In this document: positions 1 to 64,000 of the stretch, in pieces
How the letters are laid out: each line of letters opens with the position of its first letter
Numbering within the stretch: the first letter of the stretch is position 1
NCBI GenBank assembly: GCA_049668445.1
Contig: JBATJK010000235.1
Location: 15,714 to 79,713 of the forward strand
Reading direction: 5' to 3'
Length of the DNA stretch: 64,000 nt
Origin: Gemmatimonadota bacterium
Lineage (GTDB): Bacteria > Gemmatimonadota > Gemmatimonadetes > Palauibacterales > Palauibacteraceae
Program-made: the position numbers and the translations under genes
The notes under the pieces: model-generated
The model's input: the letters and a program-made list of their open reading frames with translations, nothing else
The model's database searches: none
Told to the model about the DNA's origin: nothing

Positions 1-563
1 CGGGCGGCTGGCTGGGAGGGGACGGAGACTACGACAAGTGGGACTTCGACAGCGAGTGGTTCTCCAGGATCGCCCAGATTGGTGGTGGCCCGGGCAAGGT
101 GCCGATCGAAGTCGTGGCGATGCTGAACTTCAAGGCCGGACTCGTTTTCGGCAACAATCCGTTCTATGTCGAGCGCTACTTTGTAGGTGGCACGCAAGTC
201 GGCCAGCGCGTCCGTGGCTACGAGGAAGCGACCATCACTCCGCTGGGCCACGTACCCAGGAACGCACCGGTCAACAGCCTGGCTCGTGTCGGAGAGTCGT
301 ACTTCACGACCTCGGCGGCCATCGGCATCAAGCTGACGGACAACATTTTCGCGAGTACGTTCGTGGACGCGGGGAACCTGTGGGCCAACGCCGCAGAGTT
401 CAATCCGACGGACCTCCTGGTCGGCGCCGGAGTAGGGTTGAGCTTGGTGACACCGTTTGGCCCCGTGGGCCTCGATTACGCCTACGGTTTCGACAGAAGG
501 GACGTGGTGGGAAGGCCGGACCCTGGTTGGCAGTTACATTTCCGGTTCGGGCAGTTGTTCTGA
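1..563 (+). CDS. bamA: Outer membrane protein assembly factor BamA, C-terminal beta-barrel fragment (5' end outside window)
   Basis: Open frame from position 3 running to the stop at 561-563. Translation ends ...GLDYAYGFDRRDVVGRPDPGWQLHFRFGQLF, an Omp85/BamA-type C-terminal beta-signature. Followed by skp and lpxD as in the canonical bamA-skp-lpxD-fabZ-lpxA-lpxB cluster. Confidence 0.8.
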   Translation, partial: GGWLGGDGDYDKWDFDSEWFSRIAQIGGGPGKVPIEVVAMLNFKAGLVFGNNPFYVERYFVGGTQVGQRVRGYEEATITPLGHVPRNAPVNSLARVGESYFTTSAAIGIKLTDNIFASTFVDAGNLWANAAEFNPTDLLVGAGVGLSLVTPFGPVGLDYAYGFDRRDVVGRPDPGWQLHFRFGQLF

Positions 564-618
564 TCCGGATGACATATGAGAATTCTGACTCCAAATTGAT
601 CGGAAGGAGAAGCACGAT

Positions 619-1185
619 ATGGCTCTGACACGTTGGTTCGCCCTGGCCGCAGTTGCCCTGGCGTTCGGTGCGGAAAACGCGCAGGCGCAGGGGAATCCGG
701 CCGCAGGCTCGCCGGTCGTATACGTGCGCGGTCAGGTGATTCTGCAAGCTGCCCCCGGTGCCGCAGAAGCAGCGCGCACTTTCGAACGTGAACTGGCGGA
801 CATGCGCACGCAGCTCCAGGAGCAGGCCGCCGTCGTGGACTCGATGCTGCAGGACTATCAGCGCCAGGAGGTACTCCTGAGCCCTCAGGCCAAGGAACAG
901 AAGCAGCAGGAGATTCTGAACCTGCGCAACCAGTTGCAGCAGCGGCAGGGGGAGATGGACACCCAGGCGCAGCAACGGCAGCAGGAGCTTCTTGGCCCCA
1001 TCCTGGAGCAGGTCGGCGCCGTGATCGAGACTCTACGCTCGGAGGGCAACTACTCGATCGTGCTCGACGCGTCGAAGGAAGGGCTGGTGGCAGCCGACAC
1101 CACGCTCGACATTACTGACGCCGTTCTCGCCAGGCTCGGAGTTGAGCCTCCACCGCCTGCCCCGGCGGGTGGTGCGACTCCGTAG
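619..1185 (+). CDS. skp: OmpH/Skp periplasmic chaperone
   Basis: 188 aa with signal peptide ([23 protein letters not shown]), a Q/E-rich coiled-coil body and a Pro/Ala-rich tail. GGAAGGAG RBS 8 nt upstream. Sits between bamA and lpxD. Confidence 0.75.
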
Positions 1186-1204
1186 CAGTAGTGATAGAAG
1201 CAGA

Positions 1205-1237
1205 GCTGTGGGAGGGTGCGGCGGCCCCTCCCACAGC
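1205..1237 (+). promoter_or_regulatory. Perfect 12-bp GC-rich stem-loop (gctgtgggaggg-9nt-ccctcccacagc) in the skp-lpxD spacer; possible attenuator or partial terminator
   Basis: Read directly from the sequence. Stem1 1205-1216, loop 1217-1225, stem2 1226-1237. No clean T-tract follows (tcgttctcc), so termination would be partial at best. Confidence 0.4.
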
Positions 1238-1294
1238 TCGTTCTCCAACCTCGCATGTCCTGTTGCAGGTGGGCAGCCGGCGGGGGAAAGTCAT

Positions 1295-2319
1295 ATGACC
1301 GCATTTACCGTGCAGCAACTGGCGGAGCTCGTGGCCGGCGAGGTCGAGGGCGACGCATCCCGCAGGGTTGAGGGTGTCGCCTCCGTGGACCGGGCGGGTC
1401 CAACGGACCTGACGTTCGTCGTCGACGAACGGTACGCGCAGCGGTTGGGGGCACGGTCGGTGGGAGCCTGCCTGGTCGCCCCTGGCATGCATCTGGAGGC
1501 CAACGGTACCTCGTACATCAGGGTCGAGAGTCCTGAGCTGGCCTTCAGCAAGCTTCTGGGTGTATTCCATCCCGAGCACCGGCCGGCCCCGGGGGTGCAC
1601 CCCACGGCGATCGTCGGACGGGGCACGCGAATCGGCGCCGGTGCTTCGATCGGGCCGTACGTGACGATCGGCGACAATACGGCGATCGGAAGCGGTACGC
1701 TCGTCGGCCCACACACGCACATCGACGACGACGTGGTCATCGGCAACGATTGTCGGATCGGCCCCGGGTGCACGATCCTGCATGATACCGCGGTGGGCAA
1801 CCGAGTTCGAATCTACACCGGCGTGCGGCTGGGAGTGGACGGCTTTGGCTATACGCCTGGAGCCGACGGACTGACCCGGATTCCCCAGGTCGGTCGGTGC
1901 ATCGTTCACGACGATGTCGAGATCGGTGCCAACTGTACGGTGGACCGTGGCGCACTGGGCGACACGGTGATCGGCCAGGGAACCAAGATCGACAACCTGG
2001 TACACGTGGGACACAACGTGAGGGTCGAGGATAACTGTATCATCGTTGCGCAGGCGGGAATCGCGGGAAGCGTCGATATCGGGGCCGGGACGCATATCGG
2101 TGGTCAGGTAGGCGTAGCGGGCCACCTCACCATCGGCGCGGGGGCTCGAATCGCAGGCCAGGCTGGCGTCTTCGGAGACGTTCCGGCCGGTGCAACCTAC
2201 TCAGGCTATCCCGCCCGACCGCACCGTGAGTCGCTGCGAGCCAGCGCCCTCACTTTGCGTCTCCCGGAGCTGTTTCGCCGGCTGGTCCGCCTGGAGCGTC
2301 GACTCGACGGGGAGGGCGA

Positions 2320-2323
<4 letters not shown>
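1295..2323 (+). CDS. lpxD: UDP-3-O-(3-hydroxyacyl)glucosamine N-acyltransferase
   Basis: ATG at 1295 preceded by GGGGGAAAG. N-terminal LpxD domain plus long hexapeptide left-handed beta-helix repeats ([22 protein letters not shown]...). The larger ORF from 1142 is an N-terminal over-extension. Confidence 0.9.
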
Positions 2324-3617
<1,294 letters not shown>

Positions 3618-3621
<4 letters not shown>

Positions 3622-4415
3622 GCGACCCTCAGACCGCAGCTTCCGCAGCAATCCACCCGACCGCGATCATCGATCCAGGCGCCACGATACCCCAATCCGC
3701 TTCCGTGGGCCCCTATTCGATCATCGGACCCGGCGTCGTGATCGGGGAGAGGGTAATCATCGACTCGCATGTCCTGATCGAGCGGGACACGACCGTCGGG
3801 GATGACTGCCGCATCTGCAAGGGCGCGGTTCTTGGGACTGACCCTCAGGACCTCAAGTACGCCGGCGAGCCGACCACCCTGACGGTGGGAAATCGCACTA
3901 CGATCCGGGAGTACGCTACGCTGAATCGGGGAACGATCGATGCCGGGGTCACAACGGTGGGTGATGATTGCCTGATCATGGCATACGCCCACGTCTCGCA
4001 CGATTCGCGCGTGGGCAACCACGTGATCCTCGCGAATGCGGTCAACATGGGCGGACACGTGCTCATCGAGGACTGGGCCATCGTCGGGGGCGTGACCGCG
4101 GTTCACCAGTTCGTTCGAATCGGGTGCCATTCGTTCGTAGGAGGCGGCTCCAGGTTGCCTCAGGACGTGGCTCCGTATGTGATGGCCGCCGGCAGTCCGT
4201 GCGCCGCCTACGGACTCAACATCGTCGGCCTGAGGCGCAGAGGGTTCAAGAGGGAGACGATTCGCCAGATCAAGGACGCCTACCGGCTGGTCTTCCAGTC
4301 TGATCTGAACGTGTCGCAGGCCCTCGATCAAATCGTGGCCCGCGATGACCTGGTGCCGGAGGTCGAGCATATGGTGTCGTTCATCCGGTCCAGCGATCGT
4401 GGCATCACCACATGA
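3618..4415 (+). CDS. lpxA: Acyl-ACP--UDP-GlcNAc O-acyltransferase
   Basis: ATG at 3618 overlaps the lpxC/fabZ stop (ATGA). Hexapeptide repeats plus LpxA C-terminal helical domain (AYGLNIVGLRRRGF...IRQIKDAYRLVF). Confidence 0.9.
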
Positions 4416-5416
4416 GCGGCATGAAGGTCGGGGTTGTCGGCGTGGGTCGCCTTGGATCGGCCCACGCGCGAATTCTGGGAGAGATACCCGACTGCGAGCT
4501 CGTCGGGGTAGCCGACAACGACGGCAATCGCGCGCAGGAGGTGGCGAGCCGCCTGTCCGTGGAGGCTCTCGATGCCGCGTCTCTTGCCTCCCGTTGTGAC
4601 GCCCTGATCGTCGCGGTCACCACATCCGATCATCACCCCGTTGCGAGGATGGCCCTTGAGTCGGGCTGCCACGTTCTCGTCGAGAAGCCGCTCACTCCAA
4701 CGCTGGCCGAGGCCGACGACCTCGTGGATACGGCCGATCGGCTGGGTCTGTTCCTCGCCGTGGGGCACGTGGAGCGGTTCAATGCCGCCATTCGGGAGGT
4801 CCGACCGCTCCTCCGTGACCCGAGGTACATCTCCTCCCAGAGGCTCTCGATATTTCAGCCGCGCGGCACCGATGTTCCCGTGATGCTAGACCTCATGATT
4901 CATGACATCGATCTGGTCCTGGGCCTCGTGGACAGTCCGGTCGAGTCGGTTGACGCGGTGGGGATACCGGTTCTTACCGACTCGGTTGACATGGCCAGTG
5001 CGCGAATTCGGTTCGTCAACGGTGCCTGCGCCGATATCAGTGCCAGCCGAGTGTCGGCCGAACGGACCCGTGAATTGAGGCTGTTTCAACCGTCCGGCTA
5101 CTTCAGCCTGGACCTTGCGAAGGGGGAGGGGGAGTACCTCCGACGGCGAGAAGGAGTCGAACTGGCGGGGATCTCGCGCACACGGGATGTCGGAGAACTC
5201 TCCCTGGCCGACATCGTCGAGCGAGTCCCGATCAAGGGGGATGCCTCAGAACCGCTCCGGTTGGAGTTGGAGGCGTTCCTCGCCGCGGCAAGTGGCAAGG
5301 GAGACGACAGCGTAAGTGCCTCTGAAGGTAGAGCGGCACTGGAGATCGCCCTCCGAATCGAGAACGAAATCGAGGCATCGGCCAATGTCCCTGCACAAGA
5401 TCCGCGAGGAACGTAA
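4412..5416 (+). CDS. Gfo/Idh/MocA-family NAD(P)-dependent oxidoreductase (GnnA-like candidate)
   Basis: N-terminal Rossmann motif MKVGVVGVGRLGSAHAR, plus EKP motif (HVLVEKPL) typical of Gfo/Idh/MocA. ATGA overlap with lpxA stop. Located between lpxA and lpxB. Confidence 0.8.
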   Translation: MSGMKVGVVGVGRLGSAHARILGEIPDCELVGVADNDGNRAQEVASRLSVEALDAASLASRCDALIVAVTTSDHHPVARMALESGCHVLVEKPLTPTLAEADDLVDTADRLGLFLAVGHVERFNAAIREVRPLLRDPRYISSQRLSIFQPRGTDVPVMLDLMIHDIDLVLGLVDSPVESVDAVGIPVLTDSVDMASARIRFVNGACADISASRVSAERTRELRLFQPSGYFSLDLAKGEGEYLRRREGVELAGISRTRDVGELSLADIVERVPIKGDASEPLRLELEAFLAAASGKGDDSVSASEGRAALEIALRIENEIEASANVPAQDPRGT

Positions 5417-5519
5417 GAAGCTGGGCGTCGGCGCCAAGCGCGGCCCGCGAACCCTGACCCTGATTGCCCTCCTTGTCCTGGTCGTCCTGCTCATGGTCTA
5501 CCTGAACCGGCTTGGCTGA
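5385..5519 (+). CDS. Possible 44-aa single-pass membrane protein wedged between the oxidoreductase and lpxB (speculative)
   Basis: ATG at 5385. Lys/Arg-rich N-terminus (MSLHKIREERKKLGVGAKRGPR) followed by one hydrophobic helix (TLTLIALLVLVVLLMVYL). Overlaps the 3' end of the upstream gene by 32 nt in another frame, and its stop overlaps the lpxB start. No recognisable homology. Confidence 0.25.
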   Translation: MSLHKIREERKKLGVGAKRGPRTLTLIALLVLVVLLMVYLNRLG

Positions 5520-6627
5520 CCCGGCGATCTTCCTGGCTGCGGGCGAACAGTCAGGTGACCTGCACGGCGCCGAGCTTGCCCGCGAGCTGAAGATTCGAAT
5601 TCCGGGCGTGCGCCTCTACGGTCTGGGCGGAAGCCGGATGGCCGCCGAGGGAGTGGAGCTGCTTGCCGATCTCGATCGCACGGCCATACTGGGCTTTGCG
5701 GAAGTCGTCCGCCACCTGCCTGATCTCGCTGGCCTGCGCCGAGAGGTGAGGCGATTCCTCCTCGAGCGGAAGATCGACCTCCTGGTTCCCATCGATTATC
5801 CGGGCTTCAACCTTCCGCTCGCGAGGTATGCCAGGCGGAACGGAATATCCGTTCTGTACTATATCGCCCCGCAGGTGTGGGCATGGCATGAGTCCAGAGC
5901 AAGAAAGCTGGCGCAGGACACGGATCTCGTATGCGTGGTCCTTCCGTTCGAAGAAGATCGACTGAAGCGCTGGGGCGTGCGGACGCGGTTCGTCGGCCAC
6001 CCTCTCCTGGACCGTCAATCGTTGAGAGCCGATGTCGGTGGCGACCCCGACGCCGCCACCCGGATCGGCATCTTCCCGGGGTCGCGCTTGCAGGAAGTGA
6101 GTCGCCTTCTTCCCACCTTTCTCGAGGCGGGCCGGCAACTCGCGTCCCGTTTGCCGGACCTCGAGATCCTGGTGGCCCGCGCCCGCGATCTACCCGATTC
6201 AGCGTACGAGGGTCTCGGTGAGGCCACCCTCGTCGATGCCGAGTCAGCCATTCTCTCCGCGAGTGCTGCGATTACCAAGTCCGGCACCATCACCCTGCAA
6301 CTGGCACTGGCCGGCGTGCCGATGGTCGTGGGTTACCGGGTGAATACGCTGACGTATTCGATCGCCAGGCGTCTCGTGAAGGTAGACCACATCGCACTGG
6401 TCAACCTGGTGGCAGGACGCAGGGTGGTTCCGGAGTTCATCCAGGGAGAGGTAACTGCAGCGACTATCGCCGAGGCGGCTCTCCCTCTCCTGGATCGAGA
6501 CGCTCCGGCCCGGCGAGATCAGATCGCGGGTTTGCGTAAGGTGGTGGATCGCCTCGGTGATCCGGGAGCGGCCGGAAGAGTTGCGGATGAGTGCTCCGGG
6601 CTGCTGGCCGTTCGGGCGAAGTCATGA
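5512..6627 (+). CDS. lpxB: Lipid-A-disaccharide synthase
   Basis: IFLAAGEQSGDLHGAELARELK... matches the LpxB N-terminus (GE.SGD motif). GT19 fold throughout. Apparent TTG start at 5512 (start uncertain by a few codons). Confidence 0.88.
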   Translation: MADPAIFLAAGEQSGDLHGAELARELKIRIPGVRLYGLGGSRMAAEGVELLADLDRTAILGFAEVVRHLPDLAGLRREVRRFLLERKIDLLVPIDYPGFNLPLARYARRNGISVLYYIAPQVWAWHESRARKLAQDTDLVCVVLPFEEDRLKRWGVRTRFVGHPLLDRQSLRADVGGDPDAATRIGIFPGSRLQEVSRLLPTFLEAGRQLASRLPDLEILVARARDLPDSAYEGLGEATLVDAESAILSASAAITKSGTITLQLALAGVPMVVGYRVNTLTYSIARRLVKVDHIALVNLVAGRRVVPEFIQGEVTAATIAEAALPLLDRDAPARRDQIAGLRKVVDRLGDPGAAGRVADECSGLLAVRAKS

Positions 6628-7295
6628 AGGTCGACTTTGCCCTGCTCGCGGCCAGGCACGTCGGGCCCGGCTTCCTCGCGGCCCTCGGTCGCTCGTGGCG
6701 GTTCCGGGAGCTCGACCCCACGGGACAGGCTGCCACCAGCCGCCACAGGGCAGGGGAGGGTGTCTACGCACTGTGGCACGCCCAGCAGCTTCCTCTTACG
6801 CTCAGGCACCGGACGGAAAACGTCGCGGTGATCATCAGTCAGCATCGAGATGGCGAGATCATCTCCCGGATGGTCGAGGGAATCGGCTACCGAACCATTC
6901 GGGGCTCCAGCACGCGCGGAGGATCAGAGGCGCTGCGCGAGCTGACACAGGCGGCCTCCGAGGGGCATTCGCTGGCGATCACGACCGACGGCCCGCAGGG
7001 TCCTCCCAGGCAGTGCAAGCCGGGCGCGGTTCTCGCCGCCGCTCGGACCGGATTTCCTATCATTCCGGCCGCGGCGGCAGCGGTCCACGCGTGGACGTTC
7101 AGCAGTTGGGATCGATTCTTCGTTCCGAAGCCCGGCTCGGTCGTCTACGTGAGCTACGGCGATCCCATCCATGTCCCTGCAGATCTGGAAACCGCTACCA
7201 CCGCCGAATGGCAGGCCAGGGTGACAGAGGCTCAGAACGAGGCCACAGCGGTCTGTGAGAGGGCCGTTGCCCGAGTGGGGGGTAGGACAGCATGA
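6624..7295 (+). CDS. DUF374-domain protein (lysophospholipid-acyltransferase-like; lipid A cluster-associated)
   Basis: ATG at 6624 overlapping the lpxB stop (ATGA). Sequence resembles the DUF374 family, which is frequently fused to or adjacent to KdtA/WaaA or sits between lpxB and lpxK. The downstream lpxK start overlaps its stop. Confidence 0.7.
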   Translation: MKVDFALLAARHVGPGFLAALGRSWRFRELDPTGQAATSRHRAGEGVYALWHAQQLPLTLRHRTENVAVIISQHRDGEIISRMVEGIGYRTIRGSSTRGGSEALRELTQAASEGHSLAITTDGPQGPPRQCKPGAVLAAARTGFPIIPAAAAAVHAWTFSSWDRFFVPKPGSVVYVSYGDPIHVPADLETATTAEWQARVTEAQNEATAVCERAVARVGGRTA

Positions 7296-8380
7296 AGTCT
7301 GGCCTGGGGTTGGATGAGCGTGTGGAGGCGCGGATTCGAGGGGCGTGGAATGGCCGGCCCGGGGGCGCCCTGCGACTGTCAGCGGCCGCCTATCGCGCCG
7401 TGACCGGGGCGAGGAATCTCCTCTACGAGTCCGGCGTTCTTGCCAGCCGGCGCGCCCCCATACCCGTCGTGTCCGTCGGAGGGCTCACGGTCGGCGGGTC
7501 CGGCAAGACCCCGATCACGGCCGATCTCGCGGCGCGCCTTGGACGAGCCGGAGTGCGGACGGCGATCCTGACGCATGGTTTCGACGACGAGATGGACGTG
7601 CACCGCAGGTTGGCCCCTGGAGCGCTGGTGTATGGAGGTCGCGACCGAGCGAGCCTGGCCGGCATGGCTGCGGGCGAGGGCGTGCAGCTCGCGCTCCTGG
7701 ACTCCGGCTTTCAGCACCGGAAACTGCATCGCGATCTCGATATCGTGACCGTCGACGAGACCACAGCTGGCGGAAGCCTGGCACGCCTGCCGGCCGGCCC
7801 TTTTCGAGAGGGCCTGGCCGCCATCACGAGGGCGGACCTGGTGGTCGTGGTGAGCAGGCCTCCGGCAGGTGAGGGCTCAGCCGGCCAGGAGGATCGTCGG
7901 GAGTTGGTCGCCCGGGGTCGTTCGCGGCTGCGCGAGTTGGAGGAGGCTTCGGTCGCCCCACCGTTCTTGTCAGCCCGAATTCTCCCCGGTCCTCTGGTGG
8001 CCGCCAACGAGCCCGCCAGGGCGGTGAACGAGCCCCGTCCGAGCGTTGCGGTTGCCGGCATCATGTGGCCCGAGATCTTCTTCGACCAGGTGCGCCCCCT
8101 GGCCGCGCCCGAACTCGAGATTGTGCGCCTTCGCGACCACGCCCGCATCGATGACGCTCTGGCGGATCGACTTCGAGACGGGGCTCGCGACGCGGGCGTC
8201 GTTTGCACTCTGAAGGACTCGATGAAGCTGGTCCGCGTCCTGGAAGACTCGGTTCCGGTATGGTATCTCTCAGAGAGCGTAATCTGGGACGAACCCGGGA
8301 CCTTGCCCACTGTCTTTCGGGCGGCTCTGTCCCTCCTTGACCCGCCCGACCCTGACTCGAACGAAAGTCTGGCCCCATGA
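7292..8380 (+). CDS. lpxK: Tetraacyldisaccharide 4'-kinase
   Basis: P-loop SVGGLTVGGSGKTP, characteristic of LpxK. Size 362 aa. Position after lpxB. Confidence 0.85.
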   Translation: MKSGLGLDERVEARIRGAWNGRPGGALRLSAAAYRAVTGARNLLYESGVLASRRAPIPVVSVGGLTVGGSGKTPITADLAARLGRAGVRTAILTHGFDDEMDVHRRLAPGALVYGGRDRASLAGMAAGEGVQLALLDSGFQHRKLHRDLDIVTVDETTAGGSLARLPAGPFREGLAAITRADLVVVVSRPPAGEGSAGQEDRRELVARGRSRLRELEEASVAPPFLSARILPGPLVAANEPARAVNEPRPSVAVAGIMWPEIFFDQVRPLAAPELEIVRLRDHARIDDALADRLRDGARDAGVVCTLKDSMKLVRVLEDSVPVWYLSESVIWDEPGTLPTVFRAALSLLDPPDPDSNESLAP

Positions 8381-9957
8381 GCACTCCGGAGAGAATCTGC
8401 ACCGATCTCCTGGTCGTGGGATCGGGCATTGCCGGGCTGAGCTTCTCGCTCAAGGCATGCCGCTACGCCGATGTGGTCGTCGTCACGAAGAAGGAACGGA
8501 TCGAGTCGAACACGAACTACGCCCAGGGGGGAGTGGCTGCCGTGTTCGACCCGGACGACTCGCACGAGATTCATGTGGCAGATACCCTCGTCGCCGGAGC
8601 CGGGCTGTGCCACCGGAGGGCCGTGGAAGAACTGGTTCGAGAAGGGCCGAAACGGGTCCGTGAACTGATGGACTGGGGCGTGCGGTTCAGCCGGGAAGGT
8701 GGCAGGGTCTCTCTCGGGCGGGAGGCTGGACACAGTGAACGGAGGATTCTTCACGCCGCGGATCTCACGGGGCAGGAGATCGAGCGCGCGCTCCTCGAGG
8801 CGGTCGCGGCCGAGCCGAGGATCACCCTGCTGGAGGACCATTTCGTATGGTCGCTGGCCACCGTCATGGATCCGACCTGGAACCGCGTGCGGTGTGCTGG
8901 CGCTCTCGTACTGGACGTACATGGCGGACGTTTCAAGGCGGTCGACGCCCGGGCTGTAATGTTGGCAGCGGGTGGAACGGGTTTTCTGTATCGCCACACG
9001 ACGAATCCCGATATCGCGACGGGCGACGGAATCGCTCTGGGCCACGCGGCGGGAGCCGCCGTGGCGAACCTGGAATTCGTGCAGTTCCACCCCACCGCGA
9101 TGTACCCGGCGGAGGAGCGGGCCCAACTCATCTCCGAAGCCGTCAGAGGAGAGGGCGCCGTACTCCGCCGCCGGGACGGGGTCGAGTTCATGACCGCCTA
9201 CCATCCCGACGGATCTCTGGCCCCTCGGGATGTCGTGGCACGCGCGTGCGACGCTGAGATGAAGAAGACGGGAGACGAGTTCGTCCTCCTCGACCTCTCA
9301 GCGATCGATCCTCTCGTCGTCGCTGAACGCTTCCCGAACATCGCACGCGAGTGCGCGGAGCGCGGTATCGACTTGCCCCGGGACCCCATCCCGGTCGTCC
9401 CCGCAGCACACTACCAGTGCGGCGGACTTCTGACCGACTGGGACGGGAGAACGTCTCTGACCGGGCTTTATGCATCGGGTGAGATTGCCTGCACCGGCGT
9501 TCATGGCGCCAACAGGCTCGCCTCGAACTCTCTCCTCGAGGCCGTCGTGTTCTCTCATAGAGCTTCGATCCGACTTGCCGCCGATCTGCACGCCCTTCCA
9601 GAGGTGCCGGGAGTCGCTTGGGTGTTGCCCGATCTCGAGGCACCCGGGAGCGCCGCTGGAGATTTGGAGCGGACGATCAGGGACCTGATGTGGGACAAGG
9701 TAGGAATCGTCAGATCCGATGAACGTCTCGAGGCGGCCCGCGCCGAGATTGATGGGCTGTCAGGGGACGCCATCGCCAGGGATGGCACCGGACCCGGCGC
9801 CATGCGCGCCCGGCAGGCAGAGTTCATGCGCGAAGTCGCGGCTCTCGTCGTCCGCTCCGCACAACGTCGTCGGGAGAGCAGGGGACTGCATTTCACGGAG
9901 AGTCACCCGCGACGGGACAACGAGCACTTTCTGCGGGATACGGTCCTGGCGCGATGA
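8377..9957 (+). CDS. nadB: L-aspartate oxidase
   Basis: FAD-binding N-terminus DLLVVGSGIAGLS, plus a succinate dehydrogenase/fumarate reductase flavoprotein-like core (YAQGGVAA, HYQCGGL, VHGANRLASNSLLEA). ATGA overlap with lpxK. Confidence 0.9.
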   Translation: MSTPERICTDLLVVGSGIAGLSFSLKACRYADVVVVTKKERIESNTNYAQGGVAAVFDPDDSHEIHVADTLVAGAGLCHRRAVEELVREGPKRVRELMDWGVRFSREGGRVSLGREAGHSERRILHAADLTGQEIERALLEAVAAEPRITLLEDHFVWSLATVMDPTWNRVRCAGALVLDVHGGRFKAVDARAVMLAAGGTGFLYRHTTNPDIATGDGIALGHAAGAAVANLEFVQFHPTAMYPAEERAQLISEAVRGEGAVLRRRDGVEFMTAYHPDGSLAPRDVVARACDAEMKKTGDEFVLLDLSAIDPLVVAERFPNIARECAERGIDLPRDPIPVVPAAHYQCGGLLTDWDGRTSLTGLYASGEIACTGVHGANRLASNSLLEAVVFSHRASIRLAADLHALPEVPGVAWVLPDLEAPGSAAGDLERTIRDLMWDKVGIVRSDERLEAARAEIDGLSGDAIARDGTGPGAMRARQAEFMREVAALVVRSAQRRRESRGLHFTESHPRRDNEHFLRDTVLAR

Positions 9958-9973
9958 TCGGAGCTCGGGTTCG

Positions 9974-10453
9974 ATGAGATTGGTCGTCCTTGCCGTCGGA
10001 TCGCCCCGCGATCGGCACATGGCCGGCTTGATCCACGAGTACGAGGCTCGCGCCGGCCGCTACTTCCGCCTGGAGGTGATGGAGGTCGCCGCAGCCACCG
10101 GCGTGGGCGGCTTCCCCCAACAGGCACGGGCGCGCGAGGCCCAGAATCTGAGCAAGCGGATTCCTGCCGGCCTCCACACGTGGGCTTTGACGCGTGGCGG
10201 AGCGGAAATCAGTTCCGACGAGTTAGCCGGATCGCTGTCCGACCTGGCTACCTACGGTCACCCCGGAGTCGCCTTCCTCATAGGTGGAGCCTTCGGCCTG
10301 GACGAGGATCTCGTGCAGGGATCGTCCCGAGCCCTCTCCCTATCGCGAATGACGTTGCCACACGACATGGCTCGACTCGTTCTTGCCGAGCAGCTCTACC
10401 GGGCCGGCACCATCGCACGCGGCGAGCCGTACCATAAGGGGAGACCGCGGTGA
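9974..10453 (+). CDS. rlmH: 23S rRNA (pseudouridine1915-N3)-methyltransferase RlmH (SPOUT)
   Basis: ATG at 9974. 159 aa, MRLVVLAVGSPRD...HPGVAFLIGGAFGLDED...LSLSRMTLPHDMARLVLAEQLYRA, typical of RlmH. The longer ORF from 9719 is an over-extension. Confidence 0.85.
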   Translation: MRLVVLAVGSPRDRHMAGLIHEYEARAGRYFRLEVMEVAAATGVGGFPQQARAREAQNLSKRIPAGLHTWALTRGGAEISSDELAGSLSDLATYGHPGVAFLIGGAFGLDEDLVQGSSRALSLSRMTLPHDMARLVLAEQLYRAGTIARGEPYHKGRPR

Positions 10454-11217
10454 CCTCCTCGAAGCCGACACGGGAGTGGTTTCGTGACTGGTTCGGCGAG
10501 GAGTACCTGGCCCTCTACCCGCACCGGGACGAGCGAGAGGCACGCGAAGCCGTGGACCTCTATCGCGACGTTGCCTCTCCTGAGCCGGGCTCCCGGCTCC
10601 TCGACCTGGCTTGCGGGGCGGGCCGGCATCTACGCGAGCTGCGGGCCGCCGGCCTCGATGCGACGGGCCTCGACCTGTCGCCGACCCTGCTGCGATCCGC
10701 CAGATCCAGCGCCGGAGCGGATCCCCTGGTGCGTGGAGACATGCGCCAGCTCCCGTTCTGTTCCGGGTCATTCGGCGGACTGACCAGCTTCTTCACGTCG
10801 TTCGGATACTTTGCGGAGACGGCCGACGATCGGCGGGTCCTACGCGAAATGGCCCGGGTGCTGGCTCCGGGAGGCACGTTCATGCTGGACTTCTTGAACG
10901 CTGCGCGCGTTCGAGAGGACCTCGTCCCGGAGGATTGCCGTGAGGTCGAGGACCGGCGAGTGGTACAGGTCCGGGAGATCATCGACGGCGTCGTCGTGAA
11001 GCGGATACGGATCGAGCCCGTTGCCGGGGGCCCGGCCCGCCACTTCGAAGAGCGCGTGCGCCTGTATTCCTGCGAGGAACTGGTGTCACTGCTGGCCGGA
11101 GTGGGACTCGCGACCACGGCACGTTTCGGCGACTATGTGGGAGCCTCGTACTTCGACCGATCGCCCCGGCTCATACTGGCCGGGCGACTGGATCCGGCAG
11201 GGGAGGAGACGGTGTGA
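10450..11217 (+). CDS. Class I SAM-dependent methyltransferase (candidate bacillithiol N-methyltransferase, NmbA-like, by context)
   Basis: GTG start overlapping the rlmH stop (GTGA). Motif I LLDLACGAGRH and a post-I acidic residue. Methyltransf_11/25-like. Its stop overlaps the bshC GTG start (GTGA), with GGAGGAGA RBS for bshC inside its 3' end. Confidence 0.8.
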   Translation: MTSSKPTREWFRDWFGEEYLALYPHRDEREAREAVDLYRDVASPEPGSRLLDLACGAGRHLRELRAAGLDATGLDLSPTLLRSARSSAGADPLVRGDMRQLPFCSGSFGGLTSFFTSFGYFAETADDRRVLREMARVLAPGGTFMLDFLNAARVREDLVPEDCREVEDRRVVQVREIIDGVVVKRIRIEPVAGGPARHFEERVRLYSCEELVSLLAGVGLATTARFGDYVGASYFDRSPRLILAGRLDPAGEETV

Positions 11218-12842
11218 GCGACCTGCACTTCGAGCCCGAGAGGATTTCCGGTCCCGGGGGTCTCGTTTCGGGTATCCTGGCGGGCGACCAGGGGGCCCGA
11301 GCCCTGTTCCCGCCCGGGGTGTTCGGGCCCGAGGAGACGCCGGTTGCGCGCCCGAGTCTCGAATACAGCCTCGATCCGGCGTCCTTCCATTGCACGGAGC
11401 CAGCCGCGCGCGACCGTCTCGAAGCGGCGCTCGCCGGAGAGGGGCTCGTGGTCACGACGGGGCAGCAGCCCCAACTGTTTGGCGGGCCGCTCTACGTCTT
11501 GTACAAGGCGCTGTCCGCCGTGCGCTGCGCTGCCCGGATCGAGCGAGAGTTCGACACGCCCTGCGTGGCCGTCTTCTGGGTCGCCGCCGATGACCACGAC
11601 TGGCCCGAGGTGGCTTCGGTCAGCTACCTGGACCGGGAAGAACAGCTTCGCCGACTCAAGCTGACGGCTCCGGCTAATCGAGCCGGCCGGCCCGTAGGCC
11701 CATCATTGCTCCCGGTCGAGGTCGAAAGACTGACGCGTGAGTTTCTCGACTCACTCGAGACTCGCGAAGCGGGAAGTCGGTGGCTCCAGGTCCTGCGGGA
11801 TCAGTATTCAGCAGGCCGCTCTTTCACTGAAGCGTTCATAGGAGTGGCCTCCGCCTGGATGGACGGACTTCCGATCGCCTTCCTCGACTCGGCTCAACCC
11901 GGGGTCCGCGACGCAGCGAGTCCCTTCGTGCAACGGGTCCTCGAGCAGCGCGACCTGGTGAACCAGGCGCTCGAGCGTGGAACCGCGGCGGTCACGGAGC
12001 TTGGATACCGCCCACAGCTGACACAGATTCCGGGGGCGATACCCCTGTTCCGTGAAGGAGCGGGTGGGCGGTACCGGCTGCGGGAAGCGTCCGGCCGCAT
12101 TCAGATCGACCGGGACGACAACTTCCAGGACGTCTCCCAGCTGGTCGCTGAGGCGACGGCAGAGAGCGATCGATTCAGTCCCTCCGCTGCGTTGCGGCCG
12201 GTCCTCGAGTCCTGGCTGCTTCCCGTGCAGGCTACGGTCTTGGGACCTGGCGAGGTCGCCTACTGGTCCCAGCTGCCCCCCCTGTTCCGCGCTCTCGATG
12301 TGCCGATGCCAGCGATCCTCCCGCGGGATTCCTGGCGCGTGATCGAGCCGCGCACGGAGAGGCTGCTTCGCAAAACCGGCGTCTCGGCCGACGAGCTGAG
12401 GGACGGAGGTGCAACCGCATCCGCTGGCCTCATCGAGCGCAGTCGCCCACGGGGGGTTGAAGAAGCCCTCCTGCGGCTCGAGGGCCGCCTGGACGAGGAG
12501 TTCAGCTCCCTGGAGTCCACGGTAACCTCAGACCTGCCGGGACTTCGGTCAGCGGTCGGAAAGAGCCGCAGCCAGGCATTCTCGGCACTGGCAGCTCTGC
12601 GCAAGACCCTCGACAACGTGACTCGAGACCGGGAGGAGTCGACGCTCGGGCAACTGCGCCGGGCAGCGGCCAATCTATTCCCTGAAGGAGTCCCCCAGGA
12701 GCGGGCCCTGGCCGTCTGGGTGTACCTGGCCCGCTACGGAGATGAATTCATCGACGCGGCGCGATCCGCGGCTCTGGAGTCACCCTCAGAGCACTCCGCG
12801 TCCCGTGCCGACGGCGTTGCTGGGGGTGCAACGGCGGAGTAG
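11214..12842 (+). CDS. bshC: Bacillithiol biosynthesis cysteine-adding enzyme BshC
   Basis: 542 aa. N-terminal signature VVTTGQQPQLFGGPLYVLYKALS and CVAVFWVAADDHDW match the BshC/YllA hallmark (VITGQQAGLLTGPLY...VFWIAGEDHD). Size typical of BshC. Confidence 0.8.
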   Translation: MSDLHFEPERISGPGGLVSGILAGDQGARALFPPGVFGPEETPVARPSLEYSLDPASFHCTEPAARDRLEAALAGEGLVVTTGQQPQLFGGPLYVLYKALSAVRCAARIEREFDTPCVAVFWVAADDHDWPEVASVSYLDREEQLRRLKLTAPANRAGRPVGPSLLPVEVERLTREFLDSLETREAGSRWLQVLRDQYSAGRSFTEAFIGVASAWMDGLPIAFLDSAQPGVRDAASPFVQRVLEQRDLVNQALERGTAAVTELGYRPQLTQIPGAIPLFREGAGGRYRLREASGRIQIDRDDNFQDVSQLVAEATAESDRFSPSAALRPVLESWLLPVQATVLGPGEVAYWSQLPPLFRALDVPMPAILPRDSWRVIEPRTERLLRKTGVSADELRDGGATASAGLIERSRPRGVEEALLRLEGRLDEEFSSLESTVTSDLPGLRSAVGKSRSQAFSALAALRKTLDNVTRDREESTLGQLRRAAANLFPEGVPQERALAVWVYLARYGDEFIDAARSAALESPSEHSASRADGVAGGATAE

Positions 12843-12910
12843 GTTAGCCAGCGTTCCCGGCGCCGTGAGCTGCTCGCGGCCCTTCGACTGACTCTCGACA
12901 GGCGGTAGGC

Positions 12911-13186
12911 GTGCACTGGGCCGTTATCATCGGTCTCGTCCTCATGATTCCGATCCTCGCGATCGTTCTGGACTCGCCTGTGGGACAGGCGTGGGCCAAT
13001 CGTATCGCCAGGGGCAGTGATGACCGGAAGTCTCCCGAACTCGACTCACAGGTCGAGGAGCTGGCGGCCGAGGTCAAGTACCTGACCGAGAGCATGGAGA
13101 GTCTTCGGGAAGAAACGGAGTTCGTGCGCCGGCTGGTAGAGGGAACCGGCGACGGCGACGCTTCCCGCCTCGAGCCGGGTGAGTGA
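12911..13186 (+). CDS. Small hypothetical membrane protein (N-terminal TM helix plus acidic coiled-coil)
   Basis: GTG start. MHWAVIIGLVLMIPILAIVLDSP (TM) followed by a predicted amphipathic helix ELDSQVEELAAEVKYLTESMESLREETEFVRRL. No family assignment possible. Occupies the only gap between bshC and murJ. Confidence 0.4.
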   Translation: MHWAVIIGLVLMIPILAIVLDSPVGQAWANRIARGSDDRKSPELDSQVEELAAEVKYLTESMESLREETEFVRRLVEGTGDGDASRLEPGE

Positions 13187-14813
13187 CGCGGCCCCTGTCA
13201 CTGACGGATCTCCCGGTGTCCCGATCGCGGAACGCCGGCTGAATCCGTTTCGCCGCCGGCCGGCCACGGCCGTCGGAGCCGGGATCTTCCTCAGTCGACT
13301 CACGGGCCTCGCCCGAGACTCAGCCCTGGCGGCTTTCCTGGGAACCGGTTTGCTCGCCGATGCCTACTGGGCAGCCATCAAGATCCCCAACATCATTCGC
13401 AATCTCCTCGGAGAAGGCACCCTGTCCGCGGCGTTCGTGCCGGTCTATTCGGAAACGTTGGAAAAGCACGGTGCCTCGTCGGAGGAATCGACCCTCCTCG
13501 CCTCCTCCGTGCTGGGCATCGTTCTGACCGCTGCGGTGCTCCTGAGCGCCCTCGGCGTGATCCTCGCCCCATGGATCACCAGCGTGGTCATGGTGGGGGC
13601 AGGGGAGGAAACCCGCAGGGTCACCACGGAGCTGGTGAGAATCCTGTTTCCCATGTCCGGGGCCCTCATCGTGGGCGCGTGGTTCCTGGGAGTTCTCAAC
13701 AGTCACGGGAAGTTCTTCCTCCCATTCGTAGCCCCGACCGTCTGGAACGTGTCCCAGATCGTCGGGTTGTTCGTGGCGCAGGCGGCCGGGAGTCAGAAGT
13801 TCGCGCACGCGTTGGCGTGGTCGGCCCTGGTGGGGAGCCTGCTGCAGGTGGCTGTCCAGGTACCCGCGGCCCGTAGACTGACCGGGTCCCTGCGTCCCAG
13901 GGTCTCGTGGAGCTGGGAGCCCGTCCGTCGAGTCGCCCGCAATACCCTTCCCGTGATCTCGAGCCAGGGGATCTTCCAGATTTCGACGCTGGTCGACATT
14001 ACCCTGGCCACGCTCGTAGGAACGAGTGCCATGTCGGCGCTCGGCTACTCACAGAGGCTGATCTACCTGCCCATCAGCCTCTTCGGGATCGCCGTGGCCG
14101 CGGCGTCCCTCCCCAACATGTCGAGAGACGCCACGGCAGCCCGACTCAGGCCCCGCCTGGTCAATGGCTTCTTTCAGATCCTGTTCTTCGTGCTTCCAGC
14201 AGCGGTCTTCTACCTGCTGTTCGGAGACCTCGTGATTCGGCTGATCTACGAGCGCCGGGCCTTCACTGAGGCGAGCACGGTACTCGTGGCGGCAGTGCTG
14301 GGCACGTACTCCCTCGGCCTGGTCGCGTCGAGCTCTCTGAAGCTGTTCGCGAGCGGATTTCATGCGTTGCAGGACACGCGCACTCCCATGATGCTCGCGG
14401 CGGTCTCCGTAACCATTGGGATCGGGATCGCCATTCTCCTCACCCTGCTCGGCCGGGCCCGGCTCCCGGATCCATACCGACCGTACGCGGCAATGGGAAT
14501 CGCGCTCGGAGGAGCGGCGGGAGCCTGGATCAACCTCCTCCTTCTGTGGACCATGCTGGGCCGTAGGATCGGTCCACTGTTCGATCGCACGGCAGCCAGG
14601 GCGACGCTCCGGCTGGTGGCGGGCGCCGGGGCAGCGGCCGTCGCGGCCAGCGCCGTCCGCGGATGGTTGCAGCCTCAGTTGTCCGGTGGCGGCTTCTTCT
14701 CCGTCCTCGCTCTCCTGTTGGCGGTTGGCGCCGCCGGAGCGGCGCCGTATCTCCTGATCGCGAGGCGTCCGCCGGTCATCCTCCCCGAAGTGGGCCAGCA
14801 GGGTGCTCGCTGA
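13179..14813 (+). CDS. murJ: Lipid II flippase MurJ
   Basis: 544 aa polytopic. N-terminal LSRLTGLARDSALAAFLGTG...DAYWAAIKIPNIIRNLLGEGTLSAAFVPVYSE matches the MurJ/MviN consensus. Confidence 0.9.
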   Translation: MSDAAPVTDGSPGVPIAERRLNPFRRRPATAVGAGIFLSRLTGLARDSALAAFLGTGLLADAYWAAIKIPNIIRNLLGEGTLSAAFVPVYSETLEKHGASSEESTLLASSVLGIVLTAAVLLSALGVILAPWITSVVMVGAGEETRRVTTELVRILFPMSGALIVGAWFLGVLNSHGKFFLPFVAPTVWNVSQIVGLFVAQAAGSQKFAHALAWSALVGSLLQVAVQVPAARRLTGSLRPRVSWSWEPVRRVARNTLPVISSQGIFQISTLVDITLATLVGTSAMSALGYSQRLIYLPISLFGIAVAAASLPNMSRDATAARLRPRLVNGFFQILFFVLPAAVFYLLFGDLVIRLIYERRAFTEASTVLVAAVLGTYSLGLVASSSLKLFASGFHALQDTRTPMMLAAVSVTIGIGIAILLTLLGRARLPDPYRPYAAMGIALGGAAGAWINLLLLWTMLGRRIGPLFDRTAARATLRLVAGAGAAAVAASAVRGWLQPQLSGGGFFSVLALLLAVGAAGAAPYLLIARRPPVILPEVGQQGAR

Positions 14814-16647
14814 GCGGCTGCAGGAGCAGCTGAAGACCCTCCCGAACCGGCCCGGCGTGTACCTGTTCCGCGGCGCGGATGGCGAGATCCTGTATATCGG
14901 GAAGGCCACCTCACTGCGCAGCCGGGTGCGCAGCTACTTCGGCGGATCGGCGGATCGGTCTTTCAAGCTTCGAGAGCTCTCGCGGCGTACGGCGTCGGTG
15001 GAAACCTTCGTCGTCGCGTCTCCCACCGAGGCGCTGCTGCTCGAATCGAATCTGATCAAGGAGCACGCGCCCAGGTTCAACATCCAGTTGCGGGACGACA
15101 AGTCCTTTCCGTACGTGAAAGTGACCGTGCACGAGCCGTTTCCCAGGGTCCTGGTCACCCGGCGTCTGGTCCGGGACGGCTCTCGTTACTTCGGTCCGTT
15201 CACGGACGTCGGTGCCATGCGCCGGGCCCTCAGGATGATCCGGCAGATGTTCTTCGTACGCAGCTGCCACTATGACCTTCCGCGCGACGCACCGGAACGA
15301 CCTTGCCTGGACTACTTCATCGACCGCTGCCGCGCCCCGTGTGTTGGCAAACAGGTGCAGGCCGACTACCGCGAGATGATCGACCAGATCCTGGATATCC
15401 TGTCCGGACACACAGGCCGGCTCAAGCGAGATGTACGACGCCAGATGGATGAGGCTGCCGAGAGCCTGGACTTCGAGCGCGCGGCCGACCTACGCGACAT
15501 TCTCCGCGGTCTGGGGTCGATGGAGAAGCGGCAGACATCCATCGACTTCCGTGGCGGCGATCGCGACGTCCTGGGCATTTCGAGAAGCGGAGATACGGCG
15601 TGCTGCCTGTTTCTGCGTGTACGCGAGGGGAAGCTCCTCGGCCGCTACGTACATTTCCTCCAGATCGGCGAGGGAACGGACGACCTCTCGGCGCTGACCT
15701 CGGCGGCGATCAAGGGAGCATACCTGCGGCAGGACGATCTGCCGCCCGAGCTTCTGGTCCCCGCAGAGTTCGAGGATCGCGCGCTGATCGTGTCCATGCT
15801 CTCCGAGCGCCGGGAGGGGTCCTTTCATATCCGGGTGCCACAACGTGGGACGAAGCGCCGGCTTCTCGAGCTTGCGCAGGGAAATGCCGCACACATACTT
15901 GCGGAAAGGGCAGAGCTCGAATCAAGCCCGTCGGGAGAAACCACGGCCCCGCCGGGAGCCCGTGAGCTCGCCGCCGCACTGGGCCTTGAATCTCCCCCCC
16001 GCGACATCGCCTGTTTCGACATTTCGACCCTCAGTGGTCGCGACTCGGTTGGGAGCTCCGTGTGGCTGCGCGACGGGGCTCCACGGAAGAAGGAGTACAG
16101 GCGCTTCCGGATACGGGAGACGGCCGATGGCAAGACCGACGACTTCTCGATGATGCAGGAAGTCGTGGGACGGTACTTCGCCCGCCGGGTGATGAAGGGA
16201 GAGGCGATCCCCGATCTGGTCGTGATCGATGGAGGCAAGGGGCAGCTCGGTGCGGCGTTGCACGCCATGGAGAGCGCCGGGGTGTCGGATATCCCGGTGG
16301 TGGCCCTCGCGAAGCGGCTCGAAGAAGTATTCGTGCCTGGCTTGAGTGAACCTCTCGTCCTCGATCGCCGAAACCATGGCCTGCGCTGGCTTCAGCGAGC
16401 CAGGGACGAGGCCCATCGCTTCGCCGTCGATTACAACCGGAAGCTGCGCAGGCGCCGCACCCTGCGGTCGGGACTCTCAGAGGTACCGGGGGTGGGCCCC
16501 ACTCGAGAGAAGGACCTTCTGCGGGCGTTCGGGAGCCTCGCGGAGATCCGGAAGGCCAGCGTGGAAGAGCTGACTCGAGTGCCCGGAGTTGGGCCCGCTA
16601 CGGCTCGACGCATCCTCGCCGAGCTCTCAAAGACATCGGGGCAATGA
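14803..16647 (+). CDS. uvrC: Excinuclease ABC subunit C
   Basis: GIY-YIG N-terminus (PGVYLFRGADGEILYIGKATSLRSRVRSYF), UvrC homology region, and C-terminal HhH (VPGVGPATARRILAEL). GTG start overlapping the murJ 3' end. Confidence 0.95.
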   Translation: MLAERLQEQLKTLPNRPGVYLFRGADGEILYIGKATSLRSRVRSYFGGSADRSFKLRELSRRTASVETFVVASPTEALLLESNLIKEHAPRFNIQLRDDKSFPYVKVTVHEPFPRVLVTRRLVRDGSRYFGPFTDVGAMRRALRMIRQMFFVRSCHYDLPRDAPERPCLDYFIDRCRAPCVGKQVQADYREMIDQILDILSGHTGRLKRDVRRQMDEAAESLDFERAADLRDILRGLGSMEKRQTSIDFRGGDRDVLGISRSGDTACCLFLRVREGKLLGRYVHFLQIGEGTDDLSALTSAAIKGAYLRQDDLPPELLVPAEFEDRALIVSMLSERREGSFHIRVPQRGTKRRLLELAQGNAAHILAERAELESSPSGETTAPPGARELAAALGLESPPRDIACFDISTLSGRDSVGSSVWLRDGAPRKKEYRRFRIRETADGKTDDFSMMQEVVGRYFARRVMKGEAIPDLVVIDGGKGQLGAALHAMESAGVSDIPVVALAKRLEEVFVPGLSEPLVLDRRNHGLRWLQRARDEAHRFAVDYNRKLRRRRTLRSGLSEVPGVGPTREKDLLRAFGSLAEIRKASVEELTRVPGVGPATARRILAELSKTSGQ

Positions 16648-16860
16648 CCTGGAGGCTTGCGCAGTTCAGCGGAACCATCTTCAGGCAGGCAGCGTACAAA
16701 CAAAGTCGGGACTTGCACCCGGAGGCATGGGGTGGCAGGATGGCCCCGAACTTCTTGTCGGGCCGCCCGGGCGGGGCGGCGCCACGACTCGATAGCGGGC
16801 AAGAGGGCGGCACTCGTTCAGTATCGTTAGCGCATTGCAATTATGAGACTTGAGGTAACT

Positions 16861-18204
16861 ATGCTCAGAAATTCGTTTAAGTACGGCATGGCGGCGGGCC
16901 TCGTCGCGCTCTTCGGTTCGCCGGCGATCCTGTTGGCCCAGGAATGCGCCGATAAGGGGAACCAGCATACGCGAGGCGCTGACGTCGAACTCAGCTATGC
17001 GGCGCGTCGAGACGATCCTCAGCCGAAGGAAGACCGGTACGCGAGGGCGATCCGGACGCTCGAGCCGGCTCTGACAGACGACGATCCGCTGCCGCGGGCC
17101 TACCTGCTCGCCGGATCGGCATACCTCGGATTGCGCGACTACGCCGGCGCCGACTCGATGTTCAAGAAGCTCAGCAGTTCGGACCCGGCGTGCGCCGACC
17201 TGGTCAATGAGCTTCGCTTCAACGCCTGGGTTCCGCTCTACAACTCGGGCATCAACTCGCTTCGAGCCGCTGACCAGGACGCCGCACTGGCGACCTTCCT
17301 GCAGGCCAACGTGATCTACGAGGATTCCCGCTCGCTGACCAACGCCGCCAACATCTATCAGCAGCGGGGCGACAACGCGAAAGCCATGGATCTGTACGCG
17401 CGAGCACTCGAGGTCGGCGGCGATCCGGACATGGCCCGTGCCGCCAGCATCAACATGGCCGAGCTGCTGAGGATGGAGGGGCGCACGGAGGAGGCTCTCG
17501 CGATCTACTCCGACTACGCCGCCGACAACCCTGACGACGTGCTCGGATTGCTGAACTACGCAGTCGCTCTGATGGACGCGGGGGATGCCGAGGGAGCTGA
17601 ACAGCTCTTCACCGAGCTCCTCCAGCGGGACGACTTGAGCTTCAGGCAGTGGTCCCAGGTGGGAATCGGGCTGTATCGAGCCCAGGACTTTACCCAGGCA
17701 GCCATCGCTTTCGAGCGGGCTCACGACATGAACCCGCTCAACAAGGAAACGACGGAGAACCTGGCGAACACGTACTACCACGCCGAGCGCTTCGAGGAAC
17801 TCATTCCGCTAGCGGGTGAGCTGGTTGACCGCTATCCGTACGAGTCGGTCAACTACAACCTCCTGGCCAACGCTCACCGCGAGATGCAAGACGCGGACGC
17901 GGCCCTGGAAGTACTCCAACGGCGGGATGCCCTGACGTTCGAGTTCCTGCGATCCCAGCTGGCCCCAGTGTCTGAGGGAGTCTACAGTGTCGAGGGCCAG
18001 GTGATGAACAAGAGTGCCGCCGCCGGCCTCGAAGTCACAGTGCCGATCGACCTGCTGGGAGAGAGTGGAGAAGTGATCACGAGCGAGGACTTGTTGATCG
18101 TACTTCCGCCCGAGGGAGAAGCGACGTCGTTCCTCCTTCAGTTCGAAAGCGAGGAAGTCATTTCAGGCTTCCAGTACACCGGGGGCGGATCGACCGGCGA
18201 CTGA
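16861..18204 (+). CDS. Secreted tetratricopeptide-repeat (TPR) protein
   Basis: ATG at 16861 with GAGGTAA RBS. Signal peptide MLRNSFKYGMAAGLVALFGSPAILLAQE. Multiple TPR-like helical repeats (AYLLAGSAYLGLRDYAGA, NAANIYQQRGDNAKAMDLYARALE, ...). Confidence 0.75.
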   Translation: MLRNSFKYGMAAGLVALFGSPAILLAQECADKGNQHTRGADVELSYAARRDDPQPKEDRYARAIRTLEPALTDDDPLPRAYLLAGSAYLGLRDYAGADSMFKKLSSSDPACADLVNELRFNAWVPLYNSGINSLRAADQDAALATFLQANVIYEDSRSLTNAANIYQQRGDNAKAMDLYARALEVGGDPDMARAASINMAELLRMEGRTEEALAIYSDYAADNPDDVLGLLNYAVALMDAGDAEGAEQLFTELLQRDDLSFRQWSQVGIGLYRAQDFTQAAIAFERAHDMNPLNKETTENLANTYYHAERFEELIPLAGELVDRYPYESVNYNLLANAHREMQDADAALEVLQRRDALTFEFLRSQLAPVSEGVYSVEGQVMNKSAAAGLEVTVPIDLLGESGEVITSEDLLIVLPPEGEATSFLLQFESEEVISGFQYTGGGSTGD

Positions 18205-18221
18205 GGTCTGCATTCGTCGAA

Positions 18222-18264
18222 GGGCGGGCGGGAATCCGACGTTGGATTCCCGCCCGCTTTTTTT
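18222..18264 (+). terminator. Rho-independent terminator after the TPR gene
   Basis: gggcgggcgggaatcc-gacgtt-ggattcccgcccgc followed by TTTTTTT (18258-18264). ~14-bp GC-rich stem plus a 7-T tract. Confidence 0.7.
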
Positions 18265-18290
18265 CATCTGTATAGCCGGCCTCCGGTCGG

Positions 18291-18319
18291 TTGGAGGCGC
18301 TGCTCGGCGCGGATATATT
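18291..18319 (+). promoter_or_regulatory. Candidate sigma70-type promoter for the DUF512-der operon (TTGGAG-17nt-TATATT)
   Basis: TTGGAG at 18291-18296, 17-nt spacer, TATATT at 18314-18319. ~48 nt upstream of the 18367 start, immediately after the terminator. Pattern match only. Confidence 0.35.
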
Positions 18320-18366
18320 CCGCGGGGCCCACTTGGAGGCCCATGTCCTGTAACCTGGAATACTGA

Positions 18367-19644
18367 ATGGTCCGCGTCGCGCGGGTAAGGCGTAATTCGA
18401 TTGGCGCCGACCTGGAGATACCTCCCGGTGCAACGCTGATTTCGATCAACGGACGGGATCTCAGAGATTCCCTCGACCTCCGCTTCTTCGAGGCCGACGC
18501 CGAGGTCCACCTGGAGACTCGCCTGCCTTCCGGCGAGTCTATCGTCTACGAGATCGAGAAACACCCGGATGAAACCCTTGGACTGATTCCCGAGGTGGAC
18601 AAGGTGCGCCGCTGCACCAACGCGTGTCCGTTCTGCTTCGTGAAGGGAAACCCCAAGGCCAGCCGGTTGAGGCAGCCCCTGTACGTCAAGGACGACGACT
18701 ACCGACTTTCGTTCATGTTCGGGCACTACGTGACTCTGACGAACCTCCGGGATGACGATTGGGAGAGGATTTTCGAGCAGCGTCTCAGCCCGTTGTATGT
18801 CAGCGTGCACGCGACCGACCCAGAGGCCCGCCTTCGAATGCTCATCAATCCGAAGGCGGCGATGATCGGAGAGCACCTGGACCGGTTGGACGCGGGCTCG
18901 ATCCAGGTGCACGCCCAGGTCGTGCTGTGCCCGGGAATCAACGACGGGAGCATCCTCGAAGGTACGATCGCTGACCTGTACCAGCGCGAACGCCAGGTGC
19001 TGTCGCTCTCGATCGTTCCGGTCGGACTGACCGAGTTCAACTCCGACCGGGGCGTTCGGGCGCTGACTCCCGGGGAGTGCGCCCAGGCCCTGGAGGCGAT
19101 CGACTCGATACGTGAGCGTGCCCTGGCGGAGCGGGGTCGAGCCTGGTGCTACGCGGCTGACGAGATGTTCCTGCAGGCCGGTCGTGAACTCCCGGACCCT
19201 GGCTACTTCGATGACCACGAACTGGTCGCGAACGGAGTGGGAGCGGTATCGGCCCTTTCTTCGGCCGTTCGGGCGGATCTCGGCGACCTTCCGTCCCTGC
19301 AGGGCAAGAAGGTGGTGCTCGTCACCGGGACTTCGATGAAGCCGTACCTGTCTGATCTGGCCGACGAGGTCTCGTCCTCCTCGGGCGCTGTCGTCACGAC
19401 AGTAGCGGCTCATAACTCCCTGTACGGTCCGATGGTCACGACCGCTGGTCTGCTGGCTGGCGCCGACTACGCCCGTGCGCTCGATTCGTACCGCGACTTC
19501 GACCTGGCTCTGTTCAGTCGCACCGCTCTGAACGACCAGGATCTGTTCCTGGACGACGTGTCCCTCGCCGAGTTGAGGCGGGATTTCCCACAGCTGAGGA
19601 TACATCCATCGGAGCACGTGACGGACACCCTGCTGGCGCTGTAG
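18367..19644 (+). CDS. DUF512-family PDZ / radical-SAM-like protein (uncharacterised; conserved neighbour of der)
   Basis: 425 aa. N-terminal PDZ-like segment, CxxxCxxC cluster (CTNACPFC), and a long DUF512-like C-terminal region. Stop at 19642-19644 immediately precedes der. Confidence 0.8.
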   Translation: MVRVARVRRNSIGADLEIPPGATLISINGRDLRDSLDLRFFEADAEVHLETRLPSGESIVYEIEKHPDETLGLIPEVDKVRRCTNACPFCFVKGNPKASRLRQPLYVKDDDYRLSFMFGHYVTLTNLRDDDWERIFEQRLSPLYVSVHATDPEARLRMLINPKAAMIGEHLDRLDAGSIQVHAQVVLCPGINDGSILEGTIADLYQRERQVLSLSIVPVGLTEFNSDRGVRALTPGECAQALEAIDSIRERALAERGRAWCYAADEMFLQAGRELPDPGYFDDHELVANGVGAVSALSSAVRADLGDLPSLQGKKVVLVTGTSMKPYLSDLADEVSSSSGAVVTTVAAHNSLYGPMVTTAGLLAGADYARALDSYRDFDLALFSRTALNDQDLFLDDVSLAELRRDFPQLRIHPSEHVTDTLLAL

Positions 19645-19664
19645 GCCTTCCGACCGTTGCCATC

Positions 19665-20975
19665 GTGGGTCGGCCCAACGTGGGCAAGTCCACGCTGTTC
19701 AATCGAATCCTGGGCCGTCGCATTGCCATTGTGGCCGAGCGCAGCGGAGTCACTCGCGACCGGCAGTTCGCCGAGGCTGAATGGGCGGGACGGGACTTCC
19801 TGCTCGTGGATACTGGCGGAATCAGTGACGTCCCGGAACGCCCGCTCGACCGAGAAGTCAGGCAACAGGTCCTGGCGGCAATCGAGCGTTCTCAGGCCAT
19901 CGTGCTCGTCACCGACGGGCGCGCCGGACCTCACCCGGTCGACGAGCACGTCGCAGATCTACTTCGCCGCTCGGGCCGCCCCGTGGTTCTGGCCGTCAAC
20001 AAGCTCGACGAACCCGCTTCGGCCGTGGCGCAGCACGAGTTCCATGCCCTGGGGCTTGGCGAGCCCGTGCCGGTCTCGGCTCTCAGCGGGAAGGGAAGTG
20101 GTGACCTCCTGGATCGAGTGGTCGCGGCCCTGCCCGGTCCAGAGGAGACCGACAGCACCCCGGTCGGCCTCAGGCTGGCCGTGATCGGGAAGCCCAACGT
20201 CGGGAAGTCCAGCTTCGTCAATCGCCTGCTCGGGGAGGACCGGGTCCTGGTTCATGATGAGGCCGGAACCACCCGAGACGCGATCGACACCTACCTGGAG
20301 TTCGAGAACGAGAGGATCTGCCTGATCGATACGGCTGGCCTGCGCCGCCGTTCTCGAGTCGATGATGATGTCGAGTTCTACAGTCGGCTGCGAGCCACGT
20401 CCGCCATCCAGAGGTCGGATGTCTGTCTGCTCGTGGTCGATTGCGCGGCCGGTGTGACGAACCAGGATTTCCGCATCGGAGAGGAGGCCTGGGAAGCGGG
20501 GCGGGGGCTCGTCCTGGTGGCAAACAAGTGGGACCTGATCGACGATCGAGGCCCCGATACGCTCGCCCTGTTCGAGAGGGAACTCCGCGAAAGAGCTCAC
20601 TACCTGAGGTGGGTGCCCATCGTGACGACATCGGCCCTTTCCGGAAAGCGGGTGCAGAGGGTCATCGAACTGGCGCGCGAAGTCCAGCACGAGCGGTCCC
20701 GGAGAATCCCGACGGCAGAGGTGAATCGAGTGATCCGGAGCCTCGTGGCACGCAAGCAGCCCCCTCAGGGCGCACGGGGCGATGTCAGGATATACTACGG
20801 CAGCCAGGTGGCCGTTGAGCCGCCTGTCTTCGTCCTGTGGTCGAACCGTCCCAAGGATCTGAAGACCTCCTATGTGCGCTACGTGTCGAACGGGTTCCGG
20901 AGAGAGTGGGGCTTCGTGGGCTCACCACTCAGGATCTCGGCTCGCCAACGAACTGAAAGCGATCGCGACTCGTGA
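19665..20975 (+). CDS. der: Ribosome-associated GTPase Der/EngA (tandem GTPase domains plus KH-like domain)
   Basis: VAIVGRPNVGKSTLFN (G1 of GD1), DTGG, NKLD. Second G domain LAVIGKPNVGKSSFVN...DTAG...NKWD. GTG start at the V of IVGRP (no upstream in-frame ATG after the stop of the previous gene). Confidence 0.9.
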   Translation: MGRPNVGKSTLFNRILGRRIAIVAERSGVTRDRQFAEAEWAGRDFLLVDTGGISDVPERPLDREVRQQVLAAIERSQAIVLVTDGRAGPHPVDEHVADLLRRSGRPVVLAVNKLDEPASAVAQHEFHALGLGEPVPVSALSGKGSGDLLDRVVAALPGPEETDSTPVGLRLAVIGKPNVGKSSFVNRLLGEDRVLVHDEAGTTRDAIDTYLEFENERICLIDTAGLRRRSRVDDDVEFYSRLRATSAIQRSDVCLLVVDCAAGVTNQDFRIGEEAWEAGRGLVLVANKWDLIDDRGPDTLALFERELRERAHYLRWVPIVTTSALSGKRVQRVIELAREVQHERSRRIPTAEVNRVIRSLVARKQPPQGARGDVRIYYGSQVAVEPPVFVLWSNRPKDLKTSYVRYVSNGFRREWGFVGSPLRISARQRTESDRDS

Positions 20976-21002
20976 CCCGTTCGCGAGGCCGGTGAGCAAG
21001 CC

Positions 21003-21638
21003 GTGACGGTCCTCCTGCTGACCCTGGCCGCTTATGTGATGGGCTCCATCCCCACGAGCTACCTGGTGGGGCGCCTGCACGGAATCGACCTTCGTGAACA
21101 CGGAAGCGGCAACCTGGGTGGAACCAACGCCTACCGGGTCATGGGCCTGGGCGCCGGGGTGCCGGTGGTGCTCGTAGACGTCGCCAAGGGCTTCATCCCC
21201 GCCTACTTCTTTCCGTCCTGGGACGGCTCCGCGGTCGGCGACCTGGCGCTCCTCTACGGCCTCGCGGCGATCACAGGCCACGTGTGGTCCATCTTCATGC
21301 GCTTCCGCGGCGGCAAGGGCGTTGCGACGGGAGCAGGTGTCCTGGTTGCCCTGGCTCCGACATCGGCCCTGATCGGGCTTCTCGTATGGATCGGCATCGT
21401 CTCGATCACGCGCTACGTGTCCGTGGCATCCATGGCTGCCGCCACCCTCGTCCCCCTATCGGCCTGGCTGACGGACGAGGCGGCCTCCACCGTGTTGTTC
21501 TGTGCGGCCATCGCGATCTTCGTCTGGTGGACCCATCGCGACAACCTGAGGAAATTGGCCCGCGGGCAGGAGAACCGGTTCGGCCGGGAGCGGAAGGCTT
21601 CGGGATCTCCGATGGAGGAAGGTGAACGTGCAGAATGA
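21003..21638 (+). CDS. plsY: Glycerol-3-phosphate acyltransferase PlsY
   Basis: 211 aa membrane protein. GSIPTSYLVGR..GIDLREHGSGNLGGTNAYRV...KGVATGAG motifs are diagnostic of PlsY. Confidence 0.9.
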   Translation: MTVLLLTLAAYVMGSIPTSYLVGRLHGIDLREHGSGNLGGTNAYRVMGLGAGVPVVLVDVAKGFIPAYFFPSWDGSAVGDLALLYGLAAITGHVWSIFMRFRGGKGVATGAGVLVALAPTSALIGLLVWIGIVSITRYVSVASMAAATLVPLSAWLTDEAASTVLFCAAIAIFVWWTHRDNLRKLARGQENRFGRERKASGSPMEEGERAE

Positions 21639-22644
21639 GCGGATAGCGGTCCTCGGCGCCGGCAGCTGGGGAACGGCGTTGGCCAACGTGCTGGCCTCGA
21701 ACGGGCACACCACGCGGCTCTGGGCCTACGAGGCGCAGGTCGCCGACGATGTGAAGGCAAACCATCGTAACGAGAAGTACCTGCCGGGGGTGGATCTGGA
21801 GCCTGCCCTGGGAGCGACGGCAGCGATGGCCGAGGCCCTGGACGGCGCAACCGTGGTCGTGTCCGTCAGTCCCTCGCACGTGGTCCGGCCCGTCATGCAG
21901 GAGGCGGGCACGCTGCTGGCCAGATCTCACCCGCTGATCGTGAGTGCGTCGAAGGGGATCGAGATCCATAGCGATCTGCGGATGAGCCAGGTGCTGCTGG
22001 AGGTCCTGGGGGACGAGACGGCGGGTGGCTGTGTGGTCCTCTCCGGTCCCAGTTTCGCCGCGGAGCTCGCTCGCCGGCTCCCGACAGCGGTTACCCTCGC
22101 GTCAGACGACGAAGAAAACGCTCAGCGAGTCCAGGGACTGTTCCAGAATGATCACTTTCGCCTGTATACGCAGTCCGACCTCATCGGCACGGAGCTCGGC
22201 GGGGCGCTGAAGAACGTGATCGCTCTCGCAGCCGGGATCAGCGATGGACTTGGCCTGGGGACGAATGCCCGCGCGGCGCTCATGACCCGAGGACTCGCCG
22301 AAATCGGCCGCCTGGCGGAACGACTGGGTGGCGAGGGAGCCACCCTCGCCGGGCTGGCGGGAGTTGGAGATCTCATCCTGACATGCACCGGCGACCTGAG
22401 CCGCAACCGCACCGTGGGCCTCGCCGTCGGACGCGGTGAGAAACTGGACGACGTGCTCGCGGGGATGACGGCTGTTGCCGAGGGAGTGCGCACGACAGAG
22501 GCCGCCAGGGACCTGGCCGGGCGCCATGGGGTGGAAATGCCCATCGTAGGTGCCGTATACTCCATTCTGTACGAAAGCGTGGACCCGAGGCGGGCGCTGG
22601 CCCTCCTCATGTCCAGAGAGCCTAAGCCCGAGCGCTGGAGTTGA
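21622..22644 (+). CDS. gpsA: NAD(P)H-dependent glycerol-3-phosphate dehydrogenase
   Basis: IAVLGAGSWGTALA Rossmann motif. GpsA core (LKNVIALAAGISDGLGLGTNARAAL). GTG start overlapping the plsY 3' end. Confidence 0.9.
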   Translation: MNVQNERIAVLGAGSWGTALANVLASNGHTTRLWAYEAQVADDVKANHRNEKYLPGVDLEPALGATAAMAEALDGATVVVSVSPSHVVRPVMQEAGTLLARSHPLIVSASKGIEIHSDLRMSQVLLEVLGDETAGGCVVLSGPSFAAELARRLPTAVTLASDDEENAQRVQGLFQNDHFRLYTQSDLIGTELGGALKNVIALAAGISDGLGLGTNARAALMTRGLAEIGRLAERLGGEGATLAGLAGVGDLILTCTGDLSRNRTVGLAVGRGEKLDDVLAGMTAVAEGVRTTEAARDLAGRHGVEMPIVGAVYSILYESVDPRRALALLMSREPKPERWS

Positions 22645-23006
22645 GTTCGGTGGAAGACCGCATCGCCCCGAAGGAGTACTACTCGATTGGTGAAGTGTGC
22701 GAGCTCACCGGACTGAAGCCGCACGTGCTGCGTTATTGGGAGACCCAGTTCCCGGCACTGCGACCGTCCAAGAACCGCGCGGGCAACCGGGTCTACCGGC
22801 GCAAGGAAATCAAGCTTGTACACCTGCTCCGTCATCTTCTCTACGCCGAGAAGTACACCATCGAGGGAGCCCGCCACAAGCTCGAACAGCTGCGCAAGGA
22901 AGGAAAGTTGACGCGGGCAGCCCGAGTGGCATGGGACCGGGAGACGGTCCGGGACCTGAGGCGCGAGGCTGACGGCCTCCTGGAGCTGTTGACGCTCGGC
23001 GAATGA
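22641..23006 (+). CDS. MerR-family transcriptional regulator (short, HspR-like; no effector domain)
   Basis: 121 aa. HTH YSIGEVCELTGLKPHVLRYWETQF, then a coiled-coil. ATGA overlaps both the gpsA stop and the surE start. Confidence 0.8.
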   Translation: MSSVEDRIAPKEYYSIGEVCELTGLKPHVLRYWETQFPALRPSKNRAGNRVYRRKEIKLVHLLRHLLYAEKYTIEGARHKLEQLRKEGKLTRAARVAWDRETVRDLRREADGLLELLTLGE

Positions 23007-23797
23007 CCGAAGACAGCGAAGACAGCCAGACCGATTCCGTGAACCGCCCGACGATTCTCTGCACCAACGACGATGGTATCCACGCGGTCGGCCTGCAGAC
23101 CCTCATCGAGATCGCTTCCGGACTCGGCGAAGTCCAGGTCGTAGCGCCGGATCGCGAACAGAGCGCCACCAGTCACTCGCTCACGGTCCACAGGCCTCTT
23201 CGGGCGACGCGCACCGCCGAGGGGCATCACGTGATCGACGGCACTCCGACCGATTGCGTACTGATCGGCATCAACCAGCTCCTGGAGACTCCACCCGACT
23301 TCGTCCTTTCGGGCGTCAACCATGGTCCCAACATGGGAGAGGATGTCCTGTACTCGGGCACGGTGGCCGCAGCCATGGAAGGCACGATTCTCGGGATCCC
23401 GGCGATCGCCGTCTCCTATTCGAGTCGGGCGGCGGATCGGATCCCGGGCTACTCGGGGGTTCTCACCGACCTCATCGGGAGCTTGATTCGGCGGAAGGAT
23501 TTTCCCGAGGAGACCTTCTTCAACGTGAACCTTCCGGACATTCCGGCGGACGAGATGAAGGGGATACGTGTGACCACGCTGGGGCGCCGCGTCTACTCCG
23601 ACTCTCTTACCCGTCGCGAAGACCCGTCGGGGCGCGAGTACTTCTGGATCGGGGGCGGCGTTTCGAGCTGGACCGGCCGGGATGATTCCGACTTCCGGGC
23701 CGTGCAGGCCGGCTACGTGTCGGTTACTCCGCTGCACCTCGACCTGACCAACTACCGCCTGATCAGCGAGGTCCGCTCTTGGATGCTGGGAGGATAG
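23003..23797 (+). CDS. surE: 5'/3'-nucleotidase SurE
   Basis: [14 protein letters not shown]...[14 protein letters not shown]...[24 protein letters not shown] matches SurE. Confidence 0.9.
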   Translation: [264 protein letters not shown]

Positions 23798-24435
23798 ACC
23801 CCGCCTACTGGCGCGACCGGCGACGCCTGATCGAGGGCCTCCAGGCGGGCGGAGTCAACGACCTTGCCATACTGCACGCCTTCGACGCCATCCCCAGGCA
23901 CATGTTCGTTCCGGATGCGGTCCGTCACCGATCGTACGACGATGTCGCCCTCCCGCTTGGCCATGGGCAGACCATTTCGCGGCCTGGAGCGCACGCTCTG
24001 CACCTGGGACTGGCCGGCCTCACGGGAGAGGAGAAGGTGCTCGAGATCGGTACAGGCTCGGGATACCAGACAGCTCTCCTGAGCCAGCTGGCAGCGCACG
24101 TGTACTCGGTGGAGACGGTTCAGGAACTCGCGGATCTCGCCGAGGCCCGCTTGCGGGACCTGGGTGTCGAGAACGTGACCACCCGGGCGGGGGATGGGAG
24201 CGCCGGCTGGCCGGAGTTCGCTCCCTACGACGTGATCCTGTGCGGGGCCGCGGCTCCTCGAGTTCCGCAGCCTCTGATCGACCAACTCGTCCCCGGCGGC
24301 CGACTGATCATCCCGGTGGGGGACGATTCCGGACAGCGCCTTGTCCGTGTCACCCTGGAGACGGACGGCCGGCTCAGTGAGGAGACCGTGGACAGCGCCC
24401 GCTTCGTACCACTCACAGGGGAAGAGGGATGGTGA
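23779..24435 (+). CDS. pcm: Protein-L-isoaspartate O-methyltransferase
   Basis: AIPRHMFVPD, VLEIGTGSGYQTALLSQLA (SAM motif I), and PYDVILCGAAAPRVPQPLIDQLVPGGRLIIPVG match Pcm. surE-pcm pairing is conserved. Apparent TTG start overlapping surE. Confidence 0.85.
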   Translation: MDAGRIDPAYWRDRRRLIEGLQAGGVNDLAILHAFDAIPRHMFVPDAVRHRSYDDVALPLGHGQTISRPGAHALHLGLAGLTGEEKVLEIGTGSGYQTALLSQLAAHVYSVETVQELADLAEARLRDLGVENVTTRAGDGSAGWPEFAPYDVILCGAAAPRVPQPLIDQLVPGGRLIIPVGDDSGQRLVRVTLETDGRLSEETVDSARFVPLTGEEGW

Positions 24436-24466
24436 TACTGGAGACAACCCTTTCCGAGAATGGCCG

Positions 24467-25138
24467 ATGACCGAAATCCTGATCGAATACGTTCAGCTCG
24501 GCGCCGAACTCGGCCGCACCTGGGGCCCTCTCATCGTGCTCGTGCTGATGGCGGTCGAGAGTTCGTTCATACCCTTCCCGTCGGAAGTGGTCATGATCCC
24601 GGCCGGATTCATGGCCGCGCGAGGAGAGTTTCTCCCACCGGATCCGGTGGCGGGACTCGTCGTAGCCGTGGTCGCGGGGATCCTCGGCTCACTCCTCGGA
24701 GCGTTCCTGAACTACGGGCTTTCCTTGAAGCTCGGGAGACCCTTCCTCTATCGCTACGGGCGCTACTTCTTCCTCTCCGCCGCAAGCCTGGAGCGCGCCG
24801 AGGAGTTGTTCAGGCGCCACGGTGAGATCACGACCTTCGTCTGCCGCCTCATCCCGGCAATCCGCCAGCTCATCTCCATTCCGGCGGGTCTCTCCCGGAT
24901 GCGTTTCGGACGGTTCGCGCTCTTCACCGGACTCGGAGCGGGGATCTGGGTGATCATCCTCAGCATCGCCGGATTCGCGCTGGGGAAGGGCACGCGCGAT
25001 ATGAGTTACGAGGAACTGGTCCCCGCCGGTGAGGCCATGATCCGGGGGAACCTCGGATGGATCTTCTGGGGTCTCGTGCTCGTCATCGTCATGTACATAT
25101 GGGTACATCGCCGGGTCATGCACGGAGGCTCGCATTGA
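24467..25138 (+). CDS. DedA/TVP38-family membrane protein
   Basis: ATG at 24467 with a GGAG-like RBS. Polytopic. DedA core (ESSFIPFPSEVVMIPAGF...FVCRLIPAIRQLISIPAGLSRM). Confidence 0.85.
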   Translation: MTEILIEYVQLGAELGRTWGPLIVLVLMAVESSFIPFPSEVVMIPAGFMAARGEFLPPDPVAGLVVAVVAGILGSLLGAFLNYGLSLKLGRPFLYRYGRYFFLSAASLERAEELFRRHGEITTFVCRLIPAIRQLISIPAGLSRMRFGRFALFTGLGAGIWVIILSIAGFALGKGTRDMSYEELVPAGEAMIRGNLGWIFWGLVLVIVMYIWVHRRVMHGGSH

Positions 25139-25218
25139 CTGACCCGCGACTCTGACCCTAGTTTTGCGTGCTTCGCCCCAGGTGGGGCAGGGGGTTCGCG
25201 ACGCGCAAGGCGCATCCG

Positions 25219-25233
25219 CGCTTCTGAAGCGCA
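25219..25233 (+). promoter_or_regulatory. 7-1-7 inverted repeat GCGCTTCtGAAGCGC in the dedA / TPR-gene spacer (possible operator)
   Basis: Perfect palindrome read from the sequence. Lies ~95 nt upstream of the 25329 ATG in a 190-nt lower-GC spacer. A second small hairpin gcccc-aggt-ggggc sits at 25176-25189. Confidence 0.25.
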
Positions 25234-25328
25234 TGCGCCGATGTACCGTAACTCGTTTTACTGCAACAACTTACGACAGTATTGCTCAGTGCAGGCGTTG
25301 TCCATACAGAAAGGCGTTGTGGCAAGAC

Positions 25329-26150
25329 ATGGCTAAGCAAATAGCCCGCGAGAAGCGGCCGGGACATATCGATACCGAAGATCACGTCACCGAGCGGGTC
25401 CTCGAGGCCGCGGCGTGGGCGGAAAACCACCGCCGGGCGGTGATCGCTGGAGGAATCGCGCTGGCACTCGTGGTCGCCGCGGCGTTCTACTACCAGGACT
25501 ACCGGAGCAAGCTCGTCGACAGGGCATCCGTGCGACTCCAGGAGATCCAGATGTCGGCCCAGTCAGCCGACATGGAAACGATTCGATCGGAGTTGCGGAT
25601 CTTCATCGATCAGTACTCCAGCACCCCCTACGCCAGCCAGGCACGCGTGGCGCTGGGTGACCTGGAACTGCGCAGGGACAGTCTCGGCCTGGCGATCCAG
25701 GCGCTCCAGCCGGTCGCCGATCTGGGCGCCGACAACCCTCTGTCGTTCACGGCCATGAAGATGATCGCCGCGGCGTATGAGCAGGGTGGCGAGACGGATC
25801 AGGCCATCCAGTGGTACGAGCGGATTTCCTCGGGCGCCATGTTCGACTACCAGCGCCATCTGGGCATGGCGGAGCAGGCCCGTCTCCATACGGCCGCCGG
25901 GCGCTATTCCGATGCCGAATCCCTGTACGAGCAGCTCGTAGCGGAGGCCGAGGAAGACCCGGCCGGGCAGCAGGTGTACGGAGTCAGACTCGGAGAAGTG
26001 CGCGCGCTGGCCCAGTTCGGTGCCGCACCGCCGGCTGCGCTTCCAACCGTGCAGTTGGATCCTCCCGCGGCGAGCGAGGCGGACGAGTCGAGCGAGGCGG
26101 GGGCGGACGAAGGAATCCCGGCGGAAGAGGCACCGGAAGAGGGAGAGTAG
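25329..26150 (+). CDS. Membrane-anchored TPR-like protein (YfgM/UPF0070-like architecture) with acidic C-terminal tail
   Basis: ATG at 25329. Charged N-terminus (MAKQIAREKRPGHIDTEDH). One TM helix (IAGGIALALVVAAAFYY). TPR-like helical region. C-terminal low-complexity acidic tail (EADESSEAGADEGIPAEEAPEEGE). Upstream part of ORF 25164.. rejected. Confidence 0.65.
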   Translation: MAKQIAREKRPGHIDTEDHVTERVLEAAAWAENHRRAVIAGGIALALVVAAAFYYQDYRSKLVDRASVRLQEIQMSAQSADMETIRSELRIFIDQYSSTPYASQARVALGDLELRRDSLGLAIQALQPVADLGADNPLSFTAMKMIAAAYEQGGETDQAIQWYERISSGAMFDYQRHLGMAEQARLHTAAGRYSDAESLYEQLVAEAEEDPAGQQVYGVRLGEVRALAQFGAAPPAALPTVQLDPPAASEADESSEAGADEGIPAEEAPEEGE

Positions 26151-26271
26151 ATAGATCTTCGCAGTTGAGGGCTGCGGGGGGCCTTGCAGGTCGTGAGCGC
26201 CACCCGCCCCTTAATGGCGCATAAGATATCTTATGTAAACTAGCGATCTGCGGTATGTACCCTGCCGACAC

Positions 26272-27033
26272 TCAGAGGCGTCCGAACAGAGAGCGGAAGC
26301 GCAGGGCCCACACTCTCCACACCGCCTCGCGTACGATGGCTCCCGACATCTTGCTCTCGCCTTCCGTGCGGTCCACGAACACGATGGGTACCTCCCCGAC
26401 GCGGAACCCCTTCTTCCAGGCCCGGAAGTCCATCTCGATCTGGAACGTGTAGCCGGTCGATCCCACCTTCGAGAAGTCGATCGCTTCCAGCACCTCGCGG
26501 CGGAAACACTTGAACCCTGCCGTGGCATCCGACAGGGGGAGTCCTGTCACCACACGGGCGTACTTGTTCGCGAACCAGGACAACAGGAGGCGGCTCATGG
26601 GCCAGTTGATGACGTTGACCCCGCTCACGTAGCGAGAGCCGATCACCAGGTCGAGGTCTCCCTCGGCGGCCTCGAGCAGCGCGGGAAGATACTTCGGGTC
26701 GTGCGAGTGATCCGAGTCCATTTCCAGAAGGAACTCGTATCCGTTCTCCAGGCCCCAGGTGAAACCCCTCAAATAGGCGCTCCCGAGCCCCTGCTTGCCC
26801 TCCCGATGTACCACGTGAACGCGAGGGTTGTCGGACGCCATCAGATCGGCGACTTCACCCGTACCGTCAGGTGACGCGTCGTCCACGACCAGCACGTCGA
26901 TCCTCGGGTCCTGATCCAGCACCACGGGGACGATCGAGGCCAGGTTGCCGGCCTCGTTGTAGGTCGGCATGACGACGAGCGCCCTGCCCCGTCCGATCGG
27001 CTCCGCTCCCGGAACGTTCGGATTCTCGTTCAA
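26272..27033 (-). CDS. GT2 polyprenyl-monophosphate sugar synthase (DPM1/Ppm1-like, soluble type)
   Basis: ALVVMPTYNEAGNL...VLVVDDASPDGT...DSDHSHDP (DxD/ED motifs of DPM synthases). No C-terminal TM helices. Probable TTG start at 27033-27031 overlapping the stop of the upstream gene (TTGA); an internal ATG start (26970) is an alternative. Confidence 0.78.
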   Translation of the reverse strand: MNENPNVPGAEPIGRGRALVVMPTYNEAGNLASIVPVVLDQDPRIDVLVVDDASPDGTGEVADLMASDNPRVHVVHREGKQGLGSAYLRGFTWGLENGYEFLLEMDSDHSHDPKYLPALLEAAEGDLDLVIGSRYVSGVNVINWPMSRLLLSWFANKYARVVTGLPLSDATAGFKCFRREVLEAIDFSKVGSTGYTFQIEMDFRAWKKGFRVGEVPIVFVDRTEGESKMSGAIVREAVWRVWALRFRSLFGRL

Positions 27034-27989
27034 GCCACTCTCTCCTCTTCCTCTACCGTTCTGGGCCAGGCCAGCACCAGAGCCAGCGCGGCGAGTTCGG
27101 TCACCAGCATCCATATCCGGGCCATGATCGCGACCGCAGCCGCCACACCCACCGCCAGCCCCACCAGGTCGGCGAGCAATGCCGTCATCGCGCCCTCGCG
27201 CACGACCAGACCGCCCGGGGCCACCAGCACAAGGTAGCCGACCACATAGCTGGCCGCGAAAATGCCCGTAAGTACCGGCAGATGGCTGACTTCAACTGCG
27301 ATACCGACACCTCGCAAGAGCAGGAAGAGTCCGACCCCATACAGGCACCAGGCCAGGAGCATCCCGGCGGCGGCCCGCACGATGTGTCCCGAGTCCAGCT
27401 CCACCCTCAGGTCGTCTTCTCCGAGCCAGCGGCCAAGCCGACTCGCGACCCAGCGAATCACACGAGGGTGCAATCCCAGCACGAGGATCCCCCCGAGCGT
27501 GATCACGACAGGTACCCAGCTCCCCTCGGCTCCAGCCCACGCGACGCCGATGGTGGATGCGGCGACGGCGCCCCCCGTGACCAGCGTGACAATCTGGAAA
27601 GCCAGCGCGGAGACGAGAGCCGCGGCTCCCGAGTCGCCACGTCCCTTCATGTACGCGGCCAGGCCTCCCAGCTGCCAGACCTTTCCCGGTATGTAACGGC
27701 CGAAGTTGGTGACCACCCAGACTCTGACGGCTTCGGTCCGCCGGACGTTGCCCCCGGTCCCCCTGAAGAGGCTGGCCCAGACACTGCCCATGAGCAGAAG
27801 GTTCGCGACACCAACCACGATCGCCAGCACCAGAAGCCAGGGGCTGAAAGACCAGTCGAAAGCGCGGGTCGCGGCCATGACCTCGTCCAGCGAGGTCCAC
27901 TGCCCTCTCAGCAGCATCCCCACGAAGGTGAGTGCGACGACAAGAAACACCACCGTCACCACGCGACGTGGCTCGCGACCCGAGGTCAC
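27030..27989 (-). CDS. Flippase-like polytopic membrane protein (lysyl-PG-synthase TM-region / TIGR00374-like)
   Basis: ~320 aa, 8 predicted TM helices. GK-rich loop NFGRYIPGKVWQLGGLAAY, typical of the UPF0104 / LPG synthase TM domain. GTG start at 27989-27987 overlapping the YfhO stop (GTGA). Confidence 0.65.
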   Translation of the reverse strand: MTSGREPRRVVTVVFLVVALTFVGMLLRGQWTSLDEVMAATRAFDWSFSPWLLVLAIVVGVANLLLMGSVWASLFRGTGGNVRRTEAVRVWVVTNFGRYIPGKVWQLGGLAAYMKGRGDSGAAALVSALAFQIVTLVTGGAVAASTIGVAWAGAEGSWVPVVITLGGILVLGLHPRVIRWVASRLGRWLGEDDLRVELDSGHIVRAAAGMLLAWCLYGVGLFLLLRGVGIAVEVSHLPVLTGIFAASYVVGYLVLVAPGGLVVREGAMTALLADLVGLAVGVAAAVAIMARIWMLVTELAALALVLAWPRTVEEEERVA

Positions 27990-30316
27990 GATTCCTCCGG
28001 CTCCTTCCCTGACCGGCTCATGCCGGGGAATCGCCAGGGCAAGAACCCGATCAGGAGCCACACGAGAGCGCCGGCCGCCGAGATCCCAGAGACCATGAAC
28101 CCGATCCGGAACTCGGCCGCGGAATAGCGGAAGGTCACCTCGTGAGTGCCCGCCGGCACGACGACGCCCCGGAACGCAGTATTGGTCCGCAGGATCTCGG
28201 TGGGCTGTCCGTCGATTCGGGCCCGCCAGGCCGGATAGTAGACTTCACTGAGAAACAGGAGCCCGGCCTGGCTGGCCTCCACCTGCAGGACGAGCTCGTT
28301 GGGCTCGTATCGCATGATCGTCGCCACCCCCGAGCCCGCCGCCGGAGCCACGTCACCCTCTACGATGGCAAGCTCGAGCGGATCGGCCTCGAGAATCCGG
28401 CGCAGGGCCTCAGCCGTGTCCGGTGTGGCCTCGACTCTTCGCGGGAAGAACGCGTGCGGAACGTCGCCCAGCACCCGGTAAGCCGAGCCTCGCGACCCCG
28501 TAGCCTCCAGAGCGAGAATCTCGGCTGACACGCCTGGCCCGGCCACGATGAAGCCCACATCGAGCAGCCCCAGGGCCGCCACCGTGCCCACGTTCTGCAT
28601 CCCCAATCCGCCCGTGAAGCGCTCGTACCATTCGAGTCGGAACTTCTGGATGCCGGTAACCGTGGGGATTCCATGGACGCTGAGCTCACTGGGCCCGTAG
28701 CCCGCCATTCCCGCCGGAGGGAAGGCCCTCTCGGCCAGGACGAGTTCCGAGCGCAGGTGCTCGATCACCGTATCGGAGGGAAAGACGGTCTCTGGATCCA
28801 CCGTCCGGAGGTAGCGGTCGTTCACGCGCCAGCCATCAGCGACCATGACAAGGAGGAGGAGGGCAACCACCCACTCCGGAGCGCGACGCATTCCCACCCC
28901 CCAGGCCGCGCCCAGGCCGCCTCCGACGCCCAGCAGGAGCATCCAGCCGTTCATCCGGAGCGGTCCCCCTGGATCCGCCGCCGCGGATCGGGTCCAGCCC
29001 ACCGGATACCATGCCGTTCGCACCCAGCGGAGCAGGCCCTCGGGTGAGAAGGCCGCGGCAAGACCGAGAAGGAGCAACGGCGAGGCCAGCAAGAAGACCC
29101 AGACCCACGGGATGCTGCCCACTCCCCTGCGAGCCTCCAGCACCTTCTGCCACCCCAGGCCGGCCAGGAGCGCGATCATGAGGCTCGCGGGACCCAGCAT
29201 CATCGATGGTGCTCGGAATTGCTTGACGAACGGAATGACCGAGTACGCCAGTCGATGCAGCGGCGTGGCCGCGCCCAGGGCGAAGAGAACGCAGGTGAGA
29301 GCGGTAATCGCGACGAAGGTCACCCTGCGATCGCTGCGGATCGCTGTCAGGGCGACGAGGGCCAGGGCCACTGGCACGGCGCCCAGGTACTCGGTGTGGA
29401 GCTTGAACGGGTTGCTTCCCCAATATGTCCCGAGCGATCCGATCAGGTCCGGAAGGATGAGGGCGGAAACCTCCTGCGGGGGAAGCGCCCACGACGATGC
29501 GAAGGCGTAGCCCGACTCCCCTGCCCCACCGCGCACGGCCACGTCCAGGATCTGGACGGTGGGCAGGAGCTGAGCCAACCCGACCAGACCCGCCACCGCG
29601 AAGCCCAGCGCCCACATGCCGACCAGGGGAACCGCTGTTCGCGCCCCCTCGTTCCTGGCTCGCTGCCCGATCCTCATCGCCGCGTACAGCGTGAGAGCGA
29701 GCGAGGAGTAGTACATGAGCTGGATATGGGGCGTAAAGATCTGCAGGGCGATCACGAGGCCAAGGGCGACGAACCACCGAGTGCGGCTCGACTCGAGGCC
29801 CCGTTCGAGACACATGAACGCCAGTGGAATCAGCGCCATCGCGAACATGCGGCCGTCGTGTCCCCCGTACAGTGTCGACACGACGAACCCCGTAAGCATG
29901 AACGCCAATCCGGTCACCGCTGACGGCATGCGCTCCAGTCGAATCGACCGGGCTGCCAGGTAGGCGAAAACACCCGAAAGGAACGTGTGCAATACGAATG
30001 TCCAGCCGATGGCCCGGTGCAGGGGCATGATCAGGTAGAGAAGACTCGTCGGATAGAACACCGGGCCGGGCAGGATCGCGAGGTAGGGTTGTCCCCCATA
30101 CACAAACGGATTCCACAACGGAAACCCTCGGCCGGACCGAATTTCGCCTACTCCGAACGAGCGCAGCTGGAAGCCCTCGTTGATCATGTCGTCGCCGTAC
30201 AGCATCGCGCCGGGATCGAAGATGAACCCGCGGTAGAACACCAGGGTCAGAAATCCGGCGACTGCAGCCGCAATCCATACGAATTGCCGTGTGCTCCAGC
30301 GCCCACCGCCGGTCAT
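27986..30316 (-). CDS. YfhO-family membrane glycosyltransferase (GT-C fold)
   Basis: ~776 aa polytopic. YfhO-like N-terminal region (FYRGFIFDPGAMLYGDDMINEGFQLRSF...FPLWNPFVYGGQPYLAILPG...) and a C-terminal periplasmic domain. ATG at 30316-30314 overlaps the stop of the upstream methyltransferase (ATGA). The longer ORF to 30439 is an over-extension. Confidence 0.72.
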   Translation of the reverse strand: MTGGGRWSTRQFVWIAAAVAGFLTLVFYRGFIFDPGAMLYGDDMINEGFQLRSFGVGEIRSGRGFPLWNPFVYGGQPYLAILPGPVFYPTSLLYLIMPLHRAIGWTFVLHTFLSGVFAYLAARSIRLERMPSAVTGLAFMLTGFVVSTLYGGHDGRMFAMALIPLAFMCLERGLESSRTRWFVALGLVIALQIFTPHIQLMYYSSLALTLYAAMRIGQRARNEGARTAVPLVGMWALGFAVAGLVGLAQLLPTVQILDVAVRGGAGESGYAFASSWALPPQEVSALILPDLIGSLGTYWGSNPFKLHTEYLGAVPVALALVALTAIRSDRRVTFVAITALTCVLFALGAATPLHRLAYSVIPFVKQFRAPSMMLGPASLMIALLAGLGWQKVLEARRGVGSIPWVWVFLLASPLLLLGLAAAFSPEGLLRWVRTAWYPVGWTRSAAADPGGPLRMNGWMLLLGVGGGLGAAWGVGMRRAPEWVVALLLLVMVADGWRVNDRYLRTVDPETVFPSDTVIEHLRSELVLAERAFPPAGMAGYGPSELSVHGIPTVTGIQKFRLEWYERFTGGLGMQNVGTVAALGLLDVGFIVAGPGVSAEILALEATGSRGSAYRVLGDVPHAFFPRRVEATPDTAEALRRILEADPLELAIVEGDVAPAAGSGVATIMRYEPNELVLQVEASQAGLLFLSEVYYPAWRARIDGQPTEILRTNTAFRGVVVPAGTHEVTFRYSAAEFRIGFMVSGISAAGALVWLLIGFLPWRFPGMSRSGKEPEES

Positions 30317-31077
30317 TCGCTGATCTCCAGGGCGTCGGACGGACGTGCCGGCCGCTCGAGGAAGAAGAACCACTGCGGCGATCCGGTTCTGAGGAAGCTC
30401 CGGCGCACCCCAGCAGGCATTCTGCGCATGGCTCCCCACACGGCACCCCAGCGCTCGCCCCAGGCCATGCGGATCAGGTCGTCAATGGCACGCTCTGTCA
30501 CGTCGTGGATGATAAAGCCCGCTGATCGCATGAGTCTCGTCAAGGGTCGATAGGTGAGGAACCGGATGTCGTCGTACGACCGCCCCCGGCGCGTGATGCG
30601 AAGGTAGGCCCCGGCTGACCCCTTCGGTAGCCAACTGAGAAACGGCAGCCGGTAGTGAGGCTCCACGATCGCGAAGCGGCTGCCCGCCGTAACGTAGGCC
30701 CGCCCACCCGGCCTCAGTACCCGATAGGTCTCGCGGAACAGTTCTCCCGCATCGGGAACGTGCTCGTACAGGTGGTTCAACATCACGAAGTCCAGGCTCT
30801 CCGAGGCGAAGGGGATGCGCAGAACATCTCCCCGGACCATGCGTTCCTTCTCGACTATGAATTCGCTGTCTATTTCCAGTCCATATATCGGGTTACCAGA
30901 CTCCACTTCAAGTGCCTTGCGAATAATTCCGGTTCCCGCGCCGAGGTCCGCCGCGCGGGCCGAGCCCGTCAGGTAGGGCGCGCACAGGTGGGCGATGACA
31001 CGGGCCTTTCGGAGGCGTCCCTCCCGATAGGCCTCGGTGGCCGTGAACCTTTCGTATCGATCAGTCCCGGCGCTCAC
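30313..31077 (-). CDS. Class I SAM-dependent methyltransferase
   Basis: Motif I DLGAGTGI; acidic post-I; Methyltransf_11/23-like (VMLNHLYEHVPD...VLRPGGRAYV). GTG start at 31077 is 14 nt after the GT4 stop. The longer ORF to 31191 would overlap GT4 by 130 nt. Confidence 0.72.
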   Translation of the reverse strand: MSAGTDRYERFTATEAYREGRLRKARVIAHLCAPYLTGSARAADLGAGTGIIRKALEVESGNPIYGLEIDSEFIVEKERMVRGDVLRIPFASESLDFVMLNHLYEHVPDAGELFRETYRVLRPGGRAYVTAGSRFAIVEPHYRLPFLSWLPKGSAGAYLRITRRGRSYDDIRFLTYRPLTRLMRSAGFIIHDVTERAIDDLIRMAWGERWGAVWGAMRRMPAGVRRSFLRTGSPQWFFFLERPARPSDALEISE

Positions 31078-32281
31078 GGCGTGCCTCCACGGCGGACGAA
31101 TACACGGCAGTCGTCTCCTCCAGGATTCGCTCCCACGAGAAGCGTGCCTCGGCTCGCCGTTTGCCCTGAGCCGCCACGCGGCGGGCTTCATCCGGATCGG
31201 AGATCACATCGAGAATTCGCCGCGCGAGGACCTCCGAATCCCCTGGATCCGATAACCACCCGGTCTCCCCGTCGATCACGATGTCGGGAATGCCCCCTGC
31301 TCGAGAGGCGACGACGGGGCGCTCATACGCCAGCGCCTCCAGAAGGACGACGCCAAGGCCCTCGGTGTCGCCACGCGAATCCACCACCGCGGGAAGGACG
31401 AAGATGTCCGACTCCGCATACTCCTGCGCGAGCCGCTCCGCCGTCACGAATCCGCGCATGTGGACATGATCCGCGACGCCCTCCAGCGCCGCCGTCCGCC
31501 GCACGCTGTCCTCTCGATTCCCCGAGCCGACGATCACCAGTTCCGCGTCCCGCGTGTGCCGGAGTCTGGCGAGGGCTCGAACCAGCACTTCGACACCTTT
31601 CCTCTCCACGAGCCGGCCGACGAACAGCAGCCGGACGGGATCAGTGGCACTGGAGAGGGCCGGGCGAATGCGGTCCGGTGACACGTCCGGGATCACCGCT
31701 GCATAGGGGACAACGGCCACGGAGCGATCCCACAGGCCCTGTACGGACCTCGCCGTCGAGGTGGAGATGGCCGTCACCGCGTCCGCGGACCGGATGCTCC
31801 ACTCGAGAAACGGACGGAGCCACGGGAGGCGCTGATCTACCCAATTCACCTCCACGCTGTAGAAGCTGCAGACCATCGCGGTCCGTCCCCTCGACGCCCG
31901 GCGCATGGAGGCCCCGAACAGGGCATGCGGCATGGGCCAGTGAACGTGCACCAGATCTGGTCCACCGCGCCCCAGGTCCGCGGCCGCGGCGCACCCTGCC
32001 GCGAGGTAGGACGGCACGAGCGCCGCCGATGCGGGGCGGTCGCGGATCCGATCAGGGACGGCCTGATCGTGTGTGAGTGTTTCCAGGAAACGGGGCGCGT
32101 ACCGGAAACGTCGCACGGGAACGCCTGAGGATTCCTCGTCCGGTCCACCTTTGTACGCGGGCGCCAGGACGCTGGCATCGATTCCAGCCTGGCGCTGACG
32201 TCGGACCAGCTCGACCAGCCAGGGGGTGATCGGATCATCACGATGCCTGGGAAAGGCCGTGGCTACATGAATGACCTTCAT
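31061..32281 (-). CDS. Glycosyltransferase family 4 (retaining, GT-B)
   Basis: 406 aa. N-terminal Glyco_transf_4-like domain (MKVIHVATAFP...) and C-terminal Glycos_transf_1 (EX7E: GDTEGLGVVLLEALAYERPVVASRAGGIPDIV). ATGA overlap with the upstream GT39 gene. Confidence 0.85.
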   Translation of the reverse strand: MKVIHVATAFPRHRDDPITPWLVELVRRQRQAGIDASVLAPAYKGGPDEESSGVPVRRFRYAPRFLETLTHDQAVPDRIRDRPASAALVPSYLAAGCAAAADLGRGGPDLVHVHWPMPHALFGASMRRASRGRTAMVCSFYSVEVNWVDQRLPWLRPFLEWSIRSADAVTAISTSTARSVQGLWDRSVAVVPYAAVIPDVSPDRIRPALSSATDPVRLLFVGRLVERKGVEVLVRALARLRHTRDAELVIVGSGNREDSVRRTAALEGVADHVHMRGFVTAERLAQEYAESDIFVLPAVVDSRGDTEGLGVVLLEALAYERPVVASRAGGIPDIVIDGETGWLSDPGDSEVLARRILDVISDPDEARRVAAQGKRRAEARFSWERILEETTAVYSSAVEARRERRD

Positions 32282-33882
32282 GGTTCGCCGGGCGCTGAAG
32301 CGGTCCGCGGGGCCGATAGCAGACGCAGGAGCGCCGTGCCTTCTTCTCCTCCCACCGTGTGTACGACCTCGAAGCGCTCCAGGTTGGCCGCGATGGCCGG
32401 AATCAGGTACATGGCCGTGGTGGCGCTCAGCCGGTCGACCAGCACGTAGTCCGCCCCCATCTCCTCGAGCCCCCGCAGCACGACGGAAGGATCCTGGGAG
32501 TAGGGATACAGGTCTCCCTGTCGACGAGAAAACAGGTAGAAGGTGGCGGGGCTGCGGTTGGCGATGACCGACCCCTCAGGGGTGTTCTCCGAGGCCCACC
32601 AGCCCATGGCATAGAACTCCCGGTACTGTGGACGGTCACACGGATGACCGTCCCGGTACGCGAACTGGCAGGCTACCCGGTACGACACGACAGATCCTGC
32701 CGAGTACAGGGCCATCGTGGCGACTCCGGCCACGACGAGTCCTATCGTCGCGTACCCGATCCTCCGCCCCATGGATTCGACGCCAGCCGCCGCTCCCGCC
32801 GCGCCGAACACAACGAGGAGTGGCAGGATGGGAAGGAGAAACCGACGGTCGGTCCACACCGGCGGCCACAGCAGGATGAGACCGACGTAGAACGCCACGA
32901 GGAGGTGGGCCACACTCACCCGATTGGCGGCCGACCGAAGCCAGCCGTAAAGGACCAGCGAACTCAAGAAGACTCCGGCGATGGCCGTGCCAGTGACCGT
33001 CGCCCTCCGAACGGTTGGGAACCCGAATGAGCCAGGCAACTCTGAGCTGACGTAGCGCCAGAGGTTCGTCGCCGCCCGCGCCGGAAAGTCCATCAAGCTG
33101 ACGGTTCCAGCGGCCGGGACGTAGGGGTTCTGCTGGATGAGCTGCTGCAGGTAACCCGGCTGCGAGGGCTGGGCCACGTGCTGATAGACGGCCCAACCTG
33201 CGACACAGAAGAGGGCCACCAGCAAGGCCGCCACGGCCCGCCGGCGATCCCGCGACAGGAGGGCCCACACCACCAGGGTGAGAAGCACGGACAGCCCGGC
33301 CGTGCGGGTGAAGAAGGCCGCGGCCGCAGCTGCCAGGGCCGCGGCTCCGACACGTCTGTCTCCCAGGGTGGCCGCGACGACGGCCAACAGGAGGAAAGTG
33401 AACGCCGCTTCGGACAACACCCGGTGGGAGAAATCCAACAGAACCGGCGCCATGGCAAACAGGCCGGCCGCCACGAACGCGGCCCGCTTTCCGACGAGCG
33501 ATTCGGCGATTCGATAGGTCAGCCACACCGAACCCGCGGCGAACGCCATCGAGGCCGCCTTGAACAGCTGCAGGCCACCGAACCAGCCTGCGATCGCCAG
33601 GATCAGGGGGTAGCCAGGCGGGAACTTCGCGTGCAGCGGCGAACCCGGCAGCTGGATGTCCCGGAAGCCCATCCCGCTGCGCAGCGACTCGCCGAGGACC
33701 ATGTAATGGCCCGCATCCGCCCCCGGGAAGAGCGTCGGCTCGAACACCAGTACGGCCAGGAGCACGTGGGCGGCGACGAGCACCGTTGGTGCGAGGATTC
33801 CCTCCGCTCCCGAGAGAGACGCAGCGTCCTCAGCCTTGAGATCCTTAGAGTCGGGCCCTCCGGCGGTGCCCCGGCCGATCAC
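32278..33882 (-). CDS. GT-C glycosyltransferase, family 39/83 type (PMT / ArnT-like; polyprenyl-phosphate-sugar dependent)
   Basis: 534 aa, ~11 TM helices then a ~150-aa C-terminal soluble domain. N-terminal loop with acidic/aromatic residues (HYMVLGESLRSGMGFRDIQLPGSPLHAKFPPGYPLILA), typical of PMT_2/ArnT. ATGA overlap with the GT2 upstream. Confidence 0.72.
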   Translation of the reverse strand: MIGRGTAGGPDSKDLKAEDAASLSGAEGILAPTVLVAAHVLLAVLVFEPTLFPGADAGHYMVLGESLRSGMGFRDIQLPGSPLHAKFPPGYPLILAIAGWFGGLQLFKAASMAFAAGSVWLTYRIAESLVGKRAAFVAAGLFAMAPVLLDFSHRVLSEAAFTFLLLAVVAATLGDRRVGAAALAAAAAAFFTRTAGLSVLLTLVVWALLSRDRRRAVAALLVALFCVAGWAVYQHVAQPSQPGYLQQLIQQNPYVPAAGTVSLMDFPARAATNLWRYVSSELPGSFGFPTVRRATVTGTAIAGVFLSSLVLYGWLRSAANRVSVAHLLVAFYVGLILLWPPVWTDRRFLLPILPLLVVFGAAGAAAGVESMGRRIGYATIGLVVAGVATMALYSAGSVVSYRVACQFAYRDGHPCDRPQYREFYAMGWWASENTPEGSVIANRSPATFYLFSRRQGDLYPYSQDPSVVLRGLEEMGADYVLVDRLSATTAMYLIPAIAANLERFEVVHTVGGEEGTALLRLLSAPRTASAPGEP

Positions 33883-34844
33883 CTTCTGAGCTCTCGGCGG
33901 AGATCCTCCACCTCGGCCCGGAGCCCCGCGATCAGTTCAGCCAGCAAACCTGCCACGAACAGCAAGCCTCCCAGAAGAACCAGAAAGACGACAAGGGTGA
34001 GAAGCGGTCTGAACCCCGTGCCCAACGCGTAGCGCAGAATCAGGGCCACGATTCCAACGAGCACCCCCACTCCAGCCACGAACAGACCGGTGAGTCCGAA
34101 GAAGAGCATCGGTTTGCGGCTGAACACCAGCTGGAACCACACGGAGATCAGGTCGAGCAGCCCGACCACCACCCTGCCCTGCCCGCTGTACTTGGACACG
34201 CCGTGGCGCCTGGGAAGCAGATCGATGTCGATCTCGCCGATCCGAAATCCCCGATCGTGCGCCAGGACAACGAGATAGCGGTGCCAATCCTCGCGGAGGT
34301 GAATCTCGTCCACCACCTCCCGCCGGAACGCCTTCATGGAGTTCAGGTCACGGACCGGCACCCGGAAGATCATGCGTGACAGGCCATTGTAGGCCCCCGA
34401 CACCATGCGCTTCGGGTAGTCTCCCACCTTGCGCCCCACCACCACATCGTGGTCCTCATCCAGCGCATCCAGGAAGCGGGGGATCTCGTCCGTGGCGTGC
34501 TGGAGATCGGCATCGAACAGCACGAATACGGGCGCGTCGGTGGACCTCACGGCCGTCACCAGGGCCGCCGTCTTCCCCCTGTTCACGCGATGTCGCAGGA
34601 AGAGGGTCCGATCCTCGATGCCCGAAGCGCTGGCCGCCGTTCGTGCCGCCTCGAGCGTCCCATCAGTCGAACCGTCGTCGACCAGGACGATTCTACCGTT
34701 CAGCTGAAAGCGTGAGAACGTCCCCGCCAGATCCTGAAACAGATCCGGCATGTTCTCCGCTTCGTTATAGGCCGGAACGATTACCGAGAAGCGTATGGAG
34801 GTCGGCGGGAGGGGGTCGGCGGGAGACAACCCGGACTCGGTCAT
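33879..34844 (-). CDS. GT2 polyprenyl-phosphate sugar synthase, GtrB/ArnC/CsbB type (two C-terminal TM helices)
   Basis: FSVIVPAYNEAENM...IVLVDDGSTDGT...DADLQH (DxD...D). C-terminal TM pair (MLFFGLTGLFVAGVGVLV...LLGGLLFVAGLL). ATG at 34844-34842 overlaps the rpoN stop 34843-34841 (ATGA). Confidence 0.85.
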   Translation of the reverse strand: MTESGLSPADPLPPTSIRFSVIVPAYNEAENMPDLFQDLAGTFSRFQLNGRIVLVDDGSTDGTLEAARTAASASGIEDRTLFLRHRVNRGKTAALVTAVRSTDAPVFVLFDADLQHATDEIPRFLDALDEDHDVVVGRKVGDYPKRMVSGAYNGLSRMIFRVPVRDLNSMKAFRREVVDEIHLREDWHRYLVVLAHDRGFRIGEIDIDLLPRRHGVSKYSGQGRVVVGLLDLISVWFQLVFSRKPMLFFGLTGLFVAGVGVLVGIVALILRYALGTGFRPLLTLVVFLVLLGGLLFVAGLLAELIAGLRAEVEDLRRELRR

Positions 34845-36280
34845 ACTCGCTTACGCATCCTCGCCGAGAGGATTCCGAGTTGATCCCTGTACTTCGCGAC
34901 TGTCCGCCGCGCGATCTGGACGCCCTCCTGCTTCAGGACGTCCACGATGGCCTGGTCGGTCAGGGGTTTCTTCGGATCTTCGTCGGCCACCAGCTTCTGA
35001 ATCCGGGCCCGGATACCCCGGGCGGATACGTCCTCGCCGTAGTCAGTCGACAGCCCGGAGGAGAAGAAGAACTTCAGAGGGAGCACCCCGCGTGGCGTCT
35101 GCACGAACTTGTCGTTCGTCACTCGCGACACGGTGGACTCGTGCATGTCGATGTGCTCCGCCACCTCGCGAAGGGTCAGGGGCCTCAGGTGCTCCACGCC
35201 CTTCTCGAAGAACTCGCGCTGACGGTCTACGATGAAGCCCATGACCTTGAGCATCGTCTGCCGTCGCTGCTCGATCGCCTGGATCATCCACTGAGCGCTG
35301 TTGAGCTTCTTGGAGATGAAGGCCTTGTTCTCTCCCTGGTACTGGTTCCGGTCCTGGGCCACCTCCCGGTAGGATCGCGAGAGCTTGAGGCGCGGCAACG
35401 ACGAGTCGTTGTGAAACACGAAGTACTCGCCATCGACCTTCTCGACCGCCAGGTCGGGAATGACGTAGTTGTCGCTCATGTCCGCGTACTTCAGACCGGG
35501 CTTCGGATCGAGCTTGGCGATCGAATCGGCAGCGCTCTGGACGTCCAGGGGAGAGATCCCGTGTTCCTTGGAAAGCTCGCTCCACCTGTGGTTCACCAGC
35601 TGCTCGAAATGGTCCTGGATGATTCGATAGGCCAGGCTATCGTCTTCCTTCCGCTCCCGCAGCTGGATCAGAAGCGTCTCGCGTAGATTCCGGGCACCGA
35701 CGCCCGAAGGATAGAAGCCCTGAATGACCCGGAGAACCGCTTCCGCCTCCTCGAGCGTGAAGGGCTCCATCTCCGCCCACAGTTCGGGCTCGCTCTCGGC
35801 CAACCACGTGTTGGCCGCTTCGACGACTTCCTCGAGGCTGCAGGCGAGAAACCCCTCGCGATCGATGTTGCCGATGATCTCCTCACCAAGGGCGAACTCA
35901 CGCGGTCCGAGCGTGAGGAGATTGAGCTGCTCGCGCAGGTGCTCCCAGAGATCGGGCGGAGCAGCCGGAGTGGGCATGTAGTGCTCTTTGTCTTCGAACT
36001 GGCTCCGTCTACCGCCTGCATCGAAGCCGTTCAGGAGGATCTCTTCCCAATCGACCTCGTCCTCGTCTTCTTCCTCTTCCTGCTTCTCTTCAGGAAGTTC
36101 CTCTTCCGCCATCTCGGTGAACTCGAGGAACGGATTGACCAGCACCTCCAGCTTCAGGTGCGCCTGCAGGTCCAGCAGAGGCATGTAGAGCAGATCCATC
36201 GCCTGGTAAAGGCGGGGATTGATCTTCAGCTCCTGCCGCATTCCGAGGCTCTGCGAGAGCCCTCGTCTAAAATCCGCCAT
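34841..36280 (-). CDS. rpoN: RNA polymerase sigma-54 factor
   Basis: 479 aa. Q/L-rich region I (MRQELKINPRLYQAMDLL), acidic region II, and C-terminal RpoN box (ARRTVAKYRDQLGI). Downstream of lptB as in most Gram-negatives. Confidence 0.9.
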   Translation of the reverse strand: MADFRRGLSQSLGMRQELKINPRLYQAMDLLYMPLLDLQAHLKLEVLVNPFLEFTEMAEEELPEEKQEEEEDEDEVDWEEILLNGFDAGGRRSQFEDKEHYMPTPAAPPDLWEHLREQLNLLTLGPREFALGEEIIGNIDREGFLACSLEEVVEAANTWLAESEPELWAEMEPFTLEEAEAVLRVIQGFYPSGVGARNLRETLLIQLRERKEDDSLAYRIIQDHFEQLVNHRWSELSKEHGISPLDVQSAADSIAKLDPKPGLKYADMSDNYVIPDLAVEKVDGEYFVFHNDSSLPRLKLSRSYREVAQDRNQYQGENKAFISKKLNSAQWMIQAIEQRRQTMLKVMGFIVDRQREFFEKGVEHLRPLTLREVAEHIDMHESTVSRVTNDKFVQTPRGVLPLKFFFSSGLSTDYGEDVSARGIRARIQKLVADEDPKKPLTDQAIVDVLKQEGVQIARRTVAKYRDQLGILSARMRKRV

Positions 36281-36413
36281 CTGCTACTCGACCACTCCGT
36301 TCAATCCGGTTCTGCGGCCGCACGGGCCGCACGCTGCATGTAAGATAGCGTACGCGGTACACACGGCACACCCCTTGCAGGACGGGCCGAGCGCCGCACC
36401 CCTGGTGTGGAGT

Positions 36414-37145
36414 TTAGAGCTCGAAATCGAGCCCCAGATACATCTTGCGGGCTTCCGGATCGTCAACGAGGGTTTGAGCCGGTCCCTCGATATGAATCTG
36501 GCCGTTGAACATCAGGTAGGCCCGGTCCGTGATCGAGAGAGTCTCGCGCACGTTGTGGTCCGTGATCAGCACGCCGAGGCCACGTTCCCTGAGCTCTGCG
36601 ACGATGCGCTGGATGTCATCCACCGCAATGGGGTCAACGCCGGCGAATGGCTCGTCGAGCAGCATGAACTTGGGGCGAGTGACCAGGGCCCGTGTGATCT
36701 CGAGTCTGCGTCGCTCACCACCTGACAACGAATCCGCCTTGCTCTTCCGCAGGTGGCCGATCGACAACTCGCCGAGCAGCTCGTCCAACCGGCTCTGACG
36801 CTCCGCGCGCGTCATGTCGAGCGTCTGCAGAATGGCCATGACATTCTGCTCGACCGTGAGACGCCGGAAGATCGAGGGCTCCTGGGAGAGGTAGCCGATA
36901 CCAGCTCGGGCACGGCGATACATGGGGACCCTGGTCAGTTCCTGCTGGTCGAGGTACACCCGGCCCGCGTTTGCGCCGAGCAATCCCACGATCATGTAGA
37001 AGGTGGTGGTCTTCCCCGCCCCGTTGGGTCCAAGCAACCCTACGATTTCACCCTGGTGGACCTCGAGGTCGACACCATCCACCACACGCCGTTTGCCGAA
37101 CGCCTTCACCAGCCCCTCGGCCCTCAAGACGCTCCTGGTGCTCAA
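36414..37145 (-). CDS. lptB: LPS export ABC transporter ATP-binding protein LptB
   Basis: Walker [10 protein letters not shown], signature [11 protein letters not shown], Walker B LLDEP. 243 aa. Adjacent to lptA/lptC and rpoN. Confidence 0.9.
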
Positions 37146-38509
37146 CCGCCTTCTCCTTCCGTTGAGGGCTCGAGGTAGATCCCTATGGCATCCCTGGCGA
37201 TCACCTCGGACGGCTCCCCGTCCTCGAACAGCACCTCGATCCGGTTCCCGAGCAGGTAGTTACGGGATGGCTCCTCGGACCGAATGGAATCACGCACGGA
37301 GGCGTAGAACGACCTCGCGCTGCCGAGGGCCATGATACGTTCGGGCTTGGGGTTCGACTCCGCCGGTGCGAGAAGTGAGTCGGCGGGAGCGGGACTGAAG
37401 AAGGCCCGGATCGTGTCCCCCGTGAGCCAGTTCGAACCGGGATCGAGGTCCTTGGCCGCCTCGACCAATGTCTCTCCAGGTATGTGCGGCACGGTCTCCA
37501 CGGAAGAGGCATCTCCCACCGAGGCGATGGAATCGATCCGGCCTGCCGTCAGGAAAAACTCGATCGAGTCACCCGCGAGTTGAAAGCTACCCGAGACAGC
37601 GATCGACCGTCCCTCGCCGAATGCCCACAAGCGCTCGACTTCACCTCCGCTGAACGCGGCCGTCACCAGATCGGACTGGAGCTCGAAGTCCTCGCCGGTC
37701 GCCGCCGCCTCACCGAACGACTCTACCTCTCGAAGCTCGTCGTCGGCGAAGCGAGCCACGACGCTGTCCCCCGTGAGCTCGAATCCCTCCCCCCGAATGA
37801 TCGGGCGCCCGTAAAGGACTCCTACCCCGCTCGCATCGAAGCGCGCACTCTCGGCGGTCGCGTCCAGGTCCGACCTGTGGATCTCGACGTTCCCGCGCGC
37901 GAATGCCTGCTCTTCTCCCTGGAATTCAGCCTCGTCGGCGTCCACGAGGAAGGGCTCCGTCCCCGGCCCGCCGGTCGGCAACTCCATGTGCGGCCTTCCG
38001 GTGGCGATCGTGCGGTTTCCCTGAAACGGAGTGCGCATGAAGTCGACCCGCGGCCCCTCCAGCGTCGCACCGGATCGCAGGCGCTCGAGCCGCACATCAC
38101 CCACCGCGATGACACGGTCGGTCAATCCGTAGTATGTCACCGTGTCCGCATCCAGCACCCGCGTCGTGTCCCTGTAGCGAACACTCCCGATCATCCGGGC
38201 TTCAGAGCGGTGTTCCAGGTGCACCGCGCTATCTCCGGTCATGGAAGCATCGCCACACTGGCCGATGACCAGCCCACCACCAAGGTGCATGGCATAACGG
38301 CCCTCGGAACCGGGGATCGCCAGCATGTTGCTTCTGGGCTGATCAGCGGACCCGGACGCCGCGACCACCCGGACCCTGAGCTGGCAGCTTGGAGCGCCCT
38401 GCGCCTCGGCCGACCCGGGAGCTGCCAGCGCCGCCAGAATGACGAACGCGGAGCCGGCACAGAGAGAACGCATGGACGTGAAACCCGTTGGCTGCAGGCT
38501 CGTGGTCAT
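37142..38509 (-). CDS. lptA: LptA/OstA-family periplasmic LPS transport protein (unusually long, ~440-455 aa)
   Basis: Signal peptide ([24 protein letters not shown]; internal ATG at 38473 is an alternative start). Repeated OstA-like beta-jellyroll segments. Its stop overlaps the lptB start, and ATGA overlaps the lptC stop at 38509. Confidence 0.72.
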
Positions 38510-39102
38510 TCAGGCAGCGTGCGCCGGCCAGCGGTGGGGTCTCCTTCCGACACGAAGCTGGGATTGAGGCTCTGAACGTTCTCGAGCTGCGCGTCGCTGA
38601 CGAAACTGGCCCCCCTCATCTCCAGACCTGGCCGGTACAATACGAAAGCCGTGTCCCCGTAGAGAGAATCCGCCGCCGCGACGTAACGAAGCCTCTCGGT
38701 CACCAGGCGCTTGGACCCCACGGCCTCGGTGACCTCGACCCCGCCTCTGACCTCGACGTCGCCCGTTTCGAACTGGTACTCACCCTCCCGCCCGGTCAGC
38801 ACCCCCTCTTCGAGTCCCGTACTGCCGTAGAACGTAATGACCAGATTGCGCAACTCGAGCAGGCCCTCCTCCTGGAAACTGAAGGCCGTGTCTGCCACCA
38901 GTATCCCATTCCGCACGCCTGCTCTGGTGAGGTTCATCTCGACCCCGACCAGCACCTGATCGGCCTCGAGACCCAGCAACGTGTCCGAGGCCAAGGGCTT
39001 CTGGCTCTCCTTCTCGCAGCCGCCCATTGCCGGAAGACAGATCAGAACGAGGGCAGCCCCGCTCAACCTGGCCCTGGCGGGCCGACTCCATGGCCTGCTC
39101 AC
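38506..39102 (-). CDS. lptC: LptC-like periplasmic LPS transport protein (lipoprotein form)
   Basis: 198 aa. Lipobox LVLICLPAMGGC. LptC-like beta-jellyroll. ATGA overlap with the kdsD stop. Confidence 0.68.
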   Translation of the reverse strand: MSRPWSRPARARLSGAALVLICLPAMGGCEKESQKPLASDTLLGLEADQVLVGVEMNLTRAGVRNGILVADTAFSFQEEGLLELRNLVITFYGSTGLEEGVLTGREGEYQFETGDVEVRGGVEVTEAVGSKRLVTERLRYVAAADSLYGDTAFVLYRPGLEMRGASFVSDAQLENVQSLNPSFVSEGDPTAGRRTLPE

Positions 39103-40094
39103 GTCAATCCGGCCCGCAGCAGGTCGTGCAGGTGGACCATGCCCAGCAATCCGTCGTCGGGTCCCACCACGGGCATCGCCATGATGCCATATTCCTGCAT
39201 CTGAGACAGTGCTCGGGTGGCCATCTCTCCCGGCCCGATCGTCTTCGGAGTCGGGTTCATGGCCCGGTCGACCGAGTGCGAGAGGAAGTCCGCGTGCCCG
39301 TCCGCGTAACGGGTGAGATCGCCCGCCGTGATGACGCCCACGACCCGCGATGCGTCATCGAGAATCGGTACCGTACCCTGCCGGTGCGCGATTTCGTGCA
39401 TGGCGGCAGCGAGATTGCCGTCGGCCGGCAGCCTCGGAACGCGATCATCGTCCGTGACCATCACGTCCCGGACGGTGAGGGTCAGGCGCCGCCCGAGGTC
39501 CCCGCCCGGGTGCAAACGCGCGAAGTCCTCCGGCCCGAATCCCCGCACCTCGGATACCGCCATGGCCAGGGCATCGCCCATGGCCAGCGCGGCCGTGCTG
39601 CTGGCTGTAGGGGCCAGGTCGTGCGGACATGCCTCCACCTGCACGCTGACGTCCAGGACCAGATCCGCCCTGCTCGCGAGCTTCGACTGCGGTTCAGCGG
39701 TCAGCGCGATGACGGGGATGTCCAGCCGCCCGAGAACGGGCATCAGGCTCTCCAGCTCTGCGGACTCTCCGCTCTTCGAGATAGCCAGCAGGAGGTCCCC
39801 CCGGACGAGCATACCGACGTCGCCGTGAGCAGCTTCCACCGGGTGCAGGAAGATCGCCGGTGTGCCGGTGGACGAGAAGGTCGAGGCAAGCTTGCGGGCG
39901 ACGATCCCCGACTTCCCAATACCCGTGACAACGACGCGGCCCGAAATCGATCCTATCGTCTCTACGGCCTTGACGAAGGGCGCTCCGAGGCGTCCCGCCA
40001 TAGACGCCACGCTCTCGCTCTCGATGCGCAGAACCTCACGGCCACGCTCGATGATCCGCGACGCGTGCGTCTGATCGCCGCCGCCGTCACTCAC
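39099..40094 (-). CDS. kdsD: Arabinose-5-phosphate isomerase (KdsD/KpsF; SIS plus tandem CBS)
   Basis: SIS motif VVVTGIGKSGIVARKLASTFSSTGTPAIFLHP..EAAHGDLGM, plus a C-terminal CBS pair. GTG start at 40094-40092, 2 nt after the kdsC stop. The ORF to 40226 is an over-extension. Confidence 0.85.
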   Translation of the reverse strand: MSDGGGDQTHASRIIERGREVLRIESESVASMAGRLGAPFVKAVETIGSISGRVVVTGIGKSGIVARKLASTFSSTGTPAIFLHPVEAAHGDVGMLVRGDLLLAISKSGESAELESLMPVLGRLDIPVIALTAEPQSKLASRADLVLDVSVQVEACPHDLAPTASSTAALAMGDALAMAVSEVRGFGPEDFARLHPGGDLGRRLTLTVRDVMVTDDDRVPRLPADGNLAAAMHEIAHRQGTVPILDDASRVVGVITAGDLTRYADGHADFLSHSVDRAMNPTPKTIGPGEMATRALSQMQEYGIMAMPVVGPDDGLLGMVHLHDLLRAGLT

Positions 40095-40661
40095 TCTTGC
40101 TCGACCTCCAGTGCTCAAAGCACTCAGCAACGTACCCTTCGACGAGCGAATCCCATTCCCCTCGCGCCCTGAGAAGGGCCTCGGTGAACTCTCGAACAGC
40201 ACCCGCCCCCCCACACACGTCACCAACCCAGTCCGCGGCCTCCTTGACCTCGGGCACGGCGTTGGCCACAGCCGCTGGTAGCCCTACCTCACGAAGCACC
40301 GGAAGGTCCGCCAGATCGTCAGCGAGGAATGCCGCCTCGTCCCAACCCGCACCGGCACGTCGAAGGATCCCGTCTACGGTTGCGAGCTTGCCGAACGGTG
40401 AGACCTGGTGGATCTCCTTGATGCCCAGAGTCTCGGCTCGCTTGCGCACGGGCAGCGATACCTTGCCCGAGACGATGGCCACCTCCAGACCCGCCCGACT
40501 GAGCATGTGAATGCCGAGCCCGTCATGCACGTGAAACCGCCGTGCCTCGGTCACCCGATCCTCGTCCGCGGACACGTACAGTCCACCATCGGTCATCACG
40601 CCATCCGCATCCAGGAGGACCACTCGGACCCTGCGACCCTGCTCCGGGGACACGGAACTCA

Positions 40662-40665
<4 letters not shown>
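40087..40665 (-). CDS. kdsC: 3-deoxy-D-manno-octulosonate 8-phosphate phosphatase (HAD)
   Basis: HAD motif I VLLDADGVMTDG. KdsC core (FHVHDGLGIHMLSRAGLEVAIVSG). ATG at 40665 overlaps the kdsA stop (ATGA). The long upstream ORF extension is rejected. Confidence 0.8.
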
Positions 40666-43165
<2,500 letters not shown>

Positions 43166-43361
43166 TCACTTTCGGGTGTATATGGCGTTGCCCCGGCAAA
43201 GCTGGTCCTGGATGGGGAACACGGCTTCAGGAGAAGCGTCGACGCACGGTTTCTGGCCGGAGGCAGAGGCGACCGCGAGGGGCCGAAAGCGGATGCGTGA
43301 CGACGGTAAATTCACGCTCCGTAAACTAATCCGTGCCGGAAGGCGCTGTCAAAGGGTCCGC

Positions 43362-44852
43362 TCAGAGATCCCCCGGGAACCTGAAGATGGCATAGCCTCT
43401 CGCATCGCCCGCGTCGGGATCCCATGCAACGCCCCCTTCGAGAACCCAGAATCGAAGCCCTGCCACGACGTTGACTCGCCAGTCGGCCGACTGCCCCTCC
43501 GCCCAGGCTCGCCCGGTACCCACCCGGGCGAAGACCCCCGGGGCCCCCAGCATACCGGCCGTCAACGCTTCGATCGGAATGGCGTACCCGACGTGCCCGT
43601 ACACCACGCGCGGTCCCCGGAACGCCATCACATCGAAGGTCGGAAGGGTCGCGCGACCGCCGAAGCCGGTCCATCTCTGTCCGGGGAGCGAGCCCGCCAG
43701 ATCACCTCTGACCAGAGCGAAGAGATCCAGCTCGTGGCTCCCGAAGCCAGGCGTAAGCCATCGAGCCGTCACCTCGCCGAGGAGATACGAGAAGTCACCG
43801 GCCAGGGTGGAATCCGCTCCCTCAAGGAGGACCTTCCCCACCAGCAGTCCGTTCTCGCCGGTGCTTCGATCCGCGGAGACGGACAGTGCGGCACTCCACG
43901 CGCTGCCGTCATCGATCGGCGGGTTGTCCCGCACCGTGTCCGACCCGAACAACGTGAAGTGATCCCCTGCCCTTCGACTCCAGGCATCCTCCCATTCCAC
44001 CCGGAACATCGGAGTCCACCACCGCTCCCCACTTCCACGCAGAACGAACGCGACCCGATCGGCACCGTAGTAGTCCCTGAAGTCGTCGCCGAGGAAGAGA
44101 TAGGAGAGTGAATTGGACACGCCTCCCCGGATCCAGTCCTCGTTGGTCCGCGTGATGCGCTCGGCCTCGATACCGAATTCCACGGGACCCGGGTGCCAGA
44201 ACTGACGTACCGTGCCCTCCACCTCGCCCTGCCCGGAGCGGTACCTGCCCACCAGCTCGAGAGTCGGCTGCCACGCCCAGGTCACCGCTCGCAGCGTGAT
44301 ACCCCAGGCCGCGGTCATGGCACTCGAGCGATCGTAGGTGGGAGCCCCAAAGCCGTACAGCCCGTGCAGATCGACGACATCGGGCACGTCCACGACCGGG
44401 TGGATCTCGAAGCCTCCCCCGGATGGCATTACCGTGTAGCGCTCTGCCGGTCGCCACATCACCTCGCCATCCACCGTGGCCATTCCGGATCCGTGATAGC
44501 CACCGCTCAGGACCACGATGTCACCCGACACGTGCGCCCCCGGTCTCAGGAACAGGTCGCCGTCGACGACGTAGATGTCGCCCGCTACCGATCCGGCCAG
44601 CCGTACCTGGGCCTCGAGCACGAGAAGATCGCCGGATACCTGTCCCTCGGAAGAGACGACCGTGTCCCGTGTCCACACCTGCGCGTCCCCGCGCGCCAGG
44701 AAGTCTGCGAGCTTCGAATCGAGGTCGTTGCCTTTCCGGGGCTCGAAAGCGACGTCCTGGGCAACGAGAGGCGGTGCCAGGAGCGCCATCGCCAGGGACA
44801 GCCACAGGGCAGACCGAACCGGGCGGCGACCCGACGCTCGCAGGGCCTTCAC
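43362..44852 (-). CDS. Secreted hypothetical protein: N-terminal beta-helix-like G-D-V/I repeat region plus large C-terminal domain (possible outer-membrane / surface protein)
   Basis: GTG start at 44852 overlapping the nitroreductase stop (GTGA). Signal peptide MKALRASGRRPVRSALWLSLAMALLAPPLVAQD. Repeats SGDLLVLEAQVRLAGSVAGDIYVVDGDLFLRPGAHVSGDIVVLSGG reminiscent of bactofilin/DUF4097-type beta-helices. C-terminal ~330 aa rich in Gly/aromatic alternations. No confident family. Confidence 0.55.
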   Translation of the reverse strand: MKALRASGRRPVRSALWLSLAMALLAPPLVAQDVAFEPRKGNDLDSKLADFLARGDAQVWTRDTVVSSEGQVSGDLLVLEAQVRLAGSVAGDIYVVDGDLFLRPGAHVSGDIVVLSGGYHGSGMATVDGEVMWRPAERYTVMPSGGGFEIHPVVDVPDVVDLHGLYGFGAPTYDRSSAMTAAWGITLRAVTWAWQPTLELVGRYRSGQGEVEGTVRQFWHPGPVEFGIEAERITRTNEDWIRGGVSNSLSYLFLGDDFRDYYGADRVAFVLRGSGERWWTPMFRVEWEDAWSRRAGDHFTLFGSDTVRDNPPIDDGSAWSAALSVSADRSTGENGLLVGKVLLEGADSTLAGDFSYLLGEVTARWLTPGFGSHELDLFALVRGDLAGSLPGQRWTGFGGRATLPTFDVMAFRGPRVVYGHVGYAIPIEALTAGMLGAPGVFARVGTGRAWAEGQSADWRVNVVAGLRFWVLEGGVAWDPDAGDARGYAIFRFPGDL

Positions 44853-45397
44853 TGTTCCCCGCCCCCACCGGTGGCGTTCCAACGATCCCACGCAATGCTC
44901 TCGTCCTCGGATCGGCGGGCCGCCAGGCGCTGGAAACCATCGGGGTACCCGAGTGCCAGCAGGGTCACGACCGGCACATCGGCCGGAATGCCCACGGCCT
45001 CCCGTACCGCTCCCTCACGAAATCCCGTGATCCAGGCGGTGGCGAGGCTCATGTCCGCCGCCCCCAGGACCATCGCTTCCGTGGCAGCGGCCAGGTCGAT
45101 CGGATGGCTCGGCCGACCACTTCCGGCGATGTTGGAATGAACCCTCGCGCATCCGACGATCAGGGCGGGAGCCGTGCGGATCAGGTCACCCTGGAACACC
45201 GCCCGAGCGATCTGGTGGCGCGTCAGAGCGTCCTGGACCACCACGAATCGCCACGGCTGGTCTTCGCGGGCCGATGGCGCGCAGCGCGCGCACTCCAGCA
45301 CCCGGAGAAGGATCTCCGGTGGTATGCGTCGATCGGCGAACCGGCGCACGGATTGCCGGTTGCGGGACAGGTTGAGTACACGGGAAACGGCGCTCAC
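44849..45397 (-). CDS. Nitroreductase-family protein
   Basis: 182 aa. RSVRRFADRRIPPEILLRVLECARCAPSAREDQPWRFVVV is a typical nitroreductase N-terminus. Confidence 0.8.
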   Translation of the reverse strand: MSAVSRVLNLSRNRQSVRRFADRRIPPEILLRVLECARCAPSAREDQPWRFVVVQDALTRHQIARAVFQGDLIRTAPALIVGCARVHSNIAGSGRPSHPIDLAAATEAMVLGAADMSLATAWITGFREGAVREAVGIPADVPVVTLLALGYPDGFQRLAARRSEDESIAWDRWNATGGGGEQ

Positions 45398-45403
45398 CCG
45401 GAG

Positions 45404-46357
45404 CTACCCCCGCGGATGGTGCTGGCGATGTTCGTCCTGAAGATATCGGCGGTCAACATGCGTGTATATCTGGGTCGTAGAGATGTCAGCGTGCCCCAAC
45501 ATTTCCTGCACGGCAACCAGATCGGCCCCTCCCTCAAGCAAGTGCGTCGCGAAGCTGTGCCGGAAGGTGTGCGGCGTGACCTTCTTGTCGATTCCAGCGT
45601 TGCGCACGTGCTTGTCGATGATCTTCCAGGCCCCCATGCGACTCAGTGGCCGCCCGTGCTGATTCAGGAAGACCACTCCCTCCGACTGCCCCCGGTCGAG
45701 CCTCGGTCGTCGTTCTCGAAGGTAGCGCTGCAGCACCCGTACCGCACGACCTCCCAGTGGCACGATTCGTCGCTTGTCGCCCTTGCCCAGGACGGACACC
45801 AGGCCCTCATCCAAAGACAGGTCCCGAAGCCGCAGGCCAATCAACTCCGAGATGCGAAGACCAGCGCCATACAGCGTCTCGAGCATCGCGGCGTCGCGCG
45901 AGCCGTTGGCGTACGCCTCGGGAGCCAGGGCACCCACGGTGTCCAGTATGACCTCGACTTCGGAATAGCTCAGTACGTCTGGAAGAGCGCGGTTGACCCG
46001 CGGACTCTCGAGCTTCTCCGTAGGGTCTTCCGACAGGTGTCCCTCTTCGACCAGGAAGCCGAAATAGGTACGGAGCGCCGACCGGCTGCGAGCCACACTG
46101 CGCGCCGAAAGACCACGATCCCCGAGGTCCGCCAGGTGCGCCCTCAAGTCGTCGTAACCCACGGCCTCGGGTTGGCCGATACCCCGCTGGGACACATAGG
46201 CGACCAGCGACCCACAATCCGCCAGGTACGCCCGGACTGTACTCCTGGCCAGGCCTCGTTCGTACAGCAGAAAATCAGAAAATTCCTCGAGCCGGAACCG
46301 ACGGCGCAGTGCATCCGGGAGCACTCCCGCCGGTCCAGCGGAGGCCCCGTCAGCCAT
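45404..46357 (-). CDS. xerD: Tyrosine recombinase XerD/XerC-type
   Basis: N-terminal SAM-like domain (FLLYERGLARSTVRAYLADC). Catalytic R...HxxR...Y: TFRHSFATHLLEGGADLVAVQEMLGHADISTTQIYTHV. No flanking repeats seen, so treated as the chromosomal dimer-resolution recombinase. Confidence 0.85.
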   Translation of the reverse strand: MADGASAGPAGVLPDALRRRFRLEEFSDFLLYERGLARSTVRAYLADCGSLVAYVSQRGIGQPEAVGYDDLRAHLADLGDRGLSARSVARSRSALRTYFGFLVEEGHLSEDPTEKLESPRVNRALPDVLSYSEVEVILDTVGALAPEAYANGSRDAAMLETLYGAGLRISELIGLRLRDLSLDEGLVSVLGKGDKRRIVPLGGRAVRVLQRYLRERRPRLDRGQSEGVVFLNQHGRPLSRMGAWKIIDKHVRNAGIDKKVTPHTFRHSFATHLLEGGADLVAVQEMLGHADISTTQIYTHVDRRYLQDEHRQHHPRG

Positions 46358-46991
46358 CTCGCGGTCCCCTCGGAACGTCGCCGTGCCGTGAGCGCCACCA
46401 TAGCCAGGCCAACACCACCGCCACGAGCAGCGCCAGCAGACCCGCCGTTGTGTTCACCGCAGTGAGGGCGCTCACGATGCGCGGGACGTTGCGTGACGCG
46501 AACACTCCTCCGACCACCAGAGCCGCGTACCAGACCGCCGATGCGATCGCCAGGGGGATCGCCGTGCGCCAGAAGGCAAGCCGGCTGATTCCTGCAAAGG
46601 CGGGCACGAGCACACGAAACACAGGGAAGAAGCGGCTCACGAGGATCGTGAGGGCACCATAGTCCTCGTAGAACAACGACATCCGCTCGAGCTGAGCCGG
46701 CCTGAGAAGCCAGCGCCCCCACCTCGTCGAGAAGATGCCTCCACCGAAGTGACGGGCCGCCAGATAGACGCACAGGGCGAGAACGAGGTTGCTTGTCCAC
46801 GCCACCAGGAAGACGAGCCGAACGTCGAGAATACCTCGATCCGCCAGGATCCCACCGGCCACGACGACCACGTCCGACGGAACGGGTGGAAAGAGGTTCT
46901 CCACCGCGGCGCCGACGCCGACGAGCAGGTAGACCATCTCGACCGGAACTTCGCCGACGAGGCGAAGGAAGGCCTCGAGTTGCTCCTGCAC
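46350..46991 (-). CDS. DedA/TVP38-family membrane protein (second paralog)
   Basis: 213 aa polytopic. DedA core (VENLFPPVPSDVVVVAGG...RFFPVFRVLVPAFAGISRL). Stop overlaps the xerD start by 8 nt. Confidence 0.8.
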   Translation of the reverse strand: MQEQLEAFLRLVGEVPVEMVYLLVGVGAAVENLFPPVPSDVVVVAGGILADRGILDVRLVFLVAWTSNLVLALCVYLAARHFGGGIFSTRWGRWLLRPAQLERMSLFYEDYGALTILVSRFFPVFRVLVPAFAGISRLAFWRTAIPLAIASAVWYAALVVGGVFASRNVPRIVSALTAVNTTAGLLALLVAVVLAWLWWRSRHGDVPRGPRDG

Positions 46992-47000
46992 GGCCCCGAC

Positions 47001-47516
47001 CTATCCGCCCGTGCGGATCGAGGCATGCAGCGTGTCGATATCTCCGATCTGATCGAGCAGAACGACTGCCATCACGGCGAGTCCTTCGCCACGACCGATC
47101 CACCCCATGCCCTCGTTCGTCTTCCCCTTGATGGAGATGCACGACCTGGCGATGCGCAGCAGTTCGGCGATGCGCTCGGCCATCTCATCGACCCACGGAC
47201 CGATTCGAGGAGACTCGGTGACTATGGTCACATCGGCATTCACCACCTGGTAGTTCCGCTCCTCGATCGCGCGTACCGTGGCGGCGAGGAGTCCCATCGA
47301 ATCCGCCCCCTCCCAGCGGGGGTCGGTATCCGGGAAATGTTGACCGATGTCTCCGAGAGCCGACGCGCCGAGGAGGGCGTCGATCAGAGCGTGGGCGACC
47401 GCGTCTCCGTCAGAGTGTCCCTTGAGACCGGCGTGGTCAGGCAGCCGAACTCCGCCAAGGACGAGGGGCCGCCCGGACTCAAAGCGATGTGAATCATAGC
47501 CGATACCGACGCGCAC
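47001..47516 (-). CDS. ispF: 2-C-methyl-D-erythritol 2,4-cyclodiphosphate synthase
   Basis: MRVGIGYDSHRF...GHSDGDAVAHALIDALLGA...GDIG is the IspF signature. Confidence 0.9.
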   Translation of the reverse strand: MRVGIGYDSHRFESGRPLVLGGVRLPDHAGLKGHSDGDAVAHALIDALLGASALGDIGQHFPDTDPRWEGADSMGLLAATVRAIEERNYQVVNADVTIVTESPRIGPWVDEMAERIAELLRIARSCISIKGKTNEGMGWIGRGEGLAVMAVVLLDQIGDIDTLHASIRTGG

Positions 47517-47543
47517 AGGGCCTCCTATCGGCCAGCTTCCGGG

Positions 47544-47954
47544 TCAGGCCTCGCGACCGACCCCGAGCAGGCGGAGCGCCAGGTAGGCCGCGTTCCGCGA
47601 GTTGTCGATGCCGACCGCGGCCACAGGGACGCCGGGAGGCATCTGAACGATGGACAGAAGGGCGTCAAGACCCCCGAGCGTGCCTGCCGAGATCGGAACT
47701 CCAATCACGGGTAGCCGCGTGTGTGCGGCGACCACGCCCGGGAGCGCCGCGGACAGACCCGCTCCACAGATGATGGTCCCAAAGCCCTCCGCCTCGGCCG
47801 AAGTCGCCACCTCAGCCGTACGAACCGGGTCCCGATGGGCGCTGCTCACGACCACCTCGACCTCCACGCCAGCCTCGGCGAGCACGTCGACTCCCTTCTG
47901 CATCACGGGTCGGTCGGATTCAGACCCCATCATGACGAGCACTCGTCCACCCAT
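47544..47954 (-). CDS. purE: 5-(carboxyamino)imidazole ribonucleotide mutase
   Basis: VLVMMGSESDRPVM...VVSSAHRDP...IICGAGLSAALPGVVAAHTRLPVIGVP matches PurE. ATG at 47954-47952 overlaps the upstream stop by 1 nt. Confidence 0.85.
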   Translation of the reverse strand: MGGRVLVMMGSESDRPVMQKGVDVLAEAGVEVEVVVSSAHRDPVRTAEVATSAEAEGFGTIICGAGLSAALPGVVAAHTRLPVIGVPISAGTLGGLDALLSIVQMPPGVPVAAVGIDNSRNAAYLALRLLGVGREA

Positions 47955-49072
47955 CAGACACCTCTCCTGTCCAGGCAAACCGCACAACCACAATACCAAT
48001 CCAGGTCGTCTCGGACCGAGGAGTAGTCCTGGTATCTGGGCACGGCCTTGAAGCCCGCTTCTTCAATGAATCGTACCAGCATCGGACGGGGCATGATGAA
48101 GTCCGTCCCCGTAGCCGACACCACGTTCTCCTCCATCATCAGTGAGCCGAAGTCATTGCACCCGAAGTGCAGGGCCACCTGCGCCACCTTCGGCCCCTGG
48201 GTGACGTAGCTCACCTGGAGGTTGCGAACATTGTCAATCACCAGGCGCGAGATCGCCACGGTCTTCAGGTACTCGGCTGCTGTCGCCTCCGGCGTGCCGT
48301 CCATCTCCGTACCGTCTGACTGGAGAGTCCACGGAATGAACGCGGTGAAGCCACCGGTCTCCCGCTGCAGATCGCGCACCCGGATCATGTGCTCGACCCT
48401 GTCCTCCCGGCTCTCCCCTGCCCCGAACATCATCGTCGCCGAACTCAGCAAACCCCGGCCGTGCACCGCCCGGTGGATATCCAGCCACCGTCCAGTATCG
48501 ATCTTTTTCTTCGCGATGCGATCCCGCACACCGTCCACCAGTATCTCCGCACCGGCCCCCGGTACCGAGTCGAGTCCGGCGTCCATCAATTCGCCGACGA
48601 CCGTATCCACGTCCAGCTTGTGGACTCGAGCGATGATGTCGAGCTCGGACGCCGAGAACCCGTGCACGTGGATGGGGTGATGCGTCTTGATGTAGTCGAG
48701 CAGACCCGTGTAGTAGTCCAGTTTCAGATACGGATTGTGCCCGCCCTGCATGAGGATCTGTACCGCGCCGATCGCTTTCGCTTCATCGATTTTGGCCCCG
48801 ATCTGCTCGTTCGTAAGGACATAACCCTCTTCGTGACCCGGTCGTCGATAGAAGGCGCAGAACGAGCAGTCCGTGACACACACGTTGGTATAATTGATGT
48901 TGCGGTCCGCGATGTACGAGACAACCCCACCCGGCACAGCCGCCCTGGCCCGCTCACGGGCCATGGCCCCCAGTTCCAGCAGCGGCCGATCGTAAAGGGA
49001 AGCGTACTCGGCCCGTTCCGCGGCATCCACCGGTTCAAGGGCGGTCGACGGACCGCTCACACCCGTGGTCAT
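47954..49072 (-). CDS. Radical SAM enzyme of the MqnC/MqnE (CofH-like) family, futalosine menaquinone pathway
   Basis: CVTDCSFCAF (CxxxCxxC). 372 aa. Strong family resemblance to cyclic dehypoxanthinyl futalosine synthase / aminofutalosine synthase. Which of the two it is cannot be decided by eye. Confidence 0.78.
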   Translation of the reverse strand: MTTGVSGPSTALEPVDAAERAEYASLYDRPLLELGAMARERARAAVPGGVVSYIADRNINYTNVCVTDCSFCAFYRRPGHEEGYVLTNEQIGAKIDEAKAIGAVQILMQGGHNPYLKLDYYTGLLDYIKTHHPIHVHGFSASELDIIARVHKLDVDTVVGELMDAGLDSVPGAGAEILVDGVRDRIAKKKIDTGRWLDIHRAVHGRGLLSSATMMFGAGESREDRVEHMIRVRDLQRETGGFTAFIPWTLQSDGTEMDGTPEATAAEYLKTVAISRLVIDNVRNLQVSYVTQGPKVAQVALHFGCNDFGSLMMEENVVSATGTDFIMPRPMLVRFIEEAGFKAVPRYQDYSSVRDDLDWYCGCAVCLDRRGV

Positions 49073-50220
49073 ACGGCCGCCGGCTCCCCGACCGCGTTGT
49101 AGAGAGAATCACGCTCGACGGGCGTCTTACCGGCATCCCGGATAAGCCTCACGATCTCGTCGAGGTCGAGTCCGATGGGGGTATCGGCTCCAGCCGTGTG
49201 CGTGATTTTCTCGAGCACCACCGTGCCTTCCAGATCGTCGACTCCGAACGAAAGTGCGATCTGGGAGACCTTGGTGGTCACCATGATCCAGTGCGTCTTG
49301 ATGTGCGGAACGTTGTCCAGGAGAATGCGGCCTACCGCCAGGGCTTTCAGATCGTCCAGCCCGCCCGTCCGGTTCCCCTCCAGTCCCATCTCGCGTCCCA
49401 GGGCCGTGTTGTCAGGATGCCAGGCCAGCGGAATGAAAGTGCTGAAACCCCCGGTCTCATCCTGCAGGTCGCGCAACATGAGCATGTGGTCGACCCGGTC
49501 GGCCGACGACTCGACATGACCGTAAAGAAGCGTGCAGTTCGTCGGAATCGACAGTTCGTGGGCTTCCCGGTGCACCTGAAGCCACTCTTCCGCGGCCAGT
49601 TTCCTGTCCGCAATCGTCGAACGAACCGCGGGGCTGAACACTTCCGCACCCCCGCCAGGCATGGCGTCGAGCCCGGCGTCCTTCAACTCGCGGATCACAT
49701 CCTTCGTCGTCACTCCCTCGATACGGGCCAGGTGAGCGATCTCGACCGCGGTCAGGGCCTTTACGTGCACGTGCGGGTGTCGCTCCTTCAGCCCCCTGAC
49801 CATGTCCGTGTAGTAGGACAGCGGCAGTTTCGGATGCAGCCCACCCACGATATGGAACTCCCGCGTCGGGGAGTGCCGGGCCGCATCGGCTTCCGCGTAG
49901 ACCTCTTCAAGGCTCATGGTGTATGCGTCCTCAGCCACCGGACGCACTCCATATGAGCAGAACACGCAGACCTTGTTGAGGATGCAGACGTTGGTGGGGT
50001 TGATGTGCTGGTTGGCGACATAATACACCCGGTCCCCGTTCAGGCGCCGGTTCACCAGATCAGCCATGCTGCCGACCGCAAGGAGGTCGTCCGTCTCGAA
50101 CAGCGCGATCGCATCCGCGCGAGAAATCCGTTCGCCGGCCTCGACCTTCTCCGCGATCGAGATCAACTCCGGTGCCTGTGGCCTGACGCTCAACTCACCT
50201 TCGATCCGGGGGTAGATCAC
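49069..50220 (-). CDS. Radical SAM enzyme of the MqnC/MqnE (CofH-like) family, second paralog
   Basis: 383 aa. Cys cluster CILNKVCVFCSY. Homologous along its length to the adjacent gene. ATGA overlaps with both the fabF stop (50217-50220) and the downstream paralog (49069-49072). Confidence 0.78.
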   Translation of the reverse strand: MIYPRIEGELSVRPQAPELISIAEKVEAGERISRADAIALFETDDLLAVGSMADLVNRRLNGDRVYYVANQHINPTNVCILNKVCVFCSYGVRPVAEDAYTMSLEEVYAEADAARHSPTREFHIVGGLHPKLPLSYYTDMVRGLKERHPHVHVKALTAVEIAHLARIEGVTTKDVIRELKDAGLDAMPGGGAEVFSPAVRSTIADRKLAAEEWLQVHREAHELSIPTNCTLLYGHVESSADRVDHMLMLRDLQDETGGFSTFIPLAWHPDNTALGREMGLEGNRTGGLDDLKALAVGRILLDNVPHIKTHWIMVTTKVSQIALSFGVDDLEGTVVLEKITHTAGADTPIGLDLDEIVRLIRDAGKTPVERDSLYNAVGEPAAV

Positions 50221-51473
50221 GATCCCTCCCAGGCCCGAACGGCCAGGGACACGTTGTGACCTCCGAAACCGAACGAGTTACTGAGTGCGGCGCGGACAGG
50301 CCCCTCGGTCGGGCCGTCGACACCATAGTTCAAATCGCACTCCGGATCGGGCGTCTCGTAGTTAATCGTCGGAGGGATCAGACCACGCTCGCATACGAGC
50401 AGCGAAACTCCGGCCTCAATGGCCCCCGCGGCCCCCAGCGTGTGTCCCGTCATGGACTTCGTGGAGCCGACGACGATCTCCCTCGCCCGGTCCCCCAGGA
50501 CAGCCTTGATTGCGGCCGTCTCAGAAGCGTCGTTGGCCGGTGTAGATGTGCCATGGGCGTTGATGTAGTCCACATCCGCCGCCTGCAACCCGGCGTCCTT
50601 CATGGCGAGGCGCATGGCCATCTGCGCTCCGGCGCCTCCAGGCGCCGGAGAAGTCATGTGATAGGCGTCCGCGGTCTGACCGAATCCCGCGATTTCTCCC
50701 AGGATGGTCGCGCCACGGGCCACCGCGTGCTCCATCGCCTCCAGGACGAGGATTCCTGCCCCTTCACCCAGCACGAATCCGTCGCGTGTCGCATCGAACG
50801 GCCGGGATGCGGTTTCGGGCGAATCGTTTCGAGCGGACAGGGCCTTCATGGACGCGAAGCCGGCGATACACAGAGGCGTGACGGTCGCTTCGGTGCCGCC
50901 CGTGATCATCAGGTCACTCTCACCCGTGCGGATGGACCGGAACGCCGCCCCCACCGCGTGACCGCTCGACGCGCACGCCGACACGGTGGCGTAGTTCGGC
51001 CCCTGGGCGCCGTACTTCATCGAGATCATGCCCGCGGCCATGTCGCCGATGAACATGGGGATGAAGAACGGAGAAACCCGGCCGGGGCCCTGACTCAACA
51101 GCTTCGCGTGCTGAGTTTCCATCGTCGTGAGCCCACCGATACCGCTGCCCACGATGACGCCGAATCGCTCGGGGGAAACGGAGTCGACGGCAGACTCGAT
51201 ATCCGCCTGCTCCGCGGCTTGATGGGCGGCGCCCATCGCCAGCTGCAGGAAGCGGTCGGCCCTCCGAACCTCCTTGCGGTCCATGTACTGCTCGGGGTCG
51301 AAGTCCTTGACCTCGCACGCGAACCGGACGGACTGATCGGAGGCGTCGAACTGCGTGATCGGCGCCCCACCGGAGCGACCCTCGATCAGCGCATCCCACG
51401 TCCCCTCGACATCAAGCCCAACCGGCGTGACAAGACCGAGGCCCGTGACGACCACGCGCCGTTGTTCCGACAT
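50217..51473 (-). CDS. fabF: 3-oxoacyl-ACP synthase II
   Basis: RRVVVTGLGLVTPVG, active-site C (ATVSACASSGHAVG), and His-His (HGTSTPANDASE...GHTLGAAG). 418 aa. Confidence 0.95.
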   Translation of the reverse strand: MSEQRRVVVTGLGLVTPVGLDVEGTWDALIEGRSGGAPITQFDASDQSVRFACEVKDFDPEQYMDRKEVRRADRFLQLAMGAAHQAAEQADIESAVDSVSPERFGVIVGSGIGGLTTMETQHAKLLSQGPGRVSPFFIPMFIGDMAAGMISMKYGAQGPNYATVSACASSGHAVGAAFRSIRTGESDLMITGGTEATVTPLCIAGFASMKALSARNDSPETASRPFDATRDGFVLGEGAGILVLEAMEHAVARGATILGEIAGFGQTADAYHMTSPAPGGAGAQMAMRLAMKDAGLQAADVDYINAHGTSTPANDASETAAIKAVLGDRAREIVVGSTKSMTGHTLGAAGAIEAGVSLLVCERGLIPPTINYETPDPECDLNYGVDGPTEGPVRAALSNSFGFGGHNVSLAVRAWEGS

Positions 51474-51502
51474 CCGAATCTCCTCCTCCTTGGGGTGGGA
51501 GG

Positions 51503-51736
51503 TTACTCCTTGTCCTGGAGATAGCGGATGGCGTCACCCACCGTCTGCATCTGCTCGGCGTCCTCGTCGGGGATCTCTACCCCGAACTCCTCCTCGAACG
51601 CCATCACCAGCTCGACCGTGTCGAGCGAGTCCGCTCCGAGGTCCTCAACGAAAGAGGCCTCGTCGGTCACTTTTTCCATCTCCACGCCAAGCTCGTTGGC
51701 GATGATCTCTCTGACTTTGTCAGCAGCGTCGGACAT
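51503..51736 (-). CDS. acpP: Acyl carrier protein
   Basis: 77 aa. [21 protein letters not shown], the phosphopantetheine-attachment serine motif. Confidence 0.95.
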
Positions 51737-51791
51737 AATCCAAACCTCTGTGTTGTTGTTTTGACTCTCCGGCGTCCTCTCGGGATGCCAG

Positions 51792-52526
51792 CTACATCAC
51801 CATGCCACCGTCTACCACCAGAACCTGTCCGGTTATGTAGGAGGCGGTCGGTCCCGCCAGGAAGCGTACCGCTCCCGCTATGTCCTCAGGGTTTCCGAAC
51901 CGTCCAAGCGGAATTCGCTCGAACAGCGCGTCGCGCGCCTCCTCGGGTAGAGATGCCGTCATGTCGGTCTCGATGAAGCCCGGCGCCACCACGTTCGCGA
52001 GCACTCCTCGGCCCGCAAGTTCCTGCGCCACCGACTTCGTGAACCCGATCAGGCCTGCCTTGGATGCCGCATAGTTGGCCTGTCCGCTGTTCCCCGTCAA
52101 GCCTACCACGCTGCTGATATTGATGATGCGGCCGCTCCGCCGCTTCATCATTCCTCGCGCGACGGCGCGGGTCGTGTTGAACGCCCCCCGGAGGTTTGTC
52201 TCCAGCACCGCTTCCCAGTCCTCGTCCTTCAAGCGGACGAGGATATTGTCTCTCGTGATGCCCGCGTTGTTCACCAGCACTTCGATCGGACCGAGTTCGT
52301 CCTGCACTGTGGCGAGGACGTCAGAACACTGCCCCGGGTTCGCCACGTCGCATGCCAGAGCAATTGCAGGTCCTTCGATGAGCGCTACGGTTTCGCGTGC
52401 CCTGTCCTCGGACCTGGCAACAACGGCTACGGAAGCCCCTGCCTGACCGAGCTCACAGGCGATGGCCCTACCGATTCCTCTAGAGCCTCCCGTGACGACG
52501 GCCACCTGACCTTCGAGTTCACGCAT
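51792..52526 (-). CDS. fabG: 3-oxoacyl-ACP reductase
   Basis: ATG at 52526 ([23 protein letters not shown]). SDR catalytic NAG...YAASKAG. The ORF to 52586 is an over-extension. Confidence 0.9.
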
Positions 52527-53472
52527 CGTCGCCCTCCTCCACGAGTGCTTGCACGGCGTCGAGTTCCTCGGGACCCCCGATCGCACGAACGTCCGCTCCC
52601 CGATCGATGCGGCGCATCAATCCGGTGAGCACCTTGCCCGGGCCCACCTCGATCCACCTGTCCGGCCGGGTTCCCTTCATCGCCTCGACGCATTCTACCC
52701 AGCGGACCGGTGACGTCAACTGCTCGATGAGCAACTCTCGAGCCTGAGCCGGTTCAGTGACTGGAACCGCCGCCGCGTTGGCCACGACCGGGAACCGGGC
52801 CTCCCGCACCTCCACCCCCTCGAGGGACAGGGCCAGGCCCTCGCGAGCCTCTTCCATCAGGGGAGAGTGGAACGCCCCACTCACATTGAGCGGGACCGCT
52901 CGCTTGGCCCCGGCCTCGAGAGCCCGCTCCCTGGCCACAGCGACCGCTTCAATGTCCCCACTGATCACGATCTGGCCCGGAGCGTTGTAATTCGCGGGCA
53001 CTACGGTGCCGTCCTGGACGCTCTCGCAGACCTCCCGAACCGCGTCCGGATCCAGGCCGATGACGGCCGCCATCGTACCGGGCCGGACCGTACCCGCCCT
53101 CCCCATGAGTTCGCCGCGCCTGCGAACCAGCCGAATCGCGTCCTCGAACGCCAGGGCACCCGCGGCGAGGTAAGCGGAGAACTCGCCCAGCGAATGGCCG
53201 GCGCCAACTGTCACACGCTCGCGCACTTCCTCCGGAAGGCAGACCCACACGGCGTAGCTGTGCAGCAGAATCGCCGGCTGGGCGTTCTCGGTGCGCGTCA
53301 GTTCTTCCTCGGGGCCCTCCCAACAGATCCGCCTGAGGTCGGTGCCCAGTACTTCGTTGGCCCGCTCGAACACATCAGCCGCACGGGCGTGGCTCTCGGC
53401 AAGCTCCCTGCCCATACCCACGAATTGAGAGCCCTGACCCGGCATCAGAAGAGCGATGCTGTTCCCACCCAC
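52519..53472 (-). CDS. fabD: Malonyl-CoA:ACP transacylase
   Basis: LLMPGQGSQFVGMG and GHSLGEFSA are the active-site motifs. GTG start at 53472 preceded by AGGGAG. The upstream 200-nt ORF extension is rejected. Its stop overlaps the fabG start. Confidence 0.85.
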   Translation of the reverse strand: MGGNSIALLMPGQGSQFVGMGRELAESHARAADVFERANEVLGTDLRRICWEGPEEELTRTENAQPAILLHSYAVWVCLPEEVRERVTVGAGHSLGEFSAYLAAGALAFEDAIRLVRRRGELMGRAGTVRPGTMAAVIGLDPDAVREVCESVQDGTVVPANYNAPGQIVISGDIEAVAVARERALEAGAKRAVPLNVSGAFHSPLMEEAREGLALSLEGVEVREARFPVVANAAAVPVTEPAQARELLIEQLTSPVRWVECVEAMKGTRPDRWIEVGPGKVLTGLMRRIDRGADVRAIGGPEELDAVQALVEEGDDA

Positions 53473-53528
53473 TGCCGTCTCCCTCGTTGAAGTGGAGCGA
53501 TACACGGGCGCCGATGGCGACCTGTCGG

Positions 53529-54539
53529 TCAGCGGCGGCGGATCCGTCTCCATACCCTCGCGCGCCTCGTGCTCGGCCCGAACTCTGACGCCATGTCCTC
53601 GACCATATCGGCCTCGAGGCAGACGCCCGCAACCCGGATGGCGTTCTTGATCGCCCGGGCGGAGGACCCGCCGTGACATATGATCGACACTCCGTTGACC
53701 CCGAGCAGCGGCGCTCCACCATACTCGGCGTAGTCGATCGTCCTGAACACTTCCTTGAAGCCCACCCCGTGCACCTCGGGGTCGAGCTGCGCTTTCATTA
53801 CTCCGGCTATGAAACCGGCCACCGATTCGTAGAACTTCAGCAGTACGTTCCCGACGAATCCGTCACACACCAGAACATCGCAGGCTCCCTGGACGATCCT
53901 GTGACCTTCGATGTTCCCGACGAAATTCAGGTCTTCGTCCTCCTGCAGCAGCCTGTGCGTCGCCACCGCCCGGGCTCCGCCCTTTGACGACTCCTCTCCC
54001 ACGTTCAACAGACCGACCCTGGGGCTCTCCAGCCCGAGCAGGTCTTTCATGTAGACCGAACCGAGCTGTGCGAACTGGAGCAAGTGCGAGGGGCGGGCGT
54101 CGATGTTGGCTCCCGAATCCACAACCAGGACCGGCGATCCAGACGTTGGGAACATCGTGCCCACGGTGGGTCGTTCCACACCCGGAAGCATCCCGAGAAG
54201 GAGGCGGGAAGCCGCCATCACGGCCCCGGTGGACCCGGCACTGATGAAGGCATCGACCTCGCCGGCCCGGAGCAGCCCGAGTCCGACCACGATCGAGCTG
54301 TCCGGCTTCCGCCGGATGGCGCGAACGGGAGATTCGTGCCCCTCGACTACCTCAGTGGCCGGAACGATCTGGATGGCGTCGGGGATCTCCGGGGGAAGGA
54401 CCTCCCGGATACTCTCGGGAATGCCCACGAGAGACATAGCGAACCTGTCGGGCCACTCCTGAACGGCAGACAGCGCGCCCTCGATGATGACTCGGGGCGC
54501 GCCGTCTCCTCCCATGGCGTCCAGCGCAATGCGCCACAT
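53529..54539 (-). CDS. plsX: Phosphate:acyl-ACP acyltransferase PlsX
   Basis: MWRIALDAMGGDGAP...ISAGSTGA... matches PlsX. rpmF-plsX-fabD-fabG-acpP-fabF order. Confidence 0.9.
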   Translation of the reverse strand: MWRIALDAMGGDGAPRVIIEGALSAVQEWPDRFAMSLVGIPESIREVLPPEIPDAIQIVPATEVVEGHESPVRAIRRKPDSSIVVGLGLLRAGEVDAFISAGSTGAVMAASRLLLGMLPGVERPTVGTMFPTSGSPVLVVDSGANIDARPSHLLQFAQLGSVYMKDLLGLESPRVGLLNVGEESSKGGARAVATHRLLQEDEDLNFVGNIEGHRIVQGACDVLVCDGFVGNVLLKFYESVAGFIAGVMKAQLDPEVHGVGFKEVFRTIDYAEYGGAPLLGVNGVSIICHGGSSARAIKNAIRVAGVCLEADMVEDMASEFGPSTRRARVWRRIRRR

Positions 54540-54566
54540 GTCGGACCACGCTCGGCTGCGGGTCGG

Positions 54567-54749
54567 TTAGAACTCTTCGGTTCGGACGATCTCCCGGTCA
54601 CCGTAGTGGCCGCACGTCGGGCACACGCGGTGAGGTCGTCGAGGATCTCCGCACTTCGGACACGCCTGGTGAGCCGTAGGCGCCGCGACGTGATGTGTGC
54701 GCCGCTTCCGCTTGCGCTGTTTCGAGGTCCGTCTCTTGGGTACTGCCAT
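54567..54749 (-). CDS. rpmF: 50S ribosomal protein L32
   Basis: MAVPKRRTSKQRKRKRRTHH...CPKCG....CPTCGHY. 60 aa. Confidence 0.9.
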   Translation of the reverse strand: MAVPKRRTSKQRKRKRRTHHVAAPTAHQACPKCGDPRRPHRVCPTCGHYGDREIVRTEEF

Positions 54750-54776
54750 GATACGACTCCCTATCCTTCGTTGCCG

Positions 54777-55337
54777 TCAATCTTCGCTATCTGGTTTGGC
54801 AGCCTCGGGCTGCCCATCCCACACCATCTGTTTCAGAACCGCCCAGCGATCGTCCCCCTGCTGCCGGGTACATCCGCAATCGGACTCGTTCAGGTCCGCT
54901 CCGCAGACCGGGCACAGTCCGCGGCAACCCTCCTGGCACACCGGATAATCGGGCATGGCCAGAACCCACTCCTCCCGGAGGGGGCGAACCAGGTCAACCG
55001 AGGCGGCGTTCGGGTCCAGAGTGAACACCCCGCCTTCTTCCTCCCACTCCCGCACCGCAGGGTCGAACCGGAAGTCGAAAGCGACCTCAATCGGCCACTC
55101 GATTTGCTCGAGACACCGCCGGCAGGTGAGCTTGAGCGTCGCCGTCAGGCGACCCGCCACCCGCACGCTACCACGCCCGCCCGCCTCGGCCCGATACTCG
55201 AGCAAAGGCTCGTCCACGGCCCCCAGCTCGTCGAGTCCCCAGGCACCCGGCTCAGCCGGCAGGTTTCCCGACCACTTCACCGGCCCGGCGCGAAGATCAT
55301 TCAGATCGACCCGTCCTGCCGGGAAGCCGCTATTCAT
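54777..55337 (-). CDS. yceD: YceD/DUF177 family protein (large-subunit rRNA accumulation)
   Basis: 186 aa. Two C-terminal Cys pairs (CRRCLE...CQEGCRGLCPVCGADLN..CGC). Conserved partner immediately upstream of rpmF. Confidence 0.8.
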   Translation of the reverse strand: MNSGFPAGRVDLNDLRAGPVKWSGNLPAEPGAWGLDELGAVDEPLLEYRAEAGGRGSVRVAGRLTATLKLTCRRCLEQIEWPIEVAFDFRFDPAVREWEEEGGVFTLDPNAASVDLVRPLREEWVLAMPDYPVCQEGCRGLCPVCGADLNESDCGCTRQQGDDRWAVLKQMVWDGQPEAAKPDSED

Positions 55338-55377
55338 AGCCCTTCATGTCTGCCTTGTCAATCATGACCATGCTCCT

Positions 55378-55803
55378 TCAACCGCGAAGTCGCTCCGTGC
55401 CTGCGAAGAAGAAGGAGATCTCGATTTCAGCGTTCTCCACCGAGTCCGAGGCGTGGATCGCGTTGCGCTCCTTACTCTCCGCATACAGGGCCCGAACCGT
55501 ACCCTCGTCGGCTTCCGCCGGGTCCGTCGCTCCGATCACGGCGCGGAGTTCGGGAACCGCGTTCTTGCGCCGAAGCAGGATCGGCATACACGGCCCCGAG
55601 GTCATGAACTCGACGAGCGAAGAGAAGAAGGGCCGCTCGCGGTGCACGGCATAGAAAGCCTGCGCCTCGGCAAGGGTCAGATGCTTCACGGCAGCCGCCA
55701 CCACCCGAAACCCGGCGTCCTCCAGGTGTGCGATGATGTGGCCCGCTTTTCCCGACCCGAACGCGTCCGGCTTGATGATCGTGAGAGTGTCCGTCTCGTT
55801 CAT
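55378..55803 (-). CDS. ndk: Nucleoside diphosphate kinase
   Basis: ATG at 55803. [10 protein letters not shown]...RPFF..L..FM.SGP...NAIHASDS (active-site H). The ORF to 55890 is an over-extension. Confidence 0.9.
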
Positions 55804-55826
55804 ATTGAAGGTGCCTCCAGTTGTGG

Positions 55827-56696
55827 CTAGAGTCTCGCCTCGATGAGACCCACCAGATCTGCCGGTCGTTCGGCCACCGCGATATCGCACTCACGAAACG
55901 CGCTCATCTTCTCGGCCGCCGTACCCTCGGATCCGGAAATGATCGCTCCCGCGTGCCCCATGCGCCGACCCGGCGGCGCCGTCTGACCCGCGATGAAGCC
56001 GACCACCGGCTTCGACATGTGGTCCCTGACGAATTCCGCGGCCACCTGCTCGTCCGTCCCGCCGATCTCCCCGATCATGGCAACGGCGCTGGTGTCCGGA
56101 TCCGCTTCGAACGCCCTGAGGCAATCCACGAAATCCGTACCGATCAACGGATCGCCTCCGATGCCGACGCACGTCGACTGGCCGATGCCGTGCCGGGTGA
56201 GCTGGAAGATGACCTCGTAGGTCAGCGTACCCGATCGACTCACGATTCCCACGGGTCCCGGAGTCACGATCTGGCCCGGGAGGATTCCGATCTTGCCAAT
56301 CCCCGGCGCAATCAGGCCAGGACAATTCGGACCGATCAGCCGGGCCCCCTTCTCGTGGACATAGGGAAGCGCGGTCATCATGTCAGCCACCGGGACTCCC
56401 TCGGTAATGCACACGATGAGGTCGACTCCCGCATCGGCCGCCTCGAAGATCGCGCTGGAGGCAAAGGCCGCGGGCACGTAGATCACGCTGGCATTGGCCC
56501 CCGTCTCCGATACGGCCGCGGCCACCGTGTCGAACACCGGGACCGTATCGTCGAAGACCTGACCACCCTTCCCCGGCGTCACTCCCGCGACGACGTTGGT
56601 TCCGTACTCGATCATCTGGCGCGTGTGAAAGGAACCGTCCCGTCCGGTGATCCCCTGCACGACCAGTCTGGTATCGCCATCAATGAATATGCTCAT
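55827..56696 (-). CDS. sucD: Succinyl-CoA synthetase alpha subunit
   Basis: [14 protein letters not shown]...SRSGTLTYE...GHAGAII(SG) matches SucD. Confidence 0.95.
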
Positions 56697-56737
56697 GCCT
56701 GAAAATCCTCTACGGTCTAATGCCGATTCCCGGTTGG

Positions 56738-57880
56738 CTAGCTCGACGTGCCCGCCGCCAGCGCGACGGCCCTCTTCACCACCTCGTCCATGTCCGTCAT
56801 GGCCTCGAACCCGTTCTCCTTCAGGATGTCGACGGCCAGGTCTTCGTTGGTGCCCGTCAGGCGGATCGCGATCGGAAGCTCCACGTCGATTCGGCGTGTG
56901 GCCTCGACTATCCCGTTGGCCACATCGTCACACCTCGTGATCCCGCCGAAGATATTGAACAGAATCGACTTGACGTTCGGGTCCGAGGTAATGATCTCGA
57001 AGGCCGTGACGACCTTGTCGGGATTGGATGAGCCCCCGATGTCCAGGAAGTTGGCCGGATCGCCGCCGTAGTGCTTCACGAGATCCATGGTAGCCATCGC
57101 CAGCCCCGCCCCGTTCACACAGCAACCGACATCCCCGTCCAGCTGGATGTAGCTCAGGCCCGCCTCACGGGCCTTGCGCTCGGCCGGATCCTCGGCCGCT
57201 TCGTCGCGCATCGCCGCCACATCCGGGAGCCTGAACAGGGCGTTGTCATCGATGTTCATCTTGGCGTCGATCGCCTTCACCTCACCACCGGGGGTCGAGA
57301 TCAGTGGGTTGATCTCCGCCAGCGTGCAACCGGCAGCCCGATACGCCTCGTAGAGTTGCATGATGATTCGGGCGGCCTGCCTGGCCAGCTTCGCGTCAGA
57401 ATACAGGCCATAGGCGAGCGCTGAGGCCTGGTGCGGCAGGAGACCGTAGCGGGCGTCCACCGCCAGCTTCTGAATCGCATCCGGATTGGTCGCGGCCACT
57501 TCTTCGATGTCGATCCCGCCTTCGGACGAGACCATGATGACGTCACTCTGGGATCCGCGGTCCATGACGATACCCAGGTAGGCCTCCGTCGCGATGTCCT
57601 CTGCGGGTGCGACCAGGACCTTCTCAACCGTGAGCCCCTTGATCTCGATCCCCAGGATGGCCTCCGCCTTTTCCCGCGCGTCGGCCGGATCAACGGCCAA
57701 CTTGACGCCGCCGGCCTTGCCGCGGCCTCCGGCGTGCACCTGAGCCTTCACCACGACCATTCCCCCGAACTCGGCCGCGATGCGCTCCGCTTCTTCCGGA
57801 GTCGTCGCGATCTCGCCCGGCGGAACCGGAACTCCATGAGCCCTGAGTATTTCCCTGGCTTGATACTCGTGAATGTTCAT
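56738..57880 (-). CDS. sucC: Succinyl-CoA synthetase beta subunit
   Basis: ATG at 57880 ([12 protein letters not shown]). ATP-grasp domain plus CoA-ligase C-terminal domain ([13 protein letters not shown]). The longer ORF to 58003 is rejected. Confidence 0.9.
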
Positions 57881-57902
57881 GACTGCCTTTGCCGTATCGT
57901 GT

Positions 57903-58877
57903 TCACTCAAACCCGCCGGAAGGAATACGGTCCGGCGTAACGGTCGTTCCCGATGTTCCGGCCAGGCCGGCCGGCCCCTCATGAAGAGCCGCGATGATCG
58001 CACGCTCTCCCCCGCCTTCGACGAAGTGCAGGGCCGCTTCGACTTTCGGCCCCATGCTCCCGGACCCGAGAGTCCCGGAGTCCATGAGAGCCCGAGCCTC
58101 CGAAGCCGTCATCCGGGACAACAGCCGGGCATCCGGCGTTCCCCAGTTCTCGTACACACCGTCCACGTCCGTCAGGATCAGCAGCACGGACGCTCCGATC
58201 TCATGCCCCAGAAGGGCGGCCGCCCGGTCCTTGTCGACCACCGCGTCCACACCCTCCAGGCCCAACTGCGGATCCAGGTATACCGGGATCCCTCCCCCAC
58301 CGGCAGCGATGACGATGTCCCCCCGGGCCACGAGTTCCGTCACCATCCGGGACTCGCATATCGCGACCGGAACGGGACTCGGCACGCGCCGTCTCAGATT
58401 TCCCCGTGAATCCGCCTCGATCCAGATGCCTTCTTCTCGCAGCTCTTCCGCCACCCCGGGTCGAATGCCCCGGCCGATGAACTTCGTCGGCTCGCGCATC
58501 GAAGGATCCTCGGGGTCGACCAGAGACTGGGTGATCAGGGTCACGACTCGCCGATCGCTTCCCGCGGCCTCCAGCGCATTCTGCAGTGACTGCTGAATCA
58601 TGTAGCCGATCCAGCCCGCGGTGGCGGCGACCAGCACCCCGAGAGGCAGCTGCTCCACCTTCGAACGCGCGACCTCATTGCGTTGCAGCTCGTCCCCTAC
58701 CTGCGGCCCGTTTCCATGAACGACCGCGATGTTCCATCCCTGCATGGCCAGGTCGACGATGGGCTCCATGCTGTCCCGGGTATGCCGGAACTGGTTGGCC
58801 ACCGAGGCCAGCTCCCCGGCCGGCGACAGGGCGTTCCCCCCAATGGCGACAACGACCGACCGTCCCTTTGCGCTCAC
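57903..58877 (-). CDS. arcC: Carbamate kinase
   Basis: GTG start at 58877, 8 nt after the upstream stop. VVVAIGGNAL...VVHGNGPQVG...IAAGGGGIPV (amino-acid kinase family, carbamate kinase-like). Confidence 0.78.
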   Translation of the reverse strand: MSAKGRSVVVAIGGNALSPAGELASVANQFRHTRDSMEPIVDLAMQGWNIAVVHGNGPQVGDELQRNEVARSKVEQLPLGVLVAATAGWIGYMIQQSLQNALEAAGSDRRVVTLITQSLVDPEDPSMREPTKFIGRGIRPGVAEELREEGIWIEADSRGNLRRRVPSPVPVAICESRMVTELVARGDIVIAAGGGGIPVYLDPQLGLEGVDAVVDKDRAAALLGHEIGASVLLILTDVDGVYENWGTPDARLLSRMTASEARALMDSGTLGSGSMGPKVEAALHFVEGGGERAIIAALHEGPAGLAGTSGTTVTPDRIPSGGFE

Positions 58878-58884
58878 GGACGCA

Positions 58885-60264
58885 TCAGCTCCCGGCAAGC
58901 TCGGGGACGGACACCCCTTCGCCCCCCAGGTATCCGGCCACATCGTCGCGAATGCTCCTCAGTCCAGCGACCGAGTCCGCCTCGAACCGAATGACGATGA
59001 CCGGCTGCGTATTGCTCGCCCTGATCAGGGCCCAGCCGTCCTCGAACTCGATGCGAGCCCCGTCGATGTCGTTCACCGGATGGCTGGCTCGATAATGCTC
59101 CACCGCCCGGGCAACGACCGCGAACTTCAGGTCCTCCGCACAGTCCACACGCAACTCAGGGGTGGACGGATACGCCGGTATGGAGTCGGCCAGCTCCGAG
59201 AACGGCCGGCCGCTCCTCTGGACGAGTCCGGCCAGCCGGGCAGCCGCATAGATCGCATCGTCAAATCCGAAATAGTTGTCAGCAAAACAGATATGCCCGC
59301 TCATTTCACCTGCAATAGGAGATCCGGACTCCTTCATCCGCTCCTTGATCAATGAGTGCCCCGTCTTCCACATCACGGGTACGCCACCCGCCCGGGCAAT
59401 CAGCTCGGGCAGGGCCTTGGAGCACTTCACGTCGAAGACGATCTCCGCACCCGGGTACCGGGGCAGCGCGTCCAGCGCGTAGAGCAGCAACAGGTGATCA
59501 CCGCGGACGATCCCACCTTTCTCGGTCACCGCGCCAATCCGGTCGGCATCGCCGTCCAGCCCCACACCGAGATCCGCGCCCGTGGCCTTCACTCGAGCGA
59601 TGAGGTCGACCACGTTCTCGTCGACCGTGGGATCGGGATGGTGGTTGGGAAACGTGCCGTCAGACTCGCAGTACAGGCAGTCGACCTCTACGCCGGCCAG
59701 CGCGAGCGCCTGCGGAGCGATCACCGATCCAGTGCCGTTGCCGCAGTCGAGCACCATCCGCACCGGGCCCTCTACTCCGGCCCGACGGCCGATCTCCTCC
59801 GCGTAGCGCTCCAGAATCTCGTGACGTTCCGTTCGCCCCGAGCCGTCCGAGAACTGATCCGACTCCACGAGCTCTCTCAGTTCCTGGATCGCGGCTCCGT
59901 ACAGAGCCCGGTCCCTCACAATCATCTTGATTCCATTGTACTCGGGCGGATTATGGGAGCCGGTAATCTGAATTCCCCCGTCCGTGGCCCATACATCAGC
60001 CGCGTAGTACAACGCCGGCGTCGGCACCGTACCGACGAGGCGGACGTCGGCGCCGGCGGCGTTCAGCCCGGCCGAGAGGGCATCGGCCAGCCCGGGCGAA
60101 CTCGGCCGGTTGTCGTACCCGACCGCGACAACGGGTCGGTCCACGGTCCTCCTGAGCCGCGTGGCGTACGCCCTTCCCACGGCCTCGGTGACCTCCACCG
60201 TCAGGTCGTCCCCGACGATCCCGCGGATATCGTATTCTCTGAAAATGGTACTCGATACGTTCAT
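58885..60264 (-). CDS. Phosphomannomutase/phosphoglucomutase
   Basis: Active-site TGSHNPPEYNGIK, Mg loop GLDGDADR, sugar-binding GEMSGH. ATG at 60264 (MNVSSTIFREYDIRG). An alternative GTG at 60291 would add 9 aa. Confidence 0.85.
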   Translation of the reverse strand: MNVSSTIFREYDIRGIVGDDLTVEVTEAVGRAYATRLRRTVDRPVVAVGYDNRPSSPGLADALSAGLNAAGADVRLVGTVPTPALYYAADVWATDGGIQITGSHNPPEYNGIKMIVRDRALYGAAIQELRELVESDQFSDGSGRTERHEILERYAEEIGRRAGVEGPVRMVLDCGNGTGSVIAPQALALAGVEVDCLYCESDGTFPNHHPDPTVDENVVDLIARVKATGADLGVGLDGDADRIGAVTEKGGIVRGDHLLLLYALDALPRYPGAEIVFDVKCSKALPELIARAGGVPVMWKTGHSLIKERMKESGSPIAGEMSGHICFADNYFGFDDAIYAAARLAGLVQRSGRPFSELADSIPAYPSTPELRVDCAEDLKFAVVARAVEHYRASHPVNDIDGARIEFEDGWALIRASNTQPVIVIRFEADSVAGLRSIRDDVAGYLGGEGVSVPELAGS

Positions 60265-60302
60265 TGGGACCTGCAAGTAAGAGGATTCCACCCTTCCAAC
60301 GG

Positions 60303-60340
60303 ACGCCCCGTCAGCCGCCTGTGACGGCGGGACGGGGCGT
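60303..60340 (-). terminator. GC-rich interrupted hairpin 24 nt downstream of the nuoN stop (possible nuo 3' stem-loop / terminator; no U-tract)
   Basis: acgccccgtc(60303-12) ... gacggggcgt(60331-40), with inner ccgcc/ggcgg sub-stem. Read from the sequence. No T-run follows on the minus strand. Confidence 0.3.
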
Positions 60341-60363
60341 GGTCCGAGACGACTACCGGGGGG

Positions 60364-61905
60364 TCAGTCCGTGCTCGTCTCGGTTACTCCTACCGGGGCA
60401 GCGGGTTGCGAAAGTGGGGCGACCTGGCGTGGGGCAAGGTCTTCGCCCGCGTACTCAGCCATCCGGATGGCCCTCCCCGGGAACAGGCCGGCGACCAGAA
60501 TCACGACCGCTGCCGCCACGGCGGCCAGACGGAACGCGGCGCCCGCAGGTGCGGGAAGGGCAGCATCTTCTGGAGCCTCCTCGAAGTACATCTTCCAGAT
60601 GACCCGGAGGTAGTAATAGTAGGACACGAAACTGGTAAGGACGAGAATGACGGCCAGCGTTACATGGCCGGCCTCCACGGCCGCCAGCAGCAGATACAGC
60701 TTGCCGATGAATCCACCGGTCGGCGGAAATCCGGCCAGAGAAAGCAGAAACAGGACCAGCAAAGCCCCGAGCAGAGGCCGACGCCATCCCAGGCCCCTGA
60801 AGTCGGCAAGACCGCCTCTCGATCCCTCCGCGCTGGACACGACCCCCACGAGGGCAAAAGCGCCGAGCGTCATCACTGCGTAGACGGCCAGGTACAGCAG
60901 CGCCGCGGATCGGCCCGCCGAGCTGCCCGCTACCACTCCGACCAGCAGATAGCCGGCGTGCGCTATGGAGGAATAGGCCAGCATCCGCTTGACGTTGTCC
61001 TGCGCCAGCGCGATCAGATTGGGGATGACCATGGTCAATACGGCCAGCCACCAGAAAATGGGGGTCCAGATCGATGCCGCGGGCGCGAGTTCGACCGTGA
61101 CGATCCGCAGAATGGCGGCAAATCCGGCCGCCTTCACTCCGGCCGCCATGAATCCGGTAACCGGCGTCGGCGCGCCCTCGTACGCGTCGGGCGTCCACAT
61201 GTGAAACGGGACGGCCGAGATCTTGAAGGCGAAGCCAACCACCAGCAGGGCCACACCCGCGTACAGAAGGAAATTGCCCTCTGCAGCGCCGCGGGCCACT
61301 TCAGATGTCACGAGGGCCAGGTTGGTGCTTCCCGTGGCGCCGAACAGCAGGGCGATCCCATACAGCAGGAAGCCGCTCGCGAAAGCCCCCATGAGGAAGT
61401 ACTTGAGAGCTCCCTCGGCCGACCTCGGATCTCTTCGGTTGAATCCCGTCAGAACATAGACAGCCAGGGACATCAGTTCGACCGAGACGAAAACCACGAT
61501 GAGGTCGCGGGAGCCCGCCAGAAGCATCATCCCGATAGCGGCCATCAGGATCAGGAAGTAGAACTCGCCGACATCCATGCCTTCACGGCGCAGATAGTCG
61601 AAGGAGAACAGAAGAGCGAGGACCGTCGCTCCGAGGATCACGAAGTTGGTCGCGACCCGGAACGTGTCCATGGCGATCATACCGCTACGTAACGGCGCCT
61701 CGAGTTCCAACAGGTACCCGTTGGCCAGAAGAGCGGCCAGCACGCCGGCCACCGCGGTCCAACGAACCCAGGCGCGACTCGGTCCCGAGCGATCTCCACG
61801 CTGGAACACGTCGAGGGTCAGCACCAGGAGACCCGTCACAGCGAGGATCACTTCAGGCAGGAGCGCCCACAGGTAGTCGATCGGAGAGCTGAAGTCCAGG
61901 ATCAC
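60364..61905 (-). CDS. nuoN: NADH-quinone oxidoreductase subunit N
   Basis: 513 aa, 14 TM. NuoN/ND2 family features. Follows nuoM. Confidence 0.9.
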   Translation of the reverse strand: MILDFSSPIDYLWALLPEVILAVTGLLVLTLDVFQRGDRSGPSRAWVRWTAVAGVLAALLANGYLLELEAPLRSGMIAMDTFRVATNFVILGATVLALLFSFDYLRREGMDVGEFYFLILMAAIGMMLLAGSRDLIVVFVSVELMSLAVYVLTGFNRRDPRSAEGALKYFLMGAFASGFLLYGIALLFGATGSTNLALVTSEVARGAAEGNFLLYAGVALLVVGFAFKISAVPFHMWTPDAYEGAPTPVTGFMAAGVKAAGFAAILRIVTVELAPAASIWTPIFWWLAVLTMVIPNLIALAQDNVKRMLAYSSIAHAGYLLVGVVAGSSAGRSAALLYLAVYAVMTLGAFALVGVVSSAEGSRGGLADFRGLGWRRPLLGALLVLFLLSLAGFPPTGGFIGKLYLLLAAVEAGHVTLAVILVLTSFVSYYYYLRVIWKMYFEEAPEDAALPAPAGAAFRLAAVAAAVVILVAGLFPGRAIRMAEYAGEDLAPRQVAPLSQPAAPVGVTETSTD

Positions 61906-61922
61906 CTATCTATCCCCTCTGT

Positions 61923-63494
61923 CTACTCGTCGAGTCCGAGAATCGGCATGCGGTCGAATCGTACGTCCGACGCACCCATCACCGCCGGCGCAGAGACGGC
62001 CCGCGTCTCGATCTGATCGACCAGCGCCTCGACCGACGCTGCCGTGCGCGACAGGAACGGCTGCGGGTAGACTCCGATCAGCACGATCATGATGAGTGCG
62101 GGTGCCAGGACCAGACGCTCTCGAGTTCCGATGTCCTTGAGGCTCCGGTTCTCTTCCCTGTCGATCTCGCCGTAGAGCACCCGTTGCACCATGGGAAGCA
62201 TGTACGCCGCAGCGAAAATCACCCCCGTCGCCGCGATGAACGCTGCCACGGGGTACTTCTGGAACGTACCGATCAGGATCAGGAACTCACCGATGAAACC
62301 GTTCGTCCCCGGAAGACCGATCGAGCTCAGGGCGACGAGCAGGAAGGCTGCCGCGAACACCGGCATCACCTTCGCCACTCCGCCAAAGTCCTCGATCATG
62401 CGAGTATGGCGCCGTTCGTAGAGCATCCCGATCAGGAGGAACAGCGCTCCCGTGGAGATGCCATGGTTCACCATCTGCAGGATTCCGCCCTGAATCCCCA
62501 GGGTGGTAAGGGAAAACAGTCCCATCATGACGAAGCCGAGGTGAGCGATCGACGTGTACGCCACCAGCTTCTTGGCGTCGGGTTGCACGGCGGCGACCCA
62601 GGCTCCATACGTAATCCCGATCAGGCTCAGCACCAGAATCGTTCCCACGACCACCTGGCTGGTGGCCGCATGCGAGAAGAACGGCATCGCGAACCGGAGG
62701 AATCCGTAGGTGCCCATCTTCAGCAGTACGCCGGCGAGGATCACGGAGCCGGCGGTCGGGGCCTCGACGTGTGCATCCGGAAGCCAGGTGTGGAACGGGA
62801 ACAGAGGCACCTTGATCGCGAAGGCCAGCGCGAAGGCGAAGAACAGCACGAACTGCAGGTCCCTGGCGATCGGGAGCTGTACCAGGTCGTTGTACGCGAA
62901 GGTGATCACCCCGAATTGGCGGTAGTACAGGAACACGATCACCACGATCGCGACCAGCATGAGCAGTGAGCCGATGGCCGTAAACAGGAAGAACTTCACC
63001 GCCGCGTAGATCTTACGCTTGCCCCCCCACACCCCGATGATGAAGTACATCGGGATGAGCATGATCTCCCAGAACAGGAAGAACAGGAACAGGTCCAGGG
63101 ATACAAAGACACCGATCATGGCGGCCAGCAGAACGAGCAACATGGCGTAGTACGCCTTTTGATTCCGCTGGATGTAGGTGTACGAACCGAGGATCGCGAG
63201 AGGCGTGACGAACGTCGTCAGAAGCACCATGAGGATGGAGATGCCATCGATGCCGATGGTGTATCCGATGCCCCACGCCTCGATCCACGGAATCGAGACG
63301 TAATTCTGTATGGCGGCCGTTCCGGAACGGAACGTCCAGAAGAGTGGCAGCGATACCAGGAACGCGACCACGCTCGTGAGCATCGCCACGTGCCGGGACT
63401 GCTCCTCCCGCACGATCAAACACGCAGCCGAACCCACCAATGGCAGGATCAGCAGCACGCTCAGGACCCAGTGGCTCTCGAAGAAATCGTTCAA
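61923..63494 (-). CDS. nuoM: NADH-quinone oxidoreductase subunit M
   Basis: 523 aa, NuoM/ND4 antiporter-like subunit (WLPDAHVEAPT motif). Confidence 0.9.
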   Translation of the reverse strand: MNDFFESHWVLSVLLILPLVGSAACLIVREEQSRHVAMLTSVVAFLVSLPLFWTFRSGTAAIQNYVSIPWIEAWGIGYTIGIDGISILMVLLTTFVTPLAILGSYTYIQRNQKAYYAMLLVLLAAMIGVFVSLDLFLFFLFWEIMLIPMYFIIGVWGGKRKIYAAVKFFLFTAIGSLLMLVAIVVIVFLYYRQFGVITFAYNDLVQLPIARDLQFVLFFAFALAFAIKVPLFPFHTWLPDAHVEAPTAGSVILAGVLLKMGTYGFLRFAMPFFSHAATSQVVVGTILVLSLIGITYGAWVAAVQPDAKKLVAYTSIAHLGFVMMGLFSLTTLGIQGGILQMVNHGISTGALFLLIGMLYERRHTRMIEDFGGVAKVMPVFAAAFLLVALSSIGLPGTNGFIGEFLILIGTFQKYPVAAFIAATGVIFAAAYMLPMVQRVLYGEIDREENRSLKDIGTRERLVLAPALIMIVLIGVYPQPFLSRTAASVEALVDQIETRAVSAPAVMGASDVRFDRMPILGLDE

Positions 63495-63519
63495 GGCTCT
63501 ATTTCGCTTGCTGGGTTCG

Positions 63520-64000
63520 TCACAGCAGGAGCAGGGCCAGGATCAGCACCACGCCCGAGACGAACCAGAACATGTAGCCGGCTACTCGACCCGTCTGGAA
63601 CAGGCTTCCAACCCATCCGACCATTCGGGTCCCGGAGGCCAGCGCATTCAACGAACCGTCGATAATGCCGTCGTCCACGATCCTCCAGCAGCCCCGCCAC
63701 ATGGCGAGGAGTGGACGGATGATCACTCGATCATACAGCTCGTCGACGTACCACTTGTTGTAGAGAACGCCCGCAATACCCGTCGGCGCTTCGGACTCCG
63801 CCGCCGGACTGTAGCGCCGGTGCACGAGCGCCCGGAACGTCAGGATCACCACGAACAGGGCCAGGACCGTCGAAATGATGGCCCACGCCGCCTCGCCGCC
63901 GCCGAGCGGCGCCTCGTGTGCCTGGTGGAATCCGTGCTCCATCATGACGTGCCTGGCAGGCTCCATCACCGGTTCCAGCCAGTGGTGGAGCGCATCCACC
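63520..64000 (-). CDS. nuoL: NADH-quinone oxidoreductase subunit L, C-terminal part (5' end beyond window)
   Basis: C-terminal NuoL/ND5 region (VLYNKWYVDELYD...), upstream of nuoM. The frame is open to the window edge. Confidence 0.85.
   Translation of the reverse strand, partial: VDALHHWLEPVMEPARHVMMEHGFHQAHEAPLGGGEAAWAIISTVLALFVVILTFRALVHRRYSPAAESEAPTGIAGVLYNKWYVDELYDRVIIRPLLAMWRGCWRIVDDGIIDGSLNALASGTRMVGWVGSLFQTGRVAGYMFWFVSGVVLILALLLL

Follow-up and report, generated by a model that had tools for sequence, protein, structure and literature searches.

A GnnA orthologue lies between lpxA and lpxB in Gemmatimonadota, with a predicted role in amide-linked lipid A

Described GnnA systems and the lpx operon of the window

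GnnA has been described before, as have its fold and chemistry and its occurrence within lpx operons. The sole characterised member, from Acidithiobacillus ferrooxidans, was reportedly identified by Sweet et al. in 2004 as a UDP-GlcNAc 3-dehydrogenase. WbpB and WlbA belong to the same Gfo/Idh/MocA family and likewise perform C3 oxidation of a UDP-sugar, with a DegT aminotransferase taking the next step; their substrate, however, is a uronic acid (UDP-GlcNAcA). The gene for GnnA need not lie beside gnnB, which encodes its partner aminotransferase. [quoted passage not shown] In Capnocytophaga canimorsus the lipid A genes are dispersed, and GlcN3N is made as well (PMC3342949). These two organisms, in which GlcN3N or hybrid GlcN3N-GlcN lipid A is proven, provide a precedent for separated gnnA and gnnB, although their gnnA lies away from the lpx cluster whereas the gene that we describe here lies inside it.

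The window, which is the whole 64,000-nucleotide stretch of DNA analysed here (G+C about 64%), contains a run of genes from lpxD to nadB that are all encoded on the + strand. The 3' end of bamA and then skp, also on the + strand, lie upstream of lpxD. The run begins with lpxD (1292-2323; NCBIfam NF002060, 374 bits; TIGR01853, 349 bits), followed by an lpxC-fabZ fusion (2320-3621), which scores 477.7 bits against NF009667, exceeding the cutoff of 465, and has the Pfam domains LpxC and FabA. Next is lpxA (3618-4415), encoding the acyl-ACP--UDP-GlcNAc / UDP-GlcNAc3N acyltransferase (NCBIfam equivalog NF003657, 358.9 bits; TIGR01852, 339 bits), and then the gene of interest (4412-5416), whose 334-residue product is a predicted UDP-GlcNAc 3-dehydrogenase by Pfam, NCBIfam, PDB and AlphaFold2 comparisons. 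A 44-residue open reading frame (5385-5519) precedes lpxB (5512-6627, TTG start), which codes for lipid-A-disaccharide synthase (Pfam LpxB, E 1.2e-93; TIGR00215, 300 bits). The run continues with a DUF374 gene (6624-7295, start from gene callers; Pfam DUF374, E 3e-28), a family that we take to be that of the LpxJ late acyltransferases, and with lpxK (7292-8380; Pfam LpxK, E 2.3e-50; TIGR00682 above cutoff) and nadB downstream of it. Elsewhere the window carries kdsA, kdsC, kdsD, lptC, an LptA-like gene, lptB and several glycosyltransferase genes, and with these genes the organism clearly makes LPS.

The first-pass annotation had placed a Gfo/Idh/MocA reading frame between lpxA and lpxB, and we found the same: the frame at 4412-5416 carries PF01408 and PF22725, and its flanking genes score 359 bits (lpxA) and 300 bits (lpxB). 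It had also described the lpx genes as contiguous and translationally coupled, with ATGA overlaps on both sides of the inserted gene. Overlaps of 4 nt (GTGA or ATGA) do join lpxD to lpxC-fabZ, lpxC-fabZ to lpxA, lpxA to the gnnA-like gene, lpxB to the DUF374 gene, the DUF374 gene to lpxK, and lpxK to nadB. The ATGA on the lpxA side is real, with the gnnA-like ATG overlapping the lpxA stop codon. On the lpxB side, however, there is no such overlap. The gnnA-like gene stops at 5416 and the earliest possible lpxB start is the TTG at 5512, leaving a 95-nt spacer, and this is the sole junction from lpxD to nadB that lacks a 4-nt overlap.

The 44-residue reading frame bridges this spacer, sharing 32 nt with the gnnA-like gene and 8 nt with lpxB. 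Its product has a basic N-terminus and one predicted transmembrane helix, and a Pfam search with it gave no match. Independent gene callers predict it on six public contigs. Nine Gemmatimonadota loci of the Longimicrobiales type have conserved it, whereas Gemmatimonadales lack it.

Identity of the lpx-linked oxidoreductase

The 334-residue product matches Pfam GFO_IDH_MocA (PF01408, E 1.2e-26) and GFO_IDH_MocA_C3 (PF22725). When we searched all PDB sequences with phmmer, the best match was 7BVJ/7BVK, the GnnA of A. ferrooxidans, over residues 3-316 (E 3.9e-49, 171 bits), and the runner-up followed more than 30 orders of magnitude behind (E 1.6e-15). We also built an AlphaFold2 model on 15 homologues (pLDDT 89.5) and compared it by Foldseek. 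The top structure was again 7bvj, entitled [quoted passage not shown] (E 2e-32, TM 0.85-0.93), and the next fold was 10 orders behind at 4e-22. Pfam, the AlphaFold2 model and Foldseek agree on a Gfo/Idh/MocA fold of two domains, the N-terminal one being a Rossmann NAD-binding domain.

Identity to the A. ferrooxidans enzyme is 37% by BLASTP. The two proteins share the fold, the lysine of an EKP motif and the histidine of a DLMIHD motif, and both genes are associated with lpxA/lpxB. The window protein differs in having a longer C-terminal region and an insertion at about residues 247-275 that is absent from the A. ferrooxidans enzyme, and its gene differs in having no gnnB beside it; its activity is predicted. 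In the alignment of 15 homologues, the GxGxxG motif, D35, K92 (EKP) and H164 (DLMIHD) are invariant in the Gemmatimonadota proteins. K92 and H164 correspond in the alignment to K91 and H164 of the 7BVJ chain, two residues that Manissorn et al. in 2020 reportedly proposed as candidates for the catalytic base.

Several other assignments were considered and rejected. The top NCBIfam model is likewise a UDP-GlcNAc 3-dehydrogenase, the archaeal NF040723, and so agrees with GnnA on the predicted chemistry, but the score of 168.6 bits against a cutoff of 450 bits places the protein outside that equivalog. WbpB/WlbA membership was rejected since PDB entries 3Q2K and 3Q2I are only distantly similar, matching at E values of about 2e-7 to 4e-7 and over the N-terminal domain only. 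We also rejected a role as a GH109-like redox replacement for the UDP-2,3-diacylglucosamine hydrolase LpxH/LpxI, because C3 of that substrate is acylated and the protein is GnnA-like throughout.

A neighbor-joining tree of 83 homologues groups them by phylum, with the A. ferrooxidans enzyme nested inside and with Gemmatimonadota monophyletic on no long or aberrant branch. Because the tree follows the phyla and contains the characterised enzyme, it fits one orthologous family, whose partner gene gnnB would lie beside gnnA in some phyla and elsewhere in the genome in others. The identical protein is present in a MAG contig (GCA_049668325.1), one JGI metagenome and four Logan assemblies, and its closest relatives bear NCBI names from Gemmatimonadota. 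Public records label the gene just "Gfo/Idh/MocA family oxidoreductase" or "predicted dehydrogenase".

The missing neighbour gnnB is the only point in favour of reading the gene as a decaying, functionless relic left behind after gnnB loss. This reading is contradicted by conservation: the reading frame is intact, the homologues are 45-96% identical over many genera, 83 alignment columns, catalytic motifs included, are invariant across the 15 homologues, and the translational coupling has been kept. We therefore give the relic reading very little credence. The proposal in the first-pass annotation that the gene encodes a candidate GnnA, rather than a member of another Gfo/Idh/MocA clade, has held on every test that we ran, including its suggested alignment to the A. 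ferrooxidans protein, the structure comparison, the tree and the operon position. With these results, we conclude that the gene at 4412-5416 is a GnnA orthologue. NAD+-dependent oxidation of UDP-GlcNAc at C3 is the activity predicted from its sequence.

Placement of gnnA and gnnB across genomes

We scanned one genome per species and annotated the resulting 80 loci by phmmer; 28 of them are from Gemmatimonadota. The order lpxD, lpxC/fabZ, lpxA, gnnA-like gene, lpxB, DUF374, lpxK is kept in all 28, and the 10-kb flanks of the gnnA-like gene hold no DegT gene in any of them. In contrast, in Desulfuromonadota (Geobacter and other Desulfuromonadales: L035, L041, L054, L056 and L057) and in locus L089, the slot between lpxA and lpxB holds gnnA and then a DegT gene, gnnB. 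The same lpxA-gnnA-gnnB-lpxB order occurs in metagenome loci L167, L179, L184, L189 and L200. The first-pass annotation had noted that gnnA-type genes cluster with lpxA in some bacteria. Among the 80 genomes, gnnB adjoins gnnA only in Desulfuromonadota and one gammaproteobacterium. These operons match that of the window in slot and gene order, and their GnnA proteins are 41-47% identical to the window protein. The nearest relatives of the DegT proteins of the slot are sugar 3-aminotransferases, WbpE and QdtB among them, and one of these DegT proteins is named UDP-N-acetyl-3-dehydro-alpha-D-glucosamine 3-aminotransferase by JGI. Elsewhere the linkage is looser. At many loci in Verrucomicrobiota, KSB1 and Omnitrophota the gnnA-like gene adjoins lpxB without a DegT gene, and in Ignavibacteria, Bacteroidota and Cloacimonadota it is apart from the lpx genes.

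The Gemmatimonadota slot thus differs from that of the four-gene operons in lacking a DegT gene. In the window's lineage and the Longimicrobiales-type loci, the 44-residue membrane reading frame occupies the position where other phyla carry gnnB, an observation that is perhaps more noteworthy than the gnnA-like gene itself.

The first-pass annotation had found no DegT-type aminotransferase in the window, and our searches agree. A phmmer search with E. coli ArnB against all six-frame reading frames of at least 80 residues gave nothing at E<=10, and Pfam scans of the large reading frames gave no aminotransferase of any class. We then looked beyond the window. A GnnB profile run against 5.8 billion proteins returned only Desulfuromonadota and Proteobacteria among the best 120 listed, a depth that falls short of Gemmatimonadota. 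In a search of 50% representatives, GnnB orthologues collapse to about two clusters, and the names of ten high-GC representatives were uninformative. Searching plasmids by tblastn with GnnB gave polysaccharide-type paralogues only, at less than 52% identity and none from Gemmatimonadota. Finally, we scanned metagenome contigs for G+C-rich coding of the GnnB motif YYPIPLH(R/K)Q, which yielded 120 loci. Wherever the contig allowed a check, the complete members of the strict GnnB clade all adjoin gnnA, with the exception of L176, which sits in a polysaccharide locus. Among the 120 loci, none had an unlinked gnnB of the strict clade that could be assigned to Gemmatimonadota.

This last result, together with the absence of gnnB from a slot that is filled in other phyla, would be expected if the Gemmatimonadota had lost gnnB from the operon and their enzyme oxidised or reduced some other substrate in lipid A synthesis, or supplied a 3-keto or epimerised sugar without transamination. 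A Geobacter MAG (L072), in which gnnB has been deleted down to a 27-residue remnant and gnnA retained, indicates that gnnB is deletable while gnnA stays. On the other side, the catalytic residues and the overall sequence are GnnA-like throughout the phylum, and the tree has no long or aberrant branch. The 3-keto UDP-sugar produced by GnnA or WbpB is unstable and thermodynamically disfavoured, and normally needs a coupled step. Further, no lipid A whose backbone carries a 3-keto group or has the allo configuration is known to us. Taken together, we consider a different substrate, or a pathway that dispenses with transamination, to be improbable.

A murB-linked cluster in Gemmatimonadales and the predicted lipid A pathway

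The metagenome motif scan also revealed a second tight DegT clade of 17 loci, 46-48% identical to GnnB, whose members are by inspection about 80-85% identical to one another. The surrounding cluster, which is conserved and unlinked to the lpx operon, consists of carB, murB, a hexapeptide acetyltransferase gene, the DegT gene, a Gfo/Idh/MocA gene, two UDP-sugar 6-dehydrogenase genes and two epimerase genes. Exact-sequence look-ups placed the DegT proteins in clusters that NCBI names as Gemmatimonadales or Gemmatimonadetes bacterium. Tetranucleotide distance to the Gemmatimonadota loci, which is not discriminating alone, had pointed to the same DegT clade before the cluster names confirmed it. 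A search with the Gemmatimonadales DegT protein returned only Gemmatimonadales names, all at 77% identity or more, with the window's lineage beyond its reach. This diamino-sugar cluster and the Geobacter gnnB remnant are, like the small membrane protein, perhaps more noteworthy than the gnnA-like gene.

By its gene content, the cluster looks like a pathway that turns UDP-GlcNAc first into a 3-keto sugar, then into UDP-GlcNAc3N and finally into UDP-GlcNAc3NAc(A). The second of the new sugars, UDP-GlcNAc3N, is the one needed by a GlcN3N-type LpxA. The dehydrogenase of the cluster shows no resemblance to WbpB/WlbA and has 7BVJ as its second-best PDB match. Both it and the lpx-linked protein are predicted to act on UDP-GlcNAc, and they score almost alike against archaeal NF040723 (171 and 169 bits), both far below the cutoff of 450. 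The pathways differ in that the cluster and archaeal route would N-acetylate the 3-amine and serve glycans, as opposed to lipid A. Because a GnnB/WbpE-like DegT protein is conserved in Gemmatimonadales, we conclude from these sequences that aminotransferase chemistry is present in the phylum, the evidence coming from Gemmatimonadales as against the deep-branching lineage of the window. The Gemmatimonadales DegT protein, having a dehydrogenase partner of its own, may serve only the UDP-GlcNAc3NAc(A) pathway.

The presence of this complete-looking cluster, with its acetyltransferase, DegT, Gfo/Idh/MocA protein and UDP-sugar 6-dehydrogenases, raises the possibility that the lpx-linked gene, too, encodes a UDP-GlcNAc 3-dehydrogenase whose product goes into a different glycan (for example, as a 2,3-diacetamido sugar in the O-antigen, core or capsule), and that its position among the lpx genes reflects co-expression only. 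Related dehydrogenase/DegT pairs on plasmids and at many metagenome loci do lie within polysaccharide clusters. However, the UDP-GlcNAc3NAc(A) cluster already includes a dehydrogenase and would have no need of another for that purpose. The lpx-linked protein is also nearer to GnnA than the cluster enzyme is (171 versus 86 bits to 7BVJ), and the gene sits between lpxA and lpxB throughout the phylum and in several other phyla as well. We consider a role confined to another glycan to be distinctly unlikely.

Instead, we favour a model, to which we assign a probability of about 0.68, in which the gene encodes a GnnA that makes 3-keto UDP-GlcNAc for lipid A, an unlinked DegT protein aminates it, and LpxA N-acylates the product, placing GlcN3N in lipid A. 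First, GnnA would use NAD+ to oxidise UDP-GlcNAc at its 3-OH, giving the 3-keto sugar. Second, an unlinked, PLP-dependent DegT-type aminotransferase would convert this to UDP-GlcNAc3N. Third, LpxA, encoded by the gene to which gnnA is translationally coupled, would add the first acyl chain as an amide, after which LpxC, LpxD, LpxB, LpxK and the remaining pathway would proceed as usual. As a result, some or all of the lipid A glucosamines would be replaced by GlcN3N with amide-linked chains, at one or both positions. GlcN3N-type lipid A requires an aminotransferase, and this enzyme was found in Gemmatimonadales only; thus, for the genome of the window we infer the outcome. For Gemmatimonadota as a group, GlcN3N-containing, amide-linked lipid A is likely.

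A more specific version of this model links the two loci. The operon would keep the dehydrogenase and borrow amination from the murB-linked cluster, so that one UDP-GlcNAc3N pool would supply both lipid A and a second envelope glycan, and the 44-residue protein in the vacated gnnB slot might be a membrane partner of GnnA or LpxB. We regard this split branch as doubtful.

The LpxA sequence was considered as an arbiter of GlcN3N use and rejected as uninformative. The window LpxA is a typical LpxA, nearer by PDB matches to those of Burkholderia and E. coli than to that of Leptospira. E. coli LpxA accepts both UDP-GlcNAc and UDP-GlcNAc3N, and selectivity reportedly (Robins et al., in 2009) depends on how a backbone carbonyl is oriented, a feature that is unreadable from sequence.

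What is new here is a GnnA embedded in the lpx operon across the Gemmatimonadota, with gnnB displaced from the operon and with only generic annotation in public records. We found no lipid A structure for Gemmatimonadota in the literature that we covered. The result improves the annotation and offers a prediction that is testable in cultured Gemmatimonas and Longimicrobium strains; it introduces no new principle. Lipid A built on GlcN3N withstands both chemical and enzymatic deacylation better. The GlcN3N genes of Campylobacter reduce TLR4 activation and increase the resistance to antimicrobial peptides (PMC8036547). If our model is correct, Gemmatimonadota, which are common in soils and sediments, would make a lipid A in which the chains are amide-linked to a backbone of 2,3-diaminoglucose, and the same may apply to those lineages of Verrucomicrobiota, KSB1 and Omnitrophota that carry the gene beside lpxB.

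A small ORF and a gene fusion in the lipid A operon

Between gnnA and lpxB in the window lies a plus-strand ORF of 44 codons (MSLHKIREERKKLGVGAKRGPRTLTLIALLVLVVLLMVYLNRLG, 5385-5519), which overlaps both genes. Its product has a basic N-terminus, a single hydrophobic helix and a WYLxR-like end, and a Pfam scan of it returned no match. The ORF is kept in nine Longimicrobiales-type Gemmatimonadota loci, with counterparts at L008:10977-11111, L009:3095-3229, L011:6191-6328, L013:10950-11084 and L018:10950-11084. Gemmatimonadales loci are without it, and there gnnA and lpxB abut. The ORF may encode an undescribed small membrane protein belonging to the lipid A operon.

Also on the plus strand, lpxC and fabZ are fused into a single protein of 433 aa (2320-3621), which scores 477.7 bits on NCBIfam NF009667, slightly over the cutoff. 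The two halves occupy separate frames or ORFs in two Gemmatimonadales loci (L033 and L067).

A second envelope gene block in the window, on the minus strand (26272-41500), includes kdsA, kdsC, kdsD, lptC, a gene for a 455-aa protein, lptB, rpoN and a GT2 gene; the 455-aa protein matches LptA/LptD_N only weakly. The block also holds genes for a 534-aa membrane protein, a GT4, a methyltransferase, YfhO, LPG_synthase_TM and another GT2, the last three of which resemble a polyprenol-phosphate sugar glycosylation system.

Candidate unlinked, apparently lost and extended GnnB relatives

In Opitutales/Verrucomicrobiota lineages, lpxB is adjoined by gnnA without a DegT gene. A clade of stand-alone DegT proteins carrying the GnnB-type motif YYPIPLHRQ, found on metagenome contigs (L104, L143, L187, L207 and L210), was assigned to the same group, and is a candidate for the unlinked gnnB of those lineages. 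At a locus from a Geobacter sp. MAG (L072), the sole ORF immediately 3' of gnnA is 27 aa long (MILPVYPEMPEESVRLVAQTIREALVG, 10942-11025) and matches the GnnB C-terminus from related Geobacter loci. Unless the assembly is at fault here, this locus seems to have lost gnnB and kept both gnnA and lpxB. GnnB-like DegT domains also form the C-terminus of several representative proteins of 610-770 aa (P0257, P0275, P0348, P0356, P0357 and P0380), whose N-terminal extensions of 250-370 aa are long enough for a fused dehydrogenase.

A murB-linked sugar gene cluster in Gemmatimonadales

Gemmatimonadales metagenome contigs carry a conserved cluster (L091:4902-7629; L211:5411-8117) of carB, murB, an LbH acetyltransferase gene, a DegT gene, a Gfo/Idh/MocA gene, two UDP-sugar 6-dehydrogenase genes and two epimerase genes, most of them joined by 4-nt overlaps. 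The DegT protein is highly alike from one Gemmatimonadales locus to another and shares 46-48% identity with GnnB, and the Gfo/Idh/MocA gene resembles that for UDP-GlcNAc-3-dehydrogenase. The cluster is predicted to encode a UDP-2,3-diacetamido-sugar pathway adjoining a peptidoglycan gene.

Follow-up and report, generated by a model that had tools for sequence, protein, structure and literature searches.

A putative bacillithiol N-methyltransferase gene overlaps bshC in an uncultured Gemmatimonadota bacterium, and the gene pair recurs across phyla

We find that two overlapping genes of an uncultured Gemmatimonadota bacterium, represented by a metagenome-assembled genome (MAG), very probably code for the enzymes of the two final steps in N-methyl-bacillithiol (N-Me-BSH) synthesis. 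The genes lie in a 64,000-nucleotide stretch of DNA, hereafter the window, which we analyzed over its whole length. In the proposed scheme, BshC would add cysteine to glucosaminyl-malate to yield bacillithiol (BSH), and an NmbA orthologue would then transfer a methyl group from SAM to the cysteinyl amine of reduced BSH, giving N-Me-BSH. The methyltransferase would be synthesized alongside BshC, the source of its substrate, and bshA and bshB, which supply glucosaminyl-malate, would be located elsewhere in the genome.

Results

The gene pair is embedded in a co-directional, tightly packed housekeeping block with the order bamA...lpx genes-nadB-rlmH-nmbA-bshC-small ORF-murJ-uvrC. Immediately upstream of the pair, on the + strand, is rlmH (9974-10453), coding for a 159-aa 23S rRNA pseudouridine1915 N3-methyltransferase that was recognized by PF02590 (4e-40) and by the RlmH NCBIfam models. 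Its position was taken from independent gene calls on identical contigs; the mechanical ORF starts at 9719, and the PF02590/RlmH models match its residues 86-240, with the SPOUT domain beginning at residue 86. We regard rlmH as an upstream context gene that lies outside the thiol module.

The two genes of interest, both on the + strand and both with a GTG start, are a predicted nmbA (10450-11217; 255 aa), named on homology and context as a class I SAM-dependent bacillithiol N-methyltransferase, and bshC (11214-12842; 542 aa), the bacillithiol biosynthesis cysteine-adding enzyme. Both are intact and show a strong codon-position GC bias. The stop of rlmH overlaps the start of nmbA in a GTGA at 10450-10453 (+), with GGGGAG ahead of it, and a second GTGA at 11214-11217 (+) joins nmbA to bshC, the GTG of bshC occupying 11214-11216 and the TGA of nmbA 11215-11217. 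A Shine-Dalgarno-like GGAGGAG lies within the 3' end of nmbA at 11202-11208 (+), 5 bases before the bshC start. The first-pass annotation of this DNA had described both ORFs, the overlap of the methyltransferase stop with the bshC start and an overlap of the methyltransferase with rlmH, and all of these were read in the sequence. No terminator-like or sigma70-like sites were found on the + strand between 7000 and 17000, with a consensus that may not suit this phylum. Given the 4-nt overlaps and the Shine-Dalgarno-like sequences, nmbA and bshC are most likely co-transcribed and translationally coupled, which would mean that the methyltransferase is made together with BshC.

We then turned to the identity of the downstream gene. 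Its product scored 336.5 bits on TIGR03998, compared to a curated equivalog cutoff of 265.8, matched PF10079 (2.1e-64) and PF24850 (1e-16) with Rossmann-like and coiled-coil domains, and matched the structure of Bacillus subtilis BshC (YllA, 4WBD) with an E value of 2.9e-38. The B. subtilis protein is likewise built of a Rossmann-like and a coiled-coil domain and shares the hallmark motifs. In the window protein these motifs, which the annotation had named as BshC hallmarks, are in place in the Rossmann-like domain (11448-11600, +), namely VVTTGQQ (aa 79-85, nt 11448-11468), LFGGPLY (aa 88-94, nt 11475-11495) and VFWVAADDHD (aa 120-129, nt 11571-11600), and in the alignment with 4WBD their B. 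subtilis counterparts are GGQQAGLLTGPLY and IFWVAGEDHD. An identical protein is recorded as BshC in NCBI (accession MGB5525578.1). Judged by its sequence, the ORF at 11214-12842 is a genuine BshC. A passage of a 2018 review on B. subtilis BshC mentions no neighboring methyltransferase, and according to that review in vitro reconstitution of the BshC reaction had yet to be achieved.

The upstream gene is less informatively labeled in the databases. NmbA is recognized by no Pfam or NCBIfam model, NCBI calls the product merely a "class I SAM-dependent methyltransferase," and the Pfam matches are the generic Methyltransf_11 and Methyltransf_25, together with a weak Ubie_methyltran match. The best PDB sequence match of the 255-aa protein was 9RI2 (E 1.1e-41, 146 bits, query residues 4-247 against chain residues 10-261), which is the bacillithiol N-methyltransferase CtNmbA of Chlorobaculum tepidum (Hammerstad et al. 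2025, PMC12719100); the runner-up methyltransferase, KedS8 (5BSZ), reached 64 bits, 82 bits below 9RI2. The UbiE, MenG and BioC NCBIfam models gave 22-51 bits vs. cutoffs of 158-420. The annotation's suggestion of an NmbA-type enzyme is thus favored over an rRNA or ubiquinone methyltransferase, UbiE included. Published criteria for an NmbA orthologue are a BLAST E ≤ 1e-20, coverage above 80%, identity above 25% and a similar length; against CtNmbA, the full-length window protein gave an E value of 8e-49 and 38% identity over 254 aligned positions, with 243 of its 255 residues aligned and a length of 255 vs. 266 aa. When the 64-kb window was searched with CtNmbA at E ≤ 10, the nmbA gene was the single match; the other class I methyltransferase encoded there (30313-31077, minus strand) was thereby ruled out as an NmbA paralogue.

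The alignment with CtNmbA extends to the regions expected to bind the substrates. The blocks REWF..WF, YL..Y.HR, LD.ACGAGRH, F.SFGYF and GDY.G are common to the two proteins. The N-terminal REWFRDWF (10471-10494, +) corresponds to REWFEEWF in CtNmbA, where the region holding it is part of the substrate-binding Cap domain; R8, W10, F11, W14 and F15 are invariant in a family alignment that includes CtNmbA, and the pattern R[ED]WF[RE][DEA]WF retrieved the NmbA family from genome contigs. SAM-binding motif I, LLDLACGAGRH (aa 50-60, 10597-10629, +), is of the same AxGxG variant as the VLDI-ACGAG of CtNmbA (PMC12719100). In the FTSFGYF block (10792-10812, +), Y120 and F121 align with Y134 and F135 of CtNmbA, the motif V Y/F pair proposed to stabilize the SAM adenine (PMC12719100). 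In an AF2 model (pLDDT 83.7), a Rossmann core is accompanied by four strands (161-166, 169-178, 181-190 and 197-204) at the location of the Cap and by an N-terminal helix. These elements may correspond to the Cap domain of CtNmbA, in which an N-terminal helix and four antiparallel strands make up a narrow basket for the substrate; AlphaFold models are reported to depart from the NmbA crystal structure in the Cap domain (PMC12719100). Residues 1-25, which carry the family-specific REWF..WF block, were modeled with low confidence (pLDDT <50). A Foldseek search with this model returned 9RI2 at the top, with a small margin over the natural-product N-methyltransferases CypM and CcbJ and with TM-scores (0.66-0.75) no better than theirs. 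Together, these comparisons support the 255-aa methyltransferase as a putative NmbA orthologue, at an identity (38%) that leaves room for a shifted substrate.

We also examined gene order in relatives, using 80 loci, of which 78 were evaluable for the downstream gene. In 72 of the 78, bshC lay directly downstream of the nmbA homologue. Many Gemmatimonadota MAGs have kept the pair, at 45-100% identity. In 19 of the 72 loci, the phylum label and flanks are not Gemmatimonadota-like. Among these 19, bshB1 came next in 18, followed by bshA in 15, so that complete nmbA-bshC-bshB1-bshA clusters are present in Thermoanaerobaculia, other Acidobacteriota and Planctomycetota MAGs (L078, L085 and 13 others). 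Scores of the cluster genes were 247-257 bits for BshB1 (cutoff 182.5), 508 for BshA (cutoff 273.7) and, in L078, 290 for BshC (cutoff 265.8). Of 54 Gemmatimonadota-type loci, 41 have a 4-base NTGA junction between nmbA and bshC, as do four loci of other phyla (L077, L079, L085 and L086); the overlap is more than chance. Adjacency to rlmH was confined to Gemmatimonadota-type loci, whereas adjacency to bshC crosses phyla. Since the same methyltransferase heads complete bsh clusters, its clade is tied to bacillithiol synthesis independently of homology.

This linkage bears on the possibility that the methyltransferase is an NmbA-like natural-product enzyme acting on another acceptor (for instance another amine, or one of the BSH precursors cysteine and GlcN-Mal), its place beside bshC reflecting a related but distinct chemistry. 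Such a reading would be in keeping with an identity of just 38% to the validated enzyme, with the lack of clear separation from CypM and CcbJ in the fold search, and with the report that some homologues outside the main sequence similarity network (SSN) clusters might use other acceptors (PMC12719100). However, a methyltransferase that stays linked to bshC, bshB1 and bshA in several phyla is indicative of the BSH pathway, and similarity to CtNmbA is no lower for the Gemmatimonadota proteins (about 35-40% identity) than for the operon-embedded homologues of other phyla (about 31-35%). What is known of the enzyme also speaks for BSH as the acceptor: CtNmbA and the NmbA of Paenibacillus polymyxa methylate reduced BSH in vitro, and not BSSB, glycine or GSH (PMC12719100), deletion of CT1040 in C. 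tepidum abolishes N-Me-BSH and leads to BSH accumulation, and N-methyl-cysteine has never been detected in that organism. We therefore consider a different acceptor improbable.

For the preferred reading, that of a terminal N-Me-BSH module, glucosaminyl-malate would have to be supplied by genes located elsewhere. The annotation had noted that bshA and bshB are not nearby, which was borne out. Neither a search for the PIG-L motif (HPDD/PDDE) nor tblastn with genuine BshB1 sequences found a bshB in a real reading frame within the 64-kb window, and no bsh genes were found when we walked 10 kb past the left edge and re-examined the right end. The one weak BshA match was a GT4 gene (31061-32281, minus strand) that shares 30% identity with a genuine BshA and has GT2, YfhO and LPG_synthase_TM envelope genes as neighbors. 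It scored 121.7 bits on TIGR03999 (cutoff 273.7) over model positions 86-373 only, and we rejected it as BshA because of this low score and the envelope-glycosylation context. The ORF at 52519-53679 matched no database record, probably because of a differing called start. In a BshB1 profile search of a 5.8-billion-protein set, no Gemmatimonadota appeared among the named proteins of the 120 matches listed, all of which were from Thermoanaerobaculia or Acidobacteriota, bar one probable contaminant record.

The pair could accordingly be an orphan remnant, in a genome that lacks bshA and/or bshB and makes no bacillithiol-type thiol, or whose BshC accepts another amino-sugar scaffold. The empty search of about 74 kb and the low BshA score of the sole GT4 gene in the window would fit such a remnant, yet both genes are intact with a strong codon-position GC bias, and relatives have kept the pair throughout the identity range given above. 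Scattered bsh genes are also normal: in C. tepidum the bsh/nmb genes are split among CT0548, CT1419, CT1558 and CT1040. Moreover, BshA and BshB are tabulated for 13 species of Gemmatimonadota, the syntenic Palauibacter among them (PMC12719100), and bshB1 is expressed in Gemmatimonas phototrophica. A remnant is, in our estimation, very improbable.

Finally, the idea of an RNA or quinone methyltransferase, working with rlmH or in menaquinone synthesis next to an unrelated bshC, draws on the overlap with rlmH and the weak Ubie_methyltran and MenG matches, but is effectively refuted by the profile scores, by structure matches that are headed by small-molecule N-methyltransferases, and by the locus context, where adjacency to rlmH is lineage-specific and adjacency to bshC is not.

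Discussion

The locus is a well-supported, mostly ordinary find, because both the enzyme family and its presence in the phylum have already been published. N-Me-BSH was discovered in Chlorobi and has been found in Bacteroidetes (Hiras et al. 2018, PMC6282198), and eight of 13 Gemmatimonadota species, Candidatus Palauibacter included, were recorded as NmbA-positive by Hammerstad et al. (PMC12719100). Longimicrobium terrae and Pseudogemmatithrix spongiicola are likewise listed as having NmbA, and Gemmatimonas aurantiaca and G. phototrophica are listed for BshA-C only. A phylum-level prediction of NmbA is thus not new, and the first-pass framing of the module as novel for lying outside Firmicutes was misplaced. 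Our literature search found no thiol measurement for any Gemmatimonadota. Neither the conserved nmbA-bshC pair, with its likely translational coupling, nor the four-gene operons appear to have been reported before.

A close parallel to the window is in Candidatus Palauibacter species, where three loci (L016, L028 and L029) share the order lpxK-rlmH-nmbA-bshC-small ORF-murJ-uvrC and the NmbA proteins are 53-55% identical to that of the window, although the window organism belongs to another Gemmatimonadota lineage. For Candidatus Palauibacter irciniicola, the species of L028, NmbA, BshA, BshB and BshC are all tabulated (PMC12719100); the same source gives the Palauibacter proteins by accession only, and the text searched makes no mention of adjacency or operon structure. 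C. tepidum likewise carries bshC, but there nmbA (CT1040) and bshC (CT1558) occupy separate loci, in contrast to the 4-nt overlap in the Gemmatimonadota window. In the four-gene clusters of other phyla, too, a methyltransferase of the same family (41-48% identical) directly precedes bshC, and its stop codon often overlaps the bshC start. They differ in carrying the whole pathway, while the Gemmatimonadota version consists of nmbA and bshC only, amid envelope and housekeeping genes.

One may speculate that the overlaps and the nmbA-first operons reflect a physical partnership of NmbA and BshC, in which BSH would be methylated as it is made and would never accumulate, and which would make the compact operons a portable N-Me-BSH cassette; we regard this as unlikely. 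Since B. subtilis makes BSH with BshA, BshB and BshC alone, NmbA is no general BshC cofactor. Of 826 strong family representatives, the best 150 include no NmbA-BshC fusion protein; the sole long protein in that set, P0290 with 519 aa, consists of two methyltransferases in tandem.

The nmbA-bshC finding leaves the known chemistry and enzymology unchanged. The gene context backs, independently of homology, the notion that few bacterial redox thiols are as widespread as the bacillithiol derivatives. The nmbA-bshC pair or the four-gene operon would serve as a genomic marker, both simple and specific, of organisms in uncultured soil and sediment phyla that make N-methyl-bacillithiol.

Identity and Junctions of the Methyltransferase–bshC Pair

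Both ORFs of the first-pass annotation are present exactly as described there: the methyltransferase gene is 10450-11217 (+, GTG start, 255 aa) and bshC is 11214-12842 (+, GTG start, 542 aa), each with the third-position GC bias typical of real genes in a sequence of 65% GC. The bshC start was confirmed to lie over the methyltransferase stop, the GTGA at 11214-11217 (+) holding both GTG (11214-11216) and TGA (11215-11217), with a Shine-Dalgarno-like GGAGGAG (11202-11208, +) ahead of it. The proposed overlap with rlmH also holds: a second GTGA (10450-10453, +), preceded by GGGGAG, joins the rlmH stop to the methyltransferase start. Gene calls on identical public contigs place rlmH at 9974-10453 (+); its mechanical ORF runs from 9719, with a profile match to the SPOUT domain from residue 86. 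A scan of the + strand at 7000-17000 found no terminator-like or sigma70-like sites, which in this phylum is weak evidence for co-transcription.

The 542-aa protein scored 336.5 bits against TIGR03998 (curated cutoff 265.8), matched Pfam Rossmann-like_BshC (2e-64) and CC_BshC (1e-16), and had B. subtilis BshC (4WBD, E 3e-38) as its sole solved-structure match. The hallmark motifs attributed to it earlier are all there (VVTTGQQ, aa 79-85; LFGGPLY, aa 88-94; VFWVAADDHD, aa 120-129). By every test applied to its sequence, this protein is BshC, and the identical NCBI entry (MGB5525578.1, MAG: Gemmatimonadota bacterium) is named "BshC."

For the 255-aa protein, Pfam returned only generic class I methyltransferase families (Methyltransf_11/25). 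The first-pass annotation had set NmbA against UbiE-type enzymes, and the comparison favored NmbA: no NCBIfam model came near its cutoff (UbiE, MenG, and BioC, 22-51 bits vs. cutoffs of 158-420), while the top solved-structure match was 9RI2_A (E 1.1e-41, 146 bits, end-to-end alignment), from the crystal structure of C. tepidum NmbA (CtNmbA, CT1040; PMC12719100), with the second-best methyltransferase at 64 bits. Identity to CtNmbA was 38% over 254 aligned positions (E 8e-49), and the protein passes the published orthologue thresholds (E<=1e-20, coverage >80%, identity >25%; PMC12719100). The 9RI2 alignment reproduces the published VLDI-AxGxG motif and the residue numbers of Y134/F135 (PMC12719100), and an alignment of the window protein, CtNmbA, and Gemmatimonadota homologues contains the invariant blocks REWF..WF, YL..Y.HR, LD.ACGAGRH, DLS..LL..AR, R.DMR, F.SFGYF, F.E.VR.Y, and GDY.G. 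In an AF2 model (pLDDT 83.7), a Rossmann core is joined by four additional strands at 161-204, the position of the NmbA Cap domain; Foldseek against the PDB ranked 9RI2 best by a small margin over CypM and CcbJ, so the fold is consistent with NmbA, not discriminating. Across the 64 kb, CtNmbA matched this gene alone at a threshold as loose as E<=10, leaving a second class I methyltransferase (30313-31077) unmatched. The identical NCBI entry (MGB5525577.1, MAG: Gemmatimonadota bacterium) is called "class I SAM-dependent methyltransferase," and close homologues carry Gemmatimonadota or Gemmatimonadales labels.

bshA and bshB Are Not in the Window

That bshA and bshB are not nearby, as had been stated, was borne out: both are absent from the 64-kb window and from 10 kb beyond its upstream edge, and the window holds no PIG-L motif or BshB match. 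Its only GT4 gene (31061-32281) was rejected as bshA, with 121.7 bits against a cutoff of 273.7 and a GT2/YfhO/LPG-synthase context. That envelope glycosylation cluster (~26-34 kb, around 30313-32281, - strand) comprises GT2, LPG_synthase_TM, YfhO, the second class I methyltransferase, the GT4 (best NCBIfam match BshA, far under cutoff), a 534-aa protein without domain match, and another GT2, and is followed by rpoN, lptB, lptC, kdsD, kdsC, and kdsA.

A BshB1 profile search of proteins gave no Gemmatimonadota-labelled entry among the 120 matches listed. BshA, BshB, and BshC are reported in 13 Gemmatimonadota species, 8 of them also with NmbA, including four Ca. Palauibacter (PMC12719100 supplement); the Ca. 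P. irciniicola locus (L028) has synteny identical to the window. In Gemmatimonas phototrophica, bshB1 is expressed. These species lists and this expression lend indirect support to a complete pathway.

Conservation of the Pair across Phyla

An NmbA profile scan, one genome per species, yielded 80 loci, which were compared with the window genes by tblastn; two stop before any downstream gene is visible, leaving 78 evaluable. In 72 of these, bshC lies on the same strand as nmbA and directly downstream of it. The order (lpxK)-(nadB)-rlmH-nmbA-bshC-small ORF-murJ-uvrC is common to all evaluable Gemmatimonadota-type loci, and a four-base NTGA overlap of bshC start and nmbA stop occurs in 41 of 54 Gemmatimonadota-type loci. 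Full synteny of this type, including lpxK, rlmH, nmbA, bshC, murJ, and uvrC, was also seen in a Bacillota-labelled MAG (L040, JBLMWC010000031.1), a label that probably stems from misbinning or misclassification.

Another 19 loci with the pair are labelled Thermoanaerobaculia (Ca. Multivoradales among them), other Acidobacteriota, Anaerolineales, or Planctomycetota, and in none of these did tblastn find the Gemmatimonadota flanking genes. Here, a BshB1 gene follows bshC in 18 of 19, and then a BshA gene in 15; BshB1 scored 247-257 bits (curated cutoff 182.5) and BshA 508 bits (curated cutoff 273.7). Since the clade heads complete nmbA-bshC-bshB1-bshA clusters, its tie to bacillithiol (BSH) synthesis is independent of CT1040 homology. 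Identity to CtNmbA is ~31-35% for the operon-embedded proteins and ~35-40% for the Gemmatimonadota ones.

Complete, tightly packed clusters were seen in L078 (6007-10291) and L085 (5995-10156), whose BshC proteins scored 290 bits (cutoff 265.8) and 244.5 bits (slightly under cutoff), respectively; L051, L054, L056, L058, L060, L061, L065, L067, L069, L070, L073, L077, and L086 are also complete. Their hosts are Thermoanaerobaculia, other Acidobacteriota, and Planctomycetota MAGs, and all four N-methyl-bacillithiol (N-Me-BSH) genes stand in one apparent operon, that of the last-acting enzyme first.

Six loci are exceptions to bshC linkage: four from Holophagaceae and one each from Acidobacteriota and Bacteroidetes. 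The Holophagaceae homologues (L049, L057, L072, and L082) do not adjoin bshC, so the linkage was lost or never acquired in this family; pgk follows in L049, L057, and L082, and tpi further downstream in L057 and L082.

Genomic Surroundings

Between bshC and murJ, a 91-aa ORF (12911-13186, +) shares 8 nt with the start of murJ and has no Pfam or NCBIfam match; its product begins with a hydrophobic helix and has a tail resembling a coiled coil. The ORF keeps this position in >30 Gemmatimonadota loci (35-82% identity), and the bsh clusters of other phyla lack it, so it is probably tied to murJ and the envelope, not the thiol pathway. Upstream, an LpxC-FabZ fusion (2320-3621, +, 433 aa; PF03331 and PF07977) belongs to a bamA-ompH-lpxD-lpxC/fabZ-lpxA-gfo-lpxB-DUF374-lpxK block that continues into nadB-rlmH-nmbA-bshC without strand change. 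On the same contig upstream of the window, L090 (3412-7528) carries mcsA-like (UVR), mcsB (ATP:guanido phosphotransferase), and clpC genes directly upstream of bamA, a protein-arginine-kinase quality-control module known mainly from Firmicutes. At 47954-50220 (-), mqnC (439.8 bits, cutoff 428.1) beside mqnE (479.5 bits, cutoff 434.6) suggests that menaquinone is made by the futalosine route.

Proposed Function and Novelty

GlcN-Mal is made by BshA and BshB, and BshC then adds cysteine to give BSH (PMC5790435, PMC6282198). NmbA uses SAM to methylate reduced BSH at its cysteinyl nitrogen and is inactive on BSSB, glycine, and GSH (PMC12719100); deletion of CT1040 abolishes N-Me-BSH, and BSH accumulates (PMC6282198). 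At this locus, rlmH, nmbA, and bshC would be transcribed together in a long co-directional block, and ribosomes ending nmbA may re-initiate at bshC, tying the output of both enzymes, with the BSH produced by BshC then converted to N-Me-BSH.

It is improbable that the coupling reflects an NmbA–BshC complex or substrate channeling, which, if true, could aid the BshC reaction, not reconstituted in vitro as of 2018 (PMC5790435). Against a strong version of this idea, no NmbA–BshC fusion occurs among the best 150 of 826 strong family representatives, and B. subtilis makes BSH with BshA, BshB, and BshC alone (PMC5790435), so that NmbA is not a general BshC cofactor. One representative, P0290 (519 aa), is a tandem double methyltransferase with an NmbA-like C-terminal half (274-514) and another class I domain in its N-terminal half.

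The suggested novelty of N-Me-BSH "outside Firmicutes" does not stand, as work on Chlorobi had already described both the thiol and NmbA, with confirmation in a Bacteroidetes species (PMC6282198), and probable production of N-Me-BSH by this lineage is an already published prediction. However, neither gene adjacency nor operon structure was found mentioned in the 2025 work (PMC12719100, preprint and published version) or in a 2019 commentary, nor was gene adjacency in the 2018 study (PMC6282198), and in C. tepidum the four pathway genes are dispersed (PMC6282198), whereas nmbA and bshC overlap in the window. Together, the conserved, probably translationally coupled pair and these four-gene operons thus constitute a new, if modest, comparative-genomic observation, and, because current pipelines name the protein only as a generic methyltransferase, they provide a practical annotation marker.

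Follow-up and report, generated by a model that had tools for sequence, protein, structure and literature searches.

A conserved operon behind rpoN in Gemmatimonadota, predicted to encode a polyprenyl-phosphate-sugar-dependent transmembrane glycosylation system

Genes at the locus

The window analyzed here is a stretch of 64,000 nucleotides from an uncultured marine Gemmatimonadota bacterium. Seven genes follow rpoN on the minus strand, at the positions that a first-pass annotation of this DNA had given for seven open reading frames. The same seven-gene set was found in independent gene calls on contigs with matching proteins (identical for the 321-aa GT2, 97-100 % by tblastn for the others):

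34841-36280, minus strand: rpoN (sigma-54, 479 aa); TIGR02395 434 bits; Sigma54_AID, CBD and DBD domains
33879-34844, minus strand: GT2a, ArnC/GtrB-type, 321 aa; PF00535 1.7e-25; ArnC PRK10714 9.5e-28
32278-33882, minus strand: GT-C glycosyltransferase, 534 aa; ~11 TM helices and a C-terminal periplasmic alpha/beta domain
31061-32281, minus strand: GT4 (GT-B fold), 406 aa, cytoplasmic, without TM helices; PF00534 6.4e-42; PF13439 4.9e-15
30313-31077, minus strand: soluble class I SAM-dependent methyltransferase, 254 aa; Methyltransf_11 4.3e-17
27986-30316, minus strand: YfhO-family GT-C, 776 aa; PF09586 51.3 bits and structural model
27030-27989, minus strand: MprF-flippase-like membrane protein (PplT/UPF0104), 319 aa; LPG_synthase_TM PF03706 5e-12, 46.3 bits
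26272-27033, minus strand: GT2b, soluble, DPM1/Ppm1-type, 253 aa; PF00535 7.7e-31; 5mlz 1.5e-32

The genes upstream were called on contigs that carry the exact 321-aa GT2 and whose neighbours have ~100 % tblastn identity:

36414-37145, minus strand: lptB; TIGR04406 359 bits
37142-38509, minus strand: 455-aa LptA/OstA-like protein; gene calls and Pfam on matching contigs
38506-39027, minus strand: lptC; same evidence
39099-40094, minus strand: kdsD; same evidence
40087-40665, minus strand: kdsC; same evidence
40662-41483, minus strand: kdsA; same evidence
41480-43159, minus strand: pyrG; same evidence

This upstream envelope gene order is kept in related loci, and lpxD, lpxC-fabZ, lpxA, lpxB and lpxK all lie within the same window. 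The rpoN TGA stop overlaps the GT2a ATG in an ATGA junction, and all six short overlaps listed by the first-pass annotation are real 4-nt overlaps (ATGA at 34844, 32281 and 30316; GTGA at 33882 and 27989; TTGA at 27033). The seventh junction, between GT4 and the methyltransferase, is a 17-nt overlap in which a GTG start at 31077 is preceded by GGAGG. The 4-nt overlap of the rpoN stop and the GT2 start recurs in 58 of 76 independent loci, and no promoter or terminator signal above chance was found inside the block.

Profile and structure searches assigned the predicted GT2, GT-C, GT4, methyltransferase, YfhO and LPG_synthase_TM families. GT2a is a full-length match to ArnC PRK10714 (residues 18-312 aligned) and, among solved structures, to ArnC 9hwj (1.8e-23) and GtrB sll0501 (9e-13), both alignments spanning the whole protein with its C-terminal TM helices; its cytoplasmic GT-A domain is followed by 2-3 C-terminal TM helices (TM segments 223-302), and its ArnC-model score is 97 against an equivalog cutoff of 529. 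AlphaFold models and Foldseek show with high confidence a GT-C fold in both large membrane proteins, and in each of them an acidic residue of the first periplasmic loop is invariant. For the 534-aa protein, expected to be of GT39/83 type, the fold stood while a match to PF02366, PF13231 or ArnT above threshold did not: PMT_2 scored 20.3 bits, short of its cutoff of 26.1, no ArnT match was found among the NCBIfam models, the PDB profile search gave GPI-MT I alone (E 0.022), and the fold is equally distant from ALG12, AglB, Pmt4 and ArnT.

The YfhO-family protein exceeds the PF09586 gathering score of 28.5 bits, with an alignment that covers its C-terminal 80 residues only. Its model (pLDDT 85.4, pTM 0.87) has the GT-C architecture, with an N-terminal multi-TM core, a beta-sandwich domain in the periplasm and a TM helix at the C terminus, and resembles AftD (5.7e-9) and ArnT (2.3e-7) as well as STT3 and EmbC. 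As catalytic-type residues, the acidic D/E43 is kept in 30/30 sequences, and H153, D154, R156 and D290 are invariant. The PplT protein has several TM helices by hydropathy and matches PF03706 over nearly the full length (residues 41-319 to profile positions 9-295 of 302; cutoff 33.4 bits); no NCBIfam model matched, HpnL included, and the protein is a candidate flippase of lipid-linked sugars, an activity that is putative.

The best PDB sequence match of GT4 is PimB' (3okc, 1e-25), with BshA (5d00, 7.6e-20) and PimA also matched; GlcNAc-PG synthase and MGlcDAG-synthase models are among its NCBIfam matches, all of which are far below cutoffs. BshA was considered as the identity of GT4 and rejected (TIGR03999 121.7 bits, cutoff 273.7). 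GT2b lacks a TM segment and aligns with Pyrococcus Dol-P-Man synthase 5mlz over residues 18-244. The methyltransferase is an accessory component.

Conservation of the operon and orthologous loci

The operon is kept in ~80 species-level Gemmatimonadota genomes (Candidatus Palauibacterales and relatives), and since it recurs in ~80 independent genomes the arrangement is more than chance. Of the informative loci, lptB-rpoN-GT2a is found upstream in 63/64, YfhO, PplT and GT2b are kept in 51/52 within Gemmatimonadota, GT4 in 52/52 and the methyltransferase in 37/52. GT2b is the most conserved protein of the set, with 83-93 % identity in close relatives and 60-77 % in more distant Gemmatimonadota lineages. 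In 16 Gemmatimonadota loci wecB together with a different GT4 replaces the usual GT4, and in three loci a heptose-7-phosphate-kinase-like gene follows GT2b. The first-pass annotation had called the block an island, a term that fails in its mobile sense: the GC content of the block equals that of its flanks, and the block is not an acquired one but a vertically conserved core operon of the whole order, kept in ~80 genomes.

Orthologues of all seven proteins are also clustered in the candidate phylum TA06, away from rpoN, lpt and kds, which indicates that the seven-gene set is a functional unit. The identities are 51 % for GT2a, 27 % for the 534-aa GT-C, 43 % for GT4, 47 % for the methyltransferase, 30.5 % for YfhO, 32 % for PplT and 61 % for GT2b. 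PplT adjoins YfhO in TA06 as in the Gemmatimonadota loci, and the methyltransferase orthologue adjoins that of GT4. The theme is repeated in a second TA06 locus and in a minimal WOR-3 locus with PplT, GT-C, methyltransferase and GT2. The TA06 loci also encode Ugd and two to three paralogous PplT proteins, each of the latter adjoining a glycosyltransferase. Directly before GT-C relatives, which also adjoin a GT2, Ugd and an SDR enzyme were found in two TA06 loci and in one locus of unassigned taxon (L097).

The seven-gene block has no wzx, wzy, wzz, ABC transporter, initiating phosphoglycosyltransferase or nucleotide-sugar gene. The absence of wzx/wzy/wzz and of an ABC transporter agrees with the first-pass annotation, while its statement on nucleotide-sugar genes holds for the block and not for the orthologous loci, as the wecB and Ugd-SDR loci show. 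The hallmark genes of an O-antigen, capsule or EPS cluster, namely an initiating phosphoglycosyltransferase with Wzx/Wzy/Wzz or an ABC exporter, are missing from the block and from its conserved neighbours on either side, and in no related genome was the set found in a standard O-antigen cluster. Thus neither of the outcomes named beforehand as refuting, unassignable families or an O-antigen cluster in relatives, was seen. Also as first proposed, this is not a described system: literature searches found no description of the gene combination. The kind of machine is known; the combination and its coupling to rpoN are undescribed.

A predicted two-branch glycosylation system

Our best explanation, to which as a whole we give a probability of about 0.5, is that the seven genes form a core operon of vertical descent, transcribed together with lptB-rpoN and for the most part coupled to it in translation, which encodes a two-branch glycosylation system acting perhaps on LPS. 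Enzyme activities, donors and acceptor are predicted from homology and synteny. The mechanism class is the firmest part: the block very probably encodes a polyprenyl-phosphate-sugar-dependent, multi-component transmembrane glycosylation system with two branches, which most likely adds sugars to an envelope molecule at the outer side of the inner membrane. In the first branch, GT2a would move a sugar from a nucleotide sugar to undecaprenyl phosphate on the cytoplasmic side; once flipped, this sugar would be passed to the acceptor at the periplasmic face by the 534-aa GT-C, probably the transferase that uses the GT2a product. In the second, the soluble GT2b would make another polyprenyl-phosphate hexose, probably docked on the adjacent PplT, which would translocate this lipid-linked hexose for transfer by the YfhO-family GT-C. 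In the cytoplasm, GT4 may attach a sugar that varies between lineages, either to this acceptor or to its precursor, before export, partnered by the methyltransferase or, in some lineages, by wecB and another GT4. What is observed here is the gene content, the families and folds, the topology, the residues of catalytic type, the operon coupling and the conservation inside and between phyla; we infer this pairing of GT2s with GT-Cs, as well as the donors, the flipping by PplT and the acceptor.

Among the closest parallels are the Gram-positive systems CsbB/GtcA/YfhO, GtlA/GtcA/GtlB and GtsABC (PMC8035078, PMC5836110, PMC7389260), in which a C55-P-sugar made by a GT-A enzyme is moved by a flippase and transferred outside by a GT-C of YfhO or PMT_2 type. 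GT-A, flippase and GT-C systems are known to decorate LTA, WTA and LPS (PMC8035078), which is a precedent for the mechanism. As in the Gram-positive systems, two GT2s, by homology putative makers of polyprenyl-phosphate sugars and one of them membrane-anchored, stand here with two multi-spanning GT-Cs, one of the YfhO family, that have the acidic residue in the first extracytoplasmic loop. However, no GtrA-type (PF04138) or SMR/ArnE/F-type flippase matched in the block, and a PplT/UPF0104 protein (PF03706) occupies the position of the small GtrA/SMR-type flippase. Further differences are that the host phylum is diderm, makes LPS and is without teichoic acids, that two branches, GT4 and methyltransferase share one operon, and that this operon is translationally coupled to rpoN.

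Periplasmic modification of the LPS lipid A/core is carried out by ArnC/ArnT (with ArnE/F) for Ara4N and by RgtE with RgtA-D/F for GalA (PMC7663294; PMC5377068). The likeness to these lies in the operon being among kds, lpt and lpx genes and in the GT-C relatives behind Ugd and an SDR enzyme. Yet the scores are far below equivalog cutoffs (97 vs 529 for ArnC) or sub-threshold (PMT_2), the block in the window is without ArnA/B/D, ArnE/F, Ugd and the lipid A phosphatases LpxE/F, so that neither linked sugar-nucleotide tailoring genes nor such phosphatases accompany it, and it has the YfhO branch, GT4 and methyltransferase in addition. A tie of sigma-54 to the cell exterior has been proposed (PMC3162934). 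In the proteobacterial operon lptB-rpoN-hpf-ptsN-rapZ-npr, the order kdsD-kdsC-lptC-lptA-lptB-rpoN is the same and rpoN is likewise among envelope genes, but here glycosylation genes, not hpf/ptsN, directly follow rpoN.

The possible acceptor and alternative explanations

The question that follows is which molecule receives the sugars. The acceptor is most likely a lipid-anchored envelope glycoconjugate, and we tentatively lean, at less than even odds, towards LPS, whose lipid A-core would be decorated at the periplasmic leaflet immediately before LptB2FGC extracts it. This leaning comes from the position of the operon in the kdsA-kdsC-kdsD-lptC-lptA-lptB-rpoN string with lpx genes in the window, from the heptose-7-phosphate-kinase-like gene in three loci, and from the GT-C relatives behind Ugd and SDR beside a GT2, as in Arn/Rgt. 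In Burkholderia, LPS export requires periplasmic Ara4N addition (PMC5377068), which also favours LPS. An LPS target had been proposed from operon position in the first-pass annotation; it is still the one we favour, although weakened because the TA06 set is not near lpt or rpoN. Other findings count against it: the block has no lipid A phosphatase and no Kdo/heptose transferase, its GT-C is below the ArnT/PMT_2 threshold, one TA06 locus has an EPS-type phosphoglycosyltransferase, and GT-C relatives are also found beside peptidoglycan genes. The lack of a GtrA-type or ArnE/F-type flippase is a further point against our explanation.

A second explanation, which we regard as possible though doubtful, is a separate membrane glycolipid or lipoglycan. 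In the actinobacterial PIM/lipomannan/LAM pathway, the GT4 enzymes PimA/PimB' act on a lipid, Ppm1 supplies the donor and several GT-C mannosyltransferases work outside. Similarly, GT4 would glycosylate a lipid in the cytoplasm, the methyltransferase would tailor it, PplT would flip it as the MprF flippase domain does with Lys-PG, and the two GT-Cs would extend it outside using polyprenyl-phosphate sugars from GT2a and GT2b. The best PDB sequence matches, PimB' for GT4 and DPMS for GT2b, which is DPM1/Ppm1-like, fit this, as do the PimA, GlcNAc-PG synthase and MGlcDAG-synthase matches, but the GT4 similarity is generic, with NCBIfam matches all far below cutoffs. In Corynebacterium, lipomannan is anchored on GlcA-DAG, and the TA06 loci with their PplT paralogues beside glycosyltransferases and Ugd recall this. 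The block has no initiating phosphoglycosyltransferase, Wzx or WaaL, which also suits a glycolipid.

The gpgSDF (P. aeruginosa GlcN-PG) and hexSDF (C. difficile) operons likewise place a stand-alone PF03706 gene, for an MprF-flippase-like PplT protein, beside a glycosyltransferase gene whose product acts on a membrane lipid (10.1101/2022.03.11.483950; PMC12713373); here, in contrast, there is no deacetylase, and the partners are polyprenyl-phosphate-type GT2s and GT-Cs. The documented or proposed cargo of PplT homologues, which occur next to GT-A and GT-B enzymes or in fusion with them, is a modified phospholipid or glycolipid (Lys-PG, GlcN-PG) and not a polyprenyl-phosphate sugar, with flipping demonstrated for MprF only among the MprF/PplT proteins (10.1101/2022.03.11.483950; PMC12713373). 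Such a cargo agrees no less with a glycolipid route. On the other side, a glycolipid leaves the strict position in the kds-lpt-rpoN string unexplained and GT2a would still need a flippase. Moreover, we know of no lipoglycan from Gemmatimonadota.

Joining both lines of thought, one may speculate that the set common to Gemmatimonadota and TA06, of which WOR-3 has a four-gene subset, makes an unrecognised envelope glycoconjugate of FCB-group diderms, either a lipid A-core with obligatory sugar substitution or a lipoglycan resembling lipomannan with lipid-linked intermediates moved by PplT, which in Palauibacterales would be tied stoichiometrically to sigma-54 and LPS export by translational coupling. 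We consider this doubtful; if true, it would explain in concrete molecular terms why rpoN has long been seen associated with the cell exterior.

Another hypothesis, rather improbable, is protein O-glycosylation as by actinobacterial Ppm1/Pmt or streptococcal GtrB/Pgf, in which the two GT-Cs would put single sugars from polyprenyl-phosphate donors on Ser/Thr of periplasmic or outer-membrane proteins. GT2b is Ppm1/DPM1-like and the YfhO protein is related to the protein glycosyltransferases PgfM1 and PgfM2 (NCBIfam 4.7e-6 and 7e-3), but the Pgf and PMT_2 matches stay below threshold, a MIR-type domain is lacking, and GT4, wecB and methyltransferase are left without a role. Regarding possible targets, the neighbouring 455-aa LptA-like and TPR_21 proteins, read by eye, have no long Ser/Thr-rich disordered tract, and Palauibacterales are without flagella (PMC10469786), so flagellin is not the target.

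Slightly less probable still is that the system decorates some other polymer on the periplasmic side, be it an Und-PP-linked polysaccharide (Gtr-like side-branching of EPS or O-antigen), peptidoglycan or a glycan linked to peptidoglycan. The TA06 locus L095, with an EPS-type polyprenyl glycosylphosphotransferase (Bac_transf; TIGR03025, 413 bits), also encodes PBP4-like and M23 peptidases; a related locus that includes GtrA (L093) has a class A PBP as its neighbour; in Gemmatimonadota, GT-C paralogues are either fused to anmK or in translational coupling with it, and a murQ-like gene accompanies them; and wecB (UDP-ManNAc) is in 16 loci. However, such genes are absent from the window and from most Palauibacterales loci, no polymerase or exporter is linked, and the anmK-linked proteins are paralogues with only ~30 % identity.

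Finally, that these are co-located housekeeping genes with unrelated functions, such as GT4 being the BshA of bacillithiol synthesis, is very improbable: BshA is the best NCBIfam model for GT4 (3.3e-35) and a BshC homologue lies at 11214-12842 of the window, but the score is below half of the BshA cutoff (121.7 vs 273.7), PimB' beats BshA in the PDB search, start/stop overlaps link the genes, and in a different phylum, TA06, the orthologues of GT4 and the methyltransferase again keep company with PplT, YfhO and GT2b.

Gene order behind rpoN and its conservation

On the minus strand of the window the genes pyrG, kdsA, kdsC, kdsD and lptC, an LptA/OstA-like gene with a 455 amino acid product, lptB, rpoN and the seven genes of the operon follow one another in unbroken order, which ends as follows:

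36414-37145, minus strand, lptB
34841-36280, minus strand, rpoN
33879-34844, minus strand, GT2a, 321 amino acids, an ArnC/GtrB homologue over its full length
32278-33882, minus strand, GT-C, 534 amino acids, a membrane protein with a sub-threshold PMT_2 match only
31061-32281, minus strand, GT4, 406 amino acids, with PF00534 and PF13439
30313-31077, minus strand, methyltransferase, 254 amino acids, class I SAM-dependent
27986-30316, minus strand, YfhO, 776 amino acids, with PF09586 above threshold in the C-terminal part only
27030-27989, minus strand, PplT, 319 amino acids, matching LPG_synthase_TM over nearly its full length
26272-27033, minus strand, GT2b, 253 amino acids, a soluble GT2

Beyond the 3' end of the operon at 26272 lie convergent plus-strand genes, which encode a TPR_21 (YfgM-like) protein and a DedA/VTT-domain membrane protein (24341-26150), followed by pcm and surE. 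Start and stop codons overlap by 4 nucleotides at six of the seven junctions, including that between the rpoN stop and the GT2a start, while GT4 and the methyltransferase gene overlap by 17 nucleotides, with a GTG start and GGAGG 5' of it. Pfam and NCBIfam scans returned the families that the first-pass annotation had listed and, together with the junction readings, they show that its description of seven overlapping genes behind rpoN is correct.

Exact copies of the GT2a product are found on MAG contigs of GCA_049665475.1 and GCA_049668325.1. All GT-C homologues with a source name are labelled Gemmatimonadota, among them Candidatus Palauibacter and Benthicola (both Candidatus Palauibacterales); word-index protein searches gave no named match outside this phylum, and the wider family is visible only with an exhaustive profile search. 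In a scan that took one genome from each GTDB species there were 94 relatives; 80 loci were retrieved for tblastn synteny analysis. The same gene set recurs in the rpoN neighbourhoods of these genomes, a comparison that had been proposed from the sequence alone, with GT2a directly behind rpoN. The order lptB-rpoN-GT2a was found upstream of GT-C in 63 of 64 informative loci; the only locus that lacks the rpoN-side genes there (L084) has a 100-N scaffold gap exactly at the junction and is for this reason not informative. YfhO, PplT and GT2b lie downstream in 51 of 52 informative loci, and the sole one counted as incomplete (L077) misses only a PplT match above the coverage threshold. GT4 is present in all 52 and the methyltransferase in 37 of them. 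The 4-nucleotide overlap of the rpoN stop and the GT2a start is seen in 58 of 76 independent loci, the two genes are separated by 100 nucleotides or less in 73 of 76, and the synteny patterns persist down to 35% GT-C identity. We reject a horizontally acquired island: the GC content is 0.64-0.67 both within the block and in its flanks, and the block is conserved throughout the order as a core operon of this lineage. The linkage to rpoN is a lineage-specific yet ancient feature. Two contigs (L013 and L017) labelled Akkermansiaceae and Acidimicrobiia MAGs carry a Gemmatimonadota-type locus with 74-80% GT-C identity and are probably mis-binned.

One part of the operon is variable. In 16 loci (L030, L052, L060, L062, L067, L069, L073, L077-L080, L083-L086 and L088), which form one deep clade plus the P. 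irciniicola group, GT4 and the methyltransferase give way to a bona fide wecB (UDP-GlcNAc 2-epimerase; TIGR00236, 437 bits) and a different GT4. Some of these loci, in the P. irciniicola group, also have a TylF-type O-methyltransferase; a LamG/Ig-domain protein is encoded close by in that group. The periplasmic machinery is constant and the cytoplasmic sugar step differs by lineage.

It had also been suggested to look for sigma-54 promoters. Matches to TGGCAC-N5-TTGCW with up to two mismatches are no commoner than expected (17 against 18.7), and none is meaningfully placed. Between 25.9 and 43.4 kb, the sigma-70 scan gave one promoter-like site against 1.8 expected, and terminator-like hairpins number 18 against 7.8 in shuffled sequences; being weak and located within coding sequence, the latter were left out of the argument. 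Rfam and tRNA scans of the whole window gave no match.

Protein folds and the proposed mechanism

The GT-C model, built from a 30-sequence alignment (pLDDT 85.2, pTM 0.85), matches STT3, AglB and ArnT in the PDB at E-values of 3e-9 to 6e-8 (Foldseek). Judged by this model the protein is clearly a GT-C enzyme, and no CAZy family could be assigned to it from sequence and fold matches. The model of the YfhO-like protein (pLDDT 85.4, pTM 0.87) matches AftD, ArnT, STT3 and EmbC, and shows a periplasmic beta-sandwich domain and a terminal transmembrane helix. In both proteins the first periplasmic loop has an acidic residue that is kept in 30 of 30 homologues (D56 in GT-C, D/E43 in YfhO), at the position where characterised GT-C enzymes carry their catalytic or metal-binding carboxylate. 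PDB sequence searches with the YfhO-like and PplT proteins gave no significant match. GT2a aligns over its full length with the solved ArnC and GtrB and has two to three C-terminal transmembrane helices; GT2b has no such helix, and among solved structures the Pyrococcus Dol-P-Man synthase is its best match (1.5e-32). GT4 has its best solved relatives in PimB' and PimA, BshA and MshA. Its best NCBIfam model is that of BshA (TIGR03999), yet the score of 121.7 bits is far below the cutoff of 273.7; PimB' is the better match in the PDB and a GT4 orthologue is part of the gene set of candidate phylum TA06, and an assignment as BshA was rejected.

In multi-component transmembrane glycosylation a GT-A enzyme makes a C55-P-sugar, which a flippase carries across the membrane for transfer of the sugar by a GT-C enzyme on the outer side (PMC8035078). 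We consider it highly probable (about 85%) that the operon belongs to this mechanism class. In the first branch GT2a would supply the 534 amino acid GT-C with its donor; in the second, GT2b would supply YfhO by way of PplT, and GT4 and the methyltransferase may carry out a cytoplasmic step on the acceptor or its precursor. This pairing is proposed because of the gene adjacency patterns and because the soluble GT2b needs a membrane partner, for which the cooperation of synthase and flippase in MprF and the GT-A-PplT fusions are precedents (10.1101/2022.03.11.483950). The donors, the GT2/GT-C pairing, the flippase role of PplT and the acceptor are what we infer.

Relatives outside the phylum and candidate acceptors

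With 1,635 clusters at E <= 1e-30 in the exhaustive profile search, GT-C belongs to a large family, which has members in candidate phyla TA06 and WOR-3. In a first TA06 locus (L090/L091, GCA_001303705.1) orthologues of all seven operon proteins are clustered (GT2a 51%, GT4 43%, methyltransferase 47%, PplT 32%, YfhO 30.5%, GT2b 61% and GT-C 27% identity), together with Ugd, two SDR sugar-nucleotide enzymes and two extra PplT paralogues. A second TA06 locus (L095) has an EPS-type phosphoglycosyltransferase in addition, the WOR-3 locus (L096) has a minimal set of PplT, GT-C, methyltransferase and GT2, and a further locus (L097) encodes Ugd, an SDR enzyme and two GT-C/GT2 pairs. These sets contain up to three PplT paralogues each, and neither rpoN nor lpt was found near any of them. 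Since all seven orthologues are clustered in TA06 away from rpoN and lpt, the seven genes are a functional unit independent of rpoN.

Within Gemmatimonadota, GT-C paralogues (~30% identity) are either translationally coupled to anmK or fused with it, and a murQ-like SIS gene lies next to them (L009, 8781-11698; L092, 9147-12349; L094, 10001-12544). In L092 the two form one 782 amino acid ORF; the 847 amino acid protein of L094, whose N-terminus has no family match, is probably such a fusion too. This linkage would tie a GT-C enzyme to peptidoglycan recycling.

Our tentative candidate for the acceptor of the operon is the lipid A-core of LPS. The operon lies within the kds-lpt string, lpxD, lpxC-fabZ, lpxA, lpxB and lpxK are also in the window, and there is a resemblance to the Arn and Rgt systems; Ugd and an SDR enzyme adjoin GT-C relatives (TA06 and L097), and in three loci an rfaE-domain-I-like heptose-7-phosphate kinase gene lies 3' of GT2b. 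In Burkholderia, LPS export needs the addition of Ara4N (PMC5377068). Against LPS, the TA06 set lies away from lpt, which favours a separate glycolipid or lipoglycan, as do the phospholipid-like cargo of PplT where known and the similarity of GT4 to PimB' and lipid glycosyltransferases; such an acceptor is nevertheless rather doubtful. O-glycosylation of proteins is improbable, and another polymer, to which the anmK-linked paralogues would point, is very improbable. An O-antigen or capsule locus, already disfavoured in the first-pass annotation, is rejected, as a phosphoglycosyltransferase, Wzx, Wzy and an ABC exporter are all missing from the seven genes. If the acceptor is indeed the lipid A-core, the operon would add to the LPS modifications that may be needed before Lpt export.

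Novelty of the operon and other genes of the window

Extracytoplasmic glycosylation that depends on a lipid carrier has been studied in detail for Firmicutes (teichoic acids) and Proteobacteria (Arn, Rgt, Gtr), and each module of the operon is of an already known kind. To our knowledge, no role has been assigned to YfhO-type enzymes and PplT/UPF0104 'flippases' in diderm bacteria. A literature search found no description of this gene set, of YfhO in diderms or of glycosylation genes placed after rpoN, in agreement with the initial view that the combination is not a described system; glycosylation, LPS and sigma factors all go unmentioned in the Palauibacterales genome paper (PMC10469786). What is new is the combination of two GT-C branches, PplT instead of GtrA or ArnE/F, and GT4 with a methyltransferase, the finding that this combination is conserved across FCB-group candidate phyla, and its predicted product. 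The operon is a compact cross-phylum unit that pairs YfhO-type and PplT proteins and offers a testable case for PplT cargo, and from it one would predict that an abundant, uncultured order of marine and sponge-associated bacteria makes an envelope glycoconjugate not yet characterised. Also new is the deeply conserved translational coupling between a sigma-54 gene and that of an envelope enzyme; that sigma-54 is associated with envelope genes is itself a known theme (PMC3162934).

The DedA/VTT and TPR_21 genes hold the same position in many related loci. DedA proteins have been linked to undecaprenyl-phosphate recycling and Ara4N modification, so the adjacency to the operon may be functional. 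The gene in the LptA position (37142-38509, minus strand) encodes a protein far longer than proteobacterial LptA (~185 amino acids); it has no Pfam match, and a homologue has a faint LptD_N match only. A 509 amino acid ORF between pyrG and xerC/D (43362-44891, minus strand) has no family match. A homologue of BshC, of bacillithiol synthesis, lies at 11214-12842 on the plus strand (Rossmann-like_BshC, 2.1e-64).

The lipid A gene cluster (1142-8380, plus strand) consists of lpxD, an LpxC/FabZ ORF, lpxA, a Gfo/Idh/MocA oxidoreductase gene, lpxB, a DUF374 gene and lpxK. LpxC and a FabZ/FabA-like domain are joined in a single 433 amino acid ORF (2320-3621, plus strand). The best model of the oxidoreductase (4412-5416) is UDP-GlcNAc 3-dehydrogenase (169 bits, below cutoff), so it is GnnA-like, which hints at a GlcN3N-type lipid A. 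Housekeeping genes occupy 45404-54539 on the minus strand (an xerC/D-type recombinase, ispF, purE, two CofH/MqnC-like radical SAM genes, perhaps of futalosine-type menaquinone synthesis, fabF, fabG, fabD and plsX), and genes of lipid and envelope biogenesis abound in the window as a whole.

Follow-up and report, generated by a model that had tools for sequence, protein, structure and literature searches.

How a diderm bacterium comes to carry two different GT-C glycosyltransferases in one operon, each next to its own polyprenyl-phosphate sugar synthase, is the question raised by a locus of a Gemmatimonadota genome. The window, i.e. the whole stretch of DNA that was analysed, comprises 64,000 nucleotides (contig JBATJK010000235.1, positions 15,714 to 79,713). 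In an initial annotation the locus was read as two textbook systems standing side by side, a Firmicute-type CsbB/GtrB, flippase and YfhO system and an actinobacterial-type Ppm1 and PMT system, and this combination was considered unexpected in a Gram-negative organism. The core of that annotation, two different GT-C enzymes and two different polyprenyl-phosphate sugar synthases in a single operon, was borne out. Nevertheless, we conclude that the locus represents a widespread bacterial system for surface decoration in a form typical of this lineage, and not a mix of Gram-positive machineries.

Gene content and operon structure

Both GT-C reading frames were found on the minus strand where they had been annotated, and the two GT2 genes lie just beyond this interval (27986-33882), flanking the two GT-C genes. 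The features of the locus are the following.

26272..27033, minus strand: GT2b, 253 aa (match to the P. furiosus Dol-P-Man synthase 5mlz; Pfam GT2, E 7.7e-31)
27030..27989, minus strand: UPF0104/LPG_synthase_TM protein ('PplT', MprF-flippase-domain family; Pfam PF03706)
27986..30316, minus strand: YfhO-family GT-C, 776 aa (Pfam YfhO PF09586, hhalign, AlphaFold model)
30313..31077, minus strand: class I SAM-dependent methyltransferase, accessory (Pfam Methyltransf_11, E 4e-17)
31061..32281, minus strand: GT4 (GT-B fold), cytoplasmic, nucleotide-sugar-using (Pfam Glycos_transf_1, E 6e-42)
32278..33882, minus strand: GT-C glycosyltransferase, 534 aa (GT-C fold in the AlphaFold model, PMT_2-like)
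33879..34844, minus strand: GT2a, 321 aa (Pfam Glycos_transf_2, E 1.7e-25)
34841..36280, minus strand: rpoN, sigma-54 (NCBIfam TIGR02395, 434 bits, and three Pfam sigma-54 domains)
36414..43159, minus strand: pyrG, kdsA, kdsC-like, kdsD (SIS+CBS), lptC, a 455-aa protein and lptB (Pfam; upstream context)

The eight genes from rpoN to GT2b form one tight operon behind LPS-transport genes. Start and stop codons overlap at the junctions (ATGA, GTGA or TTGA), one of which shows a 17-nt overlap instead. rpoN is the first gene of this translationally coupled string, its stop overlapping the GT2a start (ATGA), and GT2b is the last. The GT4 and the methyltransferase are located between the two GT-C genes, and the UPF0104 gene is located between YfhO and GT2b. 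Since all junctions overlap, a small GtrA-like ORF could not fit between the genes. Some of the program-made ORFs extend beyond the probable starts: the 776-aa gene is counted from an ATG (ORF to 30439, 817 aa), the methyltransferase probably starts at a GTG at 31077 with a Shine-Dalgarno-like GGAGG (ORF to 31191) and GT2b at a TTG at 27033 (ORF to 27114). The UPF0104 gene probably starts at a GTG at 27989 that overlaps the stop codon of YfhO. A consensus scan revealed no convincing promoter or terminator. In the upstream context the 455-aa protein occupies the lptA position, with a weak Pfam match to LptD_N/LptA (E 0.017).

Conservation in Gemmatimonadota

Both GT-C genes have hundreds of homologues and, in the 80 related loci that we retrieved from Gemmatimonadota MAGs, keep collinearity with their neighbours. 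Neither the 776-aa nor the 534-aa frame is a chance ORF; both are genuine, conserved genes. Related loci retain the order lptB-rpoN-GT2a-GTC-GT4-(MT)-YfhO-UPF0104-GT2b even where the 534-aa protein is down to 35% identical, with rpoN before GT2a in those of sufficient length, and the upstream pyrG-kdsA-kdsD-lptC block is also collinear in most of the ~80 loci. The UPF0104 gene adjoins YfhO wherever both were found, and GT2b is 60-93% identical where it was found downstream of the module. The intervening genes vary: the methyltransferase is absent or relocated in many related loci, and in four Palauibacter-type loci, which retain the other genes, the sole GT4 match is ~30% identical and lies on the opposite strand. 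Moreover, the base composition is uniform at the locus, which is therefore not an island. In this Gemmatimonadota clade, we conclude, the locus is a core block conserved by vertical descent and not an acquired combination. Our literature search found no description of this locus or of Gemmatimonadota surface glycans.

The YfhO-family GT-C enzyme

The assignment of the 776-aa protein to YfhO was confirmed, as the protein scores 51.3 bits against PF09586 (gathering threshold 28.5). The profile was also matched by 49/49 orthologues. This match is C-terminal only (residues 707-784 of the 817-aa ORF, profile positions 757-835), the N-terminal half being too divergent for the Pfam profile; the YfhO of Listeria fits PF09586 over its full length with 403 bits. 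The protein aligned to this Listeria YfhO alone over the C-terminal 100 aa only. For a broader comparison, six bona fide YfhO proteins served as the reference set, namely those of Listeria (Lmo1079-type locus), Priestia, B. thuringiensis, L. reuteri, Bacteroides and Bernardetia. The family alignment matched this set over 696 columns (hhalign 99.8%, E 4.9e-28; query 14-759, template 14-879). The divergent type of YfhO to which the 776-aa protein belongs is also present in an alphaproteobacterium (hhalign 99.9%, 665 columns).

Conserved residues and the predicted structure point in the same direction. Of the 49 family members, 39 have Asp and 10 have Glu at first-loop position 43, and in the hhalign alignment D43 coincides with Asp52, which is invariant in the reference set. 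The motifs PLWNP and GHDGR are invariant in the family. In the AF2 model membrane helices extend to residue ~499, followed by a beta-rich periplasmic domain (~500-731) and a last membrane helix (734-758); for YfhO of B. subtilis 13 membrane helices and a 389-aa loop preceding the last one have been described (PMC5836110). The 776-aa protein is a genuine, if divergent, member of the YfhO family, homologous over its full length.

Its neighbours are the UPF0104 protein and the soluble DPM1-like GT2b, and no CsbB/GtrB-type GT2 is paired here with GtrA. The label Firmicute-type thus does not fit, neither for the partner synthase nor for the flippase, which is of the UPF0104/MprF and not of the GtrA type. 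The partnership with CsbB/GtrB and GtrA is a feature of the characterised YfhO systems and not of the protein family.

The PMT_2-like GT-C enzyme

The 534-aa protein has ~13 membrane helices and a C-terminal periplasmic alpha/beta domain of ~110 aa, and its model shows a GT-C fold with an ArnT/PMT-like membrane core. The AlphaFold models of the 776-aa and the 534-aa protein are both confident (pLDDT 89.7 and 88.1, pTM 0.89 each), and the top structural matches to both were exclusively GT-C glycosyltransferases. In the first periplasmic loop, where a GT39/83 enzyme would carry an acidic DE/DD motif, the family retains an invariant acidic residue, D56, and Y60 is invariant as well. The residue after D56 is Asn or Ala, so that a single Asp and no acidic dyad is present. 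D56 is likened to the catalytic Asp of ArnT/PMT by its position only, just after membrane helix 1.

The annotation as a GT39/83 enzyme itself could not be substantiated. PMT_2 (PF13231) scored 20.3 bits, below the cut-off of 26.1, and PMT (PF02366) did not match the protein of the window. Among its orthologues, 31/43 matched PMT_2 at E<=0.01 (best 2.9e-10) and 3/43 matched PF02366. The family profile retrieved only yeast Pmt1 from the PDB sequences (E 0.012 over 70 residues), and hhalign of the family alignment against E. coli ArnT gave no match (probability 0.04%). Because of the sub-threshold PMT_2 score and the missing ArnT match, the protein cannot be placed in GT39 or GT83. It is PMT_2-like, with a link to both families at the superfamily level only. 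Its neighbouring synthase, GT2a, is ArnC/GtrB/CsbB-like, and the label of an actinobacterial-type Ppm1 and PMT pair does not hold either.

Polyprenyl-phosphate sugar synthases

GT2a combines a cytoplasmic GT-A domain, which contains the motif DADLQ, with a C-terminal membrane anchor of two helices. Among solved structures it matched ArnC (E 1.8e-23, residues 18-312), PfDPMS (1.5e-18) and GtrB (1e-12), and BLASTP against E. coli ArnC revealed 26% identity over a 304-aa stretch that takes in the membrane tail. In NCBIfam it reached 97 bits for ArnC (cut-off 529) and 75 for PgfS (cut-off 500). As the ArnC score is far below its cut-off, GT2a is no ArnC orthologue; its matches indicate a polyprenyl-phosphate glycosyltransferase of the ArnC/GtrB/CsbB type.

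GT2b carries no membrane anchor and ends with the catalytic domain, as DPM1/Ppm1-type enzymes do. It aligned to 5mlz with E 1.5e-32 (residues 18-244 against 25-246), DSDHSHDPKYLP being aligned to DADLQHPPEVIP. In the alignments of GT2a and GT2b the DxD-containing motifs DADLQH and DSDHSH coincide with those of their relatives. The NCBIfam equivalog scores of both GT2 enzymes are all far below the cut-offs (e.g. AglJ 63-70, cut-off 325). GT2b is a soluble, DPM1/Ppm1-like polyprenyl-phosphate hexose synthase, and the hexose is probably mannose.

The UPF0104 protein and the GT4

The UPF0104 protein matched PF03706 with 46.3 bits (cut-off 33.4; residues 41-319, profile positions 9-295 of 302) and had no sequence match among solved structures. 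UPF0104 corresponds to the lipid-flippase domain of MprF, the only member for which flippase activity is experimentally supported. A flippase role has been predicted for GpgF (PMC12713373) and for the C-terminal domain of AglD (PMC5898192). From its family, we regard the protein as a candidate flippase for a lipid-linked sugar or a glycolipid. With GT2b, UPF0104 and YfhO adjacent and overlapping, the three-component set is complete in what we call module B; module A, GT2a and the 534-aa GT-C, has no flippase gene of its own.

The GT4 has C. glutamicum PimB' as its best solved relative (E 1e-25), followed by BshA, MshA and PimA. All of its NCBIfam matches are below the cut-offs, including the GlcNAc-PG synthase model (73 bits, cut-off 480).

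Proposed function

On balance, the locus is probably a vertically inherited envelope-glycosylation operon with two polyprenyl-phosphate-sugar-dependent periplasmic modules, co-transcribed with rpoN downstream of Kdo-synthesis and Lpt genes. The genes present, their folds and family relationships, the conserved loop residues, the operon structure and the synteny are observed. How the lipid carrier is charged and flipped, which sugars are used and which acceptor receives them we infer in the following scheme. In module A, the membrane-anchored GT2a would charge undecaprenyl-phosphate with a sugar on the cytoplasmic face, and after flipping the 534-aa GT-C would move this sugar to a periplasmic acceptor, with Asp56 in its first loop as the likely catalytic or donor-binding residue. 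In module B, the soluble GT2b would make a polyprenyl-phosphate hexose, probably mannose, the UPF0104/MprF-type protein would be the candidate translocase, and the YfhO-family enzyme would perform a second periplasmic transfer, its beta-rich periplasmic domain probably holding the acceptor glycan. In the cytoplasm, the GT4 and the accessory methyltransferase would act on the acceptor precursor or on a sugar.

As to the acceptor, we tentatively suggest LPS, either its lipid A-core or its O-chain, or a different lipid-linked glycan of the envelope as our best guess. The permanent linkage of the operon to Kdo and Lpt genes argues for LPS, and ArnC/ArnT is a known precedent for LPS as the acceptor. 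Against this reading stand the lack of a detectable sequence relationship between the 534-aa protein and E. coli ArnT and the lack of a flippase gene in module A. No acceptor-specific feature was found at the locus. Moreover, YfhO enzymes of known function use teichoic acids or proteins as acceptors and not LPS (PMC8035078, PMC12041528), and where experiments support a substrate of UPF0104 proteins, it is a phospholipid or glycolipid and not a polyprenyl-phosphate sugar (PMC12713373). The linkage to lpt and rpoN could also mean co-expression only.

A more far-reaching version, which we put forward as doubtful, is that the clade makes an envelope glycoconjugate that carries two glycosylations and has not been described so far. 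This could be a lipid A-core with added decoration or a lipoglycan that faces the periplasm of a diderm. Its production would be firmly tied to rpoN and to the Lpt/Kdo genes, and a UPF0104/MprF-type translocase for a polyprenyl-phosphate sugar or glycolipid would feed a divergent, 'Gram-negative-type' YfhO. If true, this would be the first bacterial three-component system using the UPF0104/MprF flippase family.

Alternative explanations

Instead of two modules, the genes may constitute one pathway to a membrane-anchored glycolipid or lipoglycan of the PIM/LM kind. In such a pathway the GT4 would glycosylate a membrane lipid on the cytoplasmic face, UPF0104 would flip the product, and both GT-C enzymes would extend it in the periplasm with polyprenyl-phosphate sugars from GT2a and GT2b. 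This is consistent with the likeness of the GT4 to PimB', a glycolipid mannosyltransferase, and its weak GlcNAc-PG synthase match, with the Ppm1/DPM1-like GT2b, with the relationship of UPF0104 to the MprF lipid-flippase domain and with the translational coupling of all genes in a single string. In addition, GT4 and UPF0104 form a characterised glycolipid-making pair in P. aeruginosa, GpgS/GpgF (PMC12713373). However, the likeness of the GT4 is generic, as BshA, MshA, glycogen synthase and EPS enzymes reach similar scores, every one of them far short of the equivalog cut-offs. Besides, the GT4 adjoins module A while UPF0104 belongs to module B, in the window as well as in loci of the same order, and the four Palauibacter-type loci keep the other genes with only the ~30% identical GT4 match on the opposite strand. 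Our literature search found no such lipoglycan for Gemmatimonadota, and we consider this pathway rather unlikely.

Periplasmic protein O-glycosylation by one or both modules is less probable still, and we rate it as unlikely. Here a hexose would be transferred from a polyprenyl-phosphate sugar to Ser/Thr-rich regions of envelope proteins, for which Ppm1/Pmt, GtrB/PgtC2 and PgfS/PgfM1 are precedents. The YfhO-family enzymes PgtC2 and PgfM1 are protein O-glycosyltransferases (PMC12041528). GT2a matches the PgfS model, the YfhO C-terminus matches PgfM1 and GT2b is DPM1-like, but PgfS and PgfM1 both score far short of their cut-offs. Structural similarity does not discriminate, as it is equally high to ALG12, AglB and ArnT. 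Furthermore, the DE dyad is absent, PF02366 is unmatched in most orthologues, and no Ser/Thr-rich acceptor candidate gene was found in the conserved block. Finally, a literal and possibly acquired juxtaposition of a Firmicute CsbB/GtrA/YfhO teichoic-acid system and actinobacterial Ppm1/PMT mannosylation is very improbable: the family-level resemblances are present (YfhO, PMT_2-like, GtrB-like, DPM1-like), but neighbouring genes are paired the opposite way to the textbook systems, the flippase-like protein is of the UPF0104 type while the canonical Firmicute triads retrieved are GT2-GtrA-YfhO (Priestia, B. thuringiensis), the YfhO is of a divergent type shared with an alphaproteobacterium and fitted at its C-terminus only by the Firmicute-built Pfam profile, the locus is vertically conserved with native base composition, and an LPS-bearing diderm is not expected to make teichoic acid.

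Significance

The surprise expressed in the initial annotation was overstated, since Gram-negatives commonly carry both YfhO proteins and three-component systems. Proteins annotated as 'YfhO family' occur in Microvirga, Bacteroides, Parabacteroides and Bernardetia, and three-component systems are widespread in Gram-negatives (PMC11127046). B. subtilis alone has three GT-A/GT-C pairs with GT-C enzymes from different families (PMC8035078). No expectation is overturned; lipid-linked-sugar/GT-C modules are a general bacterial route to periplasmic glycosylation. The two-module operon provides a defined, phylum-typical surface-glycosylation gene set for the Gemmatimonadota, an abundant and mostly uncultured lineage. 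It also reveals a divergent branch of YfhO-type GT-C enzymes in diderms that current profiles recognise at the C-terminus only, and it can serve as a bacterial model for asking whether GT-C systems can rely on membrane proteins of the UPF0104/MprF type.

Comparison with known systems

Among the closest known systems are the ArnC/ArnT lipid A aminoarabinose system of E. coli, Salmonella and Cupriavidus and related GT2/ArnT-like lipid A/core systems. In contrast to ArnC/ArnT, the locus lacks the ArnA/B/D sugar-modifying genes and the ArnE/F flippase, no homology to E. coli ArnT can be detected in the sequence of the 534-aa protein, and GT2a is no ArnC orthologue. With the CsbB/GtlA-GtcA-YfhO systems of B. 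subtilis, S. aureus and L. monocytogenes it shares the YfhO GT-C architecture, i.e. a multi-helix domain, a large extracytoplasmic domain before the last helix and the first-loop Asp, as well as the presence of a synthase, a putative flippase and a GT-C within one locus. However, the partner GT2 here is soluble and DPM1-like, the flippase candidate is UPF0104 and not GtrA, and the host is a diderm. Streptococcal GtrB/PgtC2 and PgfS/PgfM1 likewise combine a GtrB-type synthase and a YfhO-family GT-C to glycosylate targets outside the cytoplasm (PMC12041528), but their acceptors are Ser/Thr-rich disordered regions of Gram-positive proteins, and no such acceptor is evident here.

In archaea, an AglD-like GT2, UPF0104 (arCOG00899) and a PMT/STT3-like GT-C have been described as neighbours (Makarova et al. 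2015, PMC5898192). Module B resembles this arrangement in having a Dol-P-hexose-synthase-like GT2, UPF0104 and a GT-C. The archaeal genes are predicted to act in N-glycosylation and GT2 and UPF0104 are often fused, whereas here the genes are bacterial and unfused, with a YfhO-type GT-C. Judged by family, the actinobacterial Ppm1/Pmt and PIM-LM-LAM pathways appear similar in their soluble DPM1/Ppm1-type GT2 (here GT2b), a GT4 closest to PimB' and GT-C enzymes using polyprenyl-phosphate sugars. Yet GT2b adjoins YfhO and not the PMT_2-like enzyme, PF02366 is found in 3/43 orthologues only, and no phosphatidylinositol-related genes were seen at the locus. The GpgS-GpgD-GpgF system of P. aeruginosa, which makes GlcN-phosphatidylglycerol (PMC12713373), differs by the lack of a GT-C and a GT2 and by a deacetylase that is absent here, but like our locus it combines a GT4 and a UPF0104 flippase-like protein in one Gram-negative operon.

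Gene order and operon structure

The initial annotation had described two membrane proteins of 776 and 534 amino acids at 27986-33882 as GT-C enzymes, each paired with its own polyprenyl-phosphate-sugar synthase. Lengths and positions of both proteins were exactly as described, and the genes of the two synthases, GT2a and GT2b, lie just beyond this interval. The observation of two GT-C enzymes and two synthases was confirmed, and its interpretation held in part.

Genes of the locus and its surroundings
37142-38509, minus strand, 455-aa protein in the lptA position, between lptC and lptB
33879-34844, minus strand, GT2a, 321-aa GT2
32278-33882, minus strand, 534-aa membrane protein
31061-32281, minus strand, GT4, GT-B-fold glycosyltransferase
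30313-31077, minus strand, SAM methyltransferase
27986-30316, minus strand, 776-aa membrane protein (YfhO)
27030-27989, minus strand, UPF0104/LPG_synthase_TM protein, between YfhO and GT2b
26272-27033, minus strand, GT2b, second GT2
24341-25138, plus strand, DedA/VTT-domain membrane protein (Pfam VTT_dom, E 1.7e-21)

The minus strand carries an uninterrupted series of pyrG, kdsA, a kdsC-like gene, kdsD (SIS and CBS domains), lptC, the gene of the 455-aa protein, lptB and rpoN, followed by the module genes. Since every junction from rpoN to GT2b is an overlap (ATGA, GTGA, ATGA, GTG 14 nt before TGA, ATGA, GTGA, TTGA), these eight genes are translationally coupled as a single string. The overlapping starts of the methyltransferase, UPF0104 and GT2b genes have Shine-Dalgarno-like sequences; they are more plausible than the starts of the longest ORFs and match the onset of homology in related loci. 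A promoter and terminator consensus scan of 26000-37200 gave nothing usable.

The only Pfam match of the 455-aa protein is a weak one to LptD_N/LptA (E 0.017, 34 residues), and the protein is kept in related loci with 26-88% identity. LptA of E. coli is far shorter, with about 185 aa. A 509-aa ORF (43362-44891, minus strand), flanked by pyrG and a XerC/D-type recombinase gene (45404-46357), gave a bactofilin-like match only below threshold (E 0.0013). The DedA/VTT gene is located about 1 kb past the operon end and convergent with it. Members of this family are implicated in undecaprenyl-phosphate recycling. We rejected the gene as a part of the system, as it occupies this position in only five related loci, the closest ones.

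The two GT-C proteins

The 776-aa protein passes the Pfam YfhO threshold (51 bits, cut-off 28.5) through its last 78 residues only; its N-terminal 500 residues alone reach E 0.041, collinear with the profile. Full-length membership of the family was tested with annotated YfhO genes from a plasmid collection and profile-profile comparison (hhalign). The reference YfhO of Listeria monocytogenes matches the Pfam model over its full length (403 bits), and its gene adjoins galU and rfbA/rfbC/rfbB, the dTDP-rhamnose genes; judging from the EGD-e gene order, we take this to be the Lmo1079-type wall-teichoic-acid locus. Two further reference genes belong to canonical GT2-GtrA-YfhO triads in Priestia and B. 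thuringiensis. Because the Gemmatimonadota profile aligned to the Listeria protein alone only over the C-terminal 100 residues, an alignment of six YfhO sequences was needed. Against this alignment hhalign gave 99.8% probability and E 4.9e-28 over 696 columns, near end to end in both. Asp43 of the window protein (YGDDMINEGFQLR) aligns with Asp52, which is invariant in the reference set, and all 49 orthologues carry Asp or Glu at position 43. PLWNP, GHDGR, E282, D290 and E309 are likewise invariant or nearly so among the orthologues. Outside the phylum, the closest full-length relative found comes from the alphaproteobacterium Microvirga (hhalign 99.9%, 665 columns); it is annotated as a "YfhO family protein" and also matches Pfam at its C-terminus only. 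The profile gave no match among PDB sequences. By its Pfam match and the near end-to-end alignment, the 776-aa protein is assigned to the YfhO family, as had been proposed; it is a genuine GT-C of this family and represents a divergent type that occurs in diderms.

The 534-aa protein itself stays below threshold for PMT_2 (20.3 bits, cut-off 26.1) and for DUF2079. Among its 43 orthologues, 31 match PMT_2 (best 2.9e-10), three PMT and three GT22. Compared with solved structures, the family profile retrieved only yeast Pmt1 (E 0.012), hhalign of the family gave no match to E. coli ArnT, and tblastn against the plasmid collection returned one weak Gemmatirosa match only. Directly after the first membrane helix, Asp56 and Tyr60 are invariant in the family; therefore, the acidic motif of the first loop is not lost, although it consists of one Asp and lacks the DE/DD dyad expected for GT39/83. 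Near-invariant positions are Asp75, His84, Lys86, Glu158, Asp345 and Arg347. The protein is a PMT_2-superfamily GT-C enzyme with an ArnT-like layout. The membership in GT39/83 proposed earlier was not demonstrated, given the sub-threshold PMT_2 score and the lack of a profile match to ArnT.

Two distant homologues of the 534-aa protein (P0089 and P0091, about 30% identity; L089:10001-11698 and L090:1614-3326), one from a MAG named Longimicrobiales, directly follow an AnmK gene (PF03702) and not rpoN; L089 also has a SIS-domain gene ahead of AnmK. The AnmK neighbour may indicate a connection with peptidoglycan recycling. As their context is different, we set these homologues aside as evidence on the window locus.

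Synthases, UPF0104 protein and pairing

GT2a aligns with ArnC along its whole length and through the two-helix membrane tail (E 1.8e-23; 26% identity to E. coli ArnC over 304 residues, DADLQ aligned), and less well with Pyrococcus furiosus DPM synthase and GtrB. GT2b, which is without a membrane anchor, matches P. furiosus Dol-P-Man synthase in the catalytic domain (E 1.5e-32), where DSDHSHDPKYLP is aligned to DADLQHPPEVIP; these features mark it as a soluble synthase of the DPM1/Ppm1 type. Neither synthase approached a cut-off of the NCBIfam equivalog models. The protein encoded between YfhO and GT2b belongs to UPF0104/PF03706 (46 bits, cut-off 33.4), which is the family of the MprF flippase domain and not GtrA; it had no match in the PDB. 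In the window and in related loci, gene order associates the ArnC/GtrB/CsbB-like GT2a with the 534-aa enzyme and the DPM1/Ppm1-like GT2b with UPF0104 and YfhO.

Conservation of the locus

A public entry named "YfhO family protein [Gemmatimonadota bacterium]" matches the 776-aa protein with 100% identity, and homologues of both GT-C proteins occur almost exclusively in Gemmatimonadota MAGs. Scanning genomes with the 534-aa family yielded 80 loci; almost all of them carry Gemmatimonadota titles, Palauibacter and Benthicola among them. Synteny was tested by tblastn of the window proteins against the retrieved loci. Wherever the contig was long enough the order was lptB, rpoN, GT2a, 534-aa GT-C, GT4, (methyltransferase), YfhO, UPF0104, GT2b, even in loci whose 534-aa protein is only 35% identical, and the upstream pyrG-kdsA-kdsD-lptC block is likewise conserved. 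The methyltransferase gene is frequently absent or relocated, GT4 lies between GT2a and the 534-aa gene in several Palauibacter-type loci, and GT2b is at times a few kb distant; YfhO and UPF0104 are adjacent in loci where both were found. The locus is a vertically inherited core locus and not an island; horizontal acquisition was rejected because base composition (about 65% G+C in the window) is unbroken around the locus and synteny is deep.

Four Palauibacter-type loci (L016, L041, L052, L056; titled Palauibacter or unnamed Gemmatimonadota MAGs) show an altered order, in which the 534-aa gene is followed by UPF0104 and then by a YfhO of only 30-32% identity. GT4 has no match there except one of about 30% identity on the opposite strand; GT2b follows about 5 kb further. 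This suggests paralogue replacement within the module. In L055 (CP070670.1) GT2a, the 534-aa gene and GT4 are present, and YfhO, UPF0104 and GT2b were not found within 10 kb, which hints that the two modules may be separable; its ORFs look fragmented (rpoN and GT4 are split), and the missing triad may be an assembly artefact, so that no conclusion was based on this locus. A 2.6-kb contig titled 'Acidimicrobiia bacterium' (L006, JBPCTX010000011.1) is 97% (rpoN), 87% (GT2a) and 80% (GT-C) identical to the window and is probably mis-binned.

Proposed mechanism and acceptor

Folds, families, motifs, operon structure and conservation were established by the analysis; carrier chemistry, flipping, sugars and acceptor we infer as follows. 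GT2a and GT2b would make two different polyprenyl-phosphate-sugars at the cytoplasmic face. Both would then be moved to the periplasmic face, for which UPF0104 is the sole candidate translocase in the locus, and each GT-C would transfer its own sugar to a periplasmic acceptor via the conserved first-loop Asp. GT4 and the optional methyltransferase would act in the cytoplasm.

LPS (lipid A-core or O-chain) or another lipid-linked envelope glycan is a possible acceptor, which we favour tentatively because the module is permanently fused to Kdo and Lpt genes and ArnC/ArnT-type systems offer a Gram-negative precedent. A serious rival is a single PIM/LM-like pathway building a glycolipid or lipoglycan, as GT4 is closest to PimB' and the combination of GT4 and UPF0104 has a glycolipid precedent: in P. 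aeruginosa, GpgS (GT4) and GpgF (UPF0104) make GlcN-phosphatidylglycerol and probably flip it (PMC12713373). Protein O-glycosylation is a serious rival as well, since PgtC2 and PgfM1, both of the YfhO family, add sugars to Ser/Thr-rich regions of proteins (PMC12041528).

Comparison with known systems

Our literature search retrieved no account of the locus for Gemmatimonadota. Mildly new are the fixed, clade-wide coupling of two glycosylation modules to rpoN and lpt genes in one operon, a UPF0104-type flippase candidate in such a system, and a YfhO branch recognised by current profiles through its C-terminus only. The joint presence of two such systems in an LPS-making Gram-negative, initially regarded as unexpected, is only slightly surprising: the plasmid collection contains proteins annotated as YfhO family from Proteobacteria and Bacteroidota, and three-component periplasmic glycosylation has been described as widespread among Gram-negatives (PMC11127046; PMC8035078). 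The B. subtilis genome encodes three GT-A/GT-C pairs with differing GT-C families (PMC8035078). UPF0104-type domains are widespread and often fused to GT-A or GT-B glycosyltransferases (bioRxiv 10.1101/2022.03.11.483950), and for archaea a conserved neighbourhood of an AglD-like GT2, UPF0104 and a PMT/STT3-like GT-C has been reported (PMC5898192). The textbook pairs CsbB-YfhO and Ppm1-PMT are the reverse of the pairing by adjacency at the window locus. Whichever way the labels "Firmicute-type" and "actinobacterial-type" are assigned to its two modules, they are contradicted by either homology or adjacency; the locus combines its parts in the mix-and-match manner common among such systems.
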